This document shows positions 1 through 64,000 of a stretch of DNA of 64,000 nt, piece by piece. This stretch comes from Candidatus Calditenuis fumarioli (GTDB taxonomy: Archaea; Thermoproteota; Nitrososphaeria_A; Caldarchaeales; Calditenuaceae). The stretch covers positions 320,001 through 384,000 of the forward strand of contig JANVYR010000001.1 in NCBI GenBank assembly GCA_030059665.1. The letters run 5' to 3'. The stretch's first letter is position 1, and the number at the start of each line of letters is the position of its first letter. The position numbers were made by a program, and so were the translations under genes. Below the pieces are notes generated by a model. That model searched no databases, was not told the DNA's origin, and was given only the letters and a program-made list of their open reading frames with translations.

Positions 1-2
1 AG

Positions 3-368
3 AGGGCCGCGCTCTACTCGTACAGGGGAAAGGTGAGGGAGGTGAGGGTCTGGAACGCCGATGACATAGGCGCCGACCCGTCGAAGATAGGGCTCGCGGG
101 GTCGCCGACCATCGTGGGCCCTGGCATCGACATAGGAGGGCCGCCCGTGCAGAAGTTCGTCGGCAGAACGAGGGTCTTCACGCAGAGGGTCGAGGCCTTC
201 GAGTTCAACGGCAAAACCTACGGGCCCTTCGAGCGGTTCGCGAAGGCTGACGACCTGCCGGAGGAGCTGGTCCGCGAGCTGGAGGCAAAGGGTCTGGTCA
301 AACGGTTCGATCTCCGGGACCTCCTGGAGGAGGTGTTCGGAGGTGTCCTCGTCGCAGCAAAGCATTGA
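3..368 (+). CDS. fixA: Electron transfer flavoprotein beta subunit, C-terminal part (5' end outside window)
   Basis: Frame is open from position 3. C-terminal ETF-beta motif WNADDIGADPSKIGLAGSPTIV; lies directly upstream of ETF alpha. Confidence 0.85.
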   Translation, partial: RAALYSYRGKVREVRVWNADDIGADPSKIGLAGSPTIVGPGIDIGGPPVQKFVGRTRVFTQRVEAFEFNGKTYGPFERFAKADDLPEELVRELEAKGLVKRFDLRDLLEEVFGGVLVAAKH

Positions 369-1461
369 GGTCAGGATCGAGGGCTACAGGGACGTCTGGG
401 TGTACTGCGAGCACGAGGACGGGAAGCTGACGAGGCCCACGACCGAGGTCATAGCTGGAGCCAGGAAGGTGGCCGACAAGGTGGGGATGGACGTCGTCGG
501 CGTCCTCATCGGGTACAACCTCGGCGACCTGGTGAGAGAACCGATCTACTACGGAGCCGACAAGGTGATCTACTGCGACGACCCGAGGCTGAAGGACTAC
601 CAGGTGCTGCCCTACACAACCGTCCTATCGGACATGGTGATGCAGCTGAAGCCGTGGGCGCTCCTCTTCGTCACCAGCGAGATCGGCAAGGACCTCGGCC
701 CGAGGGTCGCATACAGGACGAGGACCGGGCTGGCGGCGGACGTGATCGACCTCGTAGTTGAGGACTTCGTGATGAACCTCCCAACCGGAAGGTACGTGTA
801 CAAGGACTGCATCGCGCAGGTCAGACCAGACTTCGCCACGAGGATAGCCAAGATCTTCACGCCGAAGCACAGGCCCCAGATCAGCAGCGTGAGACCCGGG
901 AACTTCACGCCGTTGCCGAGGGACGAGTCGAGGAGGGGAGAGATCGTGAGGTGGGAGCCGAGGTTCGATGAGGACGACTTCCAGGTCGAGGTCCTCGAGA
1001 CCGTGAGGGTTCCCAAGAGCGAGGTCAAGCTGGAGGAGGCCAAGGTGGTGATCAGTCTGGGGCTCGGTGTGCTCAGGGACGCCTCGGGCAGGCCGAGGAA
1101 CCCGAGGGAGGCCTACGAGCTCGCGAAACAGTTGGCCGACCTGATCAGGGAGAAGTTCGGCGTCGAGACCGAGATTGGCGCCAGCAGGGCCCTCATATAC
1201 GCTGAGTTGAAGGAGCTCGAGGGCCTGATAACCAAGGACCGTCAGGTGGGACAGACCGGCAAGACGATAGCTCCGGACGTCTACATCGCGCTCGGCATCA
1301 GCGGCGCCCTCCAGCACAGGGTCGGGATGCAGAGGTCGAAGAAGATCATCGCGGTCAACGTAGACCCGAACGCCCCCATCTTCCAGATAGCGCACTACGG
1401 CTACGTCGGGGACCTCTACGAGTTCCTGCCCAAGGCGATCGAGATCCTGAGGTCGATGTGA
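343..1461 (+). CDS. fixB: Electron transfer flavoprotein alpha subunit
   Basis: FAD-binding motifs QVGQTGK, YIALGISGALQH and IIAVNVDPNAPIF. Confidence 0.95.
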   Translation: MSSSQQSIEVRIEGYRDVWVYCEHEDGKLTRPTTEVIAGARKVADKVGMDVVGVLIGYNLGDLVREPIYYGADKVIYCDDPRLKDYQVLPYTTVLSDMVMQLKPWALLFVTSEIGKDLGPRVAYRTRTGLAADVIDLVVEDFVMNLPTGRYVYKDCIAQVRPDFATRIAKIFTPKHRPQISSVRPGNFTPLPRDESRRGEIVRWEPRFDEDDFQVEVLETVRVPKSEVKLEEAKVVISLGLGVLRDASGRPRNPREAYELAKQLADLIREKFGVETEIGASRALIYAELKELEGLITKDRQVGQTGKTIAPDVYIALGISGALQHRVGMQRSKKIIAVNVDPNAPIFQIAHYGYVGDLYEFLPKAIEILRSM

Positions 1462-1462
1462 G

Positions 1463-3157
1463 ATGGGCTACGACTTCGACGCGGTAGTGGTGGGAGCTGG
1501 GCCCGCGGGATCCGCCGCCGCGATGAAGATGGTTCGGAGGGGGCTTCAGGTCGCCCTCATCGAGAAGGGCCTCGTTCCCGGGAGCAAGAACGTCTCCGGT
1601 GGCGTGCTCTACCTCGATTACATACCCGGTTACAGCGTGGAGGACGTCTTCCCCAACTTCGAGAAGGAGGCGCCCCTCGAGCGGAGGATAGTGGAGCACG
1701 AGGTCTACTTCGTCTCGGAGCCGGTGAGGAGGAACGGCGAGGCCGAATACAGGTTCAGGAGGATCGGTGAGAGGTCCCTGCTCACCTCGCTCGGCCTCAC
1801 AGGCCTCACCGAGACCGGAGGGAGGGCGTACTCAGTTCTCAGGGCGAGGCTAGACAGGTGGATGGCAGAACGCGTTGCCGAGGAGGGTGGGGTGCTGAAT
1901 ACCTGCACTTCGGTCGAGGAGCTGCTCTTCGAGGACGGTCGCGTGGTCGGCGTCAGGACGAACCGGGAGGAGGTGAGGGCGAAGGTCGTGATAGACGCCT
2001 CCGGCGTGACGTCGAACCTGGTTGTCCAGGCGGGCCTGAGGTCCAAGCTCGAGCCGGAGCAGGTCTACCACGGCGTCAAGCACGTCTTCAAGCTGAAGGA
2101 GGAGGAGATCGAGCGGAGGTTCGGGGTCGGGAAGGGCGAGGGCAAGGCGATCTACTACGTCGGTCCCTTCATGAAGGGCGTTGAGGGCGGCGCCTTCATC
2201 TACACCAACCGCGACACGCTGAGCGTCGGCATCGTCATCTCCCTCAGCTCCTTCCTCAAGAGGGCAGCCGAGGATCCGATCAACGTGGGCAAACCGGTCG
2301 ACCTCCTCGAGGAGTTCGAGGCCCACCCGGCCGTATCGGGGTTGCTCGAGGGTGCGGAGCTGGTCGAGTACTCCGCGCACAACATACCGAAGGGTTACAG
2401 GACGATGCTGGAACGCCCGTACAGGCCCGGCTTCCTCGTTGCGGGTGACGCTCTGGGAGCCTTCGTCAAGATCGGTGCCCTCATCGACGGGATGCGGAGG
2501 GCCATAGCTACCGGGATCATGGCCGCCGAGACGGCAATAAGAGCGATCGAGTCCAACAGGTTCGACGAGGCCACCTTCTCGGTTTACAGGGAGCTGCTGA
2601 GGCCGATCTACCGCGACGTCTCGAGGTCAGGGAGGAGCGCTGCGCTGAGCGAGGGCAGCATAGGTTACCGGCTCGCGCCGAAGCTGATGCTGATGGGTTC
2701 GAGCGTCGGGAAGGGACCGGCGAAGGCCGATGAGCAGAACCGATCGGATGCGCTGAAGAAGATCCAGTCGCTGACGGCTCTGCTGCAATACGACGAGGAC
2801 CACCATTACAGCCACATCAAGGTCGACACCGAGAGGGCCTCGAGCGCTCCCCTGAAGCTCTGGGTCCCGGCATGCCCCGTCAACTGCTACACCATCCTGC
2901 TCGAGAAGGGCGTCTTCGCATCCTTCAGGGACCTGTACCTGTTCAACCTCGAGCGGCTGAGGGCCAACGGGGTCCCGGAGGAAGAGGCCATGAGGAGGGC
3001 TCTCAAGGAGACGGTCGACGACATCAGGAGGGCGAGGCTAAGGTTCGACTACGTGGCGTGCGTCGCCTGCGGAACGTGTGGGGTGATAGGCCCACCAGGC
3101 ACGGTTGACTTCGGCCACGAGAGGGACGGACACGGCGTGATCTTCAGGTACGGCTGA
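1463..3157 (+). CDS. fixC: FixC flavoprotein (ETF:quinone oxidoreductase-like) fused to a C-terminal FixX ferredoxin
   Basis: N-terminal VVVGAGPAG, second FAD motif LVAGDA, C-terminal CPVNCY and ACVACGTC; in operon with fixAB. Confidence 0.9.
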   Translation: MGYDFDAVVVGAGPAGSAAAMKMVRRGLQVALIEKGLVPGSKNVSGGVLYLDYIPGYSVEDVFPNFEKEAPLERRIVEHEVYFVSEPVRRNGEAEYRFRRIGERSLLTSLGLTGLTETGGRAYSVLRARLDRWMAERVAEEGGVLNTCTSVEELLFEDGRVVGVRTNREEVRAKVVIDASGVTSNLVVQAGLRSKLEPEQVYHGVKHVFKLKEEEIERRFGVGKGEGKAIYYVGPFMKGVEGGAFIYTNRDTLSVGIVISLSSFLKRAAEDPINVGKPVDLLEEFEAHPAVSGLLEGAELVEYSAHNIPKGYRTMLERPYRPGFLVAGDALGAFVKIGALIDGMRRAIATGIMAAETAIRAIESNRFDEATFSVYRELLRPIYRDVSRSGRSAALSEGSIGYRLAPKLMLMGSSVGKGPAKADEQNRSDALKKIQSLTALLQYDEDHHYSHIKVDTERASSAPLKLWVPACPVNCYTILLEKGVFASFRDLYLFNLERLRANGVPEEEAMRRALKETVDDIRRARLRFDYVACVACGTCGVIGPPGTVDFGHERDGHGVIFRYG

Positions 3158-3173
3158 GGCTGGGGAAGGCAGA

Positions 3174-3866
3174 TCACCTCCTCAGGACAGCCCTCTCTAG
3201 CGCGCAGAGGGCCCTCGATACCGCCACCCAGGCATCTAGCCTCTGGTCGTGGAGCTTCACCCTGACGTCGGCGGCGCTCATCACCTCCTCGCTGAAGTCT
3301 CCGTGGGGGAAGCAACCGACCACCAGTATCACTCCGCCGTCTCCCATCAACTCCGCCAGCCTCTCTTCCCTCAGCTCCTCGCCCGACTCGTGAAGGAGCA
3401 CCACCGGATTCCTCCCCAGCGCCTCAAGGACCTCCCGGAAGCTCCTCCGCTCCACCTCGAGCAGGACCTTCCCCTCCTCGGTCACGACCCTGCCGTCCCT
3501 GAAGAGGGCCTCCATCAGCCCCTTGAACCGGTCGTAGACCCGCGGCAACCGGGTCGAGGGGTCTATCCTGATCCAGTAGCCCGAGATCGTGTGGACGTGG
3601 ACCGACATCAGGCCTGCGAGGTTCAGCGGAGACCCGAGGGCCTCGAGCAGTGTGACGTGGACTATGTCCGGCCTGCCCCTCTTCTCCGCATTAGAGAGCT
3701 TCCTCATCGCCCTGTGGTGGTACGAAGAGTCGAGGAGCGTCCACCTCGGAGACTTCCCCCGCCTGCGGCAGTAGGCCCTGACGTCGGGCTCCGACCAGAG
3801 CTCCGGAGGTATCAGCTCGAGCGACGCCTCCGCCAGCAGGAGCTTGACCGGTGGAACGGCAGCCAC
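3174..3866 (-). CDS. nep1: Nep1/Emg1 SSU rRNA pseudouridine N1-methyltransferase (SPOUT)
   Basis: LLAEASLELIP, LDSSYH, KRGRPDIVH, RLPRVYDRFKGLM, VGCFPHGDF. Confidence 0.93.
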   Translation of the reverse strand: MAAVPPVKLLLAEASLELIPPELWSEPDVRAYCRRRGKSPRWTLLDSSYHHRAMRKLSNAEKRGRPDIVHVTLLEALGSPLNLAGLMSVHVHTISGYWIRIDPSTRLPRVYDRFKGLMEALFRDGRVVTEEGKVLLEVERRSFREVLEALGRNPVVLLHESGEELREERLAELMGDGGVILVVGCFPHGDFSEEVMSAADVRVKLHDQRLDAWVAVSRALCALERAVLRR

Positions 3867-3986
3867 CCCACGTTTCAGAGAGTTCAGGCACCGCTAAAAC
3901 GGAACCGCCGTGAGCTTGCACGTCCAGCTCAGCACGTCAAAAACCTCTCATCGGAACCCTTTGGCCCTCAAACCCACGGGTAAAAA

Positions 3987-4077
3987 GGCGCTGATGAAGG
4001 TGATCTTGACGGGAAGGTTCTGGCCCTGATCGAGCTGCCGATCGCGGGGCTGATGTCGGAGGAACCGGTGGAGGTGA
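3987..4077 (+). repeat. Rearranged exact copy of two segments of the adenine deaminase gene
   Basis: 3987-4005 equals 48038-48056 (19 nt). 4005-4077 equals 48240-48312 (73 nt). Compared base by base. Confidence 0.92.
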
Positions 4078-4139
4078 ACAGTCTCTTCGAGTATCTAGAG
4101 ATGACGTAGCGTGTGTTCTTGTAAAGGGGAGGGTAGTCT

Positions 4140-4433
4140 ATGGCTCGCTCTAGGAGACCTTACGTAATCCTGAACACGGCCATGACGTTGGATGGCAAGA
4201 TAGCAACTAGGACGGGCGACTCGGAGATCTCTTGTATGGACGATAAAATCGAATTGCATAAGTTAAGGGCCTCGACTGACGCCGTAATGGTCGGGATAAA
4301 CACGGTCTTGGTTGATAACCCTCGCCTCTCGGTCAGGTATGTCGAGGGTAACCCAACACGGTCTCGGTTTACGACGTCACAGGTACGGTTGACAGCATCG
4401 TCATCTCCAAGTTCAAGAACAGGCAGGAGGTGA
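4140..4433 (+). pseudogene. N-terminal fragment of RibD-C/ArfC-type pyrimidine reductase
   Basis: RPYVILNTAMTLDGKIA...LRASTDAVMVGINTVLVDNPRL. Similarity ends at ~4350; has a good RBS (GGGGAGGG). Confidence 0.8.
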
Positions 4434-4612
4434 GCAACTTCACCAAGAGGCTCCTGAGCATCCCGTACGTCGAGCGGACCAACACCCACGTCGTCCTGAC
4501 GGTCGTGAAGGAGGACCCGAGGGGGCCGCTGCTGAAGGAGCTGGGGAGGGCCCTGCCGGGAAGGGAGAGGATGCCGGAGGAGCCGAGGGAGGAGGTGGGA
4601 GGTTACGGGTAA
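4352..4612 (+). pseudogene. C-terminal fragment of an Lrp/AsnC regulator (ligand-binding domain), no start codon
   Basis: Frame from 4352 reads PNTVSVYDVTGTVDSIVISKFKNRQEVSNFTKRLLSIPYVERTNTHVVLTVVKED, typical of archaeal Lrp C-domains. Confidence 0.7.
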
Positions 4613-4936
4613 GGAAGCCTAGATGGATGAAGGTAGAGATAGTCCAAAGGCATCCATTACAACCTATTCCCGAACGCGGCGTGAACCTGAGACGAAGGAG
4701 CGCCAGCAGGAGAAGAAAAGGGTGTAGAACTTGAGGAATTAGGTCATATGGCAACTCAAGAAAGGAAGAAAAGGGAGGGGTTGGATCGTTTGTTTCGTCA
4801 GCTTCTGGCGTCCTCGGTCGTTTGGGGCCCGGGCCGGGGTTAAAATTGAGTGGGTTACGCCTCGCCGCCTCGCGGCGGGGGCGGTTTTACCCGTGAAGTA
4901 CCCGAACCCGGGTCTCCCCCGCCGAGGCGCCCGGCC

Positions 4937-5800
4937 CTAGCCCTGTCGCTGAGGAGCTGGTATGCCCTCGGACCTCTCGTGGGTCTCCTGCCTAAATCTG
5001 AACATCAGCCATATCCTGAACGCTGTCGCCTCTTCGTCCCGCTGTGTCGGTTTATCGTTTATCAGCGCCATCGTCAATCTGTTCAATGCCTTTCTCGCCA
5101 CGTGGCTGAACTTCTTGTTCTTTTTCGACTTCCTGCTTTTTCTGAACAGTCCCAAATATGCCCGAACTTTCGCGAAAGGCTTCCTGAAGTCAACGTATGT
5201 CAGCAACTCAGCCAATGCTTCCCTTGCCATCAAATGGCCTTCGCCTGAAATCCCCAACTCCTCAGCAATGTAATCGAAATACGGATACCTTCTCCGAGCC
5301 TCCTCTACGATAACCTCGGCTAACATCCCCTTCTCCATCTGCGCCTGCCTCACCAGTCTTCTAAGACTCTCTTGTGCCACCGGAGATGCCGCCTTAAGCT
5401 GGTTCTCCAGCTGCTGCTTCGTCCTTTCGATCGACCTGTAGGTCGAGATCAACCTCCGCATCTCTAGGAAATTTTCGTCTACCCTTCGGTACCATTTGCA
5501 CTCAATGGTCATCATCGCTTTGATGTCGCTCTTCGTGGACTTAGGCAATCCCATCCTCTCTCTCATCTGCTTGACCAGACGCAATCGCCGAAGATAGTAG
5601 ACCTCCACTCCCTTCCTCAGTAATTGTATGAAGGAGTCCGTAAGCATCACCGGTATCGTATCGACATATACCCGATCGCCAGGTCCTGCTGGGATTTCCG
5701 CCGGATCATCGATATGTTTGAAGCTCTTGCCGTCAGTTGTATAGGTTATCCTAAATCCGCTTTCATCCTTCTTCCTGTGTACGTCGCAATAGAACCTCAT
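4937..5800 (-). CDS. IS110-family (DEDD/RuvC-like) transposase/recombinase-like protein
   Basis: N-terminal YCDVH, then VYVDT, KSTKSD (KTDxxD-like), coiled coil ending LENQL, GISG, KVRAYLGL and ARKAL; same order as in IS110 proteins. Confidence 0.7.
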   Translation of the reverse strand: MRFYCDVHRKKDESGFRITYTTDGKSFKHIDDPAEIPAGPGDRVYVDTIPVMLTDSFIQLLRKGVEVYYLRRLRLVKQMRERMGLPKSTKSDIKAMMTIECKWYRRVDENFLEMRRLISTYRSIERTKQQLENQLKAASPVAQESLRRLVRQAQMEKGMLAEVIVEEARRRYPYFDYIAEELGISGEGHLMAREALAELLTYVDFRKPFAKVRAYLGLFRKSRKSKKNKKFSHVARKALNRLTMALINDKPTQRDEEATAFRIWLMFRFRQETHERSEGIPAPQRQG

Positions 5801-6099
5801 CTCACATCACCGTATTTCAGCAACGTAAACAGGAGCACCAATACCAGCATCACCTGTAGTAGCGTCAGAAGAACCATTGCTGGCGTTAGCGGTAGCCTCG
5901 TCGAGACTACGGCCACCATTAGCGCCATAGCTATCGTCCTTTTCTTCCAGAGCGACCAGGGCCATCGAGGCCTCCTCTCCCCCCTGACCTCGAGGATCTC
6001 CAGGACCCTCGGGGCGGGATACTTCCCAACCCCGAGGACCCTTGGAGGTGGGAGGGATAGGGGAGATACCTCGATGACCCTCGGTTCGTTGTCGGTCAT
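5797..6099 (-). CDS. Small membrane protein, hypothetical
   Basis: RBS GAGGTGA; hydrophobic C-terminal half; stop codon overlaps the next ATG (ATGA). Confidence 0.6.
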   Translation of the reverse strand: MTDNEPRVIEVSPLSLPPPRVLGVGKYPAPRVLEILEVRGERRPRWPWSLWKKRTIAMALMVAVVSTRLPLTPAMVLLTLLQVMLVLVLLFTLLKYGDVR

Positions 6100-6110
6100 C
6101 GCCGATCACC

Positions 6111-6458
6111 TCAATCTATCGGTATTGGGGGGATGGGTTCGTCCCCCCAATACATCTGGTCTTCGTCCTCTACCCACCCTTCCTCGTCTTCCTCCCATTC
6201 CTCTTCGAATTCTTCCTCCTCCCATTCATCCTCGAAGTCCTCTTCCTCCTCCCACTCCTCTTCTTCCCATTCCGCCTTGAAGGTCGTCTGTTTCGTTTCC
6301 TCGTAGCTGATGTATGTCAATTGGATATACCTCGTCCTGAATCTGCGCCTCCTGGGCTTTGTCCTCAGCATTGTAGAGCATAGCGGGCATCGAACGTCGT
6401 CTGTTTCGATGAACTGTTGGCATCTGCTGCAGAATCGGCGGTTGTCGCCGTATCTCAA
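6111..6458 (-). CDS. Zinc-finger protein (CxxC-x9-CxxC) with acidic Trp-rich tail
   Basis: Likely TTG start at 6458 after GGAGGGG. FCSRC...RCPLC followed by EWEEEEWEEEEDFEDEWEEEE. The 6791 start of the ORF track runs through hairpin DNA. Confidence 0.65.
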   Translation of the reverse strand: MRYGDNRRFCSRCQQFIETDDVRCPLCSTMLRTKPRRRRFRTRYIQLTYISYEETKQTTFKAEWEEEEWEEEEDFEDEWEEEEFEEEWEEDEEGWVEDEDQMYWGDEPIPPIPID

Positions 6459-6479
6459 AGCTCTTCCCCCTCCCCTGAT

Positions 6480-6830
6480 GGCTAACCCCCCGTCATAGGC
6501 CCCCGGGCCAGGGACCGTGATGGGTGGGGCATGGGACCCAGTCGTCGTTCGTCCGGGGAGCCCAACCCCCGGCGGGTCGGCTCGTCGGTCGTCCACAACC
6601 CTGCCTGCACCCGAGGGGACGCCGCCCTTCCCCCCGGGGAGGCTCCTCCTACCGGGCATGTTCCCACCCGGAGAAGAGACGCCCCCACCGGGACCCCGAG
6701 GAGTGGAAACTCCCCGGGGCGTTCGACAGGCGAATCCCCGGGAATGCTCCCGGGGTTGGACTCTCCCCTCGGGACCCCCAACCCGAGCCACCAGGCCCGG
6801 GCTGGGGGCCCGAGCCCGGTGGCTTAAAAA
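6480..6830 (+). ncRNA. Candidate structured non-coding RNA or origin-like hairpin array
   Basis: Stems 6553-6558/6567-6572; 6694-6719 with GGAA tetraloop; perfect 8-bp stem 6736-6743/6748-6755; stem 6786-6792/6818-6824 before an A-run. Confidence 0.4.
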
Positions 6831-6872
6831 ATGATCAAACGGGTTGGGGGTTGTCGTCGTTCTGTCGGTAAA

Positions 6873-7106
6873 TCAGCCGAGGCTTCTGATGAGCAGCGGC
6901 AACAGTAGTGCCATCACCAGTAGTATTATCGGAGGTAGCAGGTCTATCGGCCACATCATCCCTTGCTTCCTAACGACCGCCCGCAGTTGTTTACCGCATC
7001 TCGAACAGCGTAGCGTCTTGGTACCATCTTTGCACTCCTCGCGGGCCTCTTCCCGCTCCTCCCGCTCCTCGATCTCCCGGGCCCCTGCCCGAGTGTCATG
7101 ACCGCT
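6873..7106 (-). pseudogene. Open frame with CxxC motif plus C-terminal TM helix, lacking an in-frame start (or 28-aa TM peptide from ATG 6959)
   Basis: Reads EECKDGTKTLRCSRCGKQLR...MMWPIDLLPPIILLVMALLLPLLIRSLG; no ATG/GTG/TTG before 6959. Confidence 0.35.
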
Positions 7107-7320
7107 TCATCCCGGAGGTCGCCGCCCGAAACCTACGGCATAGGGGCCTTTCGGGCCTTCCCTCCTTCATGACACTCCCCGGGCTCCTCCGGGATTACCT
7201 GACTACGGGTTCCCCGGCGCAAGCCGGGTCCCGTCCCTCCCGGAGGCCCCCACCTCCCCCTCAGGGGCAAACCCCCGGGGGAGGAAAGGAGCCTCCCCCG
7301 GAGGCCGCCCTCAAGGGGTC
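7100..7320 (+). ncRNA. Candidate structured non-coding RNA
   Basis: CCGGC-GCAA-GCCGG (7214-7227) nested inside ACGGG/CCCGT; GGGG-CAAA-CCCC (7264-7275) nested inside longer G/C stems. Confidence 0.35.
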
Positions 7321-7450
7321 ATTGATGGGGAAGCAAAAAATGGAGGGAAATGGTTTACGGGAGGAGCGGAGTCGTGGGATTATCGAGGATCATCTGAGGT
7401 CGTCGGACGGTGCGTGGCCTCGTCGCCCTACCTCGTCCCCATCCCCGGGC

Positions 7451-7711
7451 TCATATGAACCCGAGGAGGAGCGGGACGACGAGGTGGGTGAACACCAACG
7501 CCAGAACGCCGCCTATCGCCAGCCTGATTCCGTACCCCTCCTGGCGGAAACCGATCGCCAGGAGGAGTCCGCCGAGGATCATCGCTATACCAAGCGCGTC
7601 GATGATCGGCGTCGCCACCTCGAACAGCGTCAACATCACCTGTTTGATGACTTGAGCAACCTTGCTGCCCACCTCGCTGGCCGAGATCAGAGCCGTGACC
7701 AGGGAGATCAT
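7451..7711 (-). CDS. VirB2/TrbC/CedA1-like two-TM pilin-type protein
   Basis: 86 aa from ATG 7711 with G-rich RBS. Amphipathic N-helix, then two hydrophobic helices separated by a short charged loop (GFRQEGYG). Confidence 0.55.
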   Translation of the reverse strand: MISLVTALISASEVGSKVAQVIKQVMLTLFEVATPIIDALGIAMILGGLLLAIGFRQEGYGIRLAIGGVLALVFTHLVVPLLLGFI

Positions 7712-8002
7712 CGGTCCCCCACCCCCACCCCTCGCCACCGCACGGTCCAGGGGCCTTCTTCGCCTCTCCCGCGTGCCGGACCACGCGGGGTCGGGCTCCG
7801 GCCCCCTTCACTCCGTGGGCTGGCTCGGGGCACGGTAATCGCCCCGACTCCCTTCGACGGGAGGACAAGTAGGGGAAAGAAAGGGGGTGAGGTTGCGCTT
7901 GCATCGATCATCAGCTGGAGTCTTCATCCTCGGCTTTGAGCGTCGGTGGCCACCGGCCCGGACTCTCCCGGTCGGAGGGACGCGGGCTTGGCGAGCTGGG
8001 GG

Positions 8003-9592
8003 TTATTCGCCCCAGCCTGCGACCGTCGTGTCCCTCCTTGTCAGTGGGGTCACCTTCATTACCCACCCCGGCCTAGACCACCCTGAGCGGGTGGGGTGGT
8101 CTGGCTCGGGGCGGGTTCGGGTGTCCCCGCCTCCGCGCCAAGCCTGTTCTTCATCCCCACCCTCTCGGGGTCCAGGCCGGGGCTTCGTCTTCGAGTATTG
8201 CAGCGGATTCCTGATCCCCTTAGGACACAGCTTACCGTCCTCTATGCAGAGTCCGTGGGCCTTCATCGTCTGGCAAGAGGGCGGTTTGTATTTTATCCGA
8301 GATCCCCTCTCGCCGGCGATATGCTCTATCTGGTACCTGGCTATCTTCTCGTCGAAGTCAGGCCTCTCCTGTAGCATCGCCAATATGTCCTCCTTGGAGT
8401 ACCCACGGTTTATCATGAAGGCCGTTATCGAGAACAGCTCCGCATGCGATGCCTCAGAAATCCTCGCCCTTATCGCCTTCATGCACGGCGGCCAGTCCTC
8501 GCTCGTCGTCTCCGTCGTCTCAACGTACCGGCTTCTTACCCTTATCAGCTCTTTGAGTGTGTCCTCCGCGGCCTCACGGAGAACGTCGGGTAGTAAATTA
8601 ATCTTCGGCCTTACTCCCTCGAATCTGGCGAACGCCTCGGCGATCCTCTCCCTCGCCAGCCGGGCCAGCTCCGCCTTCGTGAGATGAACATAGCCTCTGT
8701 GCACCGTCCGGTTTACGAGGCGCCACTCGGGGTTCCGCAAAAGGTTCCTCGCGGCCGTCAAGTAGTCAGCCAGCGGAACCTTGTAGTCGTAGCCCTCGAT
8801 CTCCGAGGGCTCGGCGTCCAGTTTCGTCCTCCTTATCAGTTCCCTGAACGTCTCCTCGTCCTCGGCCAGCATCTGCCGCTCTATTCGGGAGGCCTCGGCG
8901 AGCGCCCAGCGCTTCAGCAACCAATCGTCGTTAATAGCTAAGCAGATCACCTTTGCGACGATGAAGCTCAGCGCCTCGGTAAGGGGATCGTCCAGAGACT
9001 GGACGATCCCCCGCTCCCCGCGTTGTAACGCGTCGATTAACCTCTCTTTTGCTCTTGTCGCTGTCGCCTCGTCGACGTCGGCGACGTTCCAGGCTTCGAT
9101 TAATTGGCGGTATTCGTCCAAATATTGGAATTTGCTGAGCGTTTGAAGGGTGATAACTAGACCCCTCGGTTTAACCGTCTCCTGCCGCGCTTCCTTTTCT
9201 TCCTTTTGCGCTACCTCTTCGGACTTCGACGCTAACAGCTTTCGTCTCAAAATCTCGATCGCCTCGTCGTCCAGCTCCGCTAGGACCTGCTCGACCTTCT
9301 GCCTTCTCATCTCTTCAAACTCCTCCTCGTTCGGTTCTCTCGGCCTATCCCATCGATACATGGGATAGGCCCGTTTGAAGCTCTCCAGAAGCTCGTCGTA
9401 GGTCAGCGACGGGTCGTAGTGACCCAACCAGTCGATCTCTAGTGGGTCGGCGCGGGGGTTGAACTCCATGAAACGCCTTATCAATGCCCTCAGCGTTACG
9501 TAGTCCGACTTGCCGTACCTGTCGTAGATCTGTCTGTGGACTCTCTTCGTGACCTCCTCAAGGATTTCCTCATCGACCGTCATCCGAACCAC
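8003..9592 (-). CDS. priL: DNA primase large subunit (PriL) with ~140-aa N-terminal extension
   Basis: SFIVAK...KRWALAEA, WRLVNRTVHRGYV, Fe-S ligands WPPC, PPSC, GLC and C, and PDFDEKIARYQIEHIAG. Confidence 0.88.
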   Translation of the reverse strand: MVRMTVDEEILEEVTKRVHRQIYDRYGKSDYVTLRALIRRFMEFNPRADPLEIDWLGHYDPSLTYDELLESFKRAYPMYRWDRPREPNEEEFEEMRRQKVEQVLAELDDEAIEILRRKLLASKSEEVAQKEEKEARQETVKPRGLVITLQTLSKFQYLDEYRQLIEAWNVADVDEATATRAKERLIDALQRGERGIVQSLDDPLTEALSFIVAKVICLAINDDWLLKRWALAEASRIERQMLAEDEETFRELIRRTKLDAEPSEIEGYDYKVPLADYLTAARNLLRNPEWRLVNRTVHRGYVHLTKAELARLARERIAEAFARFEGVRPKINLLPDVLREAAEDTLKELIRVRSRYVETTETTSEDWPPCMKAIRARISEASHAELFSITAFMINRGYSKEDILAMLQERPDFDEKIARYQIEHIAGERGSRIKYKPPSCQTMKAHGLCIEDGKLCPKGIRNPLQYSKTKPRPGPREGGDEEQAWRGGGDTRTRPEPDHPTRSGWSRPGWVMKVTPLTRRDTTVAGWGE

Positions 9593-9734
9593 CTCTCGAG
9601 GAGCATCGGTACGTCAGTAACCGCTACCGTCCCCTCCACCCTCTCCCGGAACCCTCGCGGCCCCTCCTCCGGGCTCTCGCCCGGGCCCCTCGCCCAAAGG
9701 GCGGGGTATGTACCCACCACGGGGTAAATCGGGG

Positions 9735-11420
9735 CTATCGCGGCAGGAGAGGGAGGAGCTTCCGGTAGCGATCATCCACGAGGAGAACCAGAGCGTTATC
9801 TTCGGGACCCCTGATCGCCCTCCCGGCGGCCTGAACCGCGGAGTAGACCGCAGGGAGGACGAGGCCGTGGAGCCTCGCAGAATCCTCGTCCCCTAACAGC
9901 TCCTTCAGTCTCCTCAGCAGCTTCTCCCTCCTCGGCGTGGGTGCGGCGAAAGGCACCCCTATCAGCAGCACGAGCTCAGCAGATAGGTCAATCCCTTCGG
10001 CGAGCCTGCCGTTGAAGACGCTGACCAGCGCTTTGGAGTCCATCTCGAAGGCTCTGGCGACCGCTTCAACCTCCTCCTGCGTCATACCTTGCTTCTCGGC
10101 CAGGACCTCTGCCTCGGCCCTTTTCAGCACCTCCTCGAGGACCTCGTGGCTCGGCAGGAAGACGAGGGACCTCCTCCCTGCTACGAGCTTCAGCAGCCAG
10201 GCGGCGTCCGAGTAGAGCTTCTCGTCCCGTTTCTCGAACTTCGTCGTCAAACCCTTCACCACGGCCGCGCTCAGGTTGTCTCCGAATGGCCATCCGGCCC
10301 TCAGCAACGTCATCTCCCGGCCTACCAGCCTTTCCAGAAGCTCCGCGTTGACCGTCGCGCTCATCGTGACCGTCGCCCTCCACTTGTCGTAGACGGCCTC
10401 GAGCACTTCTTTGGGGTCAGCCATAGCCTCCAGCCTCAGGGACCTCCCCTCCCTCACCAGTAGGGGTCTGGAGCCCCCGAGGCTCGCCTTGAAGTCGGCT
10501 ACCGTAAGCACATGGCTCGCCGGAGCGAGGTTCTCCCTAAGCTTAAGCTCCTGTATCTCGAAGCCCGCCTCTCGGAGCTCCGTGTAAGACGGTAATACGT
10601 CATCGACCTCCGCTTCGCCGTCTCCGGGAAGCAATGACTCGTAGTGGTTGGCGGCCCTCTCAAGCTCTGATGAGATCTCGTTAAACCCGTACTTCCTTGC
10701 CTCCCTTGCCGCCCGCTTCAGCGTCCTCAGACTGATGGAGTCCTTGACCATCGACAGCGCCTCACTGACAACGTGCTGTGCCTCGTCCAGAACCAGTATC
10801 GTCCTCTCCTTCGACCAGCGCCATTTGGCCAGAAGCCATCCGAGGAATCCGAGTTGCCTGTGGGTAGCGACCAACCCCCGTGCGGTCGGCATCGAGATAG
10901 TGAGTACCTCATAGGGGCACGTCAACGTCCTCCGTCCCAAGTCCTTGAGTTCGCTGACCGTCATCGGCCTCCCCACCGCCCGAGGTTTCCCGGGCCAGTA
11001 GGGGCATCTGTGGGCGTATCTGGTCGCCCTGCACGCGGCGTTGAACCGTCTCTGATCTATTTGGGCTATTACCTCGTGAAGACACAGTAGCTTCCTCCCG
11101 AAGAGCGGCAGCATGCCGGTTTCCAGCGAGACATGTCTAACTTGCGAAGCAGTCCTCGTAAGCCAAAGCACCCTCAGATTGTTCTCCTCCGCGTACTTGG
11201 CTACGGCGGCGTAGACCGCGGCGGTCTTACCCAGACCGGTGGGCGCCTCGACGACCACGTCCCTGTTGCCGTCGCTCAGCAGTTCGTAGAGCCTGTTGGC
11301 GAGGTCGGCTTGGTATTTCCTCGTCGTCGGATGCGGGAAGTGCCTCTTCAACGCAGCCGTCAGCTGGACGTCCTCTTCGAGGTCAACCACCCTGACCTTC
11401 CCCGGCTGGGGGATAGACAC
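9735..11420 (-). CDS. XPD/Rad3/DinG-family Fe-S SF2 helicase
   Basis: EAPTGLGKT, four-Cys Fe-S region ending CPYE, LDEAQH, MSAT, LAEGIDL and QAAGRAIR. Confidence 0.9.
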   Translation of the reverse strand: MSIPQPGKVRVVDLEEDVQLTAALKRHFPHPTTRKYQADLANRLYELLSDGNRDVVVEAPTGLGKTAAVYAAVAKYAEENNLRVLWLTRTASQVRHVSLETGMLPLFGRKLLCLHEVIAQIDQRRFNAACRATRYAHRCPYWPGKPRAVGRPMTVSELKDLGRRTLTCPYEVLTISMPTARGLVATHRQLGFLGWLLAKWRWSKERTILVLDEAQHVVSEALSMVKDSISLRTLKRAAREARKYGFNEISSELERAANHYESLLPGDGEAEVDDVLPSYTELREAGFEIQELKLRENLAPASHVLTVADFKASLGGSRPLLVREGRSLRLEAMADPKEVLEAVYDKWRATVTMSATVNAELLERLVGREMTLLRAGWPFGDNLSAAVVKGLTTKFEKRDEKLYSDAAWLLKLVAGRRSLVFLPSHEVLEEVLKRAEAEVLAEKQGMTQEEVEAVARAFEMDSKALVSVFNGRLAEGIDLSAELVLLIGVPFAAPTPRREKLLRRLKELLGDEDSARLHGLVLPAVYSAVQAAGRAIRGPEDNALVLLVDDRYRKLLPLLPR

Positions 11421-11509
11421 AGGGCAGGGGCCTTAGCCCCTGCTAGCCCACTCGGCGCTCCCCTCCAAAGGAGGGTGCGTTTATCCCGCCAGCCTATGGG
11501 GGTCTCACC

Positions 11510-11752
11510 TCACAGGTATCCGAAAATCTTTAGCAGTATCGCGCTGATCAACGTCGTCACCCACAGCCAGAAATAGCGATCTATCCGCGACTCGAGCCTT
11601 TCGAACCTCCTGTCTATGTTCTCCAGTATCTTCCTGTGCTCCTCGACGATCACCTCGAGCTTTGCGATCCTCTCAGCCAACTCCATCACCATTCGTGTAA
11701 GCTCCTCCGGCGTTAATGGGTCTCCGGCCTGATTTATCTCTTCTGACCTCAC
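11510..11752 (-). CDS. Small coiled-coil protein with C-terminal TM anchor
   Basis: Heptad region IAKLEVIVEE...FERLESRID followed by YFWLWVTTLISAILL; start overlaps the upstream stop. This architecture is common in archaeal viruses and plasmids. Confidence 0.65.
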   Translation of the reverse strand: MRSEEINQAGDPLTPEELTRMVMELAERIAKLEVIVEEHRKILENIDRRFERLESRIDRYFWLWVTTLISAILLKIFGYL

Positions 11753-12480
11753 CTGCCATCACCCCTGTGAGACTCGTAGTGCTTCTTCAGCTCCTCCTCA
11801 GAGGGGCAGAGGAGGCCGCAGCTGGGGCAGAAGTAACCCTGTCCCGTGCTGACGACCTCCCCCACCCCCCGGAGGAATGTCCACTCCCATCTGCATGACG
11901 CCGGATGCTTCTCAGCGACGTGCGCCGTTGCTTCAGCTAGGGTCCCGAACCCTGCCCCGCAGTAGGGGCAGAGCCAGGACCCGTCCTTGTTCTCGAAGAA
12001 CGTCTTCAGCTCCCCCACCCAGGCCACCTTGACCCGGGCGGGGGTGGTCTCGTCAACGTCGGCCGGGTGCCTCCCTCCCAGCCAGCCCCGTCTTATGACG
12101 ACGGGGCGGGCCGAAAGGGAGTACCTCTCCAGAACGTCGGCACACCCTTTGCAGAGGGGCCCTGCGTATGAGGGCAGGGCCGCGGGAGCCCCGCACCTCG
12201 CGCAGAACCCCTCTACCCTTTTCGATTCGGCGGGTACCTCATCGACCTTTGGCTTGCACTCCGCCTGCTTCAGCTTCAGGGCCTCCGTGAGCTTGGCCGA
12301 CGCTCCGCAGCGTGTGCATCGTAGCATGCTGATCGCCTCGCCCGGCACAACCACTTCTTCGACCTCGTGCTCCCCGAGGGGGAAGGTCCTGTGCCTCTCT
12401 CCCTCAGGGGTTTCGACTTGTTCCTTTTGCACCTTCGTCTCCTCTTCCTCGAACCTTTCCTCTTCCTCCTCGAGCCCCAA
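11749..12480 (-). CDS. Multi-zinc-finger protein (CxxC pairs and two C2H2-like fingers); probably the frameshifted C-terminus of the upstream ATPase
   Basis: CTRC, CARC, CKGC, CPYC...H...H, CPSC...HYESH. Frame is open from 12657. Confidence 0.7.
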   Translation of the reverse strand: MGLEEEEERFEEEETKVQKEQVETPEGERHRTFPLGEHEVEEVVVPGEAISMLRCTRCGASAKLTEALKLKQAECKPKVDEVPAESKRVEGFCARCGAPAALPSYAGPLCKGCADVLERYSLSARPVVIRRGWLGGRHPADVDETTPARVKVAWVGELKTFFENKDGSWLCPYCGAGFGTLAEATAHVAEKHPASCRWEWTFLRGVGEVVSTGQGYFCPSCGLLCPSEEELKKHYESHRGDGR

Positions 12481-12587
12481 CCCCTCGACCCCCTGCTCAG
12501 GGGCCTCGGAGAGGGGCTCCTCGGACTCGACGTCCTCCTCCAGTCTCAGCTCGACCCTCCCGGGGCCTGCCTCCGACCGCCGCTCGA

Positions 12588-14276
12588 TTACACGAAAACC
12601 CCTCCCCCTCTCGCGGCGATCAGGGCAGACCCTTTCGGGGTCTCCTCTTCGACCTTCTCAGCCTCCTCAACAGTCACCTCCTCTCCCTCTTCGGTCTCCT
12701 CCTCGACAGTCATCTCAGCCCCCTCCTCGGCTTTCCCCCACGGAAGGCGCCACGGGATTGGCCACGTCCCCGTTGCCGTGCGGACCAATAGTAGTGACGC
12801 CGTCCCGCGGCTGGGGGCCTCGGAGGGAGTGGTTGGAGTGCTGACATCGGCTTCCTCTTCGAAGTCTTCGTCTTCCTCCAGCTTCAGCTCCACGGAGCCT
12901 GTAGGCTCCGGGGGCTGGGCGGGCTCCCCACCTTTTTCAGCCTCCTCGACCCGCCCCTCGACCTCAACCCCCTCCGGCAGGGAGGGGGTGGGGGTCTCTG
13001 GAGCGGACACCTCTCCCTCCTCGACCTCCTCACCTTGCTCCTCAGCCCTTACTTCCTCAGTTACTGTTGGCTTCGTGAGCATAAGCTTGATCGGCTTAGG
13101 TTTCGGTAATCGTCTTAGATGGAGTCTGCGGTGATCGTAGATGATAAGCTTCGCCTTAATCAGCTTCTTCCACATCTTCTCCGCCTCCTCGAGGCTCGCC
13201 CTGAAGAGGAACCTCTCTAGGACGAACCTCGGGAGGCTGTCGGGGGAAGTGACGACGATAGCTCCCACGTCTTTCGTTATTGCTATCGGCATCAGCTCGG
13301 GATCGGGGCATATTAGAACCACCCCGACCCCAAAACCTCTCAACTCATAGACGATCCGCTCTCCTACCGTCGGTGGTTCGTCAGGAGTTCTCGGCCTGAT
13401 GTAGTTCTGCGCCTCCTCAGCAACTATCAACTCTCCCAGCCTCGCCTTTAGCCCCCCTTTCAGCGCGTCCTTGTACTTCCTCACTAGGATCGCGATCGCA
13501 TATGCAGACTTCAGGTATACTGAGGGGAGTTGGCTGAGGTCGTAGACGACGACGGAGTCGCTTCCTCTGACGTTCACCGCAGGCCTCTCCTCGTCTATCA
13601 GCAACACGTAAAGCCTCCGGATAAGCGCCAGGTACATGTTGGCTTCAGCGTATCTCCTTTCGATGCTCGCGAGGTCGGCGGCCCTCGTCAGCTCGCGTAT
13701 TACTTCGGACGTCGTCGGAATCCCCTTCTCGTAGAGTTTGACCATGGTCCTCAGCAGAAGCGTCGCGCTCGCCGGCGACACCTCCGCCACGTCTTTGCTC
13801 ATCTCGCGTATCATCTCCACGGCGTAAAGCGCCTTCTCCTCCGCAGTTTCTCCGGGGACGTCCCAGATATTGATCTTCCTTACCACAGACGCTCCCTTGA
13901 GGTAGGAAACGTACTCGCCCTTCCAGTCGATGACCGTCATTTTGATCCCCTTTTTGACCGCCTTAGCAATTACCTCCTTCGCAACCGTGGTCTTCCCCGA
14001 CCCCGTCGGCCCCAGCACGACCATGTGTCGTGCCAAGGCCGACAGGGGCACCACCCCCAGCACCCTCCTAGCCCTCAATGCCCGGAGGAAGAGGAGGGCA
14101 GGGGTGATGGTCGTTATCGCCGCGATCGCTGCGATTGTTGCGATTGGTACTACATTGACCCTCGGCAGTAGCTCGGGTACCCCTTGGACGATTCCGTACT
14201 TCGCCCAGTCCCTCATACCCTCCTGTACCACGTGCAGGAGGGCAAGGGGAACGTCTATCTCGTAGACGGCGACCAC
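12588..14276 (-). CDS. HerA/VirB4/TraG-like (DUF87-type) P-loop ATPase with N-terminal TM segment and acidic Pro-rich tail
   Basis: HMVVLGPTGSGKTT, IDWKGEY, Walker B IVAEEAQNY. Start uncertain (14276 or 14216). Confidence 0.82.
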   Translation of the reverse strand: MVAVYEIDVPLALLHVVQEGMRDWAKYGIVQGVPELLPRVNVVPIATIAAIAAITTITPALLFLRALRARRVLGVVPLSALARHMVVLGPTGSGKTTVAKEVIAKAVKKGIKMTVIDWKGEYVSYLKGASVVRKINIWDVPGETAEEKALYAVEMIREMSKDVAEVSPASATLLLRTMVKLYEKGIPTTSEVIRELTRAADLASIERRYAEANMYLALIRRLYVLLIDEERPAVNVRGSDSVVVYDLSQLPSVYLKSAYAIAILVRKYKDALKGGLKARLGELIVAEEAQNYIRPRTPDEPPTVGERIVYELRGFGVGVVLICPDPELMPIAITKDVGAIVVTSPDSLPRFVLERFLFRASLEEAEKMWKKLIKAKLIIYDHRRLHLRRLPKPKPIKLMLTKPTVTEEVRAEEQGEEVEEGEVSAPETPTPSLPEGVEVEGRVEEAEKGGEPAQPPEPTGSVELKLEEDEDFEEEADVSTPTTPSEAPSRGTASLLLVRTATGTWPIPWRLPWGKAEEGAEMTVEEETEEGEEVTVEEAEKVEEETPKGSALIAARGGGVFV

Positions 14277-14969
14277 CTCCGTTACATACCCAGCCTCGGC
14301 TACTACAGGATACCGGAAATCGACGTCCCGCTCGATTACCTGCTATCGAGGATAAAGGGTAGCGGGATGGATACGGAGAGCATCGACCACGTCTATGATT
14401 ATTTCGGCAACAGGAGGATCCTGATCGAGGTCCCGGAGGAGGAGATAGAGAGGGAGATGGAGCAGAACAGGCTCAGGAAAGAATGGGAAGCCAAGATCGC
14501 CGAAAGACTCCAGAAGTGCACGCTCCTCTGGCAAAGCGATAAGGTGCGGGCCTACCTGCTCGACGACGAGGAGCTCGCCGGGGTGTTTTTAGATGCGGTA
14601 AGCGTTCAGATGGTGAAGGATCTGGGCAGACTCATCGTTATCGCCGGGCCATATTTTGACGAGCCATACAGGGTCGCCTCCCTGAGCATCCATATGCCGA
14701 CCAAGGTCCTCGCCGCGAAATCTTTGCTTGAGAGGAGAGGAGTTCCGGGAACTCTCACGGTAAAGAACGAGGGGGTGCCGGGACCGAAATACCTGATCAG
14801 GCTTACCTTTAGACACCTCGACCCGCTCGGATACTGCACGCTCTACCTCGATCCGGACAAGAAATGCGTAGAGATGGCACCCAAGGCGAGGGTCATCTAC
14901 GAGGACGGGAAGCTCGTGCTGATAGACGACGAAGCGGTGGAGGAGCTGATGAGGGAGAGGGGAGCTTAG
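14184..14969 (+). CDS. Hypothetical protein (true start uncertain, possibly ~14367)
   Basis: Long ORF with protein-like composition; no motif recognised. Confidence 0.6.
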   Translation: MDDSVLRPVPHTLLYHVQEGKGNVYLVDGDHLRYIPSLGYYRIPEIDVPLDYLLSRIKGSGMDTESIDHVYDYFGNRRILIEVPEEEIEREMEQNRLRKEWEAKIAERLQKCTLLWQSDKVRAYLLDDEELAGVFLDAVSVQMVKDLGRLIVIAGPYFDEPYRVASLSIHMPTKVLAAKSLLERRGVPGTLTVKNEGVPGPKYLIRLTFRHLDPLGYCTLYLDPDKKCVEMAPKARVIYEDGKLVLIDDEAVEELMRERGA

Positions 14970-15008
14970 GCCCAGCCCGTATTTATTCCTCGTTTCAGTT
15001 TTTATTTC

Positions 15009-15812
15009 GTGATGATCCGCCTACCTGTCCAGTACTGGAGATTCTTGATCAGGTCATTTCTCGACGAAGGCGCAGACCGCGTCTTTTATGATCAGGGCAG
15101 GCTCCAATCCCTCAGCGTAGACAGAGTCTCCCTGATCAGAGCTTCTATCCACGACCATGACTGTGGCCGTATGGAACTCGACCTCGACAAGCCGAACGAA
15201 CTGCTGAAGAAGGCCCGTGTTAAAAGAGGCTATATGACGGTAAGGAGGATCGGCGAAGGTAAGGAAGAGGAGGAGGTAGAGGTAAGGATAACGGGAGACC
15301 AATGCCTGACGACAACGTTCAAATATAAGAGAGAGGTCGGGTCATCTTTCAATCCCGACGTCACGAGGTTGAACTTTACAGACGGATTCAGGATAGGAGC
15401 TGAGGCTTTAGCCCGCACATGCGAGGGCTTGAAGGACTGTGATATCATGTTTTTATATGTGGGGTCTAAGCTGTTTGTGGGAGGCAGACTGTTTGAAAGC
15501 CAACTAAGGTTCACCACGATCCCCACCGTTGCAGGTAACGGCTCGTTCTCGGCATTTGAGCCAAGCAGGTTGTGCAGGTTCTTGAGGAGGATAAGCGAGT
15601 TCTCCAGCGTCCTAACCGTCAGGCTCAAGACGGACGGCCCCATCTACATCCACGCTCCGACACCGTATTTCGACGTCGAGTTTATGCAGGCCCCGCGTGC
15701 CATCGCTTCCGACGACGTCAAGCTCCTGAAGGAGGTTCTAATTCAGGAAGGGGAGGCTCAGGCTATACCCGTCCTTGAGCAGTTGGTGGAGGCTAAACCA
15801 CAGACCGGATGA
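15009..15812 (+). CDS. Divergent PCNA-like sliding clamp
   Basis: LSVDRVSL (MDxSHVxL-like), ELDLDKPNELLKK, VRLKTDGPIYI and EFMQAPR match PCNA landmarks; ~35-aa C-terminal extension. Confidence 0.7.
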   Translation: MMIRLPVQYWRFLIRSFLDEGADRVFYDQGRLQSLSVDRVSLIRASIHDHDCGRMELDLDKPNELLKKARVKRGYMTVRRIGEGKEEEEVEVRITGDQCLTTTFKYKREVGSSFNPDVTRLNFTDGFRIGAEALARTCEGLKDCDIMFLYVGSKLFVGGRLFESQLRFTTIPTVAGNGSFSAFEPSRLCRFLRRISEFSSVLTVRLKTDGPIYIHAPTPYFDVEFMQAPRAIASDDVKLLKEVLIQEGEAQAIPVLEQLVEAKPQTG

Positions 15813-15973
15813 TGGGTTTTTACAGGCTCAGGGTTCGCATGGATCTGATCGGAGAGGCCCGGGACTCACCCGTCGCACCCGGAACGGCAGGAAACGGTCA
15901 AGTCTATGACCAATCTCAAAAATGTTTACCGGGTGAGGAAGGATGAGGGGCTTCAGGACTTGGATCCGATTGA

Positions 15974-16150
15974 AACGAGAACGGGTGCCTCCTCGACCCC
16001 TTCTGCGGAAGCGCCACCATCCCCATCGAGACAGCGCTCTACGCGATGCGGGTTCCGCCAAACGCCTACAGGCGGAGGGAGGAGATGCTGGTCTTCCGGC
16101 TCAAATTCATCGAGCAGGAGGCCCTTGAGGAGGCGTTGGCAAGGCTTAGG
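15974..16150 (+). pseudogene. Internal fragment of a Trm14/RlmL-type RNA methyltransferase
   Basis: Reads LLDPFCGSATIPIETAL (motif I) right after an in-frame TGA at 15971; runs in frame into the ParB-domain gene. Confidence 0.6.
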
Positions 16151-16180
16151 GTAAAATTGAGGTCGTCGCGACCCCTCCCG

Positions 16181-16609
16181 ATGGACCTGCTCGAGCTGAG
16201 GCCGAGGCTGGTGAGGCTCGACCAGCTGAGGGAGCACGAGCAGCACATCCCAGAGCACCTGGAGGAGCTGCTTCAGGAGATCCTCAGGGACGGGGTGCTG
16301 AAGAGGCCGATACTCGTGGACGAGAGGACGATGATCATCATCGACGGCCACCACAGGTACAACTGCATGAAGCGCCTCGGCAAGAGGTACATCCCGGCCT
16401 ACCTCATCGACTACATGAGGGAGGAGATCGTGGTGGAGCCCTGGGACGGGAAACCGCCGGTCACGAAGGAGGACGTGATCAGGGCCGGTCTTACGGGGAT
16501 GAGGCTCCCGCCCAAGTCCTCGAAGCACATGGTCAGGATAGGGGGAGAGCTCCATCACGTGACGTACATCGAGAGGGAGAACCCGACCCCGCTGGACCAG
16601 ATACCCTGA
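16181..16609 (+). CDS. ParB/Srx-fold protein, SerK-like
   Basis: LREHEQ, RPILVD, IIDGHHR, RLG.RYIPAYLIDY. Start placed at ATG 16181. Confidence 0.8.
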   Translation: MDLLELRPRLVRLDQLREHEQHIPEHLEELLQEILRDGVLKRPILVDERTMIIIDGHHRYNCMKRLGKRYIPAYLIDYMREEIVVEPWDGKPPVTKEDVIRAGLTGMRLPPKSSKHMVRIGGELHHVTYIERENPTPLDQIP

Positions 16610-16616
16610 GCGGGTC

Positions 16617-17714
16617 TCAGCTGATGCTCTTGACCGCCTCCCTCAGCTCTTCCGCGTTCCTCACGAGGATTATGCCGTTCCGCGCCACGAGGTCCCTGTA
16701 CTGCTCGACCTTCTCCCTGAGGTCCGCCATCATGTCCCTGAGGACCTCGAAGAGGTACTGCTTGATCTCGCCGCTCAGCATCCTGCCAGAGCCGTACTCC
16801 TCTCTTATCCTCTCCAGCTCCCTGTCGTTCATCAGGACGAAGCGGAGTATCTGGTAGGGAACGTCAACTTCCAGGTCCGCGCCCAGCTTCCTGTGGACCT
16901 CTATCGGCTCCCTCCCTCCTGAGAAGGCCTTGAAGACCTTCCTCCTGAGCTCGGCCATGTCGTCCTCCGGCAGGAAGATCGCCGAGAGAGGCTCGCTCTT
17001 GCTCATCTTCCCCTCACCCTTCAGGCTCGGTACGTCCCTGATGTAGGCCCCGATGATCGGCCTGAAGTCGAAGTGAGGCGTCCTCCTGACGTAGTCCCTC
17101 GCCAGCCTGAGGTGCGGGTCCTGGTCCAGCCCGACCGGGATCACTCCTGGAAGGCCCTGGAAGGCGAGCTGGGGGAAGAGCACGTCGCCTATCTGGTAGA
17201 GGCTCGAGACGATCCTCGATGGCTCCGCGTTGCCGTAAACGGCCCTGAACTCGTTGAGCGTGATCTCCCTCGCGGCGTCCGCGGCTATCCTGTGGACGTC
17301 TATGTTGTCCGACTGGAAGTAGAAGACCGTCCTCTCGGGGTCTATTCCCAGCGCCAGATACGTGGGGATGTGGTACTCCAGCGCTATCCTCCTGCCGTCC
17401 TTGAGGCTGACGTTCCTCGTCGCCAGCGACTCGAGGTCCGCGACCAGCAGGACCGTGAACCTCGCCCGCTCGGCGAAGCACCTCACCGACTCGATCACGG
17501 CCATGGTTCCCAGGTGGATCCTCTCGGAGGAGGGCATGATTCCGGTCAGCACGTAGTAGTTGGAGGTCCTGAGGGCCTCGAGGAGCTCCTCCTTGGTCCT
17601 CGCGGAGAAGATTATCCTGCGCCTCACGTACGGGTGGTTCAGCGGAAGCTCTGAGGGTTCGAGCTCTGTCAGGCCGAACTCCTCGAGCAGCTTCTGCTCC
17701 CTGGTTCCCGCCAC
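16617..17714 (-). CDS. trpS: Tryptophanyl-tRNA synthetase
   Basis: TGIMPS...IHLG, PVGLDQDPH, GKMSKS. Start probably GTG 17714 rather than 17945. Confidence 0.9.
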   Translation of the reverse strand: MAGTREQKLLEEFGLTELEPSELPLNHPYVRRRIIFSARTKEELLEALRTSNYYVLTGIMPSSERIHLGTMAVIESVRCFAERARFTVLLVADLESLATRNVSLKDGRRIALEYHIPTYLALGIDPERTVFYFQSDNIDVHRIAADAAREITLNEFRAVYGNAEPSRIVSSLYQIGDVLFPQLAFQGLPGVIPVGLDQDPHLRLARDYVRRTPHFDFRPIIGAYIRDVPSLKGEGKMSKSEPLSAIFLPEDDMAELRRKVFKAFSGGREPIEVHRKLGADLEVDVPYQILRFVLMNDRELERIREEYGSGRMLSGEIKQYLFEVLRDMMADLREKVEQYRDLVARNGIILVRNAEELREAVKSIS

Positions 17715-17924
17715 AATACCGGATCCCTCGCGTCGGTGCAACATCTCCTGGATAATAAACCTCGTGAAATGGGATCGGGATAGGACCGGCATTCCCTGCA
17801 GCTGGACTGCTCGACGTGATGGGTGGGGCCGATGCGAAACGCTGTCCACGAGCTGATTCCTGACGGCCGGAGGGAGAACGGGGATGGGGTTTTTAGAACC
17901 GTTAAGCTCCACGGGAAGAAAGAC

Positions 17925-18896
17925 ATGACGGAGCTGGTGGTTCACGTCTCGGGGGCCCTACCGAGGTCCGAGGAGCTCTTCGCCCTGCTCAGGAGGCATG
18001 CGCGGGGCAGGGCCACTTGGGAGGACGTCAGGGGAGCCGCACGGGAGGAGTCCTCGGGATGGGTGAGGTTCCAGAAGGAGCTGGGCTTCGACCTGATCGC
18101 TGACCCGATGCTGCTCTGGCACGACCATTTCAGGCCCTTCGCGGAGCGCTGGTCCGGGGTGGAGGTGAACGGGCTGGCCAGGTGGTTCGACAACAACGTC
18201 TTCTACCGCGTCCCGGTCTTCAAGGGTAGGCCGGGGAGCAGGGGCGGTGTCCTGCGGGACTACCTCTTCCCGGAGCAGCTGGTGGGGTGCCGGGTCAAGC
18301 TGATCCTGCCGGAGCCCTTCACGATGGTGGCGCTGTCCGAGCGCAGGGTCGAGGTGGACCCCGGAGAGCTCGCGGTCGAAGTGGCCCGTTTGCTGGCCTT
18401 CGAGGTCAGGCAGTTCGTGAGGGAGACGGGCGTCTCGGTCGAGATGGTCCAGCTCTCGGCGCCGTACGTCGTCTCCCGGAGGCTGGGGGACAGGGAGGCG
18501 GAGGCCGTCTCCGAGTCCGTCAGGGCGTTGAGGGAGGGGACTGGGACGAGGGTTCTGCTGCACACCTTCTTCTACCCTCTATCGAACGCATCCGACTGGA
18601 TCGCCGACTCGGGCGCTGACGTGGTCGGGTTCGACGCCACGGTGACCTCCGCAGAAGAGGTCCTCAGCACCGGTTTGAGGGGCGAGATAGCCGTGGGGAT
18701 AGTCGACTCGAGGAGCAGCAGGGTCGAGCGGCCTGATGAGGTGATGGGGCTGCTCGGGAGGCTCGTAGAAGCGGGCTTCAGCAGGATCCACCTGACCACG
18801 ACGACCGACCTGGACTACGTCCCTCCCCAGGTGGCGCGCGCCAAGCTGGAGGCGCTCAGGGAGATAAGGGCGGCCTACTCCGGGAGACGGAGATGA
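17925..18896 (+). CDS. MetE N-terminal-barrel-like protein (partner of split cobalamin-independent methionine synthase)
   Basis: G.LPRSEEL, DPMLLWHDHFRP, RWFDNNVFYRVP; stop overlaps the start of the next gene. Confidence 0.8.
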   Translation: MTELVVHVSGALPRSEELFALLRRHARGRATWEDVRGAAREESSGWVRFQKELGFDLIADPMLLWHDHFRPFAERWSGVEVNGLARWFDNNVFYRVPVFKGRPGSRGGVLRDYLFPEQLVGCRVKLILPEPFTMVALSERRVEVDPGELAVEVARLLAFEVRQFVRETGVSVEMVQLSAPYVVSRRLGDREAEAVSESVRALREGTGTRVLLHTFFYPLSNASDWIADSGADVVGFDATVTSAEEVLSTGLRGEIAVGIVDSRSSRVERPDEVMGLLGRLVEAGFSRIHLTTTTDLDYVPPQVARAKLEALREIRAAYSGRRR

Positions 18897-20020
18897 GCGA
18901 GCTGTTCAGGACGCAGGAGGTCGGATCGCTGTCGAGGGCGCCGTTCGCGAAGAAGCTGGGATCTCCCGAGTCCGCGGAGGAGGCGCTGTACTGGGGGAAG
19001 TTGCTGAGGGTCGAGGGCCACGAGGAGCTGTACAACGCACTGCGCTCCGGAAGCATCACGCAGGAGCAGCTGATCGACTGGGCCTCCCTCTACGGGATCA
19101 GGTTCCACGAGGCGGCCGGACTCGACGTGGTCTACGACGGCGAGCAGCGAAGGGTCGAGATGTACGAGCACCTGATCTCAAGGGTTGAGAACGCGGTCAT
19201 TCTGGGAAGGGTCAAGGTGTGGGACGCGGAGACGTACAGGAAGGCCGCCATTGTCGGCGTACCCAGGCTGAGGGAACACGCCTACCTCGACGAGTTCCTC
19301 TTCGTCAAGTCCAAGGCGCGGAGGGAGGTGAAGGTGCCCGTCACGGGGCCCTACACGCTGATGGACTGGAGCTACGACGAGTTCTACATCCAGCGTCAGG
19401 CCGTGAGCCTGGGACCGCTGGAGCGCAGGAGGAGGGCCAGGGAGGAGCTGCTGTATGACCTAGTGGAGAACGTGATCAGGCCCGAGCTGAGGGCGCTGGT
19501 CGATGCCGGTGCGAGGAGGATCCAGATAGACGAGCCTGCGCTCACAACGAAACCCGACGAGGTGAGGCTCTACGTGGACGCCTTCAACGAGATGGTAAAG
19601 GGGCTCGGAGCGACCTTCACGCTCCACGTCTGCTACAGCGACTACTCCAAGCTTTTCCCCCACATAGCCGAGATGAAGGTCCACGAGTTCTCGATTGAGT
19701 GCGCGAACCGGGACACGTTGTCTCCGGGCTTAAGCGAAGAAATGAGGAAGGGCTACTCGGTCCTGAAGCTCTTCAGGGAGCACTCGGTCAAGGCGAAGGT
19801 CGCACCCGGGGTGACGGACGTCCACACCGACTTCATCGAGCCCCCGGAGCTGGTGAGGGACAGGCTGCTTTATGCCGCGAAGCTGCTCGATGACCCGGCA
19901 CAGGTGATCGCCTGCCACGACTGCGGCCTCAGGACGCGCAGGTGGGAGGTGGCCTTCGAGAAGGAGAGGGTTCTGGTGAAAGGGGCCATGCTGGCGAGGC
20001 GGGAGTTCTCCGGAAGCTAA
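18893..20020 (+). CDS. metE: Cobalamin-independent methionine synthase, catalytic barrel
   Basis: EVGSL, DGEQRR, VTGPYT, IQIDEP, Zn ligands HVCY and DCG. Confidence 0.92.
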   Translation: MSELFRTQEVGSLSRAPFAKKLGSPESAEEALYWGKLLRVEGHEELYNALRSGSITQEQLIDWASLYGIRFHEAAGLDVVYDGEQRRVEMYEHLISRVENAVILGRVKVWDAETYRKAAIVGVPRLREHAYLDEFLFVKSKARREVKVPVTGPYTLMDWSYDEFYIQRQAVSLGPLERRRRAREELLYDLVENVIRPELRALVDAGARRIQIDEPALTTKPDEVRLYVDAFNEMVKGLGATFTLHVCYSDYSKLFPHIAEMKVHEFSIECANRDTLSPGLSEEMRKGYSVLKLFREHSVKAKVAPGVTDVHTDFIEPPELVRDRLLYAAKLLDDPAQVIACHDCGLRTRRWEVAFEKERVLVKGAMLARREFSGS

Positions 20021-20066
20021 GCTTATCCGCGACCGGGGACGTCTCAGACCGGTGTCCGGCCGGGGG

Positions 20067-20165
20067 TTGGTGTTCGGGTCCAGGGAGTGGTTCGAGGAGT
20101 TCGTGTGCGCTGAACAGCGACGAGGAGTACGCGAAGGCCGCAAGGAACTGGAAGGACCCAGAACG
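20067..20165 (+). pseudogene. Frameshifted N-terminal remnant resembling an SCP2/sterol-carrier-like protein
   Basis: LVFGSREWFEEFVC, then one extra base, then LNSDEEYAKAARNWK. Confidence 0.4.
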
Positions 20166-20208
20166 ATCACAGGTATCGAGTCCGCATAAGCCGCGTAGAC
20201 ACCAGGGA

Positions 20209-20463
20209 TCAGGTCCGCCGCACCGGCCCCACGGTCCAGTAGCAGGCCGCCGGTCTCCCCGTGACCCTGAAGTGGGCGTCAGCCATGTGCGCAGCGGCTT
20301 GCTCACGCCTGGTCGTGATGAACTCGAGCCCCTTCCGCCTTCCTATCCGGTGAACGGCGTCCAGGAAAGGTAGGCTCCTGTCACCTGGGATTCCGAAGAC
20401 GTATCTGATCCTCTCCCTCAGCGGACACTCGACGAGGGCCTCACAGCCCGAGAGTCTGACCAA
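20209..20463 (-). pseudogene. N-terminal fragment of a TPP-dependent enzyme (acetolactate synthase family)
   Basis: GCEALV, VFGIPG, RREQAAAHMADA (degenerate RHEQ), RVTGRP, TVGP; stops after 84 aa. Confidence 0.8.
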
Positions 20464-20517
20464 ACCCCTCGAAGTTCAATCGGCGAAGACCGGGATAACG
20501 CCTTCGAGGCCCTTCGG

Positions 20518-20979
20518 TCACTTGGTGGCCTTTCGGGCCACCCCCACGGGTCCTCCCTTCCTCCCGGTGGTCCTGGTCCGCTGACCCCTGACCTTGAGGC
20601 CGAGCATGTGCCTGACGCCCCTCCAGGACTTGATCCTCTTCTCGCGCTCGATGTCCTCGCGCATGGTGAGGTTCAGCTCAGGCCCGACGAGGTGCATGTC
20701 CTTACCCGTGACCGGGTCTTTGCGCCTGTTCCACATCCAAACCGGTATGCCGTACTTCCCAGGGTTCGTTATCGCGTCCTCGAGCAGCTCGAGCTGCTTA
20801 TCGGTCAGCTGTCCGAGCCTGGTCATCGGATCTATCCCCACGGCCCTGGTAACAGCGTAGGCGAAGTTGATGCCGACACCGTAGATCTTGGCCAGCGCGA
20901 ATGGGACGTGCTTGGTCCCGTCGAGGTCAGTACCGAGCAGCCTCACGATCAGCCGCGTCTCCCTCTGCTGTGCGGACAT
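20518..20979 (-). CDS. rps13: 30S ribosomal protein S13 (uS13)
   Basis: LAKIYGVG, PVWMWNRRKDPVTG, SWRGVRHMLGLKVRGQRTRTTGR. Confidence 0.97.
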   Translation of the reverse strand: MSAQQRETRLIVRLLGTDLDGTKHVPFALAKIYGVGINFAYAVTRAVGIDPMTRLGQLTDKQLELLEDAITNPGKYGIPVWMWNRRKDPVTGKDMHLVGPELNLTMREDIEREKRIKSWRGVRHMLGLKVRGQRTRTTGRKGGPVGVARKATK

Positions 20980-21093
20980 CCTTCACGCTCTGGGTCCAGG
21001 TCACAATAAATCCATTTCGGGCACAGGGCCCTTGAGGCGGAGCCGCGAACGGACTCTCCGGTTAATATCGGTCCGAGCTGATCAGGGGAAGGG

Positions 21094-21360
21094 TTGAAGG
21101 AGCTACCGGTTTACATGATCAAGTGCGGCGTGGCGGTCGTCATCGGCTACGTCTCCGCGCTGGTGACCGTGCTCTCCCACTGGGCCCTTACCCTCCCCAT
21201 AGCCGTGGCTGCATACGTCGCTGTAACGCTGGCCCTCATGGGCCCCATGCTGAGGGACGAGCCGAACATGACCAACAGGAGGGCTTGGACGGTGGGTGTG
21301 GGTGCTTACACCGCCTTCTGGCTGCTGAGCTGGCTGGCGTTCTACAACGCCCTGCTCTGA
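21094..21360 (+). CDS. Small membrane protein, EMC6/Rab5ip-like
   Basis: Three TM helices; C-terminal GVGAYTAFWLLSWLAFYN pattern. Confidence 0.55.
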   Translation: MKELPVYMIKCGVAVVIGYVSALVTVLSHWALTLPIAVAAYVAVTLALMGPMLRDEPNMTNRRAWTVGVGAYTAFWLLSWLAFYNALL

Positions 21361-21370
21361 TCCGCCTGGG

Positions 21371-21778
21371 TCACCCGGTCTGGTCGAGCCTCTGCTGCCT
21401 ATCCTCTTGAGCGCCCCTGAACCTGTGCGGTGTCGGCAGCTTGTCGAAGTTCCTCAAGATCACCTCCCAGACCTCCACCACCGGCGAGCGGGAGTCGTCG
21501 AAGGAGAGGTCGGTCTCCGCCATCGCCTTGACGAACGACTCGAGCTCCTTCTTCGGGTCATCGGAGGAGTAGACCCGATGGAGCAATGAAGTCCTGTCAT
21601 CGGTTGTGTACGACAGGAGTATGCCCTTCAGGACCGTGACGTATCCGTTCAGCTCTGTCCCCCTCGAGCGCTTCTCCATGCCCTCGATCATCCTCTCCGC
21701 GTCGGAGATCTTGCCCTCGAAGAGGAGCTGGAGGAACCTGACTACCTGCCTCTCCACCCTCTCGTCCAAGGACCTCAC
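21371..21778 (-). CDS. Hypothetical protein
   Basis: Overlaps the radA stop; host-like codon usage. Confidence 0.65.
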
Positions 21779-22815
21779 CTCCGCCTGTGGCTCTCCTCCC
21801 TTTCCTCCTCCTCGACGTCCTCTATCCCGTTCTCGGTGATCTTGATCAGCGCCTCGCCCTCGGGGAGGTACGGGCTGGAGACGAGCCTGACGATCCTGAA
21901 GTTCTTCCCGGCGGTCTTCCGGATGAAGAGCCTGGTGTGGCTGGTGTGGCCGACCACGTGCCCTCCGACCGGGGCCACGGCCATCGGCGAGAAGAACTCG
22001 TCGGGCCTGGCCATCACCTGGTTCGTCACCACAGCCGCTGCGTTGAAGGCCCTCGCGAGCCTCAGGAGGCGGTGCATGTGCTTGTTCAGCTTCTGCTGCC
22101 GCTCGGCGAGCATCTCCCTCCCGATGTACTCGCTCCTGAAGTGGGCCGTGAGGGAGTCGATGACGATCAGCTTCACGTTGTTCTCCTTGATCACCCTGTC
22201 CGCCTTCTCCAGCAGGAGGATCTGGTGGTCGCTGTTGTACGCCTCGGCGTAGATGATGTTCTCGAGCACCTTATCCGGGTCGAGGCCGAGGTGCTTCGCC
22301 ATCTGCTCTATCCGCTCGGTCCTGAAGGTGTTCTCGGTATCGATGTACAGCGCCGCGCCCTCGAGCCCTCCCCGGTCATAGGGGAGCTGCACGTTCACCG
22401 CGAGCTGATGGCACATCTGGCTCTTGCCCGAACCGAACTCGCCGAAGAACTCGGTGATGGCCTGGGTCTCTATGCCGCCGCCGATGAGGGCGTCGAGCGC
22501 CTTGCTCCCGGTGGTGAGGCGCCGAACCCCGCTCCTGTACTTGATCAGCTCTTTAGCCGTCACCCAGGAGATCTCTATCGATTCCCTCGCCAGCTCGATC
22601 AGCTCCGCAGCCCTCTTCTCGCTGATCCCCGCCGCCTCGAGCTCGCTGATCGTGGCGGTCGCCAGCGCCTCTATCGTCGAGAAACCTATCTCCCTCAGCT
22701 TCTCGGCCGTTGCGGGCCCGACGCCGGGCAGCTCCGAGATGTCGGTGTAGACCTGGTGCCTCGCCTTCTCCCGGTCCTTCTCCTCCCTCTCCTTTTCCTT
22801 CTCCTTCTGGGGCAT
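21775..22815 (-). CDS. radA: DNA repair and recombination protein RadA
   Basis: Hh[40 protein letters not shown]. Confidence 0.98.
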
Positions 22816-22941
22816 TCCTGACCGGAAATCCCCGGCCCGTAGATATAACGCTACTTCGCCCTCGTCCCTGCGGATGGACTCGTTAACACCCTCCGATCGA
22901 CGGGATTTGGCTTAAATTATCCGGCGGGGGAGTGGACTCCG

Positions 22942-23307
22942 ATGTCTTCAGGAGAGCTGCCGATGAGCGTCCAGCAGCAGCTGGCCAGGCTGCAGCAGCT
23001 TCAGCAGACCCTCAGCGTGCTCATATCCGAGAAGCAGAGGGTTCAGGCGGAGCTCGAGGAGATCAAGCTGGCGCTGGAGGAGCTGTCGAAGGCCGACGAG
23101 CAGGTGGTGGTCTACAAGGCGGTGGGGCCGCTGCTGGTCCAGACGACCAAGGAGAAGGTCATGGCGGAGCTGACCGAGAAGAGGGACCTGAACGACACGA
23201 GGCTCAAGGTGCTCGAGAAGCAGGAGGCAAGGACCAGGACCCAGATCTCGGAGCTCCAGAAGCAGCTGCAGTCGGCCATCTCGGGGAGGCGCGTAGAGGA
23301 GTCGTGA
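22942..23307 (+). CDS. pfdB: Prefoldin beta subunit
   Basis: Two coiled-coil helices around VYKAVGPLLVQ. Confidence 0.93.
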   Translation: MSSGELPMSVQQQLARLQQLQQTLSVLISEKQRVQAELEEIKLALEELSKADEQVVVYKAVGPLLVQTTKEKVMAELTEKRDLNDTRLKVLEKQEARTRTQISELQKQLQSAISGRRVEES

Positions 23308-24347
23308 CCACCGGCTCCGGCGGGCTTGAGGCCCTGATACGGTCGAGGGCGTTCGTCTCCTCCGTCTCCGAGAGGCTCTCCCAGCTCCGGGGGAGAAAGG
23401 TCAGCGTGCTCACCCACGTGGGCGGTGACCAGGACGCGATCGCCGCTGCCTTCGTCCTCGGGAACCTCCTCATGGACGCCTACGGGGCCTCGGCCGTCGA
23501 GGGCGTTCACGTGCCCGGCGAGGTCTCTGACCACTCCGAGCGATTCGCGTCCGCCCTCTCGATACCCCTGATCCCCAGCCTCCCGGAGGCCGATCACTAC
23601 GTGGCAGTCGACGTGGGGTCGCCTGCACAGCTCGGAGAGGCGTTGCCCGCGGTATCAGGCAGGGTCACGGTGATCGACCACCATCAGCCAGGTGATCGAT
23701 GGCCCGAGGGCTTCGAGGTCCTGACGGCTCCCGAGTACAAGTCGAGCTCGGAGATCGTGTTGGACCTCTCCCTGCTGATGGCGAGACCTCTGGACGCGAG
23801 GGAAGCAACCGCCCTCTTCTTCGGAATGTACTACGACACGGTGAGGCTGACGGTGGCCGACGCGCTGGTCCTACGGAAGGTCGGGATCCTCGGTGAGTAC
23901 GGTGCTGAGCCATCGGTCCACTCCGAGTCGCTCGAGGTGCCGCCGGACTACTCAGAACGGGTCGCTCGGCTGAAGGGCCTCAAGCGTTCATCGCTGTTCA
24001 GAGCGGAGAACGTGATCATCGCCGTCACCCGGGTCGGAGCCTTCCGGTCCTCCGTCGCGAGGACCCTGATTCTTGCGGGTGCGGGGATAGCGGTGGTTGG
24101 CGACGAGTCGAACGGCGTCACGGACGTCGTCTTCAGGGTCTCTCCCGAGGTGATCAGGACCTACTCGGTCAACGTGGTCAAGGACGTCATCGAACCGCTC
24201 ACCGCGAAGCTCGGGGGTCAGGGAGGGGGACACGCGGCAGCTGCGAGGGTGAGGGTTCCGGCGGCCTTCGATGAGGTGGTCTCGAGGTGCCTTGAGCTCC
24301 TGGGGTACGCGCTGGGGAGTCACGTCAGGCCGATCGAGGATCAGTGA
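23304..24347 (+). CDS. DHH-family phosphoesterase
   Basis: THVGGDQDA, VDV, VIDHH, YYDT, GGGHAAAA. GTG start overlaps the pfdB stop. Confidence 0.88.
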   Translation: MTTGSGGLEALIRSRAFVSSVSERLSQLRGRKVSVLTHVGGDQDAIAAAFVLGNLLMDAYGASAVEGVHVPGEVSDHSERFASALSIPLIPSLPEADHYVAVDVGSPAQLGEALPAVSGRVTVIDHHQPGDRWPEGFEVLTAPEYKSSSEIVLDLSLLMARPLDAREATALFFGMYYDTVRLTVADALVLRKVGILGEYGAEPSVHSESLEVPPDYSERVARLKGLKRSSLFRAENVIIAVTRVGAFRSSVARTLILAGAGIAVVGDESNGVTDVVFRVSPEVIRTYSVNVVKDVIEPLTAKLGGQGGGHAAAARVRVPAAFDEVVSRCLELLGYALGSHVRPIEDQ

Positions 24348-25192
24348 TGAGGGCGATCGAGGTAAGGGACCTCGGCTTCCGGTACGAGGGCTCCCAGGAC
24401 TGGGCGCTCATGGACGTCAGCCTGGAGGTTGAGAGCGGCGAGCTGGTCCTCGTCCTCGGCTCCACCGGCTCCGGCAAGTCGACCCTCCTCAGGTGCCTGA
24501 TCGGCCTCATCCCGCACTTCTACTCCGGAGATTACAGGGGAACCGTCAGGGTGATGGGGATGGAGGTGGCATCGACGCCGGTCCACAGGCTCGCGACGCG
24601 GGTGGGCATGGTCTTCCAGAACCCCGAGACGCAGATCTTCTCTACCTCGGTCGAGTCCGAGATCGCCTTTCCCCTGGAGAACCTCGGCCTCCCTCGGGAC
24701 GAGATGGAGAGGAGGGTGGAGTGGGCTCTGAAGCGCTTCGGGCTCGAGGGGCTCCGGCGGAGGAACCCAGCTGAGCTCTCAGGAGGACAGAAGCAGAGGC
24801 TCGCGATCGCCACGGTGACGGCCATGGGACCCGATGTGCTGCTGCTCGACGAACCCACATCGATGCTCGATCCCCTGTCAGCAAAGGAGGTGCTCGAGCT
24901 GGTGGTGGAGCTCTGCAGAGAAGAGGGGAAGACGGTGCTGGTCTCGGAGCACAGGACCGACCTGCTCGCTCCCCACGCTGACAGGGTGCTCGCCTTCGCC
25001 GGCGGCCGCTTGGTCTACGACGGAGATCCCCGTGGGTTCTTCTCCGAGCAGAGGCTCAGCGAATTATCGGTTCCGAGGGTCGTGGAGCTCTACTGGATGC
25101 TGAGGAGCTCGTGTCGCCTCGAAGGGCCGGTTCCCCTGACGCCGGAGGAACTCGAGTCGCTGATCTCCAGATGGATCGGTTCGGGTGCTTAG
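24344..25192 (+). CDS. ecfA: ECF transporter ATPase subunit
   Basis: GSTGSGKST, VFQNP, LSGGQKQR, LLDEPT. Confidence 0.93.
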   Translation: MMRAIEVRDLGFRYEGSQDWALMDVSLEVESGELVLVLGSTGSGKSTLLRCLIGLIPHFYSGDYRGTVRVMGMEVASTPVHRLATRVGMVFQNPETQIFSTSVESEIAFPLENLGLPRDEMERRVEWALKRFGLEGLRRRNPAELSGGQKQRLAIATVTAMGPDVLLLDEPTSMLDPLSAKEVLELVVELCREEGKTVLVSEHRTDLLAPHADRVLAFAGGRLVYDGDPRGFFSEQRLSELSVPRVVELYWMLRSSCRLEGPVPLTPEELESLISRWIGSGA

Positions 25193-25197
25193 GGCCT

Positions 25198-26034
25198 TTG
25201 ATCGAGCTCAGGTCGGTCTCCTACACCTATCCTGCCGGGGTCAGGGCCGTGGTGGACGTTGACCTCGAGGTGAGGGAGGGCGAGGTCGTCGCGGTGATGG
25301 GAGGGAACGGTGCCGGGAAGACGACGCTCCTGAAGCTGATGGTCGGCCTGCTCAAGCCGAGCGCGGGATCGGTGCTGGTGGACGGGCTCGACACGAGGAG
25401 CACACCCCTCAGCAGGATCGCGAGGCTTGTGGGGTACGTCCCCCAGATCGCCGACTCGCTCTTCTTCCTTCCGACGGTGGAGGAGGAGATGACGTACGCG
25501 CTAAGGAACTTCAAGATCGAGAACGGTGCCGAAAGGGCACGGGAGCTCCTTAGAGCCTTCGGGCTCGAGGGAACCGAGAAGAGGTCTCCCTTCACGCTGA
25601 GCGGAGGTCAGAAGAAGAGGCTCTCGATCGCCGTTGTTCTCTCCTGGGACCCGAAGTACGTCCTCCTCGACGAGCCGACGCTGGGCCAGGACAAGGCAGG
25701 GAGGGAGGTGATGATGGGGATCGTAAGGCAGCTGAGCAGTCAGGGAAGGTCTCTGGTGATCGCGACGCACGACGTCGAGTTCGTCTCCGAGCTCTCGCCG
25801 CGCGTTGTGCTGATGGGAGGGGGCCGCGTGATCGCCGACGGAAGGGCTGAGGAGGTCCTGTCCGACGAGGAGCTCCTGAGGAAGGCGAGGGTCCTCCCTC
25901 CGCAGTCGGTTGCCATCTCCTCGAGGCTGGAGAGGTTTGGCGTGAAGCGCACCCCCAGCATAAGGGAGCTGCACGATCAGCTCAGGTCGCTCCTCTCCCG
26001 AGGGGGAGGTTGCAGTGAGTCTGGGACTCGGTGA
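25198..26034 (+). CDS. ecfA: ECF transporter second ATPase subunit
   Basis: GGNGAGKTT, LSGGQKKR, LLDEPT. Start placed at TTG 25198. Confidence 0.9.
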   Translation: MIELRSVSYTYPAGVRAVVDVDLEVREGEVVAVMGGNGAGKTTLLKLMVGLLKPSAGSVLVDGLDTRSTPLSRIARLVGYVPQIADSLFFLPTVEEEMTYALRNFKIENGAERARELLRAFGLEGTEKRSPFTLSGGQKKRLSIAVVLSWDPKYVLLDEPTLGQDKAGREVMMGIVRQLSSQGRSLVIATHDVEFVSELSPRVVLMGGGRVIADGRAEEVLSDEELLRKARVLPPQSVAISSRLERFGVKRTPSIRELHDQLRSLLSRGGGCSESGTR

Positions 26035-26797
26035 GCTGCTGAGGTTCAGGAGCGTCGAGAAGGGCGTCGCGTCCCTCGACCCTAGGGTGAAGCTCGCTCT
26101 CTCGGTCTACCTCTTCGCCCTCCCCGTGATTTACGACAGGCCGCCCGTCCTCTCGCTGGTCGCATCGGGATCGGTCCTCGCGGCGGTGACACTCTTCCTC
26201 GCGACGTTCGGCGAGGCCCGGAGGGTCGTTCGGACGGTGAGAGCGCTCGGGCCGTTCCTCGCCTTCGTGCTGTTGCTGAACGTCCTCAGCAGCCTCGCGT
26301 CCGGTTCCTCCCCGCTAACCTTAGAGTTCGCCCTCTCCAACGCGGCCCTCCTCCTCAGGTTCATCGCGGTCTTCACGTCCTTCTCCTTCTTCGTCCTCTC
26401 CACCTCTCCCGAGGACTTCGCCCAGGTCCTGAGGTGGATGAGGGTGCCGTACGACTACGCCTTCGCCTTGACGGCATCGATCAGGTTCGCGCCGCTCTTC
26501 CTCGAGGAGGTTCAGGAGGTGATCGACTCCCAGAGGCTGAGGGGAGTCAGCTACGAGACGAGGAACCCCGTCAAGCTCTTCAGGAACTACGTGAGGGCCT
26601 TCCTTCCCGTCACGGTAAACGCCATCATGCGCGCCTTCGAGATGGCAGAGGCCCTTGAGGTGAAGTGCTTCGGCGCGGTCGAGAAGAGGACCAGCTACAG
26701 GACGCTCAGGTCCCGGCCCAGGGACCACATAGTTCTGGCAGTGGCTACGCTCGTCTTCGCGGCTGCAGTCGCATTCAGGTACCTCTGGCCCCTGTGA
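26015..26797 (+). CDS. ecfT: ECF transporter transmembrane subunit
   Basis: LDPRVKL, TSPEDF..L, IRFAP, SQRLRG, ALEVKCF motifs. Confidence 0.9.
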   Translation: MSLGLGELLRFRSVEKGVASLDPRVKLALSVYLFALPVIYDRPPVLSLVASGSVLAAVTLFLATFGEARRVVRTVRALGPFLAFVLLLNVLSSLASGSSPLTLEFALSNAALLLRFIAVFTSFSFFVLSTSPEDFAQVLRWMRVPYDYAFALTASIRFAPLFLEEVQEVIDSQRLRGVSYETRNPVKLFRNYVRAFLPVTVNAIMRAFEMAEALEVKCFGAVEKRTSYRTLRSRPRDHIVLAVATLVFAAAVAFRYLWPL

Positions 26798-27782
26798 GGC
26801 GACCCCTCACCGTGACCACCTCCCACACGTCGTTCAGGATCGAGGTCACCGTTGGCTCGCCAGCACCCTCGCCGATCAGGGTCAGGTCGCCCGCTGTCCT
26901 GAGCCGGAAGGTCACTGCGTTCAGCGTCCCGTGGACGCATATCGGGTCGTTCAGCTTCACGAGCCGTGGAGCGACCGTGAGGTGGCCGTCTGGACTCACC
27001 GACCCTATGAGCTTCACCGCGAGGCCGGCCTCCTTCGCGAGGGAGACCGCGTCGGCCGTGACCCTGCTGATCCCGGTGATCCGGACGTCCTCGAGCCTCC
27101 TGTTCAGCCCCATGACGGAGTTGGCCAGTATCAGCAGCTTCAGGGCGGTGTCGTAACCCTCGATGTCGAGCGTCGGGTCGCGCTCAGCGATGCCGAGGTT
27201 CTGGGCCTCCCTCAGCGCCAGCTCAAACGTCAGCCCCTCGAAGTGCATCCTGCTCAGGATGTAGTTCGTGGTGCCGTTCAGGATCCCCCGGATCGAGAGG
27301 ACCTCGTCTCCGCGGAGGCAGAACCTCCTCAGCGATACCAGCGGTATCCCGCCACCGACGGTCCCCTCGAAGAGCAGCAGCGCTCCCGTTGACCTCGAGA
27401 GCTCCGTCAGCTCCCTGTAGGCGAGCGCGATCGGCGCCTTGTTCGCAGTGACCACATCGATCCCCCTCGAGAGCGCAGTTTTGATGTGCGTGAGCGCCGG
27501 CTCCCCGGTCGGGAGGTTCGTGGGCGTCAGCTCGATCAGGAGGTCCACCTTTCCGTCCTCGAGCAGCGAGATCGGGCTCCCCTCCACGAACCCTTCGAGG
27601 CTGGCGATATCGCCCTCCAGCTCCTCCAGCGTCAGCCCTCCGGGCCTGTGGATGTACCCGGTCGACCTCGCGACCGCCACGAGTTTGACCCCCGGAACCT
27701 TCCCCGACGCGAGGGCCCTCGCCACCCGCCTGCCGAGGAAGCCGTACCCGTTCACGAGCGCCCTGAGCGACACTCCGCTCAC
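26775..27782 (-). CDS. hom: Homoserine dehydrogenase
   Basis: GYGFLG, VVTANKAP, EGTVGGGIP, GILNGTTNYIL, DIEGYD. Confidence 0.95.
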   Translation of the reverse strand: MSGVSLRALVNGYGFLGRRVARALASGKVPGVKLVAVARSTGYIHRPGGLTLEELEGDIASLEGFVEGSPISLLEDGKVDLLIELTPTNLPTGEPALTHIKTALSRGIDVVTANKAPIALAYRELTELSRSTGALLLFEGTVGGGIPLVSLRRFCLRGDEVLSIRGILNGTTNYILSRMHFEGLTFELALREAQNLGIAERDPTLDIEGYDTALKLLILANSVMGLNRRLEDVRITGISRVTADAVSLAKEAGLAVKLIGSVSPDGHLTVAPRLVKLNDPICVHGTLNAVTFRLRTAGDLTLIGEGAGEPTVTSILNDVWEVVTVRGRLTGARGT

Positions 27783-28300
27783 ACCTCCGACAGGAGAAGG
27801 TAGCCGCGGTCCGCCGCCACCTCCTCGAGCCTCCTCATCAGGTCGTGTCCCGCCGCGCCCTCCGGGACCTCGAGCGTCAGACGGGCCGTGAGCTCGGAAC
27901 CACCGCCTCTAACCGACGCGTCGACGATCTTTAGCCCGAGGCCCTCAACGGCCCTGATGAGGTCGCCGAGCTCGCCGCTCCCGAGAACTATCACCGTCCG
28001 AAGTGACTTCTCAAGGCTCTCAGCCCCTATCACGGGGACGCCGACCGACTCGATGCCGCGTCTGGCACGCTCGAGGCTCTGGGCATCTGGGAACTCGACG
28101 TTGATGCTGACAGGGACGTAGCCCGATGTGATGCTCTCACGGCTGTGGACTATCGAGATGATGTTGCCGCCTGCGAGCGCTATCTGCTCCAGCGTCCTGA
28201 GCAGCGTTCCGGGCCTGTCGACGAGCGCACACGTCAGCCTCACCCTGACCGGTGGCATCGCCGATGCTGTTAGGTCCCTGCATATGTCCTTCATCGGCAT
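27779..28300 (-). CDS. Tandem ACT-domain protein (putative regulator of homoserine dehydrogenase)
   Basis: LVDRPGTL, NIISIVH; coupled to hom. Confidence 0.8.
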   Translation of the reverse strand: MPMKDICRDLTASAMPPVRVRLTCALVDRPGTLLRTLEQIALAGGNIISIVHSRESITSGYVPVSINVEFPDAQSLERARRGIESVGVPVIGAESLEKSLRTVIVLGSGELGDLIRAVEGLGLKIVDASVRGGGSELTARLTLEVPEGAAGHDLMRRLEEVAADRGYLLLSEV

Positions 28301-28404
28301 CGCAGCGCGGCTCCGAGGAGCTGTGGGTATGGGAGAGGGTGGGGAAGCTGGATACGGGGACGCTCGTAGGGTGGCATGGGAGCAGGGGGAGGAAGCGATC
28401 GCGA

Positions 28405-29583
28405 CTACTGCGATGCGAGCGTTGCCAAGCCCTTCAAGATGAGGTAAACGGCTGCGTGGACCGGGAGCTTGACCTCTGCGGGCCCCTCGAACGGCCCGTA
28501 CTCCCCACCCCCGATCCTGAACCTCGGCGCGAAGAGCACCCTGACCCTCACCGGCGGCCCCTTAAGCACCGCTGCCTCCTCGAAGGGGTCGAAGTCCTCA
28601 ACCCGATCTAGCGGTATCCGGGCTGCGGCCAGGCCGGTCTTGCCGTTGAGCGACCAGGGCAGCCTCACAAGCCTGTGGACGTCCTGAGTGACGACGGGAT
28701 CGACGTTCACCCGCTCCTCCGAGATCGCCCGAGATATCAGCTCCCTCCACCTGGAAGGTCTCAGCGCTCCCCAGTCCGGGTCCTCCAGCCAACTCTGAAC
28801 CTCTCCGGACCTCTCGAGCTGTGATGCCACAGACCTGACGATCCTCCCCCTCCACCCTGGCTCATCGAGGGAGGGCCTCCTGAGGGACCTAACCCTTCTA
28901 CCCTTCCAAGGCAGCCCGAGAAGGGAAGGATCGATGCCCTCGCAGGTCAGGTAGGTGACGATCTCGCGCCGTGCCATCTGGTCGAGCTTCCTGAGGCGTT
29001 CGGTGTAGACCACGACGTGGAAGCCCCTGTTCCCCGAGAAGCCCACCTCGATCTCCGACTCGCTGACGCCGAAATCGTCCGTGAGGACGTTCAGCAGCTT
29101 GATCAGCTCCGCCCGTGCTCCCTCTATGCATCGGTCGCACACCCACTCCACATCGCTCAGCCCTGACCCGCACTCGTCGCACTTGCCGTCGTCAGAGTTT
29201 CGGAGGCCGTGCACGGGACAGACGCGGTAGCTGTGCTCGTCGGCGCAAGGCAGGTCGAGGTGGTCGGCGTCGATGTCGAAGACCAGATCAGCGCCCTCCC
29301 AACCCTTCTCCTCCATTGGAGCCGCAGGGTACCTGAAGTAGGCCGAGGACCTGTAGGCGTGGAGCGGCACGACCTCCGCAAGCCTCCGCAAGAGCTCCCC
29401 AACGCTCTGGAAGGAGAGGTGCCTGACCATCACCTGCTTCCCGAACTCCCAGTACGCGAACTCCCTCTGCTGGGGCTCCCTGACCTCGATCGGTGGTGGA
29501 GGCTCGGACCTGTAGTACCTCGAGAAGACGGCCCTCACGAAGCGGAGCGTCTTGTCCTGGACCCGTGCGGCGACCGAGGTCAC
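28405..29583 (-). CDS. priS: DNA primase small subunit
   Basis: REFA, RHLSF, DLVFDIDAD, Zn-binding Cys cluster, FSGNRGFH, D..RLVRLPWSLNGKTG. Confidence 0.95.
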   Translation of the reverse strand: MTSVAARVQDKTLRFVRAVFSRYYRSEPPPPIEVREPQQREFAYWEFGKQVMVRHLSFQSVGELLRRLAEVVPLHAYRSSAYFRYPAAPMEEKGWEGADLVFDIDADHLDLPCADEHSYRVCPVHGLRNSDDGKCDECGSGLSDVEWVCDRCIEGARAELIKLLNVLTDDFGVSESEIEVGFSGNRGFHVVVYTERLRKLDQMARREIVTYLTCEGIDPSLLGLPWKGRRVRSLRRPSLDEPGWRGRIVRSVASQLERSGEVQSWLEDPDWGALRPSRWRELISRAISEERVNVDPVVTQDVHRLVRLPWSLNGKTGLAAARIPLDRVEDFDPFEEAAVLKGPPVRVRVLFAPRFRIGGGEYGPFEGPAEVKLPVHAAVYLILKGLATLASQ

Positions 29584-29653
29584 TGTAGGGCCCCTTGCAC
29601 ACCGCGTATTGAGGTATCTCGTCCCTGGAAGGAGGCGCGTATCCGGCGAAACC

Positions 29654-30451
29654 TCAGGGGACTACCGCGGTACCGATCCCCGACTCGATCAGGGAGAGCG
29701 GGTCCTCTCCGAGGCCGTTGCAGATGAACGCCCTCCCGACGCCGGCTTTTACAGATTCGGCCGCGAGCATCACCTTCCTGTTCATCCCAGGTCCTATCGA
29801 GGGCAGCAACCTCACCGCCTCGTCGGCGGAGAGCCTACCTACCAGCTTCCCGTCGATGAGGAGGCCGTCGACGTCCGTGAGGAAGACCAGCTCCTCCGCG
29901 CCGAGGGCCCTGGCCAGGTAAGCGGCCGCCTGGTCGCCGTCCACGTTCAGGAGCTCGCCCTCCTCGCTCACCGCTATCGGCGCTACCACCACGATCAGGC
30001 CCTGGGAGAGGAGGCTCCTGATCAGGTCTGCGTTGACGGCCTTGATCTGGCCGGTGTAGCCGCCGTCGATGACGCGTTTCCTCCCGCGCTCGTCAACGAC
30101 AACGATACGCTTCTTGCGCTCCGCGAGGAGCAGGCCGCCGTCCGCACCCGAGATGCCGACCGCACGGGCTCCGTGCTTAGTGGCCTCCGCGACGAGCGAC
30201 TTGTTGATCTTGCCTGCCATCACCATAACGTAGACCTCCAGCTCCTTCTCGTCGGTGTAACGGCTCCTGATGCCCTGGGGCGAGACCACGAACTTCGGCT
30301 CTATCCCCAGCGCACGGCAGTACTCAGTTACCACGTCGCCGCCCCCGTGGACGAGGACCACCTGCTTGCTCGACGAGGCCCTAACGACGCTCCGGACGAT
30401 GTTCGAAGCGTTTGCGGTGATGGCCCTCCCGCCAGCCTTGACGACCAGCAT
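29654..30451 (-). CDS. lysZ: [LysW]-aminoadipate/glutamate kinase
   Basis: MLVVKAGG, VHGGG, GQIRSRYTD-like segment, NVDGD, TDVDG, GMNRK. Confidence 0.88.
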   Translation of the reverse strand: MLVVKAGGRAITANASNIVRSVVRASSSKQVVLVHGGGDVVTEYCRALGIEPKFVVSPQGIRSRYTDEKELEVYVMVMAGKINKSLVAEATKHGARAVGISGADGGLLLAERKKRIVVVDERGRKRVIDGGYTGQIKAVNADLIRSLLSQGLIVVVAPIAVSEEGELLNVDGDQAAAYLARALGAEELVFLTDVDGLLIDGKLVGRLSADEAVRLLPSIGPGMNRKVMLAAESVKAGVGRAFICNGLGEDPLSLIESGIGTAVVP

Positions 30452-30502
30452 CCCTTCGGACGCGAGTCGCGTACCGCACAATATCGACCTTCGCTGGCAC
30501 GC

Positions 30503-31519
30503 TCAGAGGGAAGACCTGAAGGACCTCACGAGTTCAGGCCACCAGCTGGATCTGCCGTCGAAGGGGACGGAGACGGAGACGCTCTCGAGCAGGCCCCTGT
30601 ACCTCCTGACGATCTCCTGCGCCACCCGCGATGGCCTTCCGGAGACGGAGAACTCCCGCATCATCTCGTCGTCCACCAGCCGGGCCATCTCGTCCCATTT
30701 CCCCTCACGGGCCAGCCCGCTCAGCTCCTCACCCACCCGCTCCCAGCCGTACAGAGCCAGTATCGTCCGGTAGGCGGGAGTGGAGGCGTAGAAAGCGATC
30801 ATCCGCCTGACCAGCTCCTCGCTCCTCCGGACCTCCTCGTCGTCGCTGCCTATCGCGGTGAAGACCGTTGCCGAGAGCTTGACCTCCTCGGGCCTCCTGC
30901 CGGCGCGCTCCGCACCCTCCCTTATCGCTGGCAGCATCACCTCCCGGATGTACCTGGGCGAGTTGAGCGGGTGGACGTGAACCCCGTCACACAGCTCTCC
31001 CGCGAGCCGGCACATCCCTCTGTTCACCGCCGCGACGTACACCGGTATCTCCGGATGCTCTATCGGTCCGGGATCGAAGTACCAGCTGGTGAGGTCGATC
31101 CGGTAGTGCTTCCCCCGGAACTGAGGGGGACGTCCGGTCTGCCAGGCCCTCCAGACCTCCCTGAGCGCCGTAATGTACTCCCTCATCCTAGATAGCGGGC
31201 TCTCCCACCTCATGCCGAACCGACGCTCTATGTGGGCCCTCACCTGCGTTCCCAACCCCAGCGCGAACCTCCCTCCCGAGAGCGACTGGACGTCCCATGC
31301 GGAGTGGGCCACCACCGTCGGGCTCCGTGCGAACGCGACCACGATCGCGGTGCCGAGTCTAACCCTCCTGGTGGAGGCCGCAGCCAGCGCCAACATCGCG
31401 AACGGGTCGTGTTTCGTCTCCCTGAAGAGAAGACCGTCGAACCCGAGGCGCTCCGCCTCCGCAGCGAGCCCTGGAACCTCCGACACCCTGTCGGGCTCGA
31501 TTGAGGCCTCTAACCTCAC
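30503..31519 (-). CDS. LLM-class (probably F420-dependent) oxidoreductase
   Basis: ETKHDPF, GTAIVVAFARSP, LGLGTQVRAHIERRFG. Start GTG 31519. Confidence 0.88.
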   Translation of the reverse strand: MRLEASIEPDRVSEVPGLAAEAERLGFDGLLFRETKHDPFAMLALAAASTRRVRLGTAIVVAFARSPTVVAHSAWDVQSLSGGRFALGLGTQVRAHIERRFGMRWESPLSRMREYITALREVWRAWQTGRPPQFRGKHYRIDLTSWYFDPGPIEHPEIPVYVAAVNRGMCRLAGELCDGVHVHPLNSPRYIREVMLPAIREGAERAGRRPEEVKLSATVFTAIGSDDEEVRRSEELVRRMIAFYASTPAYRTILALYGWERVGEELSGLAREGKWDEMARLVDDEMMREFSVSGRPSRVAQEIVRRYRGLLESVSVSVPFDGRSSWWPELVRSFRSSL

Positions 31520-31604
31520 GCACCTCCCAGCACCGACCGGTATATTGCCGGTTACGCTCGGCACCTTTATCAGCTTGGCATCCGAGGGCGGTTAAGGTGG
31601 GAGC

Positions 31605-31835
31605 TTGGGCAAGATCAGGACGGCGAAGGTGAAGCGCGTAGCCCGGGAGATAATGGAAAAGTACGGCCCGCGGGTCTCGACGTCGTTCGAGGAGAACAAG
31701 CTGCTCGTACGGCAGGTCCTGACAGGGCAGGTCTCGAAGAAGTTCGCGAACAAGGTGGCAGGGTACCTCACGAGGCTCGCGAAGCTGGCGCAGAGGAAGG
31801 CGGCTCAGGAGCAGGCCCAGGCTGAATCGGGTTGA
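31605..31835 (+). CDS. rps17e: 30S ribosomal protein S17e
   Basis: MGKIRT..VKR, FEENK, NKVAGYLT. Confidence 0.95.
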   Translation: MGKIRTAKVKRVAREIMEKYGPRVSTSFEENKLLVRQVLTGQVSKKFANKVAGYLTRLAKLAQRKAAQEQAQAESG

Positions 31836-31839
31836 GGCC

Positions 31840-32916
31840 TTGGGCAGCGACGTCGTCAGGAGGAAGGCCGAGCACATCAGGATAGCGCTGGAAGGCGACG
31901 TAGAGTACAGGAAGAGCAACTGGCTCGAGTACGTCGAGTTCGTTCACCGCGCTCTCCCCGAGCTCTCCCTCGAATCGGTCGAGACCGAGGCCCGCTTCCT
32001 GGGAAGGAGGTTCCGGATGCCGTTGCTGATCGAAGGGATGACGGGAGGGACCGAGGAGGCCCTGAGGATAAACCGGGCGCTCGCGATGGCGGCCTCTGAG
32101 CTGGGGATACCGATGGGCGTGGGGAGCCAGAGGGCCGGGATCCTGAACAGCGGGGTCCGGAGGACCTACACCGTCGCTCGTGAGGTGGCACCCGATGCCT
32201 TCCTCATCGCCAACATAGGAGCTGCGCAGCTGGTCAAAGGCGGCGTCGATATGGCGAAGGATGCGGTCGAGATGCTGAGGGCTGACGCGCTGGCGATACA
32301 CCTGAACGTCCTCCAGGAGCTGGTCCAGCCGGGAGGCGACACCGACTTCACCGGCGTCACCGACGCGATAGGCGATGCGGTGAGGGAGGTAGGGGTTCCG
32401 GTGATCGTGAAGGAGGTGGGGTGCGGGATATCATATGAGGACGCGCTCGTGCTTCAGCGCACTGGCGTCAGGGCCGTGGACGTCTCCGGCTCAGGCGGCA
32501 CCAACTGGACCGAGATAGAGCGTCAGAGGGCCCTCTCCGCCGGGGACGTTGAGAAGGCCTCGCTGGCGGAGGTCTTCAGGGAGTGGGGGATACCTACGGC
32601 GGCCGCGGTCCTCGAGGTCTCCCGGGTCGAGGGCATAGAGGTGGTGGGATCAGGGGGGATACGGAGCGGGCTCGAGGTGGCGAAGGTCCTGGCGCTCGGA
32701 GCCTCCATGGCTGGGATCGCGAGGCCCTTCCTGGCGGCCGCGGTCGAGGGCCCGGAAGCAGCGGTCGCACTTGCCAGAAGGATCGAGAGGGAGCTGAAGG
32801 TTGCGATGGTCCTGACCGGCTCGAGGAACGTGGGCGACCTGCGGAGAGCACCGAGGGTCATCCTGGGGCCGCTGAGGGCCTGGTGCGAGCAGAGGGGGCT
32901 GCTGGAGAGGGACTGA
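31840..32916 (+). CDS. fni: Isopentenyl-diphosphate delta-isomerase type 2
   Basis: RKAEH, GMTGG, GSQR, HLNVLQE, VKEVGCG, GGTNW, SGGIRSG. Confidence 0.96.
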   Translation: MGSDVVRRKAEHIRIALEGDVEYRKSNWLEYVEFVHRALPELSLESVETEARFLGRRFRMPLLIEGMTGGTEEALRINRALAMAASELGIPMGVGSQRAGILNSGVRRTYTVAREVAPDAFLIANIGAAQLVKGGVDMAKDAVEMLRADALAIHLNVLQELVQPGGDTDFTGVTDAIGDAVREVGVPVIVKEVGCGISYEDALVLQRTGVRAVDVSGSGGTNWTEIERQRALSAGDVEKASLAEVFREWGIPTAAAVLEVSRVEGIEVVGSGGIRSGLEVAKVLALGASMAGIARPFLAAAVEGPEAAVALARRIERELKVAMVLTGSRNVGDLRRAPRVILGPLRAWCEQRGLLERD

Positions 32917-32947
32917 CCGTCTTCACGGAGCCACGGAAAAGTGGCGA

Positions 32948-34129
32948 TCAGTAACCGATCCCGACGGTGTTCCCGATGCCCGCGACTATGACCACTCCCT
33001 TCTCAGGTACGTACTTCCTGACGATCTCCTTCACCTTCTCCAGCGCCTGATCAGTGGCCTTCGAGATAGACTCCCTCATCGGGGTTATGGCCTCGGCGAT
33101 CGACTGGAAGATCGCGATGGCGTAGAGCGTCACGTTCTTCTCACGAGCGATCGTCTCGATCTTGAACTTGTCAACGCCTGGCCCTCCTATGGCGACCCCC
33201 GCGCCCTCCGCTATCTTTCCCGACTCCTCACCCTCCAGCTTCAACGCTGCGTCGATCGTGATCACCGCGTCCACCTTGCCCTCCATCTCGATCACCCTCT
33301 TTACGGCCTCTCCCGGCCTTCCGACGGTCCCTCCCGGGCCCTTCGCCCTGACGATGTAGACCTTCCTGCCCTCCCACTCGCCGAGCATGACGGTGGTGTC
33401 CTTGACCGACTCGTCGACCGTTACCGCGTTTATCTCCCGAGCGAACTTGGCCGCCACCAGGACGCCCGCACCGTCGCCGATCGGCTGGCCGTTGTAGAAC
33501 GCGAATGAAGCCTGGCGGTAGGCCTCGGCCAGCTCCAGGATCATCGGAAGCTGCATCTGTATCTGGATCGCGAGGAAGTAGTTGGATGTCCTGCGGCCGA
33601 GGAGGTAGTAGTGCCTGACGATGCGGTAGATCAGGTTCATGGCCCGGGCCACCTCGACGAGGTTGGTCAGCGTCTTGATCCTGTGAACGTCGTCCGTCTT
33701 GACGAGCGCCGCAACCTGGTCCTCGAACCTGTTCTCGCCTATCTCGAGGATGTGCTCGAGCTTGTAGACGACGCCGACCGGGTCCATGGACTCCGGTGCG
33801 ATGTAGAAGTAATCGAGGATGGTGTCCAGCCTCCTACCCAGCTCCTCGTCCGGAAGGTCTGAGCCCGCCTGCTTGATCGCGGTGATGGTGCGCTGCCTGA
33901 CGTCGTCCCTCATCAGCTTCAGCCTGTAGAGCTTCCGGTCGATGTCCCTCAGGACGTTCATCAGCTGGACCCTCTGGCCGAACATCGGGTAGAAGAAGAA
34001 GGACAGGAGGAGGAAGACGAACCAGAAGAGCATCAGCAGCGTAGAGTCCTCCGTTGGGGCCGTGGCCGCCGCGTTCAGCATCTCACTCGGTATTACTCCG
34101 GACACCTCGTTCCCCATGAACTCACTCAA
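32948..34129 (-). CDS. DUF1512-family protein
   Basis: N-terminal TM helix, PIGDGAG, KGPGGTVGRPG, IDAALKLEGE..G...EG.GVAIGG, GIGNT. Confidence 0.8.
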   Translation of the reverse strand: MSEFMGNEVSGVIPSEMLNAAATAPTEDSTLLMLFWFVFLLLSFFFYPMFGQRVQLMNVLRDIDRKLYRLKLMRDDVRQRTITAIKQAGSDLPDEELGRRLDTILDYFYIAPESMDPVGVVYKLEHILEIGENRFEDQVAALVKTDDVHRIKTLTNLVEVARAMNLIYRIVRHYYLLGRRTSNYFLAIQIQMQLPMILELAEAYRQASFAFYNGQPIGDGAGVLVAAKFAREINAVTVDESVKDTTVMLGEWEGRKVYIVRAKGPGGTVGRPGEAVKRVIEMEGKVDAVITIDAALKLEGEESGKIAEGAGVAIGGPGVDKFKIETIAREKNVTLYAIAIFQSIAEAITPMRESISKATDQALEKVKEIVRKYVPEKGVVIVAGIGNTVGIGY

Positions 34130-34755
34130 CGGTCCGTTTTAGGTTCTTCTGAAGCGTCCGGTTGGGGCGTCGAGTTTGGGCCGTCCCGCGGCTCGCCGGT
34201 GGGGGCATCGCCGGAGTTGGGAGGCCCTACACGCCCGATCAGCGAGGAGATGGCCCGCTTGACCTTCGCGGTCGAGCCCTCGACGCCGAGGAGCATCGCG
34301 AAGAGCTGCGAGGTCCTCAGGACCTTGGACCTCCCCTTCTGCTCCACCTCCACCAGCCCCAGCTCCTCCAGCTCCCGGACGTGGACGTAGGCCCTCGATC
34401 CCCTGACGGCAGCAACGGCTGACATCTCGATCGGTTGGTGGTACGCGATGAACGAGAGCGTCCTTAGGGTCCCCGGAGAGAGGAGGGAGCCCCTGTGGTA
34501 CCTCCTCACGATCGGCAGCAGCTCGTTTCGGAGGTGCATCAGGAACCTCTCCCCCGGCAGCTCGGAGACCGTGAAGGCCCTCCCCTGCTCGTCGTACTCG
34601 CGCTTGAGCTCCAGGACCAGCCTCACCAGCTCCCTCTTGCTCCTCCACCCCGTCGCCCTGGAGAGGGTCCTGAGGTCGACGGGCCTGTTGGAGGCGAAGA
34701 GGATCGACTCGATCACGAGCTTAGCCTCGCTCTCGCCAAGACGCTCACGCCGCAA
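34126..34755 (-). CDS. scpB: Segregation and condensation protein B
   Basis: IESILFAS, LSPGTLRTLSFIAYHQPI, VRG, LEELGLV, TSQLF. Confidence 0.9.
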   Translation of the reverse strand: MRRERLGESEAKLVIESILFASNRPVDLRTLSRATGWRSKRELVRLVLELKREYDEQGRAFTVSELPGERFLMHLRNELLPIVRRYHRGSLLSPGTLRTLSFIAYHQPIEMSAVAAVRGSRAYVHVRELEELGLVEVEQKGRSKVLRTSQLFAMLLGVEGSTAKVKRAISSLIGRVGPPNSGDAPTGEPRDGPNSTPQPDASEEPKTDR

Positions 34756-35407
34756 CCCCGCTCACCGCCCTCACCAAAACTTTCCCCGTGAGCTCGTCCT
34801 GGAAGACGTCCACGTACCCCCTCATGGCCGCGAAGAGGAGGAGGATGATCCTCTTGACGGCTGCAGCCCTGTTCAGCCCCCTCACCAGCTCCTCCAGCGG
34901 GAACTCCGGCGCCCTCGAGAGGAGGGCCATCAGCTCGCGAAGGAACTCCTCGAACTCCTCCTCGATCTTGACGAGGTAATCGTCCACCTTAATGTCGACG
35001 TTGATCTGCTCGAACTTGGCGCTCTGGGCGCCAGCGCTCATCTTCTCCAGCACCCCCATCAGCTCCCTGACGACGTCCAGCAACGTCAGCGTCAGCACTT
35101 CCCCCCTAAGCGGTATCTCGATCGGCGGCGGAACCAGCAGGTCCGGTCGCTCGATGTGCCTCTCCCTCTCCTGCTCGTCGATCCGCTCGCTCTTCTCGCG
35201 GTGTATGACCGCAGCCGTGTAGATCGCGACGCCTGCCTGGCTGAGGGTGACCGAGAGGCCCCTGATCACCTCCGCGAGCTGCCTGAGGAGGGGGAGCAGC
35301 TTGACGTTCCAGGGCCTGAACCTCTTCAGCTCCGCCGGATTCAGCAGGAGCCTCCAGTCGGCCGCGACCCTCTCAGCTCTGACTCCCCTGCTCGCCAACC
35401 AGCTCAC
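34745..35407 (-). CDS. scpA: Segregation and condensation protein A (kleisin)
   Basis: PWNVKL, AG.AIYTAAVIHREKS, C-terminal LLLFAAMRGYVDVFQDE. Confidence 0.82.
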   Translation of the reverse strand: MSWLASRGVRAERVAADWRLLLNPAELKRFRPWNVKLLPLLRQLAEVIRGLSVTLSQAGVAIYTAAVIHREKSERIDEQERERHIERPDLLVPPPIEIPLRGEVLTLTLLDVVRELMGVLEKMSAGAQSAKFEQINVDIKVDDYLVKIEEEFEEFLRELMALLSRAPEFPLEELVRGLNRAAAVKRIILLLFAAMRGYVDVFQDELTGKVLVRAVSGVAA

Positions 35408-38400
35408 CCAGCTTTAGTGTTACCACGTTGGACGCCCCGTTCCTGCTGTAGACCCCGATGAGGAGGTCGGCCTTCTCGGCGACGATGTCCTTCAGGCTCA
35501 CCACGAGGATCTGGACCCTCTTCGACATCTCCTTGAGGAGGTTGGCGAGGTTCGAGGAGTAGTTCGCGTCGAGGTGGGCGTCGACCTCGTCGAAGATCAG
35601 GAAGTCGGCCGGAGTCAGCGACTGGAGCGCGAGTATCAGGGCCACCGCGGAGACCGACTTCTCCCCACCGCTAACGCCCCTCGTTGACCTCGGTGCCTTT
35701 CCGGGGAACCTCACCACCATCTCGATCCCTGACTCGAGGGGGTTGCCTGGGTCGGTGAACTCGAGCCACGCGTCGCCGCCGGTTAGGGCCCTGAAGAACT
35801 CGCCGAAACCCTCGGAGACCCTCTTCACCGTCGACTCGAGGACCCTGAGCTTCTCCCGGTCGATCTCCTCGATCAGCTTGAGGATCTCGTTCCTCTCCAT
35901 CTCGAGCTCCGCGATCCTCTCAGACCTCTGCTTGTACCCGGCGACCACCTCAACGTACTGCATCGGCGCGAGCTGGTTGACCAGCTGGATCTCGCCCAGC
36001 TCTGACTCCAAGGATGCCCTGATTTTCGCGGTGAGCTCAGGCGGAAGTGACGACAGGAGGCTCCTCGGCCCCTGCCTCAGCTCCATCAACCTCTCCTCGA
36101 GCGCCCTCCTCCGAACGGTGAGCTCGACCTCCGTGACCCTGAGCGACTCGAGCCTCGCCTCGATCTCCCTCAGCTGCGAGGAGACCCTCTCGCGCTCCTC
36201 CCTGTGCTGCCTGATCTTGGCTGAGACCTCGGCCGCCTCGGACCTGATCGCGTTAAGCTTCCCCCTCACGGCCTCGAGCTCCGACATGAGCGTTCTCAGC
36301 TCCCTCACCCTCTCCGCGTACCGGAGAGCGACGGCTTTGACGGCCTCCAGCATCCCGGCCCTCGTCCTCTCCACCTCCGCGAGGTAAGCGGTGGAAGATC
36401 TGGCCTCGCGCTCCGCGTTGGAGATCTCCGCTGCGACCGCTTCCCGTTCCCTCCGCAACCTGGAGAGCTCGGTCCTAAGCTCCGTAGCCCTCACCAGCAG
36501 CTCCCTCTGCCTCTCCCTCAACCTCGAAAGTTCCTCCCTCTCCTCGAGTGGTTCGGGGGGTGCGACCACCAATTCGATCTGGCGCTGAAGCTCCTCGTGC
36601 GCCGCCAACAGCTTTCGCTCCTCCTCAGCCAACCTCCCGAGCTCGGCCTCGATCCTCTGCCGCTCCTCGTTCAGCCTGGTCATCCTGCCCGAGATCTCCC
36701 CCCGTTCGCGCTGGAGGGATGACAGCCTTGAGTCCACGGCGCGCAGCGTCCCCTCCCTCTCCGAGACCAGGGACCTGAGCCCCGAGATCTCCCGATCCAC
36801 GGCCTCAGCTCTGGAAGAGAGCTCGGCTGCCCTCCTCTCCAGCTCAGGCACGAGGGATCTGAGGGTTTCAAGCTCTCGCCTGACCTCCGACTCGGAGAGC
36901 ACCTCGCCGACCGACTCGAAAATTCCACCTCTCCGCCGCACGGCGCCAGCAGAAGTCACCGACGTCATGCGGTCAGGGAACGAGGGGCGGTCGATGAGGA
37001 CCGCGTTCTCCAGCGCTATGTGGAGGGCAGCGGAGGCCTCCTTCGACGAGGTGCTCGAGAGGCACGCGAGGCACTTCCCGCTTTCGGACCTACAACCCTT
37101 CCACCCTTCGACGCTGATGACTCTGACCCTGAGTCCCAGCGAGCTCGCGGCCACCGCGATCGATGCGGCGTCCACATCGCGTCTCACCACGACCGCCTCC
37201 GTCAGATCACCCAGAAGACGGAGGACCAGCGACTCGAGGCCCTTCGGTGGCTCGAAGAGGTCCCGGAGGAGGCCGAGGGAGCCGGACCCGAGAACCGCCA
37301 GAAGTGCCCTCTGGACCTGACCAGCTCCTGGAGGGTTGAGGGTGGTCTCGACGGCGTTCGCCTCCGACTCGACCCTCGCCCTCAACTCGCGCAGGGAAGC
37401 GAGGGTGGTCCTGACGGCATCGAGTTCACTCATGAGGGATCCGATTTTCGCTTTCGCATCGCTTACCTCTGCGGTCAGGGCCGCCCTCTGCCTGTCCAGC
37501 TCCGCGAGCTCCTCTGAGATCTCCCTGAGCCTCGCCTCCAGCCTCGAGATCTCATCGCCGTGGGCCGTGAACCTCGCCCGAAGAGTGGAGACCCTGCCCC
37601 TGAGGTCGGTGAGCCTGCGCTCGACGTCGCTTATCCTCCGCTGGATTGCCTCCCTCTCCGCTGCCACAGAAGCGGCCCTTCTCTCCCACTCCCTCACGAC
37701 CGACTCGAGCCCCTTGATCCTCGAGTTGACGGAGCTCAGCTGAGACTCGACGGCCTCCAGCTCTGACGAGAGTGAAGCCGTTGCGGACTCGATCGCGCTA
37801 AGCCTGCTCCTCAACGACCTGACCCGCTCGTCGGCCGACCTCAGGGAGGACTCGATCTCGATCGCCCTCCTCCTCGCGTCCGCGTACCTCCTTCCCCTGT
37901 CCCTGATCTCGGCCTGAAGCCTCCCCATCTCCCTCCTCGCCTCCTCCGCAGCCGCAGAGAGCGAGGCCTCCCTCGACTCCAGCTCGGTGGACCTCTGCCT
38001 GATGGCCTCCGCCGACGCCTCCAGCCTCTCCAGCTCCGCGCTCACCGTCGACAACCTCGATCGGAGCTCCTCTGCCCTCGGACCCAGCTCAGACTTCTCC
38101 GAAGCCAGCGCGGCCAGCTCGGCGTCTATCCTTCCGATCTCCGCGGCTATCTCCTCCCTCCTCAGGGCCTCGAGCTCCTCCTCGATGAACCTCCTCCTGC
38201 TCAGGTCGAACCACTCGGCCTCGAGCTGCTTGATCCTCTTCCTCACCTCGGACGCCGCTGCCTTGGCGACGGCCACGTTCCGCTCCGCCCTCTCCAGCTC
38301 CTTCAGGGCCTCCTCCCTCCGCCGGTCGTACTCTCCGGTGCCGGCTACGTCCTCGATCAGCTTCCTCAGGTCCTCCGGTCCCATCTCGGCTATCCCGAGC

Positions 38401-38840
38401 ACCGCGCCCTGGGTGACGATGTTGAAGCCGGAAGGCCTGACGTTAGCGGTCGCGAGGATGCTGAGGAGGTCCGCCCTGCTGACGGACCTGTTGCCGACGA
38501 GGTACTGGCTCTCGCCGTTGGGGAGGAGCTTCCTAGTGATCACGACCTCGTCGTCGTCGACCGGGATCACCCTCTCCGAGTTGTCCAGGACCACCGTGAC
38601 CCTTGCCATGGGTGCGGTACCGCCCTCGGAGGACTGGTGGATCAGCTCCGAGAACCTCGAGACCCTGAGCGCGTGAGGGCTGAGCTCGCCGAAGGCGAAC
38701 TTGATCGCGTCAAGGATGTTGCTCTTCCCGCTACCGTTAGGTCCCGCGATCACCACGAGGCCCCTCGGCAGGTCTATCGCCTGCCTCCTGGGAGGAAAGG
38801 ACTTGAAGCCCTGGACGACGATCCGCTTGATGTGGACCAA
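35373..38840 (-). CDS. smc: Chromosome segregation protein SMC
   Basis: GFKSF, GPNGSGKSN, long coiled coils with hinge, SGGEKS, IFDEVDAHLD. Confidence 0.96.
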   Translation of the reverse strand: MVHIKRIVVQGFKSFPPRRQAIDLPRGLVVIAGPNGSGKSNILDAIKFAFGELSPHALRVSRFSELIHQSSEGGTAPMARVTVVLDNSERVIPVDDDEVVITRKLLPNGESQYLVGNRSVSRADLLSILATANVRPSGFNIVTQGAVLGIAEMGPEDLRKLIEDVAGTGEYDRRREEALKELERAERNVAVAKAAASEVRKRIKQLEAEWFDLSRRRFIEEELEALRREEIAAEIGRIDAELAALASEKSELGPRAEELRSRLSTVSAELERLEASAEAIRQRSTELESREASLSAAAEEARREMGRLQAEIRDRGRRYADARRRAIEIESSLRSADERVRSLRSRLSAIESATASLSSELEAVESQLSSVNSRIKGLESVVREWERRAASVAAEREAIQRRISDVERRLTDLRGRVSTLRARFTAHGDEISRLEARLREISEELAELDRQRAALTAEVSDAKAKIGSLMSELDAVRTTLASLRELRARVESEANAVETTLNPPGAGQVQRALLAVLGSGSLGLLRDLFEPPKGLESLVLRLLGDLTEAVVVRRDVDAASIAVAASSLGLRVRVISVEGWKGCRSESGKCLACLSSTSSKEASAALHIALENAVLIDRPSFPDRMTSVTSAGAVRRRGGIFESVGEVLSESEVRRELETLRSLVPELERRAAELSSRAEAVDREISGLRSLVSEREGTLRAVDSRLSSLQRERGEISGRMTRLNEERQRIEAELGRLAEEERKLLAAHEELQRQIELVVAPPEPLEEREELSRLRERQRELLVRATELRTELSRLRREREAVAAEISNAEREARSSTAYLAEVERTRAGMLEAVKAVALRYAERVRELRTLMSELEAVRGKLNAIRSEAAEVSAKIRQHREERERVSSQLREIEARLESLRVTEVELTVRRRALEERLMELRQGPRSLLSSLPPELTAKIRASLESELGEIQLVNQLAPMQYVEVVAGYKQRSERIAELEMERNEILKLIEEIDREKLRVLESTVKRVSEGFGEFFRALTGGDAWLEFTDPGNPLESGIEMVVRFPGKAPRSTRGVSGGEKSVSAVALILALQSLTPADFLIFDEVDAHLDANYSSNLANLLKEMSKRVQILVVSLKDIVAEKADLLIGVYSRNGASNVVTLKLGELVGEQGSQS

Positions 38841-38921
38841 CGCCCCACGACCTCACCCTCAGGACAATATATCCGATCCTGAGGCGTATCACCCTGAAAA
38901 CGCTCTGGGAATACTGAAGGA

Positions 38922-39431
38922 TCACTGACCCTGCTCCGTTGGGGACCTCTGGGCGAGCCTCTCCCTGATCGACCTGATGAGGTCCTCCGAGACGTCGGGC
39001 CTCCTCTCGAGGAAGTCTATCAAAGCGGAGATGATCTCGAGCGTGGAGGAGCTGAGCCCGTGCTCGATGAACTCGGCCTCCTCCTCCGCCGTCTCCGGAG
39101 GAACCCCCAGCTTCTCTAGGAACTTGACCAGGACCTCGTGCCTCCTCAGCACGCCTGCAGCCAGCTCCCTCCCGGATTCGGTGAGGACGAAGCCCCTGTA
39201 CTGCTCGTACTCGATGTATCCCAGCTGCCTCAGCCTCCGGAGCATCTTCGTGACGGCAGGAGGCTTCACGTTCAGGTGACGGGCGACGTCTTTCGAGGTC
39301 GCGAACCCCCTCACCTTCTCCAGCGCGTAGATCACCTCGAGGTAGTCCTCCACCTCCGGCATGGCTCTCCTGGCACGCCTGCTCCTGACCCGCCTCACCT
39401 GCTGCAGCACCTGCTCCTCCCTGCTCGCCAT
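38922..39431 (-). CDS. DtxR/MntR metal-dependent repressor
   Basis: EDYLEVIY, VKPPAVTKML, RRHEVL, AEFIEH. Confidence 0.92.
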   Translation of the reverse strand: MASREEQVLQQVRRVRSRRARRAMPEVEDYLEVIYALEKVRGFATSKDVARHLNVKPPAVTKMLRRLRQLGYIEYEQYRGFVLTESGRELAAGVLRRHEVLVKFLEKLGVPPETAEEEAEFIEHGLSSSTLEIISALIDFLERRPDVSEDLIRSIRERLAQRSPTEQGQ

Positions 39432-39482
39432 CCCCTCGGTTCCGCACCGAACGGCAATATTTCTGTGGCTCTCTGGAGCGAT

Positions 39483-40268
39483 TCAGGTGAAGAAACCGAT
39501 CAGGAAGAGCGCGAGGGCCGGAGCGAAGTGCTTCATCCACTCGGACCGGCTGTAGCTGAGGACCTTCAGTCCGTCCAGGGGCCCGAACGGGAGGAGGTTG
39601 AAGAAGGCGAGGAGCGCGTTGATCCTGGCCACCGTCAGCGTCAGGTGGATGAGCCGAGGTTCCGCTCCGAGCGCTGTCAAGCCGAATCCCAGTGCGAACG
39701 TGACCGAGGAGATGAGGGTGTTGGTGAGCGGCCCCACAGCTGCGACCTTCGCGAAAGTCCTGCTGTTGGGTGCGCCGAAGATGTTCACGGCACCGGGTGC
39801 TATCACCTTGAAAGGCGAGAGGATCGAGATTGCGGTGATCAGCGCCCCGATCGGCGATACCCTGAAGACCGCGAGGTAACCGTGTCCGATGGCGACGAAC
39901 TTGTGCGCGAGCTCGTGGACCAAGAACGAGAACACGAACGCCACCACTGCAGCCGCTGCGAAGACGGGCCCCAGACGTCCGAGGTCGAAGAGCGTGGCTC
40001 CGACGCCCGCGACCAGCAGCGCTCCGACCGAGAGGTGAAGCGCCTCCGAGGAGCTGATCCTGAGGGACGTCGAGGAGAGCCTGGCCTTGACCAGAGGGGC
40101 CGATTGGGACCTCTCCTCCATGGCCTTGATCTCGACCGGCGAACGGGCCTGGTGGAGGAACTCGCAGTCGTGGGCCTCGGGGAGCCTGTGCTCGGCGCAG
40201 TGGTAGCGACCGCAGTAGGCGCACCTGAAGGGCAGAACCTCCTCCCTCCCGCACTTCTCGCACCTCAT
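39483..40268 (-). CDS. AN1-type Zn finger fused to M50 site-2 membrane peptidase
   Basis: CEKC...PFRCAYC...CAEHRLPEAHDC; HELAH; NLLPFGPLDG. Confidence 0.88.
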   Translation of the reverse strand: MRCEKCGREEVLPFRCAYCGRYHCAEHRLPEAHDCEFLHQARSPVEIKAMEERSQSAPLVKARLSSTSLRISSSEALHLSVGALLVAGVGATLFDLGRLGPVFAAAAVVAFVFSFLVHELAHKFVAIGHGYLAVFRVSPIGALITAISILSPFKVIAPGAVNIFGAPNSRTFAKVAAVGPLTNTLISSVTFALGFGLTALGAEPRLIHLTLTVARINALLAFFNLLPFGPLDGLKVLSYSRSEWMKHFAPALALFLIGFFT

Positions 40269-40454
40269 CGCCAGACGTCGCCCCTGTACCCAGCTTACGG
40301 AGCTACGCCCGCACCTCGGGTGATAACCCTTTTTCCGGGCCTGCAGGACTGCGAGTTCACCTGAGGGTCATGAGGCCGTCGATTCGTCGATGAGCTGCCC
40401 TCCGGAGACCGAACGGAAAAAGGCCGAACGATTGGACGGTCTACTCGATCGAAC

Positions 40455-41573
40455 TCAGGGGGAGTAGAGGATCTCGGGTCCCGGCTCCTTCGTCAGAACG
40501 CCCACCTCGACCGCCTTCGAGAACATGGTCGTCGTGACCGATTTGGCGTCGCTCCTCCAGATGGGTATGGTCAGGTACTGGACGTCCCTGGCGAGGATTC
40601 CGGAGAGCATCACGCCCCGCTCGACGTTCATGCCCTTGGCCAGTATCCTGTCCGCCTCCTCGGGGTTCCTCCGGATGAAGTCCTCGACCTCCTGGAACAT
40701 CGCTATCATCCTCTCGACGAAGCCGGGGTTCGCCTTCAGGAAGTCCTCCCTGACGGCGGTGACGAGGTAGACCGCGTAGGGCTGACCCGTGATCTCGCGC
40801 CAGAGGTCCTCGAAGCTGACGACCCTCCTGATGTTAGGGTTCTCCTTCCTGGCCAGAGAGATGTGCGGCTCCACGAGGACGGCCGCGTCGACCTCACCGG
40901 TGATGAGCCTGCTCCTGGCGACGGGGTAGGCAGATGGGACAATGGTGATCTCCTTCTCGACGTCGATGCCTACGGCCTTACCGTAGGTCTTCAGTACGAC
41001 GAACTCGGTAGCGCCCACGTCGATCGCCAGCTTCTTCCCCTTGAGGTCGGCGACCGACCTGATGTTCGGGTCCCTCGTGGCAATGATCACCGCGGACATG
41101 GGAACGAGCGTGTTGGTTATCTTCAGCTTCACGCCCTCGAGGTACATCCTCTGGAAGACCAGGGGCCCTCCACCTGGTATGACGTCCGCCTCGCCGCTCG
41201 AGATGGTGGCGTAGAACCCGGCGATCGTCGGCTGCGGCACCCATGTGATGTCGAGCCCGTGCTTCAGGTCGAAGCGCTTCTCCTGTATGATGAGCTGGAG
41301 GAACTGCATGTAGCTCGGGAACGCTATGCTAGCGAATCTCACCTTGATCGGTGCTGGCGGCGATGGCGTGACGGTTGCGGTCACTGTGACCGTCGTCTGC
41401 CTCTCGACCGTCGAGGTGACCGTCTCCCTCACGACCCGCGTAACCTCCTTGGCCGGGGCTACTGCAGGTCCAATGGCCAACGCTCCGATTACGAGCCCCA
41501 CCACCAATGCGACCACTATGAGCGCTCCCGCAACGGCACCCGAGATCCCGAGAGACCGCATAGCGTTTCTCAT
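40455..41573 (-). CDS. ABC transporter substrate-binding protein (NMT1/SsuA-like)
   Basis: N-terminal TM anchor, Thr-rich linker, I..VADLKGKKLA, GEVDAA..EP. Confidence 0.85.
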   Translation of the reverse strand: MRNAMRSLGISGAVAGALIVVALVVGLVIGALAIGPAVAPAKEVTRVVRETVTSTVERQTTVTVTATVTPSPPAPIKVRFASIAFPSYMQFLQLIIQEKRFDLKHGLDITWVPQPTIAGFYATISSGEADVIPGGGPLVFQRMYLEGVKLKITNTLVPMSAVIIATRDPNIRSVADLKGKKLAIDVGATEFVVLKTYGKAVGIDVEKEITIVPSAYPVARSRLITGEVDAAVLVEPHISLARKENPNIRRVVSFEDLWREITGQPYAVYLVTAVREDFLKANPGFVERMIAMFQEVEDFIRRNPEEADRILAKGMNVERGVMLSGILARDVQYLTIPIWRSDAKSVTTTMFSKAVEVGVLTKEPGPEILYSP

Positions 41574-41989
41574 GGACGCAAATCGAATCGCACCTCACTA
41601 TATTAATCACTTCTTGGACCGGGGATCTGTGACCAATTCTTAGCCCTAGCCACCGGTCCCTCACTCTGCCCGACACTGGACCATCGAAGCATCAATGACG
41701 TTTTCCCGTAAGCGGCGGGCCTTTGATTTACAACCGGTACCTTTGCCCCAATCAATGCCTACCCGACCTTAACGCCGCCCGCCATCTCATCCCAAGGTCG
41801 CTTAAAGGCAAGCGCGCCCACCGCCGTTGCCATTAGGACCTGACCAACTAGGGAGCCAGCAAGTCCTGCGGGCGCCGAATTCAGAGGACCCGACGGACGA
41901 AGCATACGTTCTTCGCGCGGAGGCAATCGGCGAAGGGACGGCTGTTGCGCGCTCAACCGAAGGGCCAGATTCCTGAACTGCGATTTTCG

Positions 41990-42135
41990 CTGCTTGATTA
42001 ATGTTTCCGGAATTCCTTAACTGCGATGAATCAGGTCCGTCTGCTCTTTATATACCCCTTTGCAAAAACGGGGGCAGGCGGAGGTGAGCTGAAAATATCC
42101 TAAAATTAAGGCGAGATTCCCGGAAATTGGGGTCG
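41990..42135 (+). promoter_or_regulatory. CRISPR leader
   Basis: AT-rich segment with TTTATATA at 42047-42054, directly before the first repeat and opposite the degenerate repeat. Confidence 0.7.
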
Positions 42136-43174
42136 GAATCTCGCGAAGAGAGTTGAAAGCTCCCCAATCTGATCACACGCCCTGGAATGTGTGGTTAACG
42201 AATCTCGCGAAGAGAGTTGAAAGTAACAGTTCCTTCTCTACGAAGTGCAACATAAAAACGGAATCTCGCGAAGAGAGTTGAAAGAATTCAGACTCAACCT
42301 CATAGACCTCGAACTTGATCTTCGAATCTCGCGAAGAGAGTTGAAAGCGAAGAAAAACTGCTCAGATGACTATCCGTTTGGAGCAGGAATCTCGCGAAGA
42401 GAGTTGAAAGACCGGTGCATGCAGGGAGCTTAGGGCCGGGGGAGTACAGGCCCCGCCCGAATCTCGCGAAGAGAGTTGAAAGGGCGGGGCGCCAGCCGAG
42501 GAGCGCGTCTCGCGGCCGTAGTGGAATCTCGCGAAGAGAGTTGAAAGGACTTCTCCGACTGATCTTCAGGTCTATCGTCAGCCTAGAATCTCGCGAAGAG
42601 AGTTGAAAGGAGCTCAAGATGGATGGCATCGAGTTTAGCCAGCATCTGGAATCTCGCGAAGAGAGTTGAAAGATAAGCCTTTTGTTCTTGTGGCATCAGG
42701 TTTAAATTGTCCGGAATCTCGCGAAGAGAGTTGAAAGCCGAATAGTCTCCTCAGGGTCAGAAAAGCCCAACTCATCGAATCTCGCGAAGAGAGTTGAAAG
42801 GAGGTTTTCAAAGCGCGGTCGGCCACGAGGGCACGGCCGAATCTCGCGAAGAGAGTTGAAAGAATTCAGACTCAACCTCATAGACCTCGAACTTGATCTT
42901 CGAATCTCGCGAAGAGAGTTGAAAGGGATAACGCCTCCCTCACCCGTGTCGAGTGCTCATGAATCTCGCGAAGAGAGTTGAAAGTGCAGTATGATCCCCA
43001 TGATCCACCAGTCCCTGGAGGCGGAATCTCGCGAAGAGAGTTGAAAGGGTTTGAGGCGCCCGAGGGAATCCTCCGCATACGCGTCCGAATCTCGCGAAGA
43101 GAGTTGAAAGTTCGTCTCGATGAAGGCTTGACATCTGGCGCAGAAGCGGCGAATCTCGCGAAGAGAATTGGAAG
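42136..43174 (+). CRISPR. CRISPR array, 17 repeats / 16 spacers, repeat GAATCTCGCGAAGAGAGTTGAAAG (24 nt)
   Basis: Repeats start at 42136, 42200, 42261, 42324, 42387, 42459, 42524, 42586, 42649, 42714, 42777, 42839, 42902, 42961, 43024, 43087 and 43151 (degenerate). Spacers are 35-48 nt; 3' GAAAG handle. Confidence 0.98.
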
Positions 43175-43244
43175 TCGGAAGGGGCGTCCCCCGGCCCCTT
43201 CAGCCTCAACTTCTATTAGCAGGCTATGCAGATGTGAACACCGG

Positions 43245-43329
43245 GCGGGGGTAGCCAAGCCTGGTCAAAGGCGCAGGGTTGAGGGCCCTGTCCCGTAGGG
43301 GTTCGTGGGTTCGAATCCCACCCCCCGCA
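43245..43329 (+). tRNA. tRNA-Leu(GAG)
   Basis: GCGGGGG/CCCCCGC acceptor, CAGGG-TTGAGGG-CCCTG anticodon arm, long variable arm, TTCGAAT T-loop. Confidence 0.95.
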
Positions 43330-43427
43330 CGCGATATGCGACTGGCTTCTGGTGGGCGCATACTCCCGAGCAAATGCAACCCAAATCGCACCGAGAACTC
43401 GGAGGCTGGTGGAAGCCCTCGCGTTAG

Positions 43428-43518
43428 CGGGCCCGCCGGGACTCGAACCCGGGACCTCCGGCTCTCAGCTCGCATCCATCCGCAGGCCGGCGCCCTATCC
43501 ATGCTAGGCCACGGGCCC
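43428..43518 (-). tRNA. tRNA-Arg(GCG) with 16-nt intron at 37/38 (43464-43479)
   Basis: GGGCCCG acceptor; CCGGC-CTGCGG[ATGGATGCGAGCTGAG]A-GCCGG; TTCGAGT T-loop. Confidence 0.92.
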
Positions 43519-43548
43519 CTGCAGATCAGACGCTTGCGTCCTAAAAAC

Positions 43549-43647
43549 TCAGAGCTGGCCGGTCAGGCGTAGTATCAGCATCACCAGCGCGAGGAGACCC
43601 AGGAGTGAGGCGATCAGGGCCGCGTAACCCGTGCTGCTCAAGCCCAT
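43549..43647 (-). CDS. 32-aa single-TM peptide coupled to the oxidase subunit IV gene
   Basis: MGLSSTGYAALIASLLGLLALVMLILRLTGQL; TGATG stop/start overlap; GAGGTG RBS. Confidence 0.5.
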   Translation of the reverse strand: MGLSSTGYAALIASLLGLLALVMLILRLTGQL

Positions 43648-43931
43648 CACCTCACCGGCACGAACTGGACCCCGATGAGGGAGAGGACGCTCAGCAGCAG
43701 GAAGGCCACGACCGCTCCGATTCCCAGGACAGCGAGGTATGAGAGCGACCTGGGCTCGTAGGCGAGGTGCATGAAGAAGAGCGCGATCAGCACTGCCTTC
43801 CCTCCGGCGAGCAGGACGATCGAGGCGTCGACCACGGCCCTCGGCAGCGGCTGGTAGAAGATCACCAGCTCAAGCGCCGTCAGGACGACCAGAGCCGCGA
43901 AGACCGCAACGTAGATCCAGACCCTCGCCAA
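43647..43931 (-). CDS. Cytochrome c oxidase subunit IV family protein
   Basis: VFAALVVLTALE, KAVLIALFFMHLAYE. Confidence 0.85.
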   Translation of the reverse strand: MARVWIYVAVFAALVVLTALELVIFYQPLPRAVVDASIVLLAGGKAVLIALFFMHLAYEPRSLSYLAVLGIGAVVAFLLLSVLSLIGVQFVPVR

Positions 43932-44040
43932 CCCTCCTCGTCCGGACAGGAGCGCGGTCCTATATGGTGGTTTTTCGGGTAGGCAGGACCTGTGCGAACA
44001 CGGTTATCTTGAGGTCGGGCTGGTCACGGCAGGGTCTCGG

Positions 44041-45435
44041 ATGAGGGAGGTGCAGGTCTGGAAGTTCGGCGGCACGTCCCTCGGCAGCGGCGAGAGGATC
44101 AGAAGGGTTGCGGGCCTCATCGCGGAGGGCCTCAGGAGCAGGGACCTCGTGGTGGTGTGCTCGGCCATGGGCGACACCACGGACCAACTCATGGCGGCGG
44201 CCGACGCCGCAGCGAAGGGCGACTCTCAGACAGCGACCGCCGTGGTCAGGGCGATACAGGAGGAGCACCTGAAGGCATGCGGTGAGGCGGTGGAGGACGC
44301 ACAGGTGAGGAGGGAGGTGGAGAGGTTCGTGATCTCGAGGACCGAGGAGCTCGAGAAGGTGGTGACGAGCGCATCCCTCCTGAAGGAGGTGACCGAGAGG
44401 ACGAGGGACCTGATCGCCTCCTTCGGCGAGAGGCTCTCCACTAGGATCGTTTGGGGCGCCCTCCGGTCGATGGGCGTGGACGCGGTCTACCTCGAGGGCT
44501 TCGAGGCCGGCATCGTCACCGACGACTCCTTCGGCAGCGCGAACCCCCTGATGCCCCTCACTGCGCAGCTGATCCGGGAAAGGGTCGGAGGGCTCCTCGC
44601 GCAGGGTAAGGTCCCCGTGGTCACGGGGTACATCGCAGCCACCAGGGACGGCATCATCACCACGCTGGGAAGGGGAGGGTCGGATTACACCGCCACGCTG
44701 ATCGCCTACTCGCTGGACGCCAAGGAGGTATGGCTCTGGACCGACGTCGACGGGATGATGTCGGCCGATCCCAGGGTCGTCAGCACGGCCCGCGTCCTCC
44801 GGAGGATATCCTACGACGAGGCGGTCGAGATGGCCTACTTCGGCGCGAAGGGCCTCCAGATCAGGACGCTCCTGCCGGCGAAGGAGAAGGGGATACTGAT
44901 CAGGATCAGGAACACCTTCAACCCCGAATCCGAGGGGACAATCATCGGCGACTCCACCGACCGGGAGATGGGCGTGACGAAAGCGGTGCTCTTCACGAGG
45001 AACGTCTCGATGCTCACCGTCAAGGGCGACGTCCTGAGGGGCGGTGTGCTATCCGCGAGGGTCCTGGCGGTTCTGGAGAGGCTTGGGGTCGTGCCTCTTA
45101 TGATCTCGCAGAGCGTCTCGAGCTCCTCCATCTCGATCGTCCTACCGAGACAGGTGACCGACTTGGTGGTGAGGGGGCTTGAGCGCGACGTGATAACCGA
45201 GCTGGGGGGCGGTGAGCTGGAGGTGGAGCGGGACGTCGCAGCGGTTGCCGTGATCGGTGAGGGGATGAAGGGAACTCCCGGGGTGGCGAGCAGGGTCTTC
45301 ACTGCCGTAGCGAGCAAGGGCATCAACGTCAGGATGATCGCTCAGGGTTCCTCGGAGCTGAACATCTCGTTCGTGGTGAAGGAGCGCGACGTGGAGGAGG
45401 CAGTCAGGGCCGTCCACGCGGCCTTCATCGCTTAG
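44041..45435 (+). CDS. lysC: Aspartate kinase
   Basis: KFGGTS, SAMGDTTD, LGRGGSDYTA, WTDVDG, two ACT domains. Confidence 0.96.
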   Translation: MREVQVWKFGGTSLGSGERIRRVAGLIAEGLRSRDLVVVCSAMGDTTDQLMAAADAAAKGDSQTATAVVRAIQEEHLKACGEAVEDAQVRREVERFVISRTEELEKVVTSASLLKEVTERTRDLIASFGERLSTRIVWGALRSMGVDAVYLEGFEAGIVTDDSFGSANPLMPLTAQLIRERVGGLLAQGKVPVVTGYIAATRDGIITTLGRGGSDYTATLIAYSLDAKEVWLWTDVDGMMSADPRVVSTARVLRRISYDEAVEMAYFGAKGLQIRTLLPAKEKGILIRIRNTFNPESEGTIIGDSTDREMGVTKAVLFTRNVSMLTVKGDVLRGGVLSARVLAVLERLGVVPLMISQSVSSSSISIVLPRQVTDLVVRGLERDVITELGGGELEVERDVAAVAVIGEGMKGTPGVASRVFTAVASKGINVRMIAQGSSELNISFVVKERDVEEAVRAVHAAFIA

Positions 45436-45446
45436 CGTCACCTCCG

Positions 45447-46046
45447 CTAAAACCTCTGCGAAGTGGACCTTGGTCGGATCACCAGCTTGATCATACCCCG
45501 AGAGACGGTCTGGTTGATCACGTCGATCCCGTAAACGTTAAGCATCTCCCTCGCGGCCACGGATACGGCCTCCGTCGTCTCCACGGAATCCCCCACACCG
45601 ATAACCGATATCTCGAGCCCGTCCTTCCCCAGCTCCCTCAGCTCGACGCGCTTAAGCGGGAAGAAGTACGAGAAGAGCGCCGCGAGGCTCACGAGTTCCT
45701 CGAAGCTCGGGGCGTACGTCTTCATCAGGAGGCCGACGTCCCTGCCGAGCTGGCTGAAGAGGGAGAAGAGCCTTTTCCGGTCGTGGGAGTAGAGCTCCTT
45801 GATCAGCGCGTCCATGAAGTAGGAGGGGAGAACGACGGCGTCCGCATCCCTCAGGACCTTGTAGACCTTCCAGAGGTTGGAGATGATCGCGTCGCTCCCG
45901 CTCTCCCGGACGACCTGTATCCCCTGCTCGAGGATGGACGAGGCGAGCGCGTAGACGGACATCTTCCTCTCCTTCGCCAGCTCCGAGAGCTTCTCGGCCA
46001 CATCACGCCTCACAGCGAGCGTGGTCCTCCCTTTGCTGGAGTCCAA
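45447..46046 (-). CDS. Hypothetical protein with possible N-terminal ribbon-helix-helix
   Basis: RTTLAVRRDVAEKLSELAKERKMSVYAL. Confidence 0.65.
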   Translation of the reverse strand: MDSSKGRTTLAVRRDVAEKLSELAKERKMSVYALASSILEQGIQVVRESGSDAIISNLWKVYKVLRDADAVVLPSYFMDALIKELYSHDRKRLFSLFSQLGRDVGLLMKTYAPSFEELVSLAALFSYFFPLKRVELRELGKDGLEISVIGVGDSVETTEAVSVAAREMLNVYGIDVINQTVSRGMIKLVIRPRSTSQRF

Positions 46047-46111
46047 CTCCTTACGAAATCCTACAACGCAGTATTCATTTGTGTTTATCTGTCGTCAGGG
46101 ATGGAGGCGCT

Positions 46112-46612
46112 TCAACCCGCAGGTGCCTGCTGGGCGCGCTCCTTCAGCAGGAGCCTTATCTTCCCCTCCTCGTCCTTCTTCACGAGGTATCCGGGGGCGT
46201 TCACGATCTGATCCCCTATCGCGATGTGCCTGTGGACGACCAGCTGCCTTGCGTGGTAAATCGTCTTGGCCAACCCCAACCTGTAAACGACCGTCTGGAG
46301 CCGGCGCTCGAGGATGTCCCGAACGGTGAGCTTCAGCACGTCGTCTGCGGTCGCGTTCTCGGACACAAGTCCGTACTTGGCCAAGGTCCTGATCAGCTCC
46401 GACTCCTTTCTGGCCCGCTCCTCGCCGCTGAGGACGAACAGGCTCCGGGCTATCTTCCTGTACTTCCTCAGGATCGCCTGCGCCCTCCACAGCTCCCGCT
46501 TGTTCCTGAGGCCGTACTCGCCCACCAGCCTGAGCTCCTCCATCAGCCTGTCGGCGCGCCAGGGATGCCTCGGCGTCTCGTACTTCTTCCTCGGTCTCTT
46601 CGGATCGCCCAT
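46112..46612 (-). CDS. rps4: 30S ribosomal protein S4 (uS4)
   Basis: MGDPKRPRKKYETPRHPW, YGLRNKRELW, LERRLQT, ARQLVVHRHI. Start at ATG 46612. Confidence 0.97.
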   Translation of the reverse strand: MGDPKRPRKKYETPRHPWRADRLMEELRLVGEYGLRNKRELWRAQAILRKYRKIARSLFVLSGEERARKESELIRTLAKYGLVSENATADDVLKLTVRDILERRLQTVVYRLGLAKTIYHARQLVVHRHIAIGDQIVNAPGYLVKKDEEGKIRLLLKERAQQAPAG

Positions 46613-46712
46613 CCCGATCGACCCTCTATGAGACCCATTTAGTCCTATCGGCTCGCCTGGGAGAAGCGCGGGCGGAGACACGGAAAAATGCCGCGAGATC
46701 AGTCTATCGAAC

Positions 46713-48500
46713 GTGAGCGTCAGGGACCTGATCGCGGGGTACGTCGAGGCTGCCCTCGGAGAGCGCGAGCTCACGCTCCTCATCAGGGGTGCATCTGTCC
46801 TGAACGTCTTCTCGGGGGAGCTGGAGGACGTCAATATCGGCGTCTACCGGGACAGGGTCGTCTACCTCGGCAGGGAGGAGAGGAGGGCCGAGAGGGTGCT
46901 GGACGTGAAGGGGGTCGCGGTTCCTGGGTTCATCGACACGCACCTGCACATCGAGAGCAGCATGGTCACGCCGGCAAGGTTCGCGGAGGCCGTTCTCCCC
47001 CACGGGACCACCACTGTGGTTGCCGATCCCCATGAGATCGCGAACGTCCTCGGCAAGGAGGGCGTCAGGATGATGCTGGAGAACTCGAGGGGCTTGCCGC
47101 TGAAGGTCTACTACTTCATGCCGACCTGCGTGCCGGAGTCCGACGCGGTCACAGCAGGCGCTGAGATAACGCCCGAGGACGTGGAGGAGGCCCTCGGCTG
47201 GGACGGGATAGCAGGGCTCGGAGAGGTGATGGACTACGAATCGGTACTGGCCAGGCGGGAGAAGTTCATGCGCATCCTGGAGGCAGGCTGGAGGAGGAAC
47301 TCGGTGATAGACGGCCACTGCGTCCTCCTCTCCGGTGCCAGGTTGAACGCGTACATCGCTGCGGGGCCTGAGGCGGACCACGAGAACTTCACGATCGAGT
47401 CGATGCTCGAGAAGCTCAGGCGAGGGATGTACGTCAAGCTGAGGGGCCCGTACATCCTCGATCCGAGGAGGTTCGTCGAGGCGCTGAAGGGATTGCCGAA
47501 CGGCTGGGAGAGGGTCGTCTTCGTGACGGACGATGTGATGCCCGACACGCTGCTGGAGAAGGGGCACCTCGACTTCGTCGTCAGGTCGATGATCGAGGCC
47601 GGGATGGACGAGGTCGAGGCGATCAGGAGCGCGACCCTCAGGCCGGCGGAGCACATGAGGATGCGGGATCTCGGCGCGATCGCACCTGGAAGGATCGCTG
47701 ACGTCCTGATCCTCAGGGACCTCAGGAGGGTGGATGTTGACCTGGTGGTCGCGAGCGGCGTTCCGGTTGCGAGGGGTGGAAGGCTGATCGTTCAGCTCGA
47801 GAGGAGGAGCTTCGACCGGAGGGCTTACGGCACGGTGAGGGTCAAAGAGCTCAAACAGGAGGACTTCGTCTTCAGGGCCCCCATCAAGGAGGGCAGGATG
47901 AGAGTGAGGGTGGTTGACTTCCCGAGGCCAGAGGAGATCGCCGGCGACGTCTCCTGGACCTTCCTCCAGATGATCGTGACGAAGCTGTCGGAGGCTGAGA
48001 TCGAGGTCCGAGATCACAGGCCGGTGCTCGGCGAGGTGGCGCTGATGAAGGTGATCGAGCGTCACGGGAAGCACGGGTCGAGCGGCGTGGGGTTCGTACG
48101 GAACCTCCTCAGGAGGGGCGCGGTGGCAACAACGGTCGCTCACGACTCCCACAACCTCGCCGTCGTAGGAACGAACCCGGTCGACATGCACGTCGCAGCG
48201 ACGGAGGTGATCAGAGCGGGAGGCGGGATGGCTGCAGCACTTGACGGGAAGGTTCTGGCCCTGATCGAGCTGCCGATCGCGGGGCTGATGTCGGAGGAAC
48301 CGGTGGAGGTGATGGCGGGTAAGATGAGGGCGTTCCGGGAGGCCCTCAGGAGGCTCGAAGCCATCGACCACCCGTACATGCCTCTGATCTCGCTGATGAC
48401 GCTCTCCGTGATACCGAGGGTCAGGGTCACCGACAAGGGGCTCTTCGACGTTATCGAGCAGCGCTTCCTCGATCCGGTGATCGAGGCCGTTCCGAGCTGA
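46713..48500 (+). CDS. ade: Adenine deaminase (AdeC type)
   Basis: PGFIDTHLHIESS, GTTTVVADPHEIANV, GEVM, IDGH, DHE, AHDSHN, LPIAGLMS. Confidence 0.93.
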   Translation: MSVRDLIAGYVEAALGERELTLLIRGASVLNVFSGELEDVNIGVYRDRVVYLGREERRAERVLDVKGVAVPGFIDTHLHIESSMVTPARFAEAVLPHGTTTVVADPHEIANVLGKEGVRMMLENSRGLPLKVYYFMPTCVPESDAVTAGAEITPEDVEEALGWDGIAGLGEVMDYESVLARREKFMRILEAGWRRNSVIDGHCVLLSGARLNAYIAAGPEADHENFTIESMLEKLRRGMYVKLRGPYILDPRRFVEALKGLPNGWERVVFVTDDVMPDTLLEKGHLDFVVRSMIEAGMDEVEAIRSATLRPAEHMRMRDLGAIAPGRIADVLILRDLRRVDVDLVVASGVPVARGGRLIVQLERRSFDRRAYGTVRVKELKQEDFVFRAPIKEGRMRVRVVDFPRPEEIAGDVSWTFLQMIVTKLSEAEIEVRDHRPVLGEVALMKVIERHGKHGSSGVGFVRNLLRRGAVATTVAHDSHNLAVVGTNPVDMHVAATEVIRAGGGMAAALDGKVLALIELPIAGLMSEEPVEVMAGKMRAFREALRRLEAIDHPYMPLISLMTLSVIPRVRVTDKGLFDVIEQRFLDPVIEAVPS

Positions 48501-48512
48501 GGTCCCGATGAG

Positions 48513-49922
48513 GTGAGGTCGTTGACGTTCGACCTCTTGCTGAGGAACTGCAGGGCGGTGGACGTCACGGGCGTCCAGGAGTGCGACGTGGCGATAGAGG
48601 ACGGAAGGATCGCGAAGCTCGCGAGGAACGCGGAGGACCAGGCCGATCGCGTGATCGACTGCCGGGGGATGCTAGTCTTTCCCGGAGCGATAGACGGACA
48701 CGTCCACTTCGAGATGGATTACGGACCCGGCATCAGGACCGCCGACGACTTCAGGACAGGGACCGAGAGCGCGGCTTGCGGCGGGGTTACGACGGTCATA
48801 GACTTCGTGACGCCCAGGAGGGGCCAGTCCCTGATAGAGGCCTTCGAGGAGCGCCTCGGCGCGGCCCAAGCTAAGGCGGTGGTGGACTTCGGGCTGCACG
48901 TCTGCGTGCTCGAGGTCAACGGGCAGCGCCTGTCTGAGCTGAGGCACCTCGTCTCGGAGCGCGGCGTGGCATCGGTCAAGGTCTTCACCGCGTACAGGGC
49001 GAGGGGATTGATGATAGACGACGGCTCGCTGGTCAGGCTCGCCAGGGAGCTGGCCGCGATGGACGTCCTGATGCTCTGCCACTGCGAGAACGAGGACATG
49101 ATCGCGAAAGCAACGGAGGAGCTGGTTTTCGAGGGGAGGACGGGAATCGAGCACTACGAGTCGAGCAGGCCGGACTTCGCCGAGGCCGAGGCCGTTAACA
49201 GGATAGGTTTTGTCTCGAGCCTCACGGGCGTCGAGTTCCTGGTGGTCCACATCTCCTCGGCAGCAGCGCTCTCCTCCCTGAGGGCACTCAAGAGGTCAGG
49301 GGTGAGGGCGAGGGGGGAGACGTGCCCGCACTACCTCCTCTTCACGAAGGACCTGTACGCCACCGATAGGGGCCCGCTGTACGTGATGGCTCCACCGCTC
49401 AGGACCGAGGTCGACAGGAGGAGCCTCTGGCAGGGCATCGCCGACGGAGCGATCGACGTGGTGGGTAGCGACCACGCGCCCTACCTCGCGGTTCACAAGT
49501 CGAGGTCGAAAGACTTCAGGGAGGTCCCGGGAGGGGTCCAGGGCACGGAGGTGATCGTGCCGGTGCTCTTCTCGGAAGGAGTTCGTAAGGGGATAATCGG
49601 GCTGGAGAGGTTCGTCGAGCTGACGTCGCACAACCCCGCCAGGCTCTACGGCCTCTCCCACCGGAAGGGGAGGATCGCGGTGGGATGGGACGCGGACCTC
49701 GTGGTGCTGGACCCGTCGAAGAGGGTCAGGCTAGGTAAGGAGGTGCTCCACAGCGCCCTCGACCACTCGATCTACGAGGGCATCGAGGTGACGGGCTACC
49801 CGGTCATCACGATCTCCCGCGGCGAGGTGGTGGCAGAGAACGGTCAGGTCCTCGGGAGGCCCGGAAGGGGCCAGTACCTCCACCGCAGCAGGAAGAGGGC
49901 GGAACCCGTTCAGCTCAGGTGA
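48513..49922 (+). CDS. hydA: Dihydropyrimidinase/hydantoinase-family cyclic amidohydrolase
   Basis: PGAIDGHVH, GGVTTVIDF, carbamylated-Lys strand SVKVFTAY, HCEN, ETCPHYL, MAPPLR, GSDH. Confidence 0.88.
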   Translation: MRSLTFDLLLRNCRAVDVTGVQECDVAIEDGRIAKLARNAEDQADRVIDCRGMLVFPGAIDGHVHFEMDYGPGIRTADDFRTGTESAACGGVTTVIDFVTPRRGQSLIEAFEERLGAAQAKAVVDFGLHVCVLEVNGQRLSELRHLVSERGVASVKVFTAYRARGLMIDDGSLVRLARELAAMDVLMLCHCENEDMIAKATEELVFEGRTGIEHYESSRPDFAEAEAVNRIGFVSSLTGVEFLVVHISSAAALSSLRALKRSGVRARGETCPHYLLFTKDLYATDRGPLYVMAPPLRTEVDRRSLWQGIADGAIDVVGSDHAPYLAVHKSRSKDFREVPGGVQGTEVIVPVLFSEGVRKGIIGLERFVELTSHNPARLYGLSHRKGRIAVGWDADLVVLDPSKRVRLGKEVLHSALDHSIYEGIEVTGYPVITISRGEVVAENGQVLGRPGRGQYLHRSRKRAEPVQLR

Positions 49923-51184
49923 CGCCTCAGCTCCTCCACCTCAGGCGATATCAGCGGGACCTCACCCACCCCTCCCAGAAGCTTCTCCACCTCCTTCAGC
50001 CCCGAACCGGTCACGAGCACCACCACCCTGTCCGACCTGTCCAGGAAGCCCTCGTCGAGAAGCCTCCTGAGGGCCGCAAGCCCCACAGCACCGGACGGCT
50101 CCGCGAACACACCTGCCTTAGAGGCCAGAACCCTGACCGCATCCATGATCTCTTCGTCGGGCACGGCAACTCCCTTCCCTCTGGTCTTCTTGACACCCTC
50201 GATCGCGGCGTCTCCGTCCCAGGGGAAGGGGTCGAGTAGGCCTGATGCGACGGACCTCGGGTTCGGCTCGGGCTGGATCCGCTCAAAGGGGATGCCCGCG
50301 TTGATCGCCCTCACCAGCTGCTGGTTCCCCTCCGGCTGGACCGGTATCAGCATTGGAAGCTCCTCCTCCCTCAGGATTCCCAGCGCCATCAGGTCCCTGA
50401 GGCCCTTCCAGAGACCGGTAAGGAAGCATCCGGACCCCGTCGGGACGAGGACCGCGTCGGGCGACTTCCATCCCAGCTGCTCCACCAGCTCGTAGACGAC
50501 GGTCTTGGGGCCCTCGACTTGGTACGGGTTGAAGGGGCCGAAGCTCGGGCACGGGTACCAGCCGAAGGCCCGGACCGCCTTGACCATGAGGTCCACCGTC
50601 GGGTCCTTTCCCGGCTCAACGGCCCTCACCCGGAAGAGCTTTGCGCCGAAGGTGATCAGCTGGGCCGCCTTCCCTAACGAGACGTCCTCGGGGACGAAGG
50701 CGTAGCAGGAGATTCCGGAGGAGGCGCAGTAGGCCGCGAGGGATGAGGCAGCGTTGCCGCTGGACGCGGTGACCGCCACCCTCTTCCCCAGCTCGACCGC
50801 CTTCGCGACCCCAACGGCCATCGCCCTGTCCTTGAAGGAACCGGTCGGATTTCGTGTCTCGTCCTTGAGGTACACGCTCCTTGTCCCGAGGAAGTCGTTC
50901 AGCCTCCTGGAGAATATCAGCGGGGTCCACCCCTCCCTCAGCGGGGCTGCGTGCTCCTTCGATGCTGGCATGAGCTCCCAGTATCGCCAGACGCCCATCT
51001 CCACCGGACGCGACGCTATCGTCTCCCTCCCGAGGACCTCCTTGACGGCCTCGTAATCGTAGACCACGTCGAGCCTGCCGAGGTCCATGTTGTCGCACAT
51101 CACCGGCCCCTGCTCGGGCCTGTACCTCCTGCCGCACCTCGAGCAGATCAGCTCCACCACGAACCGACTTCGCCCGCCCCCCAA
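49910..51184 (-). CDS. thrC: Threonine synthase-family PLP enzyme
   Basis: N-terminal Zn ribbon, EGWTPL, NPTGSFKDR, ASSGNAA, PTGSG, TGSGLK. Real start probably ~51160. Confidence 0.85.
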   Translation of the reverse strand: MGGGRSRFVVELICSRCGRRYRPEQGPVMCDNMDLGRLDVVYDYEAVKEVLGRETIASRPVEMGVWRYWELMPASKEHAAPLREGWTPLIFSRRLNDFLGTRSVYLKDETRNPTGSFKDRAMAVGVAKAVELGKRVAVTASSGNAASSLAAYCASSGISCYAFVPEDVSLGKAAQLITFGAKLFRVRAVEPGKDPTVDLMVKAVRAFGWYPCPSFGPFNPYQVEGPKTVVYELVEQLGWKSPDAVLVPTGSGCFLTGLWKGLRDLMALGILREEELPMLIPVQPEGNQQLVRAINAGIPFERIQPEPNPRSVASGLLDPFPWDGDAAIEGVKKTRGKGVAVPDEEIMDAVRVLASKAGVFAEPSGAVGLAALRRLLDEGFLDRSDRVVVLVTGSGLKEVEKLLGGVGEVPLISPEVEELRRHLS

Positions 51185-51191
51185 ACGCAGC

Positions 51192-52559
51192 TCACCTTCT
51201 CAGCGGAAGGGGCTCAACGGCCTCCGGGGGTGAGGTGCCGAGCCTCTCCCAGAGCCTCTCGATGGTCCGGAGGACCCTCCTCTCCGCCTCCTCTCTGTCC
51301 ACGGTGAGGAGCCTGCCATCACGGACGATCTGCCTGCCTCCGACCACGACGTGCCTGACGTCACCGCCGCTCAGCGCGTTGACCACGTACGCGTATGGGT
51401 CCCCTGTCGTGGGCGTGGCAAGGACCCTGGGCCTCAGGACCACCACGTCTGCGAGGTTCCCAGGCGAGATCGAGCCGTAGTTCCTCATCCCGTAGGCCTC
51501 CGCGGCCCTCTTCGTGACCATCTCCAGCACCTGTCGGGGACTGAGAGCCCTTGGGTCCCTCTTCGCAACTCGGTGGAGGAGGAATGCAGCCCTGGCGTTC
51601 TCGAGCATGTCGAAGACGTACCCGTCGTTACCGAGGCAGACGTTCACACCCGCGGTTAGCATCTCGGGAACCGGTGCGACGCCGACCGCGTTCAGCATGT
51701 TGCTCATGGGGTTGTGGGCCACGCTGGTCCTGTGCCTCGCGAGGGTCGCCACCTCGCTCAGCGTGAGGTGGACGCAGTGTGCTAGGACGGCCCTGCTGCT
51801 CAGCGCCTCGAGGTCCTCCAACCGCTCCACCGTCCTCTTCCCGTACCGCTCGATGTTGTGATAGACGTCGTTCGGTCCCTCAGCGACGTGGATCGTTATG
51901 GGGCAGTTGTACCGCTTTGAGAGCTCTACGCCCTTCCTGATCAGCTCGTCGGAGACGGTGAAGGACGCGTGGATGCTGACCATCCCGTACGCGTTCCCCT
52001 TGGGGCCTTTGAGGTACCGTTCGTTCTCCCGGAGGCCCCTCTCGCCCTCCTCGGCGCTCCTCCGCTCGGTCGCCTCGAAGGCAATGAAGCCGCGGATCCC
52101 CACCTCGTTGACGGCGTTGGCTATCGCGTCGAGGGAGCCCTCGATCCCGTTCGGCGCGGAGTACGTGTCGGCGAAGCAGGTGGTACCGGTGAGGGCCATC
52201 TCCATGCAGGCCGCAAGGGCTGTCGCGTAGGCGTCGTCGTTCGTCAACCTCTCGTCCAGAGGCCACCAGACCCTCTGGAGGATCTGCAGGAAGTCCGACG
52301 GAGGCTTCACCTCGAGGCTAGCCCCCCTCAGCGCTATGCCGTAGAGGTGCGTGTGACCGCAGAAGAGCCCCGGCAGGACGAAACCTCCCCTCGCGTCTAT
52401 CACCTGGTCTGGCTTCCCCTCCCGCTCCACCTCATCGGCCCTCCCGACCTTCGCGATCCGGTCGCCCTCGATCAGCACCGCGCCGTCGTGCACCACGCCG
52501 AGCCTCTCGTCCATCGTGATGACAACCCCGCCTCGAACGAGGAGCCTCTCCTCCGCCAT
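51192..52559 (-). CDS. ssnA: SsnA-like amidohydrolase (metal-dependent)
   Basis: PGLFCGHTHLYGIALRG, FLQILQRVWWPLD, GTTCFAD, HASFT, IHVAEG, HNPMSN, LGNDG. Start at ATG 52559. Confidence 0.78.
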   Translation of the reverse strand: MAEERLLVRGGVVITMDERLGVVHDGAVLIEGDRIAKVGRADEVEREGKPDQVIDARGGFVLPGLFCGHTHLYGIALRGASLEVKPPSDFLQILQRVWWPLDERLTNDDAYATALAACMEMALTGTTCFADTYSAPNGIEGSLDAIANAVNEVGIRGFIAFEATERRSAEEGERGLRENERYLKGPKGNAYGMVSIHASFTVSDELIRKGVELSKRYNCPITIHVAEGPNDVYHNIERYGKRTVERLEDLEALSSRAVLAHCVHLTLSEVATLARHRTSVAHNPMSNMLNAVGVAPVPEMLTAGVNVCLGNDGYVFDMLENARAAFLLHRVAKRDPRALSPRQVLEMVTKRAAEAYGMRNYGSISPGNLADVVVLRPRVLATPTTGDPYAYVVNALSGGDVRHVVVGGRQIVRDGRLLTVDREEAERRVLRTIERLWERLGTSPPEAVEPLPLRR

Positions 52560-52573
52560 CGTCACCCACCACC

Positions 52574-53581
52574 TCAGATAGAGCTGAGAGCCTTGATCGC
52601 GTAATCGAGGTTCCCGCTCAGCAGCAAAATCAGTGGGGCCGTGCAGCCGTGCCTCATGTACTCCTCGATCTTCTTTTTGACCTCCTGGGGCGTCCCGGAT
52701 GCGGTGATCATCCTCACCACCTCGTCCGGAACTATCTCCATCGCACGCTCGATCCCGCCGGGCTTCGCGGGCCATCCTCCCATCGCTTTCTGGACCTCCT
52801 CGATCAGGTCCTCGCTTACGCCGCTCGCCTTCATGATGTGAGGCTGCTGGCCGAGCGTCATCGTCACGTGCTTCTTCGCGACCTTGACCGCCCTCTCCCC
52901 GTCCTCGTCGATCGAGCAGGCGATCAGCTGCGGCCTGTCGATGTCCTCCAGCCTCCTGCCAGACCTCTCGGCTCCCCTCTTGATGTGCTCGAGGGCCTTG
53001 TCGTTGTACGCAGGCGACACTAGGTAGTTCAGCAGGACCCCGTCCGCGATTTCACCGGCCAGCTCCATCATCTTGAAGCCCGTGGCTCCGATGTAGATGG
53101 GGACGTTCCTCGGAACCTGTCCCTTCCCGTGCAGGACGTCGAGCCTGATGCCCCTAACCTTCACGAACTTACCCTCGTACGTGACCTCCTCCATCCTCAG
53201 CAGCCGCCGGATCACCTCGACGTACTCCCTCATGCACTGCAGCGGCTCCTTCCTCTCTATCCCGACCTTCCAGGCGAGCGGGTCCCACCAGGCCCCGAGC
53301 CCCAGCATGACCCTGTTGTCGGCGAGCTCGTCAAGCGTCGCGAAGGTCTGCGCTATCAGGGCGGCGTTCCTGGTCCAGGTGTTGATCACGCCCGCACCAA
53401 CCTTGATCCTCTCCGTCACCGTCGCTATCGCGGTCATCGGGACTATCGCGTCCCTCGAGAGCCTCGACTCGGCCACCCATGCGGACTCGAAGCCGTGCTT
53501 CTCGGCCATCTGCGCGTACCTCACCATGTCCCTCACGTGCATGTCCTGGAGGTAAAGTCCGAGCCTGGGTATGGACGCCAC
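52574..53581 (-). CDS. LLM-class flavin/F420-dependent oxidoreductase (Mer-like)
   Basis: [32 protein letters not shown]. Confidence 0.87.
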
Positions 53582-53684
53582 AACAGTAGATTGCGTTGTT
53601 CCGTGATAAGTTTGCGTTCACCTGGTCACCGCCGCCACCAGCCCCGGAAAACTTTTACCTTATCTGGTACGTCCCCTGGGTGAC

Positions 53685-53915
53685 ATGCCGGTCCAGGCAT
53701 ACGTGCTGATAAGGGCGCGCACAGGTAAAGCGAGGAACGTGGCCGAGGCCATCGCGAAGGTGACGGGGTGCAGATCGGTCTGCACGGTGACGGGCAGGTA
53801 CGACGTCATAGCCCTCCTCGAGGCGGAGGACCTCAGGAGCCTGGGAGACCTGATAATTCAGAAGACCCACACGATCGACGGCGTCGAGAGGACCGAGACG
53901 GCGTTGGTCGTCTGA
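53685..53915 (+). CDS. Stand-alone Lrp/AsnC ligand-binding domain protein
   Basis: AYVLI..., VTGRYDVIA, IDGVERTET. Confidence 0.88.
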   Translation: MPVQAYVLIRARTGKARNVAEAIAKVTGCRSVCTVTGRYDVIALLEAEDLRSLGDLIIQKTHTIDGVERTETALVV

Positions 53916-53970
53916 TCAGCCAACCATCGAACCGATGCCAATTTTATTAATGTGACCTGAAATTGATTCT

Positions 53971-55518
53971 ATGGGCATGAGCCACCCCCGAACCCCTCTC
54001 GTCTCGATGAGGGGGATAACGAAGAGATTCCCGGGAGGGGTTGTTGCGAACGACCGCGTCGACTTCGACCTTTACCCGGGAGAGGTGCACGCGCTGCTCG
54101 GTGAGAACGGTGCGGGAAAGACGACGCTGATGAACGTCCTCTACGGCCTCTACGCCAAGGACGAGGGCGAGATCTACGTCGACGGCAAAAGGGTCGAGAT
54201 CAGGTCTCCGAGGGACGCCATCAGGCTCGGGATCGGCATGGTCCACCAGCAGTTCAAGCTGATACCGCGTCACACGGTCCTAGAGAACGTTGTGCTGGGC
54301 CTGAAGGAGGCCGGGTTCGTGCTGAACTACCGGAGGCTCAGGGAGGTGTTGACGAAAATCGTGAGGGAGTACGGCTGGAACCTCGACCCTGACGCGTACG
54401 TCTGGCAGCTCACGGCGTCGCAGAAGCAACAGGTGGAGATCCTGAAGCTTCTCGTGAGGAGGGCGAGGGTGCTGATTCTGGACGAGCCGACGTCCATCCT
54501 CACCCCCCAGGAGACGACCGCGCTCTTCGAGAGCATCCGTTCCATGGCGTCCAAGGGGATCGGCGTGGTGCTGGTGACCCACAAGCTCGAGGAGGTGATG
54601 CGCGTCTGCGACAGGGTGACCGTGATGAGGAGAGGTAAGGTGGTGGCCGTGAGGAAAAGGGATGAGCTGAACGCGGAGGAGCTGGTGACGCTCATGGTCG
54701 GTCGAAGGATCGAGCGCGTCTACCAGGTCTCCTCGAGACCGTCGGAGAGGAAGGTGCTCGAGGTGCGGGACCTCGTGGTGCTCGACGACAGGGGATCATT
54801 GGCGGTGAAGGGCGTGAGCTTCCACGTCTGTGCCGGAGAGGTCTTCGGGATAGCGGGGGTTGCGGGGAACGGGCAGGACGAGCTCCTCGAGGCGATCTAC
54901 GGCCTCAGGAAGGCGGTCTCAGGCAAGGTCCACCTGAACGGCAGGGACGTCACGAACCTGCCCACGTGGGAGCTGGTTAAGGAGGGCGTTGCGATGATCG
55001 TGCCGGAGGCCGTAAAGGGCGTGGGCCTCGGCCTCACCGTCGCCGAGAACCTCATGCTGAAGTGTTACAGGTACGCACCGTACTCGAGATACGGCCTGCT
55101 GAGGAGGAGGGAGCTCGAGGAGGCCGCGAGGAGGCTTGTCGAGGAGCTGAAGATCGTGACGAGGTCAGTCAACGCTAAGGCCTCCACCCTCTCAGGCGGC
55201 AACCTGCAGCGCCTGATGGTCGCGAGGGAGCTCTTCGCCAACCCCGGACGTCGGACCCCCGTCCTCCTGCTTGCCTCCCACCCGACGAAGGGGCTGGACG
55301 TGGCAGCCACAGATTACGTAAGGAGGTTGATCCTGAGCGTCCGCGACAGCGGAGCGGCCGTCGTTTTGCTCTCGGACGACTTGGAGGAGCTGATATCGTT
55401 GAGCGACAGGATAGGCGTGATGTACAAGGGCGAGATGCTGGCCGTCCTGGAGAAGGAGAGGGCGGAGGTCGAGAAAATAGGGATGCTGATGATGGGCATG
55501 AGGTCCGTGTCGCCTTAG
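53971..55518 (+). CDS. ABC transporter ATP-binding protein (CUT2 nucleoside/sugar type, two NBDs)
   Basis: GENGAGKTT, MVHQQF, LDEPT, GVAGNGQ, LSGGNLQR, PTKGLDV. Confidence 0.93.
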   Translation: MGMSHPRTPLVSMRGITKRFPGGVVANDRVDFDLYPGEVHALLGENGAGKTTLMNVLYGLYAKDEGEIYVDGKRVEIRSPRDAIRLGIGMVHQQFKLIPRHTVLENVVLGLKEAGFVLNYRRLREVLTKIVREYGWNLDPDAYVWQLTASQKQQVEILKLLVRRARVLILDEPTSILTPQETTALFESIRSMASKGIGVVLVTHKLEEVMRVCDRVTVMRRGKVVAVRKRDELNAEELVTLMVGRRIERVYQVSSRPSERKVLEVRDLVVLDDRGSLAVKGVSFHVCAGEVFGIAGVAGNGQDELLEAIYGLRKAVSGKVHLNGRDVTNLPTWELVKEGVAMIVPEAVKGVGLGLTVAENLMLKCYRYAPYSRYGLLRRRELEEAARRLVEELKIVTRSVNAKASTLSGGNLQRLMVARELFANPGRRTPVLLLASHPTKGLDVAATDYVRRLILSVRDSGAAVVLLSDDLEELISLSDRIGVMYKGEMLAVLEKERAEVEKIGMLMMGMRSVSP

Positions 55519-56570
55519 CCGCCCATCGTCATGACCATGACGGCCTTCTGGACGTGGAGCCTGTTCTCCGCCTGCTCGAAGTAGAGCGAGTACTCCTTGT
55601 TGTCGATCACGTCGTCCGTCACCTCCTGGCCCCTGTCCGCAGGTCCGCAGTGCATGTACTTGCCCTTGTTGGTCAGATCCATCAGCTCCTGCGTGCAGAT
55701 CCAGTGCTTGAACTTGTTCTGGTACTCGACGGCGCCCTCCTTGTCGACCTTGCCGTTGTAGGGCGGGAAGAACCCCTTCGGTGACCACGCCTTCGGGTAG
55801 ACGAAGTCGGCTCCCTCGAACGCCTCCCTCATGTCGTGGACTATCTCGAAGCTGCCTCCGTACCGGTCTGCGTTCTCCTTTGCGGCCTTTATCACGTGGT
55901 CCTCGAGCTCGAAGCCCGGCGGGTGTGCCAGGACGACGTCCATTCCGAACATCGTTCCTATCAGCACGCACGATTGAGGCACCGCCAGAGGCTTCAGGCC
56001 TCCGGAGTAGGCATAAGAGACGACGAACTTCTTGCCGCGCGGGTTCGGGGCGACGTCGGTTATCGCCATGATGTCAGCGAGGGCTTGGAAGGGATGGTAG
56101 ACGTCGTCCTCCATGTTGAGGACGGGGATGCTGCTCCACTTGGCGAACTCCCTGACGACCCTGTGACCGCGCCCGATGTGCCACTTGGCCGCGTCGCCGT
56201 AGATCCTGATCGCGATCGCATCGCCGTACCTGCTCAGGACCCTCGCGACGTCGGCTATCGACTCGGTCTGATATGGAACCATGTCCTCGGGGAGCGTCGG
56301 CGTGTAGACGTCCTGGGGGCTGAGGAAGTGCGCGTGTCCTCCCAGCTGGAAGATTCCGGCCTCGAACGAGTTGCGGGTCCGGAGGCTTCGGTTGTAGAAG
56401 AGCATGAAGAGCGTTTTTCCCTGAAGGTACGGCGTTGGAATCCTCGACCTGAACTTCGTCCTGAGGTCCCTGGCAGCCTCCAGGACCTGCTCGATCTCCT
56501 CCCGCGTGAAGTCGTTCGTGTTCAGGAAGTGCCTGCCCCTCAGGAGGCCTGCGTACCTGGGCAGCTCCAT
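55515..56570 (-). CDS. YgeW-like carbamoyltransferase
   Basis: SLRTRNSF, HPFQALAD, AYSGGLKPLAVPQS, ADFVYPKAWSP, YMHCGPADRG. Start at ATG 56570. Confidence 0.8.
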   Translation of the reverse strand: MELPRYAGLLRGRHFLNTNDFTREEIEQVLEAARDLRTKFRSRIPTPYLQGKTLFMLFYNRSLRTRNSFEAGIFQLGGHAHFLSPQDVYTPTLPEDMVPYQTESIADVARVLSRYGDAIAIRIYGDAAKWHIGRGHRVVREFAKWSSIPVLNMEDDVYHPFQALADIMAITDVAPNPRGKKFVVSYAYSGGLKPLAVPQSCVLIGTMFGMDVVLAHPPGFELEDHVIKAAKENADRYGGSFEIVHDMREAFEGADFVYPKAWSPKGFFPPYNGKVDKEGAVEYQNKFKHWICTQELMDLTNKGKYMHCGPADRGQEVTDDVIDNKEYSLYFEQAENRLHVQKAVMVMTMGG

Positions 56571-56662
56571 TTCGTGCTCATCCGTTTTCACCGACCTAAA
56601 AACGCATTCCGGCAGGGAGGTGATGGAAAAGTTATGCATAAGCCATGCTTTAGCCCACCGGG

Positions 56663-57082
56663 ATGTTCAGGAGGCGGAGGTCGATCTTCGACCTGATGAG
56701 GGAGCTGGAGGAGGAGATGGAGAGGGAGATCGAGTACTTCCTCATGGAGCTGAAGCACGACGAGCTGGCAGGCCAGTGCCTCCAGCCCCTTTACGACCTG
56801 AGGGAGACCGATGAGGAGATCGTGGTGACCATCGACCTTCCGGGAGCGAGGAAGGAGGACATAGACCTGAGGCTCTCGGAGGACCACCTCTCGCTCTACG
56901 CTCCGATAAGCTACGGCGTGAGGGTCAGCAGGAGCTACACGAGGGGAGCGACGTGCTACAGGCTTCACCTGGAGCTGCCGGAACCGGTCAGCGTCGACTC
57001 GACCGTCAGCACGTACAGGAACGGCGTCCTCGAGGTGAAGATGCGTAAGAAGCGGACCGGATACAGGATCCCTATCGAGTGA
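56663..57082 (+). CDS. Small heat-shock protein (Hsp20)
   Basis: PLYDLRET, DLPG..KEDI, YRNGVLEV. Confidence 0.88.
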   Translation: MFRRRRSIFDLMRELEEEMEREIEYFLMELKHDELAGQCLQPLYDLRETDEEIVVTIDLPGARKEDIDLRLSEDHLSLYAPISYGVRVSRSYTRGATCYRLHLELPEPVSVDSTVSTYRNGVLEVKMRKKRTGYRIPIE

Positions 57083-57728
57083 GGCTCGGACCCCAGATCC
57101 TTTTCAGCAGTTTCAGACCAGCTCCGAGGGCACCGGCCTCCGCCTTGCCGTACGTTGAGGCGCCGGCGATGATGATGCAGTCCCCATCAACGGGCCTCGT
57201 GGTTTCGTTCACACGGTGCGAGAAGTCAGGGTAACTGGTGGAGAGGTCCTCCAGCTCCGGCATCAGGAGCCTCCCCGTCTCATAGGTCAGGACCATTGCG
57301 GCCTCGGCGCCGTGCCTCACCGCTTCGTCCCTCTCCTCTAGACCGCTCCCCACGAACCGCGCGCCGTTCCTGACCGAGACGCCCACGCTGTGCGGGTATC
57401 GCCAGACGCCTCTCAGATCCAGCCTCACGGGGCCTGCGACGTGCTCCGAGAGCGCTGACAAAAACTCCTCGCCGGTCTTGGTGAGCGTGCAACCCGACCT
57501 GATCACTTGGACCAGCCCCATGAGCGCGAGCTTCCTGACGAGAGACCTGACCGATCCCTCGCCGATCCCCAACTCCTCGCTCATCGCCGCCCTGCTCACC
57601 AGCCCAACCCGCCTGATCAGGAGAAGGGCCCTGAGGACGTCGAGCGTGCTGTAGCTCGGCCTCGCCCCTTTCCTCTGAACGGCCTGCTCATCGAGGAGGA
57701 GCGAGATCAGTATGCTGGGAGGTTGCAT
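57072..57728 (-). CDS. Winged-helix protein (DUF4443-like C-terminus)
   Basis: SRAAMSEELGIGEGSVRSL; GLEERDEAVRHGA. Confidence 0.7.
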   Translation of the reverse strand: MQPPSILISLLLDEQAVQRKGARPSYSTLDVLRALLLIRRVGLVSRAAMSEELGIGEGSVRSLVRKLALMGLVQVIRSGCTLTKTGEEFLSALSEHVAGPVRLDLRGVWRYPHSVGVSVRNGARFVGSGLEERDEAVRHGAEAAMVLTYETGRLLMPELEDLSTSYPDFSHRVNETTRPVDGDCIIIAGASTYGKAEAGALGAGLKLLKRIWGPSLTR

Positions 57729-57806
57729 GAGCCGTTATAATGTACTGCCCTTCCCACCCTTAAGCGTGCCGTTTAGGCCAATGCCTAAACCCTCATCCTC
57801 AAGGGC

Positions 57807-58340
57807 CTATACGAGGGTCACAACGGGCTCGATCGGGGTCCGGAGGCTGTAGATCGCCGGGCACCTCTCCTTCGCTTCTTCGATCAGCTGAACGATCCCG
57901 TCCCTCGGAAGGTCCGCCTCGATCCGGAGGTCGAACCTCACGCTCCTGACGATGGGTTGGTCCCCCAAACCGAGGGGCTTCCTGAAGTCGAGCTCGCAGG
58001 AGGCCCTGACCTCGGCCGTCTTGAGTTTGATGCCGCGCTCCGTGGCGACGCCCACCAGCGTCGAGAGGAAGCAGGAGGCCATGCCCACCAGGCAGTAGTG
58101 CATGGGACCGGGCCTGTTCCCTCCGCCGCCCATGAAGCCGGGCGAGTCGACCTCGAGCGTGAAGCTTCCCCTCTCCGACCTGCAGGTGGCCACGAACTGG
58201 TACTCGACGGGGCCGCAGCTCCTCTCCTCGGTCATCCAGTAACCCTCGATCTGGACGGTCCTGATCGCCTTGCTCGGGTCGGCCCTGATCTCCTCCATCG
58301 TTTTTCCCACCTTCTCGAGGTCGACGTTGTTGAGCCTCAC
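57807..58340 (-). CDS. OsmC-family protein
   Basis: GGGNRPGPM..CL..MASC and ERCP two-Cys pattern. Start at GTG 58340. Confidence 0.85.
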   Translation of the reverse strand: MRLNNVDLEKVGKTMEEIRADPSKAIRTVQIEGYWMTEERSCGPVEYQFVATCRSERGSFTLEVDSPGFMGGGGNRPGPMHYCLVGMASCFLSTLVGVATERGIKLKTAEVRASCELDFRKPLGLGDQPIVRSVRFDLRIEADLPRDGIVQLIEEAKERCPAIYSLRTPIEPVVTLV

Positions 58341-58433
58341 GCCACCGGAGACCCCCAACCCCGATTTATCCTTTGACCGACAACCGGCTCGCCACCGGCT
58401 AAGCGAAATTACGGAGCGCGATTCCCTCAGATC

Positions 58434-58493
58434 GGGCCGATGATGAGGGATCACCCGTCCGATCGGTGAGGCCAAGGGGGTCATCTGAGGCTC
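58434..58493 (+). ncRNA. Candidate C/D-box guide sRNA
   Basis: C box ATGATGA 58440-58446, 12-nt guide, D' CCGA 58459-58462, C'-like GTGAGG, 13-nt guide, D box CTGA 58485-58488, terminal stem GGGCC/GGCTC. Confidence 0.7.
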
Positions 58494-58560
58494 CTGTCAG
58501 CACCACCGCAGGCACACCCCTGATCCGTTTTTATGGGGCGGGTTCGGTGCAGCCGGAGGA

Positions 58561-60093
58561 ATGGCGAGCAGCGCAGGTCACGGCCGCCTTGCCCTTCACC
58601 CGATGGAGAGGTCGGTCCTCAAAGCTCTGGTCCGGAGGGGAAGGGCTAGCTTCACGGAGCTCGCGCAGGAGCTGCAGCTGAAGGTCGACGCTGTGGCTAA
58701 GGCCGCGGAGCGGCTCCAGATGAAGGGCCTCGCGAAAGTGGAGGAGGTCGTACTGGACAGGGTCGCGCAGCTGAGCGAGGAGGGCGCCGAGTACGCAGAG
58801 CGCGGCCTACCGGAGCGGAGGCTTGTCGACGAACTCCGGGCGAGGGGAGGGAGAGCTGACCTCGAAGAGCTGAAGCGCGCCCTCGGAGAGAACGTGGTCC
58901 AGATCGGCATCATTTGGGCGAAGAAGTCCGGATGGATAGAGATCAGCAGGTCCGACGGCAGAACCGTCCTCAACCTCGTGAACTACCCCGAGTCGCCGAC
59001 GGAGGAGGAGCTGGTCCTGAGGTTCCTCGCGGACGGTCCGAAGCGGCTGAGCGAGCTCGGTCCCTACTCTGAAGCCTGCGAGCGCCTATCCCGAAGGGCT
59101 GGGCTGGTGCTCATCAGGGAGGTGAGGGAGCACGTGCTCTCGCCCACCGAGACGGCCCTCTCGCTCTACGGAGAGCTGGAGGAGGTGACGGAGGTGAGCC
59201 AGCTGACGCCCGAGCTCCTCAAGACCGGACGCTGGCGGGAGGTCAGGCTTGCACGTTACGACGTGTACGCACCGGTGAAGCCGGTCTTCGCGGCCAGGGA
59301 GCACCCCCTCAGCGCGCTCATCCGGAGGGTCAGGGAGGCCTTCGTCGAGCTCGGGTTCCAGGAGGTGAAGGGGCCGCTGGTCGAGCTGGCCTTCTGGAAC
59401 TTCGACGCCCTCTTCCAGCCGCAGGACCATCCTGCGAGGGAGATGCATGACACGTTCTACCTCGCCCGGCCGAGCAGAGGCAGGATCCCCGAGGAGCTGG
59501 CGGAGTGCGTGAGGGCTGCCCACGAGAACGGAGCGGGGACCGGTTCGAAGGGGTGGCGGTACAGGTGGAGCGCGGAGGAGGCGAGCAAACTCATCCTCAG
59601 GACCCACACCACCGCGACCACCATCAGGTACCTCGCAGACCACCGGGAACCGCCGGTGAAGGTCTTCTCGGTCGACAGGATCTTCAGGAACGAGAGGGTC
59701 AACTGGAAGAGGCTGGCCGAGTTCCACCAGATCGAGGGGATCCTTATGGACAGGGGAGTCGGGCTGAGGCACCTGATGGGCGTCATACGTGAGTTCTACT
59801 CGAGGCTCGGGCTGAGGGACGTCCGGTTCAGGCCCAGCTACTTCCCTTACACGGAGCCCTCGGCTGAGGTGGACGTCTACCTCAAGGACCTCGGCAGGTG
59901 GGTTGAGCTGGGTGGGATGGGGGTGTTCAGGCCCGAGGTGACCAGGCCGCTCGGCGTAGTCCACCCTGTACTGGCATGGGGTCTGGGGCTGGAGAGGCTC
60001 GCGATCATCATCTACGGCGTCGAGGACATCAGGGAGCTGTACCGGAACGACCTGAGCTGGATTCGCTCCGTCGACCCGTTCGCGTGGAGGTGA
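58561..60093 (+). CDS. pheS: Phenylalanine-tRNA ligase alpha subunit
   Basis: FWNFDALFQPQDHPAREMHDTFY, LRTHTT, EFHQIEG, YFPYTEPS, LAWGLGLERL. Confidence 0.97.
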   Translation: MASSAGHGRLALHPMERSVLKALVRRGRASFTELAQELQLKVDAVAKAAERLQMKGLAKVEEVVLDRVAQLSEEGAEYAERGLPERRLVDELRARGGRADLEELKRALGENVVQIGIIWAKKSGWIEISRSDGRTVLNLVNYPESPTEEELVLRFLADGPKRLSELGPYSEACERLSRRAGLVLIREVREHVLSPTETALSLYGELEEVTEVSQLTPELLKTGRWREVRLARYDVYAPVKPVFAAREHPLSALIRRVREAFVELGFQEVKGPLVELAFWNFDALFQPQDHPAREMHDTFYLARPSRGRIPEELAECVRAAHENGAGTGSKGWRYRWSAEEASKLILRTHTTATTIRYLADHREPPVKVFSVDRIFRNERVNWKRLAEFHQIEGILMDRGVGLRHLMGVIREFYSRLGLRDVRFRPSYFPYTEPSAEVDVYLKDLGRWVELGGMGVFRPEVTRPLGVVHPVLAWGLGLERLAIIIYGVEDIRELYRNDLSWIRSVDPFAWR

Positions 60094-60099
60094 TCGTCT

Positions 60100-61758
60100 A
60101 CGCCAGCGATCCTCGTGAGACCAGAGCGGATCTCCAAGTTCCTCGGACGCGAGATCGGAGCCGACCAGCTATCCGAGCTGCTCGCGAGGCTCGGGATCTC
60201 GGTGGACGAGGTCACAGGGGAGGGCATCAAGGCGGAGTACAACCCGAACAGGCCGGACTTCTCGTCGCACGCCGGAATCGCCAGAGCGCTGAAGGGACTG
60301 CTGGGGATCGAGCTGGGCCCACCCAGGGTGACCTGCAGGCGTTCGGGCTGGAGGGTGATCGTCGACGGGAGCGTGAAGCGCGTCAGGCCGTACGTCGTCG
60401 CGGGGCTGGTGAGGGGCCTCAGGCTCGACGAGCAGGACATCGCGGAGCTCATCGCGATGCAGGAGGACCTCCACTGGGTCCTCGGGAGGGACAGGAAGAA
60501 GGTGGCCATAGGGCTCCACGACGCCTCCAAGGTCAGACCCCCGATCAGGTACCTCGCACGGCCACTGAGCGAGGTGAGGTTCGTGCCCCTCCACGAGTCC
60601 TTCCCCATGACGGCCGAGGAGATACTCGAGAGGCTCGAGACGGGCCGAAAGTACGCCCACCTGGTGAGGCCTCACGGCCTTGCGCCGCTGCTGGTCGACG
60701 CCAAGGGAGACGTACTGTCATTCCCGCCGGTGATCAACTCGTCGCTGACCGAAGTGACCACCTCGACCTCAGACGTCTTCATCGACGTGACCGGCACCGA
60801 TCCGGAGGCGATATCGAGGGCCCTGAACGTCCTCGTCTACGCATTGCACGACATGGGAGGGAGACTCTACTCGGTCGAGGTGATGGACGGCAGGAGGAGG
60901 TCGAGGACCCCTGACCTGAGGTCGGAGAGGTGGAGGGTCGATCTTCGGACGGTGAACGAGGTGCTGGGGGTTGCGCTGAGCGAGCGCGAGGCCGTCAGGG
61001 CGTTGAGGATGATGCGACTCGGCGCGAGGCTTCGCGGCAAAGGGTCGATCGAGGTGGACGTGCCTCCGTACAGGGCCGATGTGCTTCACCCGGTGGACTT
61101 CGCGGAGGAGGTCTTCATCGCCATGCAGGAGAAGGTGGTTCCCGAGTTCCCCGGCACCCTAACCTTCGGAGGACTGCTGTCAGAAACGAGGGCCGCGGAC
61201 GCGATCAGGTCCGCCTTCATCGGGCTGGGTTTCACCGAGGCCTTCAACACCGTTCTGAGCAACTACAGGAGGGACTACGTGGCGCTCTCGATATCCGACC
61301 CTGAGCCAGTCAGGATCCTCAACCCCGTATCGGCCGAGTACGACATCCTAAGGACGATGCTGCTGCCGGGGCTGCTCTCGACGCTCGCAGCGAACAAGCA
61401 CAACCCCTACCCGCAGAGGTTCTTCGAGGTGGGCGACGTGGTGCTGCACGATCCTTCAGCGCCGGAGATGGCGAGGAGGGTCCTGAGGGCCGCGTGCGTG
61501 ACCTCCCACTCCTCCGCCTCCTACTCCGAGATCAAGGCCGTCTACGAGGAGTTCTCTCGATACGTCAAGAGGCAGATCTCGGCCGTCGAGCGCGATTACC
61601 CGTTCATGATCCCTGGAAGGTCGGTCTCTTTGGTCTACAACGGAAGGGAGATAGGGCTTGCGGGCGAGGTCCACCCTGCGGTGCTCGAATCATTCGGGCT
61701 GGAGATGCCGGTCGCGGCGATGGAGATTGACCTTCAAGCCCTCGGCCTCTGGAGCTGA
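60100..61758 (+). CDS. pheT: Phenylalanine-tRNA ligase beta subunit (probable ACG start at 60100; first standard start is GTG 60115)
   Basis: NPNRPD, MQEDLH..LGRDRKKVAIGLHD, PPYRADVLH.VD, LRTMLLPGLL, GEVHP. Confidence 0.93.
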   Translation, partial: TPAILVRPERISKFLGREIGADQLSELLARLGISVDEVTGEGIKAEYNPNRPDFSSHAGIARALKGLLGIELGPPRVTCRRSGWRVIVDGSVKRVRPYVVAGLVRGLRLDEQDIAELIAMQEDLHWVLGRDRKKVAIGLHDASKVRPPIRYLARPLSEVRFVPLHESFPMTAEEILERLETGRKYAHLVRPHGLAPLLVDAKGDVLSFPPVINSSLTEVTTSTSDVFIDVTGTDPEAISRALNVLVYALHDMGGRLYSVEVMDGRRRSRTPDLRSERWRVDLRTVNEVLGVALSEREAVRALRMMRLGARLRGKGSIEVDVPPYRADVLHPVDFAEEVFIAMQEKVVPEFPGTLTFGGLLSETRAADAIRSAFIGLGFTEAFNTVLSNYRRDYVALSISDPEPVRILNPVSAEYDILRTMLLPGLLSTLAANKHNPYPQRFFEVGDVVLHDPSAPEMARRVLRAACVTSHSSASYSEIKAVYEEFSRYVKRQISAVERDYPFMIPGRSVSLVYNGREIGLAGEVHPAVLESFGLEMPVAAMEIDLQALGLWS

Positions 61759-61769
61759 ACGGCCACTTA

Positions 61770-62198
61770 TCACCGGCCGGCCATCAACCTCCTGTGCTCC
61801 TTCATCATGCACCTGTTCCATACGATCGTGATGCCCCTCGACCTCGCCAGCCCGACGGCGTCCGGGTGGTAGATCCCCTCCTGCAGCCAGATGACCTTCG
61901 GCCTCAGCTCAACGGCCTCCTTCACCACCTCCGGAACCGCCTCGGAGGGCCTGAAGACGTCTACAATGTCCACGGGCCCAGGCACTTCTTTGAGGCTTTT
62001 GTAGACTTTCAGACCGAGGATCTCCTCCGCGGTCGGGTTGACGGGGACGATCTCGTAACCGTGCTCGAGCAGGTACTTCGGAACGTAGTGCGCCGGCTTC
62101 GCTGGATCGCGCGACATCCCCACAACCGCTATTCGCTTCATCAAAAGTATCCGCCTGATCTCCTCGTCGGAGAGGCCGTCGTGCGGGATGGGCTCCAC
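61770..62198 (-). CDS. CoA-binding protein (YccU-like)
   Basis: IAVVGMS.DP.KP, IVPVNP, VDVFRP, WLQEG, WNRCM. Confidence 0.92.
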   Translation of the reverse strand: MEPIPHDGLSDEEIRRILLMKRIAVVGMSRDPAKPAHYVPKYLLEHGYEIVPVNPTAEEILGLKVYKSLKEVPGPVDIVDVFRPSEAVPEVVKEAVELRPKVIWLQEGIYHPDAVGLARSRGITIVWNRCMMKEHRRLMAGR

Positions 62199-62401
62199 AC
62201 CCGCAGCCGCGTCTGGCCACTGATATCCTTATTCCGATGACGCCGGGCTGACGGCGCTTACGCGGCCGTTTACCGACCGATCCGACCGATTCGGGATGTC
62301 TGTGTGCCGCGTGCGCAGATATACCACCCTTTCGTTGTAATCGCGTGGTGGAACCGTTCGAGGACCCGCTGGTGAGGAGGTTAAGGGGCCCGTCTCCGGT
62401 G

Positions 62402-62518
62402 ATGCCATCGGACATAGAGATGATCCTGAGGGAGCTGATCGAGCTGAAGCGTGAGGTCAAGATGATCCGGAGGGCCCTCGAGAAGCACGGTATCAAGATA
62501 GAGGAGGGAGGTCCCTGA
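62402..62518 (+). CDS. 38-aa small coiled-coil protein
   Basis: MPSDIEMILRELIELKREVKMIRRALEKHGIKIEEGGP; host codon usage; GGTG upstream of the ATG. Confidence 0.5.
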   Translation: MPSDIEMILRELIELKREVKMIRRALEKHGIKIEEGGP

Positions 62519-63053
62519 AGAGCTGGGTCAGGACCGGCCTGAGGGCTCTGGCGACCCCAATCGTCAGCTCCACGTCCTCCTTGCAGTGCCTGAGGATCCG
62601 CGAGAGCTCCCTGCCCTTCCCGAGCAGGGCCCGCTCGTAGAGCATCGGCACGTCGGCGCCGAGGGTCTCCTCTACCCTCCTGAGGCCGAGGAACCTGACG
62701 ACGTTCCATAGCGATGTGTTGCTAAGCCTCAGCTCCTTCTCCACCACCGTCGCGAGGTCCACATGTCTCGGAGCGTAGATCGGAGACGGATCCACCCTCA
62801 GCTTGATGCACCTGGTGACCAACCACGGCACGTCGAACGAGGAGCCTCGCCACGTGAAGAGAACGTGCGATCTGCCGATCCGCTTCAGCAAAGCCTCCAC
62901 CACCTGCCTCTCCTGCTCGGGCCTCCTAACGAGGAAGCTCCTGAGGCGGCCGGTCCAGAAGTCACCGATCACGGCGCAGACCAGGTGGCCGGTGTCCGCG
63001 TGAAGCGAGGTCGTCTCGATGTCGAGCGCTATCACGTCAGGTTTGGGCCTCAC
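62493..63053 (-). CDS. RNase H-like (YprB-type) DEDD exonuclease domain protein
   Basis: ALDIETT, F..RGSSFDVP, HVDL, HCKEDVELT. Confidence 0.85.
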   Translation of the reverse strand: MRPKPDVIALDIETTSLHADTGHLVCAVIGDFWTGRLRSFLVRRPEQERQVVEALLKRIGRSHVLFTWRGSSFDVPWLVTRCIKLRVDPSPIYAPRHVDLATVVEKELRLSNTSLWNVVRFLGLRRVEETLGADVPMLYERALLGKGRELSRILRHCKEDVELTIGVARALRPVLTQLFRDLPPLS

Positions 63054-63151
63054 GCCTCCAGGGATGGATCGAGCGACGGATAAGGAGATCCATCAGTAGG
63101 CCGATACGGGTCGATCGAGGGGGTAGGAATCTATGCTCGATCGGCCAGAAG

Positions 63152-64000
63152 TCAGGCCAGCCGCTTGATCCCCTCGAATGTCGAGACCTTCACGTTCGGA
63201 GGAACCTCCAGGGGGTCCGAGAGCCTCGCACCGATCAGGTAGTAGGTGCCACCACGATCCCTCAGGAGGTCCAGCAGCCTCTGCGTCACCACGCCGTCAA
63301 AGACCACGTACCTCACCTCGTCGCCCGCCGATAGCCGCTGGTAAAGCTCGCTGACCGGGACCCGGAACACCTCCCGCATGTCCTCGGTGAGGCCCACCGC
63401 GATCAGGTTCCCCTCGACCTCCTCCACGAGCTTCCCGATCAGCTCACGCTGCCCCTCCTCGACCGGCGGCTGCTCACGCTCGACATGGGCACCGATCCTC
63501 TTGAGGGCCTCCTGCAACGGAACCGCGGAGGCGAGCGCCTCAGCCACCTCCTTCATGCTCAGCTCCTCAACCTCCCTGCCGTGCGGCGCCCTCGCCACGA
63601 GGTCGATCCTGACGCGCCTCGCCAGCTCCCTGAGGATCATGTCACCGCCCCTGTCGCCGTCTAGGAACGCGATCACCTTCTTCTTCCTCGCGAGGAGCTC
63701 CTCGAGCGAGTAGGGTATCTTGACGCCCTCGATGCCGATGACGTTCGTGTAACCGTACCTCAGGAGGTTGATCACGTCGGCCCTGCCCTCGACCAGAATC
63801 ACCTCCTCAGAGCTGAGGGCATCTGGCCCCGCGGGGAGGTTGTCAGGACCGACGTTCACAACGCGGGCCCTAACGACGGACTCCTCCAGCTCCTTCAGCG
63901 CCTCGTCCACCTCCGGGACGCGCTTCTTCTCCCACTCCAAGAGTATCGCCCTGGCCCTCTCGATGATCCTCTTCCTCTTCTCCGCCCTGACGTCCTCGAT
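63152..64000 (-). CDS. dnaG: Archaeal DnaG-type primase (TOPRIM), 5' end outside window
   Basis: ILVEGRADVINL, FLDGDRGG, ARAPHGREVEEL, FDGVVTQRLLD; frame is open to the window end. Confidence 0.95.
   Translation of the reverse strand: MEDVRAEKRKRIIERARAILLEWEKKRVPEVDEALKELEESVVRARVVNVGPDNLPAGPDALSSEEVILVEGRADVINLLRYGYTNVIGIEGVKIPYSLEELLARKKKVIAFLDGDRGGDMILRELARRVRIDLVARAPHGREVEELSMKEVAEALASAVPLQEALKRIGAHVEREQPPVEEGQRELIGKLVEEVEGNLIAVGLTEDMREVFRVPVSELYQRLSAGDEVRYVVFDGVVTQRLLDLLRDRGGTYYLIGARLSDPLEVPPNVKVSTFEGIKRLA

Follow-up and report, generated by a model that had tools for sequence, protein, structure and literature searches.

A plasmid-like island with a very divergent IS110-type recombinase in a hot-spring archaeon of the Caldarchaeales resembles a mobile element

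Bacterial IS110 elements can take up cargo, acquire ends derived from their flanks and expand, by way of half-matches, to about 100 kb, according to a report that mentions no archaeal case (the term 'archaea' occurs 0 times; Hu et al., bioRxiv 2026, 10.64898/2026.08.14.744561). The seekRNA of IS1111 is located downstream of the transposase gene and has two segments that match the target on opposite strands and overlap (10.1101/2024.04.26.591405). In Ca. C. subterraneum, Krupovic et al. 2019 (PMC6563490) listed only CalSub-E1 and CalSub-Pro, with PriL, XPD and IS110 unmentioned; for the Ced/Ted DNA-transfer systems we refer to Beltran et al. 2023 (PMC9905601). The island presented here looks like a plasmid-like mobile element, and positions 3986-16151 of the window (the whole 64,000-nucleotide stretch of DNA analyzed) are probably occupied by an integrated element with cargo that belongs to an archaeal, IS110/IS1111-like family as yet unannotated. 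The 'undescribed class' suggested in the preliminary description is too strong a term, since cargo-bearing IS110 elements and IS1111 seeker RNAs are already known (10.64898/2026.08.14.744561; 10.1101/2024.04.26.591405); we class the island as an RNA-guided, IS110/IS1111-like element of an archaeon that carries cargo and is a variant of a kind described recently.

Insertion site, boundaries and arms

The site is empty in two genomes of the same genus (G002 and G005), in which only about 160 bp separate Nep1 from the ParB_N/TrpRS block, compared with 12.3 kb in the window, and the flanks are conserved (80-81% identity to the window's genes for Nep1, 90-92% for TrpRS). Relative to these empty sites the insert measures 12.17 kb, with Nep1 on one side and the ParB_N-like gene on the other (Table 1), in place of the boundaries 4760-15830 proposed earlier. 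The 'broken host genes' previously seen at both flanks are captured fragments within the element, and the resident Nep1 and ParB_N-like genes are both intact. The left-junction 11-mer aligns with ACCCATCTTAAAA in the G002 empty site and the right-junction 10-mer with TTAAAATTGAG in both empty sites; in the whole 1.57-Mb genome each occurs only at its junction and in the guide loop described below. The right junction doubles as a TATA-like box of the ParB_N-like gene (ATG at 16181), and the junctions that the guide matches are defined independently, by the empty sites.

Table 1. Features of the island and its junctions (window positions)
Feature	Position	Strand	Basis or remarks
Left junction, host DNA	3975..3985	+	Left target half and core, CACGGG-TAAAA; upstream of Nep1 (3174-3866, minus strand)
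Left arm	3986..4757		Mosaic of captured host-derived pieces, listed individually
Left-arm piece	4005-4077		100% copy of window 48240-48312
RibD_C reductase gene, 5' fragment	4140-~4355		Profile positions 1-75 of 197
Lrp/AsnC gene, 3' end	4351-4613		AsnC_trans_reg positions 27-71 of 73
'Module A' of left arm	4614-4757		Also beside other IS copies
Conserved RNA tail	4758..4812	-	U-rich tract in RNA sense (..CCCUCCCUUUUCUUCCUUUCUU); kept in IS copies e606, eC2_50 and e678
Guide (seeker/bridge-like) RNA	4813..4937	-	Recombinase 3' UTR; invariant stems, GC hairpin, single hypervariable internal loop
IS110-like recombinase, 287 aa	4937-5800	-	RuvC-like N-terminal domain, coiled coil, all-helical Nop-like C-terminal domain (modeled)
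100-aa protein	5797..6099	-	C-terminal transmembrane segment; stop overlaps recombinase start (ATGA)
Zn-ribbon protein	6111..6458	-	Weak DZR/RpoP-like zinc ribbon; acidic W/E-rich tail
GC-rich, hairpin-dense, mostly non-coding kilobase	6459..7450		Includes possible 28-aa TM peptide ORF 6872-6958 (minus strand)
Candidate VirB2/TrbC-like pilin, 95 aa	7451..7738	-	Two hydrophobic helices; language-model atlas matches to TrbC/T4SS_pilin clusters, 0.81-0.86
PriL, complete primase large subunit	8003..9592	-	PF04104 9e-28; NCBIfam PriL 2.5e-57 over residues 176-474
XPD/Rad3-like superfamily-2 helicase	9735..11420	-	Helicase_C_2 5e-21, DEAD_2 4e-8, rad3 8e-29
Multi-zinc-finger protein	11749..12480	-	C2H2-type and ribbon motifs; profile matches
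Membrane-anchored FtsK/HerA-superfamily ATPase	12588..14276	-	DUF87 1.7e-11, TrwB_AAD_bind 3e-8; CedD 2e-23 and CedB 4e-5, both far under curated cut-offs
261-aa protein	14184..14969	+	ORF
PCNA-fold protein, 267 aa	15009..15812	+	Helical C-terminal extension; AF2 pLDDT 84
Right arm	15813..16151		Repeated module and methyltransferase fragment
Right-arm repeated module	15813-15964		Common to copy e678 and C2:284.9 kb
UPF0020-type methyltransferase gene, internal fragment	15965-16150		UPF0020 profile positions 30-65 of 197
Right junction, host DNA	16152..16161	+	Core and right target half, TAAAA-TTGAG

Profile searches of the Pfam/PHROG/NCBIfam type recovered no integrase, relaxase or capsid family in any ORF scanned, and the earlier view of the block as a mobile element that has neither a tyrosine nor a serine integrase has held up. 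Its distinct composition stands only in part: three stretches of the island have a GC content of 0.51-0.58 against about 0.63, but the deviation is patchy. Such patchiness could point to native chromosome, or to an artefact of assembly or contamination. This reading is very improbable: the site is empty in the two congeners, and contamination is argued against by the 857-kb contig and by the arms, which hold stretches with 97-100% identity to loci elsewhere in this genome. Within the arms, the stretch 4351-4614 is 98% identical to C1:631462-631725 and the methyltransferase fragment 96.8% identical to C1:738002-738187. Two of the three gene pieces (RibD, AsnC and methylase) are therefore copies, at 97-98% identity, of genes found at other places in the genome. 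The AsnC piece terminates at TTACGGGTAA, which half-matches the guide over 8 nt.

Recombinase and guide RNA

The earlier assignment of the recombinase to IS110 is sustained at the level of fold but not by sequence families: no match was found in Pfam (including the IS110 domains), PHROG, NCBIfam or PDB sequences, whereas its AlphaFold (AF2) model (pLDDT 91.8) has full-length Foldseek matches to the bridge recombinases IS621 (8wt6/8wt9) and ISCro4 (9t56) and to TasR (9mty), with E-values of 1e-6 to 1e-5, a probability of 1.0 and a TM-score of 0.6. Residues D6, E66, D92 and E109 are invariant. As in IS1111/IS110 (IS621, ISCro4, ISEc11), the fold combines a RuvC-like domain, a coiled coil and a helical RNA-binding domain, and the family is multi-copy and devoid of terminal inverted repeats, with 81 matches in G016, 8 in G024 and 5 in G021; G024 has discrete repeated units of 1.6 kb. 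In contrast to IS1111/IS110, this family is undetectable with the Pfam IS110 domains, its alignment has no conserved catalytic serine at the IS110 nucleophile position, and its C-terminal domain is modeled as all-helical, without a beta-hairpin but with a disordered Lys-rich loop at 216-232; position 231 is F in the window's protein and Y in 34 of 38 homologs. This architecture, lacking the serine beta-sheet, is shared with TasR and Nop5 (Nop5/IS110 preprint). Nop5 guides RNA methylation, and for TasR systems, which rely on spacer arrays, mobility is not known; the present family, by contrast, has the behavior of a transposon, with many copies, junction cores and empty sites.

The putative guide RNA, which has no Rfam family match, resembles that of IS1111 in being a structured non-coding RNA downstream of the gene, with two short segments that match opposite target strands and overlap at a short core. 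When six copies were aligned and folded, the stems were invariant and both loop sides variable. The 5' side of the loop is CACGGGUAAAA (encoded at 4885-4895) and the 3' side CUCAAUUUUA (encoded at 4841-4850). One side is identical to CACGGGTAAAA and the opposite side complementary to TAAAATTGAG, words that occur twice each in 1.57 Mb, in the loop and at the left and right junction, respectively. For the right guide half, the matching DNA is 11.2 kb away from the RNA, beyond the cargo.

The same guide-to-flank rule applies to short IS copies of this genome and of two other genera. In this genome the flank match extends over 10+10 nt for copy e232 and over 14 nt, on one side, for eC2_73; in G024, L026 and L028 match 9/9 on both sides, and in G016, L064 (9+9) and L067 (9+8) match their flanks. 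Control guides, reversed or on the wrong strand, seldom attain 9 nt. The flank match is absent in about half of the copies examined, and the element ends differ between copies. The junctions have short, duplicated A/T cores (TTAA, TTAT, TAAAA). As judged from the sequences, the evidence for RNA-guided site choice by the IS110-like gene, the mode of movement originally suggested, is strong: the guide loop fits both junctions, and further copies, in this and other genomes, follow the rule as well. In contrast to IS1111/IS110, guide and target are individual to almost every copy, and a single programmable loop was found; a donor loop matching the element's own ends was searched for and none detected. 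The U-rich tail of the RNA, with equivalents in G024 and G021 copies, is a probable transcription terminator.

The tigRNAs of TIGR-Tas also use two guides addressing both DNA strands. The protein might be a TasR-type RNA-guided nuclease that cuts the unoccupied target; following an exchange of DNA between cells, homology-directed repair would then copy the element into it (homing). This would suit the presence of TasR among the best structural matches, the C-terminal domain without conserved Ser or beta-hairpin, the two-guide geometry on opposite strands, the guide for its own site in every well-preserved copy, and the Ced-like DNA-transfer ATPase of the element. It leaves unexplained, however, why dozens of copies occupy unrelated sites with guides that all differ, why the cores are duplicated and why non-homologous flank fragments were captured; we judge homing to be quite unlikely and retain the reading of an IS110/IS1111-like transposable element.

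The cargo-bearing relative in G021 follows the rule too, with a loop reading CCAACCTTTAA / ATGTTATAAAA. Its undivided target, CCAACCTTTATAACAT, is present in G024 (Ca. Caldarchaeum subterraneum), exactly where the flank homology starts, and its second junction is CCAACCTTTA, with a full-length PCNA-like gene following 278 bp later, at the same element end as here. These junctions are 116.7 kb apart, so the interval between guide-matched junctions need not be wholly one functional element.

Cargo genes and their distribution

The PriL, XPD helicase, HerA/VirB4-like ATPase, Zn-finger and small membrane proteins named in the preliminary description are all borne out (Table 1). The element PriL has four C-terminal cysteines, an N-terminal extension of about 140-175 aa and a C-terminal tail. 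It is a second copy, the host PriL lying at C1:828 kb, and in a tree eight of the nine element PriLs form a separate clade across host families (support 100/100). A model of the element PriL with host PriS attains the test's mark (ipSAE 0.87 against 0.00 for the best control, contact agreement between runs of 65% or more, partner pLDDT of 72 or above). Of 78 solved complexes 51 reach the same mark, and of 108 mismatched pairs 2 do; since PriS-PriL is already a solved textbook complex, this pass shows likeness only. The interface is predicted at PriL residues 265-300. The helicase, with four cysteines in its DEAD_2 insert, is encoded by the sole DEAD_2 gene of this genome, which would favor native chromosome; against that, the gene was not found in the six other genomes of the genus and is confined to element-bearing genomes in families f1 and f4, and PriL is an additional copy of an element-specific clade. 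PriL and the PCNA-like gene are both additional to host copies. The divergent PCNA recognized earlier is upheld by fold, the top 50 PDB matches of its model all being PCNA (best E 4e-15, TM 0.70-0.78), but by no Pfam, PHROG or NCBIfam match. The 3' end of its gene (15719-15812) is the conserved 'right end' retained by short IS derivatives and is repeated at at least six genome sites; G024 copies keep a 134-aa C-terminal fragment ending in ..YQAPRIE.

The ATPase, with an N-terminal TM segment and an acidic C-terminal tail, most resembles CedD, the DNA translocase of the Ced system, and the VirD4/VirB4 types. The 95-aa membrane protein adjoins the ATPase in related elements too (40-53% identity); its TrbC/T4SS_pilin cluster matches agree with the VirB2-like pilin first proposed, but this is a lead only. 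As in archaeal integrated plasmids/ICEs and Ced/Ted systems (PMC6563490, PMC9905601), a membrane-anchored VirB4/VirD4/CedD-like ATPase adjoins a small two-helix membrane protein, there is no relaxase and integration is chromosomal. In contrast to these systems, no tyrosine integrase, tRNA att site or VirB6/CedA-like polytopic protein is found here, and the replication genes are PriL, PCNA and XPD instead of primpol, MCM or Rep.

Comparison with other Caldarchaeales genomes, a check proposed at the outset, revealed the same gene order, membrane protein-ATPase-ZnF-XPD-PriL(-recombinase), in G012, G021, G024, G030, G031, G038 and G027, and synteny of the core module spans three families of the order. 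Homologs of the multi-zinc-finger protein are syntenic, between ATPase and helicase, in G021, G030, G012 and G031. In related loci of 20-34 kb, tblastn detected no homologs of 14184-14969 or of the PCNA-like protein beside the ATPase. The module's synteny across three families and the separate clade of its PriL make the cargo look like a backbone proper to the element. Alternatively, the recombinase and RNA could be an ordinary small IS that chanced to land on the border of an integrated plasmid or ICE unrelated to it, the cargo having arrived and moving by other means (for example homologous recombination or a lost integrase). Proliferation of the recombinase family alone, as units of 1.3-1.6 kb, would accord with this, as would the patchwork arms and the large bacterial IS110 loci, for which whole-unit mobilization was undetected above about 20 kb (10.64898/2026.08.14.744561). 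Such a chance association is nevertheless unlikely: the second guide half matches the far-side host junction 11.2 kb away with a word unique in the genome, the PCNA-like gene, located at the island's far end, has its 3' end preserved in short IS copies, in G021, G030, G038 and G027 the recombinase likewise occupies an element end, 1.3-1.6 kb past PriL, and no other integrase is present in the scanned ORFs. That the cargo belongs to the mobile unit is the best explanation on sequence grounds, given the far-side guide match and the PCNA 3' end kept by short ISs. An archaeal host and a conserved 10-kb cargo set the element apart from IS1111/IS110. Like the expanded bacterial IS110 loci, it belongs to a continuum of sizes that runs from about 1.3 kb up to tens of kb, with extended non-coding ends homologous to the chromosome, apparent growth by guide half-matches, plasmid-like cargo and no other integrase; bacterial cargo, however, is mostly opportunistic plasmid DNA and resistance genes, whereas here it is a syntenic module.

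Proposed movement and minor features

The element has at one end the recombinase gene and, after it, a structured RNA of some 125 nt, and at the other the PCNA-fold gene; the two ends enclose a conserved plasmid-like module (VirB2-like membrane protein, CedD/HerA-type translocase, Zn-finger protein, XPD-like helicase and long PriL). In the proposed scheme, the single internal loop would offer two guides of about 10 nt, pairing with opposite strands, one left and one right of a short A/T core; the target here would be CACGGG-TAAAA-TTGAG in the Nep1/ParB_N intergenic promoter, and recombinase and 3'-UTR RNA would act on a target carrying CACGGGTAAAATTGAG. The RNA-bound recombinase, presumably catalytic, would then join the element, probably circular, to the site, leaving the core on both sides of the insert; the joined ends of the excised element would read ..GGCTTAGGG-TAAAA-AGGCGCTG.. 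Imprecise events at half-matching sites may append flanking host DNA to the arms, and internal deletions may yield the 1.3-1.6 kb IS copies retaining both ends. Finally, the excised form could recruit host PriS and polymerase via PriL, the PCNA-like clamp and the helicase, and the ATPase and pilin-like pair could mediate movement from cell to cell.

Among the smaller features, profile searches gave no family for the 100-aa protein; the 261-aa protein has no match in any profile library and no usable atlas match. In the long ORF that holds the Zn-ribbon protein, the upstream part, up to 6791, is of low complexity and probably untranslated. The GC-rich kilobase at 6459..7450, which has no credible long ORF, no Rfam match and no DNA similarity to related elements, is a possible origin or regulatory region.

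Insertion site and guide RNA

The window comes from a genome of 1.57 Mb (three contigs, about 63% GC) within the Caldarchaeales, the former Aigarchaeota. In two genomes of the same genus (G002 and G005), whose Nep1 and TrpRS are 80-81% and 90-92% identical to those of the window, the Nep1 block and the ParB_N/TrpRS block lie about 160 bp apart, versus 12.3 kb in the window; the island is therefore a true insertion, missing from its congeners. The preliminary description had suggested looking for such an empty site in related genomes, and both congeners provide one. Base-level alignment with the empty sites also corrects the start of the ParB_N-like gene (see table), homology resuming at its TATA-like box, TTAAAATTGAG. 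The N-terminus of the neighbouring TrpRS ORF is 60-80 aa longer than the matching region in relatives, whose DNA has stop codons at the extra stretch, and its true start probably lies further downstream. The limits first put forward for the island (4760-15830) are too small, as empty sites and guide matches together set the junctions at 3985/3986 and 16151/16152; a conserved block near 4758 and, at 15812, the stop codon of the PCNA-like gene, both considered as element ends, were dropped. Around the island (3800-17000), long att-type direct or inverted repeats were sought and only low-complexity coding repeats were found, no tRNA target is near (the closest tRNAs are at 43.2 kb), and none of the ORFs scanned matched the tyrosine or serine integrase families of archaeal integrated elements. 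Archaeal elements of the integrase type, in contrast, combine an integrase with att repeats and typically reside in a tRNA gene.

Positions of features in and around the element (window coordinates unless a genome, contig or locus is named; G000, genome of the window; other G numbers, related Caldarchaeales genomes; L numbers, loci taken from them)
Feature	Position	Strand	Remark
ETF genes			left neighbours of the island
Nep1	3174-3866	minus	left neighbour
RibD 5' fragment	4140-4355		arm piece
Recombinase	4937-5800	minus	287 aa
Possible peptide ORF	6872-6958	minus	28 aa, hydrophobic
PCNA-like gene	15009-15812		267 aa
ParB_N-like gene	16181 (true start)		right neighbour
TrpRS ORF	16617-17945	minus	right neighbour
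Host PriS	28405-29583	minus	partner in PriL-PriS model
73-bp segment	48240-48312		exact copy is an arm piece
AsnC counterpart	C1:631462-631725		98% identical to 3' fragment in arm
Methyltransferase counterpart	C1:738002-738187		96.8% identical to fragment in arm
Host PCNA and UPF0020 methyltransferase genes	G000:C1:737192-738187
Module A and right-arm module	G000:C2:284550-285009
Split XPD-like gene (L017)	G021:C2:457288-458995
Split XPD-like gene (L018)	G030:C2:206286-207993
Split XPD-like gene (L019)	G012:C29:30849-32528
Split XPD-like gene	G017:C68:2755-4405
Span between guide-matched junctions	G021:C2:346800-463467
Span between guide-matched junctions	G030:C2:96464-~212470
479-bp repeat (G021)	L017:12986-13464
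479-bp repeat copies (G024)	824066-824544, 129721-130135

Six copies show strong conservation of the recombinase gene's 3' UTR save for two segments of 15-19 nt. These make up the opposite sides of a single internal loop flanked by invariant GC-rich stems and a closing hairpin; comparison of the folds of the copies gives one variable loop per RNA. In the window this loop reads, in RNA sense, CACGGGUAAAA on the 5' side and CUCAAUUUUA on the 3' side. Each side contains a word with only two occurrences in the genome: CACGGGTAAAA at 3975-3985 and, within the loop, at 4885-4895 (minus strand), and TAAAATTGAG at 16152-16161 and, within the loop, at 4841-4850. The loop segments of the adjacent RNA thus match both target strands, over 11 and 10 nt and overlapping at the core, at junctions that the empty sites fix independently. 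Because these unique guide words sit exactly at the empty-site-defined junctions, the original target was CACGGG-TAAAA-TTGAG, with an insert from 3986 to 16151 and (GGG)TAAAA now flanking both sides. Excision would restore CACGGGTAAAATTGAG as empty site, and the excised circle would read ..GGCAAGGCTTAGGG-TAAAA-AGGCGCTGATG.. across the joined ends.

Matches of this kind recur in other copies. In the window's own genome, the short IS copy e232 has 10 + 10 nt, with junctions about 2.2 kb apart and the core TTAT common to both, and eC2_73 has a 14-nt match on one side. The Caldarchaeum-type RNA has another sequence and the same architecture; two copies in Ca. Caldarchaeum subterraneum (G024; L026, L028) match 9/9 on both sides, and two copies in G016 match 9+9 (L064) and 9+8 (L067). 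Reversed or wrong-strand control guides seldom reach 9 nt. About half of the copies examined show no loop-to-flank match, as expected if guides or flanks changed after insertion. A donor guide for the joined element ends gave no convincing match of at least 9 nt: the search returned two scattered 9-mers in coding DNA and one, TTTTACCCG, inside the guide loop, which is explained by GGGTAAAA being common to both junctions. An Rfam scan of 3800-16300 retrieved no family. Covariation analysis revealed a single compensatory pair, since the stems are nearly invariant, so it is conservation and folding energy, rather than covariation, that support the proposed RNA structure.

The recombinase and its relation to IS110, Nop5 and TasR

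The recombinase had been called IS110-like from the sequence, and it is so by fold but not by sequence-family membership. Along its entire length, the model (pLDDT 91.8) matches TasR and the bridge recombinases IS621 and ISCro4, whereas the protein has no Pfam, NCBIfam or PHROG match at E<=0.1/0.01 (including DEDD_Tnp_IS110/Transposase_20) and a profile of 38 homologues searched against the PDB retrieved no IS110 chain, only spurious coiled-coil matches. The RuvC-like N-terminal domain displays four acids invariant in the 38 homologues and putatively catalytic (D6, E66, D92, E109). A catalytic serine on a small beta-sheet or beta-hairpin was not found, and no Ser column is conserved among homologues; the model has no strand past residue 107 and a disordered loop at 216-232, and position 231 is Y in 34/38 homologues.

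IS1111 elements carry a seeker RNA downstream of the transposase gene, with two overlapping matches to opposite target strands (10.1101/2024.04.26.591405), and the element described here has a similar architecture, with its guide RNA downstream of the recombinase gene and two-strand matches. Three features nevertheless do not fit IS110/IS1111: the recombinase C-terminal domain lacks the conserved serine or beta-hairpin (with F231 in the window's protein), the RNA has one programmable loop with no donor guide found, and the ends of the element are not conserved between copies. In domain make-up the recombinase resembles Nop5 and TasR, two proteins that likewise have no serine sheet, and for this reason an RNA-guided nuclease with homing, instead of a recombinase, stays as a minor alternative to RNA-guided recombination. 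The wider proposal of a native archaeal IS110-like lineage without the serine module, with Nop5/TasR-like domains and moving DNA by a dual-guide RNA, is tentative, and we regard it as rather unlikely. If true, the family would be an extant candidate for the 'missing' IS110 relative in archaea and a possible source of Nop5-type or TIGR-Tas-type RNA-guided proteins; it would also act as integrase for a plasmid that replicates and transfers itself and draws in the host primase via its own PriL and PCNA.

RNA-guided IS110 recombination is known from bacterial elements and is under development for genome writing. The present results point to an archaeal hyperthermophile family invisible to profile searches, whose chemistry may differ, as no conserved serine was found. 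Its simple RNA, with a single loop and guides differing by copy, provides many natural guide-target pairs for reading targeting rules, and the family bears on the proposed evolutionary link from IS110 to Nop5 and TIGR-Tas. A preprint on IS110 and Nop5 detected IS110 recombinases in archaea with profile HMMs and saw them as imports from bacteria; the present family may have been missed by that survey, because it gives no match to the Pfam IS110 domains. The recombinase gene is transposase-like and multi-copy: hundreds of metagenomic homologues exist, the window's own genome holds four distant copies (31-34% identical), and matches number 8 in G024 and 5 in G021. G016 (many contigs; L058-L073) has at least 81, many of them fragmentary, with at least three RNA subtypes, which is a massive IS expansion fragmenting the assembly.

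Putative replication and transfer cargo

Profile searches bear out the PriL, XPD helicase, HerA-type ATPase and Zn-finger proteins of the preliminary description, as well as its absence of integrase, relaxase and capsid, no such family appearing in any frame tested. A viral reading was rejected, there being no capsid or packaging signature. The element PriL (PF04104, 9e-28; NCBIfam PriL model aligned over positions 37-335 of 360) has both N- and C-terminal PriL domains and four legible Fe-S cysteines (PPCM..PSCQ..GLCI..KLCP); separate host genes for PriL and PCNA lie at C1:828 kb and C1:737 kb, respectively. Modelled with host PriS, the element PriL gave an ipSAE of 0.87 (best control 0.00) through residues 265-300, with at least 65% of contacts shared between runs and partner pLDDT of at least 72, a mark passed by 51/78 solved complexes and 2/108 mismatched pairs. 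As PriS-PriL complexes have already been solved, this model indicates only a preserved interface. Replication of the element would proceed via the recruited host primase.

The divergent PCNA claimed earlier holds as a fold and fails as a member of the sequence family. The model of the PCNA-like protein (pLDDT 84) is a two-domain clamp, the top 50 PDB chains being all PCNA (best E 4e-15) with TM 0.70-0.78 to archaeal and eukaryotic PCNAs; yet it has no Pfam match (PCNA_N/PCNA_C), and a PCNA_C search of the whole genome retrieved the host gene only. The family is small (6 relatives in an exhaustive HMMER search). Neither this gene nor 14184-14969 has homologues in related loci by tblastn, and atlas searches gave no usable match for 14184-14969 or the PriL N-terminal extension. 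The membrane-anchored ATPase belongs to the FtsK/HerA superfamily (best named match CedD, 2e-23; TrwB 3e-8, DUF87 1.7e-11), and its 82.8 bits against the CedD model (cut-off 600) make it a superfamily member, not an equivalog. The proposed VirB2-like pilin, a 95-aa two-helix protein, resembles VirB2/TrbC as a lead only (language-model scores 0.81-0.86), and no VirB6/CedA-like polytopic membrane protein is encoded in 3986-16151. The ATPase and the pilin-like protein would together mediate cell-to-cell transfer. Region 6400-7500 shows no DNA similarity to related elements, and its tandem repeats are uninformative; within this otherwise non-coding GC-rich kilobase, a possible peptide ORF (6872-6958) is followed by a T-rich stretch.

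Conserved synteny and a PriL tree against host copies, both proposed at the outset as checks, agree on a distinct element family. A long PriL with an N-terminal extension has a patchy distribution, being the second copy in eight genomes (G012, G016, G021, G024, G027, G030, G031, G038), all of which also carry an ordinary PriL of about 365 aa. Around it recurs the order membrane protein-ATPase-Zn finger-XPD-PriL, with the recombinase 1.3-1.6 kb beyond PriL in four related genomes. In the tree, 8/9 element copies form one clade (support 100/100) irrespective of host family, branching next to the host PriLs from the family of the window's genome. The XPD/Rad3-like helicase gene is the single one in the window's genome; none was detected in the six other genomes of the genus, and in families f1 and f4 it is confined to element-bearing genomes. 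In four related elements the XPD-like gene, continuous in the window, is in two pieces (residues ~8-66 and ~65-561) with 56-74 bp between; this split, just after the Walker A region, could be due to a small insertion, a frameshift or intron-like sequence.

The integration of a conserved, plasmid-like replicon can be served by an RNA-guided recombinase. The replication genes of this replicon (PriL, a PCNA-fold clamp and an XPD-like helicase) are an unusual set, and integrase-based surveys of archaeal mobile elements would miss such an element. A 2019 survey of integrated elements in Thaumarchaeota and Ca. C. subterraneum reported only CalSub-E1 and CalSub-Pro, with PriL, XPD and IS110 unmentioned (PMC6563490).

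Captured DNA, short copies and a possible expanded locus

Host-derived pieces occur in the arms, which extend from the junctions to the conserved parts (see table). At the end of the AsnC piece stands TTACGGGTAA, which half-matches the left guide over 8 nt, and the methylase source has CTGAGGTC where the target has TTGAGGTC. Cargo-bearing IS110 loci have been described for bacteria only, with growth by half-matches reported (10.64898/2026.08.14.744561), and the half-matches at the arm pieces fit this mode. Given these pieces, what had been noted at the flanks as broken host genes is cargo taken up by the element and not the result of disruption at the site. For the RibD_C 5' fragment, tblastn gives no second copy in the window's genome; its capture may have happened in a different host, or its resident counterpart may have been lost. 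The host PCNA gene lies about 0.5 kb or less from the UPF0020 methyltransferase gene, and in the right arm the 96.8% fragment of that same gene adjoins the PCNA-like gene of the element; this proximity at both places may be coincidence or a trace of earlier residence. Elsewhere in the genome (G000:C2:284550-285009), a module A (like 4636-4754) is followed after 238 bp by a right-arm module (like 15859-15964) with no recombinase between; this locus could be either a remnant or a sequence at which elements preferentially land.

Five IS copies of about 1.3 kb in the window's genome, encoding distant recombinase homologues, share 4811-4940, just downstream of the recombinase, and keep the last 70-100 bp of the PCNA-like gene (15719-15812). 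As they keep DNA of both element ends, they look like internally deleted derivatives of a full element bounded by the recombinase and, opposite it, the PCNA-like gene. The G024 repeat unit (about 1.6 kb) comprises a recombinase gene, the roughly 150 bp that follow it and a divergent 134-aa ORF that ends in ..YQAPRIE and aligns to the C-terminal half of the window's PCNA-like protein.

The G021 element, which bears cargo, has the loop sides CCAACCTTTAA and ATGTTATAAAA, and G024 carries the undivided CCAACCTTTATAACAT exactly where homology to the G021 flank starts. From the G021 junction CCAACCTTTA, a full-length PCNA-like gene, recognised by position and its ..YQAPRIE end only, lies 278 bp further on. 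The guide-matched junctions, collinear with the undivided G024 site, are 116.7 kb apart, and such junctions can thus enclose much secondary material; the span represents a composite that carried host DNA along, or else a locus expanded to giant size. A 479-bp repeat found in G021 between the recombinase RNA and the junction has copies of 92-95% identity in G024 and G030, and is a separate small mobile or repeated element.

What the first reader, a model, noticed from the sequence alone, without database searches (positions are those of the whole stretch)
4937..6458. IS110-like recombinase is the last gene of an island operon rather than a free-standing IS
Seen: three genes run on the minus strand: Zn-finger gene 6458-6111, TM gene 6099-5797 (its GAGGTGA RBS overlaps the preceding stop), and the recombinase, whose ATG overlaps the TM gene stop (ATGA, 5800-5797). 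There is no room for an IS left end upstream. Known: IS110-family enzymes are RNA-guided (bridge/seek RNA) recombinases that form circles and leave no target duplication. Inference: the enzyme could be the island's integrase/excisionase, which would explain the missing att repeats.
Basis: partly seen in the sequence, partly recalled or inferred. Interest (0 to 1): 0.75.

Follow-up and report, generated by a model that had tools for sequence, protein, structure and literature searches.

The report
Guide-RNA insertion module of an archaeal island
A gene with no database family turns out to be a distant archaeal cousin of RNA-guided IS110/TasR enzymes, and the small RNA next to it spells out, on both strands, the exact 16-bp chromosomal site into which the surrounding 12-kb island was inserted, a site still intact in nine closely related genomes.

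Summary
Three tightly packed minus-strand ORFs end in a 287-aa protein (4937-5800). It matches no Pfam, NCBIfam or PHROG profile. A confident model (pLDDT 93) matches only IS110 bridge recombinases (IS621, ISCro4) and TIGR-TasR: a RuvC domain, a coiled coil and a Nop-like domain. It lacks IS110's catalytic-serine hairpin.

Relatives are multicopy 1.0-1.1 kb elements in Caldarchaeales, each an ORF plus a 3' structured RNA. That RNA has covariation support and two hypervariable loop segments.

In the window, the RNA (4808-4937) carries two loops. One is CACGGGUAAAA. The other is CUCAAUUUUAACC. From these I predicted an empty site, CAC-GGGTAAAA-TTGAG. Nine contigs from other assemblies, 99.0-99.9% identical in the flanks, have exactly this uninterrupted site.

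The island is 3986-16148 (12,163 bp), flanked by an 8-bp GGGTAAAA duplication. Its ends are shared with five intact and one decayed ~1.3-kb mini-element in the same genome.

Four caveats apply:
- The protein is not a Pfam-level IS110 member.
- It has no conserved serine.
- The 'no room for an IS end' argument fails.
- The RNA scaffold belongs to the paralogous 'B-type' lineage, so the acting enzyme is uncertain.

Earlier scan notes flagged this same stretch, not other DNA.

The parts
4937..5800 (-). P0001, a 287-aa RuvC + coiled-coil + Nop-like protein ('A-type'), a remote relative of IS110 and TasR
   Evidence: AF2 pLDDT 93.4. Foldseek: ISCro4/IS621 E 1e-6, TasR E 1e-5. VIA: TasR Z 16.1, IS621/ISCro4 Z about 14. 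No Pfam, NCBIfam or PHROG hit. D6, H8, D47, R72, K87 and D92 are invariant in 68 homologues.
4808..4937 (-). Structured guide RNA candidate: outer stems, a large internal loop with two guide segments, and a central hairpin
   Evidence: Model R1 scores 134 bits here and finds only 6 copies in the genome, each 3' of a family gene. The scaffold is about 95% conserved and the two loop segments are hypervariable. The homologous architecture in relatives has covariation support.
4884..4900 (-). 5' guide loop l5, UACUUCACGGGUAAAAC. CACGGGUAAAA equals the + strand of the empty site
4838..4857 (-). 3' guide loop l3, UAACCCACUCAAUUUUAACC. CUCAAUUUUAACC is complementary to + strand GGGTAAAATTGAG at 12 of 13 positions
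4614..4807 (-). Conserved 3' tail of the element, with a pyrimidine/T-rich terminator-like run, shared with B-type copies
   Evidence: 78% identity to C1:607198-607530 over 343 bp.
3975..3985 (+). Chromosome/island junction: target flank CAC plus the first copy of the 8-bp core GGGTAAAA
   Evidence: Flank alignment to nine empty-site contigs ends exactly at 3985.
16149..16161 (+). Island/chromosome junction: second copy of GGGTAAAA plus target flank TTGAG.
   Evidence: Flank alignment to the empty-site contigs starts exactly at 16149.
3986..16148 (-). Integrated island, 12,163 bp, absent from nine 99.0-99.9% identical contigs
5797..6099 (-). TM ORF (100 aa). Its stop overlaps the P0001 start. 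No homologue was found
6111..6458 (-). Zn-ribbon protein with an acidic tail
   Evidence: Weak DZR/Zn-ribbon hits. Homologues lie within 2 kb of family genes in 3 relatives' loci (L048 E 2.5e-12).
6480..6830 (-). G+C-rich (0.71-0.75) hairpin-dense non-coding block upstream of the three ORFs. Possible leader; function unknown
   Evidence: No Rfam match.
15009..15812 (+). Gene X (earlier notes called it PCNA-like) at the far end of the island
   Evidence: C-terminal remnants of 23-70 aa lie at the 5' side of five B-type mini-elements (B678, B232, B606, B49, B391) and at one further site, C1:746320-746415, by tblastn; B72 matches at the DNA level only.
15719..15964 (-). Conserved left-end segment shared with mini-element B678 and, in part, with the others
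   Evidence: 81.7% over 246 bp to C1:678108-678348.
8003..14276 (-). Cargo: PriL-like (8003-9592), XPD-like helicase (9735-11420), multi-Zn-finger protein (11749-12480), HerA/FtsK-like ATPase (12588-14276)
   Evidence: Pfam.
4005..4614 (+). Captured host-gene fragments inside the island end: a 73-bp copy of window 48240-48312; the RibD_C N-terminus (4140-~4390, the only RibD_C in the genome); the C-terminus of an Lrp/AsnC gene (4351-4614, 98% to C1:631462-631725)
15965..16150 (+). Captured internal fragment of a THUMP RNA methyltransferase gene (96.8% to C1:738002-738187), just inside the other island end

Best explanation
P0001 and the 130-nt RNA directly 3' of it form the RNA-guided insertion module of a 12.2-kb plasmid-like island, in a Caldarchaeales archaeon.

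The protein has a RuvC-like domain with conserved acidic residues, a coiled coil and a Nop-like RNA-binding domain. That is the architecture shared by IS110 bridge recombinases and TIGR-TasR. It lacks IS110's serine hairpin.

The RNA has one large internal loop with two programmable segments. One segment equals the top strand of the chromosomal site and the other equals the bottom strand. The two overlap on an 8-bp core. Together they specify CAC-GGGTAAAA-TTGAG, in the spacer between nep1 and a ParB-like gene.

The island inserted there precisely, and GGGTAAAA is now present at both junctions.

Shown here: the fold; the family and its multicopy mobile behaviour; the RNA structure and its hypervariable loops; the island borders; the empty site; the guide-to-site match.

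Inferred: that the RNA is made and bound by the protein; the chemistry; that P0001, rather than a B-type paralog, acted. On chemistry, an RNA-guided staggered cut or strand exchange over the 8-bp core would fit the 8-bp duplication. TasR is reported to leave 8-nt overhangs (PMC12045711).
For: Fold. AF2 model pLDDT 93.4. The only significant PDB matches are ISCro4/IS621 and TasR. Atlas feature and structure neighbours are IS110-family clusters.

Family. 223 homologues, nearly all from Caldarchaeales. More than 25 copies in one MAG and 4 in C. subterraneum, in unrelated contexts. Shared DNA is the ORF plus about 150 nt 3'.

RNA. 36 pairs, 93.7% paired. 17 pairs show compensatory changes, against 6.5 +/- 1.6 in shuffles (0 of 500). 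In this genome six copies share a ~95% identical scaffold but differ in both loop segments.

Site. GGGTAAAA occurs only 3 times in 64 kb (0.34 expected): at the two junctions and in the RNA loop. l5 matches 11 of 11 and l3 12 of 13, on opposite strands.

Prediction and test. The empty site was predicted from the loops. It was then found uninterrupted in nine contigs 99.0-99.9% identical in the flanks, with the alignments overlapping by exactly the 8 bp.

Shared ends. Both island ends are shared with six ~1.3-kb mini-elements carrying a paralog; five of them also carry the same RNA scaffold.

Other copies. A second copy (B72) has a 14-nt loop match 266 nt past its RNA, conserved in a metagenome ortholog. 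B232 has 10-nt matches on both sides.
Against: No expression or activity data exist.

The RNA scaffold next to P0001 is the 'B-type' of this genome. The covariance model of the A-type RNA scores 22-88 bits next to all 5 family genes of a related genome, but only 11.9 bits (E 0.18) here. The protein-RNA pair therefore looks chimeric, and a B-type paralog could be the enzyme.

P0001 and its clade lack the third DEDD acid (T89; Ala in most) and any conserved serine.

No guide complementary to the island's own ends (donor side) was found.

Guide-junction matches are clear for only 2-3 of 6 copies here. In other genomes they are only statistically enriched.

The MFE of the window RNA alone is not exceptional for its composition (z -1.6).
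Confidence: 0.72

Rival explanations
1. The module is real, but the acting enzyme is a B-type paralog working in trans. P0001 would then be a secondary arrival: an A-type ORF that replaced the B ORF, or inserted beside the B-type RNA. It would be an orphan here, without its own RNA.
For: The A-type segment is exactly the ORF plus or minus about 12 nt, with G+C near 0.51. B-type homology starts 4 nt before the stop codon. The A-type RNA model hardly scores here but scores strongly next to A-type genes in G098. Four apparently intact B genes with this RNA scaffold exist in the genome (a fifth B gene lacks the RNA and a sixth is frameshifted).
Against: P0001 is intact and keeps every family-invariant residue. 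It is the gene physically coupled to the RNA whose loops match this island's site. The A-type and B-type RNAs share the same architecture.
Confidence: 0.3
2. The protein is a TasR-like RNA-guided nuclease that only cuts the guide-specified site, for homing, retention or exclusion. Insertion itself would be done by host repair or by another, unrecognised recombinase of the island.
For: The best structural match is TasR (Z 16.1). There is no conserved serine and no beta-hairpin in the C-terminal domain. The 8-bp duplication equals the 8-nt stagger reported for TasR (PMC12045711).
Against: No TIGR-like array is present. The compact elements encode nothing else yet are multicopy in unrelated sites. 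No other integrase-like gene was recognised in the island.
Confidence: 0.2
3. This is an ordinary compact IS copy that happens to lie in an unrelated island. The match between the loops and the junctions is coincidence, or reflects an attP-like sequence rather than a guide.
For: Homologues elsewhere are free-standing 1.0-1.1 kb elements. Upstream loop matches in other copies are not above background.
Against: There are three and only three GGGTAAAA in 64 kb, sited at both junctions and in the loop. The flanking bases also match on opposite strands. The empty site was predicted before it was seen. The loop lies 890 nt inside the border, so it is not a split attP. Both island ends are shared with mini-elements that carry a paralog, and five of these also carry the same RNA.
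Confidence: 0.05

Closest known systems
IS110-family bridge recombinases with bridge/seek RNA (IS621, ISCro4; PDB 8WT6, 9T56)
   Same: RuvC-like N-domain, coiled coil and helical RNA-binding domain (Z about 14, TM 0.6). A cis-encoded structured RNA 3' of the ORF, as in the IS1111 group. Two guide segments of one internal loop pair with opposite strands of the target around a shared core. Compact multicopy elements that can expand into cargo-carrying islands (bioRxiv 10.64898/2026.08.14.744561).
   Different: No PF01548 or PF02371 match. No conserved serine or serine hairpin. Third DEDD acid missing in this clade. One internal loop instead of separate target and donor loops. An 8-bp core or duplication instead of a 2-nt core. 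No donor-end complementarity found.
TIGR-TasR (PDB 9MTY; Faure et al. 2025, PMC12045711)
   Same: Best structural match (Z 16.1, rmsd 3.5 over 246 residues). RuvC + Nop-like architecture without a serine domain. Dual guides that read both DNA strands. The reported 8-nt stagger matches the 8-bp duplication seen here.
   Different: No tandem array: one ~130-nt RNA per gene, embedded in long stems. The guides overlap on a core rather than abutting. The host is an archaeal mobile element rather than a phage or CPR bacterium. There is evidence of insertion, not only cleavage.
Archaeal Nop5 / box C/D sRNP
   Same: Coiled coil + Nop domain (1NT2_B Z 7.2 over residues 108-272). A pseudo-symmetric RNA with two guide segments. 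Some relatives' loops start with UGAUGG, which resembles a C box.
   Different: The RuvC acidic residues are conserved here, whereas Nop5's N-domain is inactive. The gene is mobile and multicopy. The targets are DNA junctions. K-turn motifs are not established.

Membership tests
IS110 family (bridge recombinase) | N-terminal DEDD_Tnp_IS110 profile (PF01548) | tested here: not met
   No hit for P0001 even at E <= 10. The best hit in the genome is a paralog at E 0.09, 12.5 bits, against a 29-bit cut-off.
IS110 family (bridge recombinase) | C-terminal Transposase_20 profile (PF02371) with the catalytic serine on a beta-hairpin | tested here: not met
   No profile hit. No Ser column is conserved in 68 homologues. 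A weak but colinear hhalign places the IS110 'SG' at K226, in a variable, low-pLDDT loop. The model has no strands after residue 107.
IS110 family (bridge recombinase) | DEDD catalytic tetrad | tested here: inconclusive
   D6, D47 and D92 are invariant. The position equivalent to the third acid is T89 here, Ala in most of the clade, and Asp in the A2 and B paralogs. The residue mapping rests on a weak profile alignment.
IS110 family (bridge recombinase) | Overall fold: RuvC + coiled coil + helical RNA-binding domain | tested here: met
   Foldseek E 1e-6, probability 1.0, TM 0.6. VIA Z 13.9-14.1 over 253-257 residues. Atlas TM 0.72 to an IS110 cluster.
IS110 family (bridge recombinase) | Bridge RNA with two internal loops (target-binding and donor-binding) | tested here: not met
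   The consensus structures show one internal loop with two guide segments. No donor-end complementarity was found. No Rfam family matched.
TIGR-Tas (TasR) | Nop-domain protein fused to a RuvC nuclease | tested here: met
   9MTY_A Z 16.1. TasH Nop halves Z about 13 over residues 108-274.
TIGR-Tas (TasR) | Adjacent tandem interspaced guide-RNA array | tested here: not met
   Tandem Repeats Finder on 3000-17500 finds only short coding repeats. There is one RNA unit per gene.
Integrated mobile element (generic) | Precise presence/absence polymorphism with a defined target site | tested here: met
   Nine empty-site contigs, 99.0-99.9% identical in the flanks, with an 8-bp overlap of the flank alignments.

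The most novel reading that the evidence does not exclude
This is an undescribed archaeal class of RNA-guided mobile elements. It comprises a serine-less RuvC-Nop protein and a single box-C/D-like dual-guide RNA that inserts DNA, from 1-kb elements to 12-kb islands, at a guide-specified site with an 8-bp duplication. It could be the living archaeal IS110-like lineage that Vaysset et al. (PMC11213020) inferred to be missing between IS110 and Nop5/box C/D RNPs. It would also be a compact one-loop programmable insertion system.
Probability: 0.35. Interest if true: 0.93.

Novelty: new variant of a known kind. Interest (0 to 1): 0.88.

Why it matters
RNA-guided DNA insertion is so far known from the bacterial IS110/IS1111 group and from CRISPR-associated transposons.

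Here an archaeal family that profile searches do not see shows the same logic with a simpler RNA and without the serine nucleophile. This natural insertion event has all four pieces in hand: guide, target, empty site and product.

That makes three things directly testable:
- whether a RuvC-Nop protein alone can insert DNA;
- how donor ends are chosen;
- whether this lineage links IS110, TasR and the Nop5/box C/D machinery.

It also assigns a function to hundreds of 'hypothetical proteins' in Caldarchaeales. It explains why their assemblies break at these loci. And it gives the 12-kb PriL/XPD/HerA island a mechanism of integration.

Tried and rejected
Profile and sequence searches gave nothing useful for P0001.
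- Pfam, NCBIfam and PHROGs found no family.
- The PDB sequence and profile searches gave only a spurious coiled-coil match to RF2.
- hhalign against 10 canonical archaeal IS110 proteins gave a colinear alignment with probability below 2%. I used it only as a rough residue map.

I first assumed from G+C that the host was Methanopyrus. That was wrong. TrpRS is 80-92% identical to Caldarchaeales MAGs, so no cross-phylum transfer is implied.

The empty site was not found by three routes:
- G098, a genome of the same family, has no synteny.
- An exact-pattern scan of JGI metagenome contigs gave 0 hits, although the pattern was right.
- For C. subterraneum copies, the neighbouring contigs in other assemblies simply end at the element.

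It was found only through exact-protein look-ups of the flanking genes.

Second empty sites for B72 and B232 were not obtained, because the flanking proteins are not on record.

No relatives were found in viral contigs.

A suspected second syntenic island at C1:746-758 kb was rejected, because the HerA-like gene and the recombinase gene lie on opposite strands.

One copy is the RNA loop l3 and the other is the target flank.

Loop matches upstream of other copies are at background level. Guide-site rules in other genomes remain only statistically enriched.

No donor-end guide was found, no TIGR array and no Rfam family.

Full report
**Observation.** The minus strand of 4937-6458 carries three close-packed ORFs, exactly as described.
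- The Zn-ribbon ORF is 6458-6111.
- The TM ORF is 6099-5797. Its GAGGTGA overlaps the preceding stop.
- The 287-aa ORF (P0001) is 5800-4937. Its ATG overlaps the TM stop as ATGA.

G+C is 0.44-0.56 over this block, against 0.60-0.75 around it.

**What the protein is.** P0001 matches nothing in Pfam, NCBIfam or PHROGs, even at permissive thresholds. The PDB sequence searches give no real match.

An AlphaFold model built on 68 homologues is confident (pLDDT 93.4, pTM 0.87). Its only significant PDB matches are the IS110-family bridge recombinases ISCro4 and IS621 (Foldseek E about 1e-6, TM 0.6) and TIGR-TasR. By VIA-align:
- TasR scores Z 16.1, rmsd 3.5 over 246 residues.
- IS621 and ISCro4 score Z about 14.
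- TasH aligns to the C-terminal half (Z about 13).
- Nop5 scores Z 7.2 on residues 108-272.

The protein atlas places it next to clusters carrying PF01548/PF02371.

The domains are a RuvC-like domain (1-107), a coiled coil and a Nop-like helical domain.

D6, H8, D47, R72, K87 and D92 are invariant across the family. No serine is conserved. The model has no beta-strands after residue 107. A weak but colinear profile alignment puts IS110's 'SG' serine in a variable loop.

The protein is therefore a relative of IS110 and TasR. It is not a member of IS110 by that family's defining features.

**Who else has it.** There are 223 homologues at E <= 0.01, nearly all 'hypothetical proteins' of Caldarchaeales.
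- Ca. Caldarchaeum subterraneum has four copies in unrelated contexts.
- One MAG has more than 25 copies.
- Many copies sit on 1-2 kb contigs.

The DNA shared between copies runs from about 10 nt before the ATG to about 150 nt after the stop. These are compact, multicopy, IS-like elements.

The host of the window is itself a Caldarchaeales archaeon: its TrpRS is 80-92% identical to such MAGs. My early guess of Methanopyrus was wrong.

In this genome P0001 is single-copy. There are also three 'A2' paralogs (34-36% identical) and six 'B' paralogs (20-24% identical). No canonical IS110 is present.

**The RNA.** The 3' tails of 14 relatives fold into a common structure: three outer helices, one large internal loop and a central hairpin.
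- 36 pairs, 93.7% of cells paired.
- 17 pairs show compensatory changes, against 6.5 +/- 1.6 in shuffles (0 of 500).
- Slid controls give 5-10.

Each side of the internal loop carries a 7-10 nt segment that differs even between copies that are 96% identical overall.

In the window's genome, a G+C-rich version of the same architecture follows P0001 (4808-4937) and five B-type genes. The scaffold is about 95% identical among the six. The two loop segments are unrelated between copies. A covariance model finds exactly these six copies.

The covariance model of the relatives' (A-type) RNA scores 22-88 bits beside all five family genes of a related genome. It scores only 11.9 bits in the window. 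P0001, which is A-type, therefore sits next to a B-type RNA. B-type DNA homology begins 4 nt before its stop codon.

**The island and its ends.** Window 4614-4943 is 78-84% identical to the 3' ends of the B-type mini-elements. Window 15719-15964 matches their 5' ends. These 5' ends contain C-terminal remnants of the island's outermost gene, 15009-15812.

Between these ends lie PriL-like, XPD-like, multi-Zn-finger and HerA/FtsK-like genes.

Just inside both borders are fragments of host genes copied from elsewhere in the genome:
- the Lrp/AsnC C-terminus (98% identical);
- an internal piece of a THUMP methyltransferase gene (96.8%);
- a RibD_C N-terminus;
- a 73-bp copy of window 48240-48312.

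This resembles the stepwise expansion recently described for bacterial IS110 elements (bioRxiv 10.64898/2026.08.14.744561, read).

**Guide and target.** The window RNA's loops are l5 UACUUCACGGGUAAAAC and l3 UAACCCACUCAAUUUUAACC.

CACGGGTAAAA occurs on the + strand at 3975-3985. GGGTAAAATTGAG, complementary to l3 at 12 of 13 positions, occurs at 16149-16161.

GGGTAAAA occurs only three times in the 64-kb window: at these two places and in the RNA loop. The expected number is 0.34, and no shuffle of 100 reached three.

From this I predicted the uninterrupted site CAC-GGGTAAAA-TTGAG.

**The empty site.** Exact-protein look-ups of the flanking nep1 and ParB-like genes then returned nine contigs from other assemblies (three NCBI MAGs, five SRA runs, one JGI metagenome). 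In them the two genes are neighbours, and the spacer reads ...AAACCCACGGGTAAAATTGAGGTCG....
- The flanks are 99.0-99.9% identical to the window.
- The left alignment ends at 3985 and the right one begins at 16149.
- The two overlap by exactly GGGTAAAA on the empty contigs.
- No island DNA is present in them.

The island is therefore 3986-16148 (12,163 bp) with an 8-bp duplication. It is a recent insertion.

The two guide segments read opposite strands of the site and overlap on the 8-bp core. This is the geometry of a bridge-RNA target loop or a tigRNA; the comparison rests on published work (PMC11208160, PMC12045711).

**Generality and limits.**
- Copy B72 has a 14-nt loop match 266 nt past its RNA. 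The match is conserved in a metagenome ortholog.
- Copy B232 has 10-nt matches in the expected orientation on both sides.
- The other copies are at background.
- In 14 relatives, cognate loops match the downstream flank more often than non-cognate ones: 4 of 14 against 9 of 182 for l3. No simple rule emerged.

No sequence complementary to the island's own ends was found, so how the donor is recognised is open. There is no TIGR-like array and no Rfam match.

**The upstream genes.** The TM ORF has no homologue anywhere that I searched. Zn-ribbon homologues occur within 2 kb of family genes in three relatives' loci, with varying distance and strand. Many relatives instead carry a C-terminal remnant of an SPPY DNA methyltransferase abutting the ATG.

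The three-gene 'operon' is thus specific to this island. The GGTG-rich 10-14 nt before the ATG, which forms the last TM codons, is part of the conserved element end. So 'no room for an IS end' does not hold.

**Verdict.** The module (family protein plus dual-guide RNA) is very likely what placed this island. Whether P0001 or a B-type paralog was the enzyme, and whether the chemistry is recombinase-like or TasR-like staggered cleavage followed by joining, remains to be tested.

I found no description of this family in the held literature.

Noticed in passing
G000 C2:492168-493121, C1:756747-757691 and C1:627176-627955 (loci L002-L004), with about 300 nt 3' of each: All three A2-type paralogs carry their own conserved ~150-nt structured 3' region with variable segments. 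Each ends about 150-200 nt upstream of what looks like the 5' end of a tRNA gene, just before a TTTAAAT box. This suggests targeting of tRNA promoters.
   Followed up: partly
L044, L047, L048, L050, L052, L018, L019 (about 50-600 nt upstream of the family ORF): Many Caldarchaeales copies are preceded by a C-terminal remnant of an SPPY-motif DNA methyltransferase gene, of variable length (about 15 to 200 codons). It ends ...HEYALVFRKVV* directly at the ATG. It could be either a preferred target or a co-mobilised piece.
   Followed up: partly
window 6480-6830: A 350-nt hairpin-dense non-coding block (G+C 0.71-0.75) lies between an A/T-rich box near 6830 and the Zn-ribbon ORF. It has no Rfam match and no copies elsewhere in the genome. 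It could be a leader, an origin or a second RNA.
   Followed up: no
window 4140-4433: This is the only RibD_C-family sequence in the 91%-complete genome. It is an N-terminal fragment (profile positions 1-76 of 197) carried inside the island.
   Followed up: partly
G000 C1:678344-679921 (B678): This B-type copy is frameshifted and is followed by an inverted partial duplicate of the 3' tail (679781-679921). It is a decayed or rearranged copy.
   Followed up: no
window 8003-9592 and G000 C1:827951-829153: The island's PriL-like gene has a 44% identical paralog elsewhere in the genome. The overlapping + strand ORF 7887-8687 also matches there. This may be the cellular priL or a second element.
   Followed up: no
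L106-L108 (Logan contigs DRR101362, DRR101365, DRR101366): Contigs from other assemblies of C. subterraneum-like genomes end within or next to the family element. This fits repeat-induced assembly breaks at these loci.
   Followed up: no
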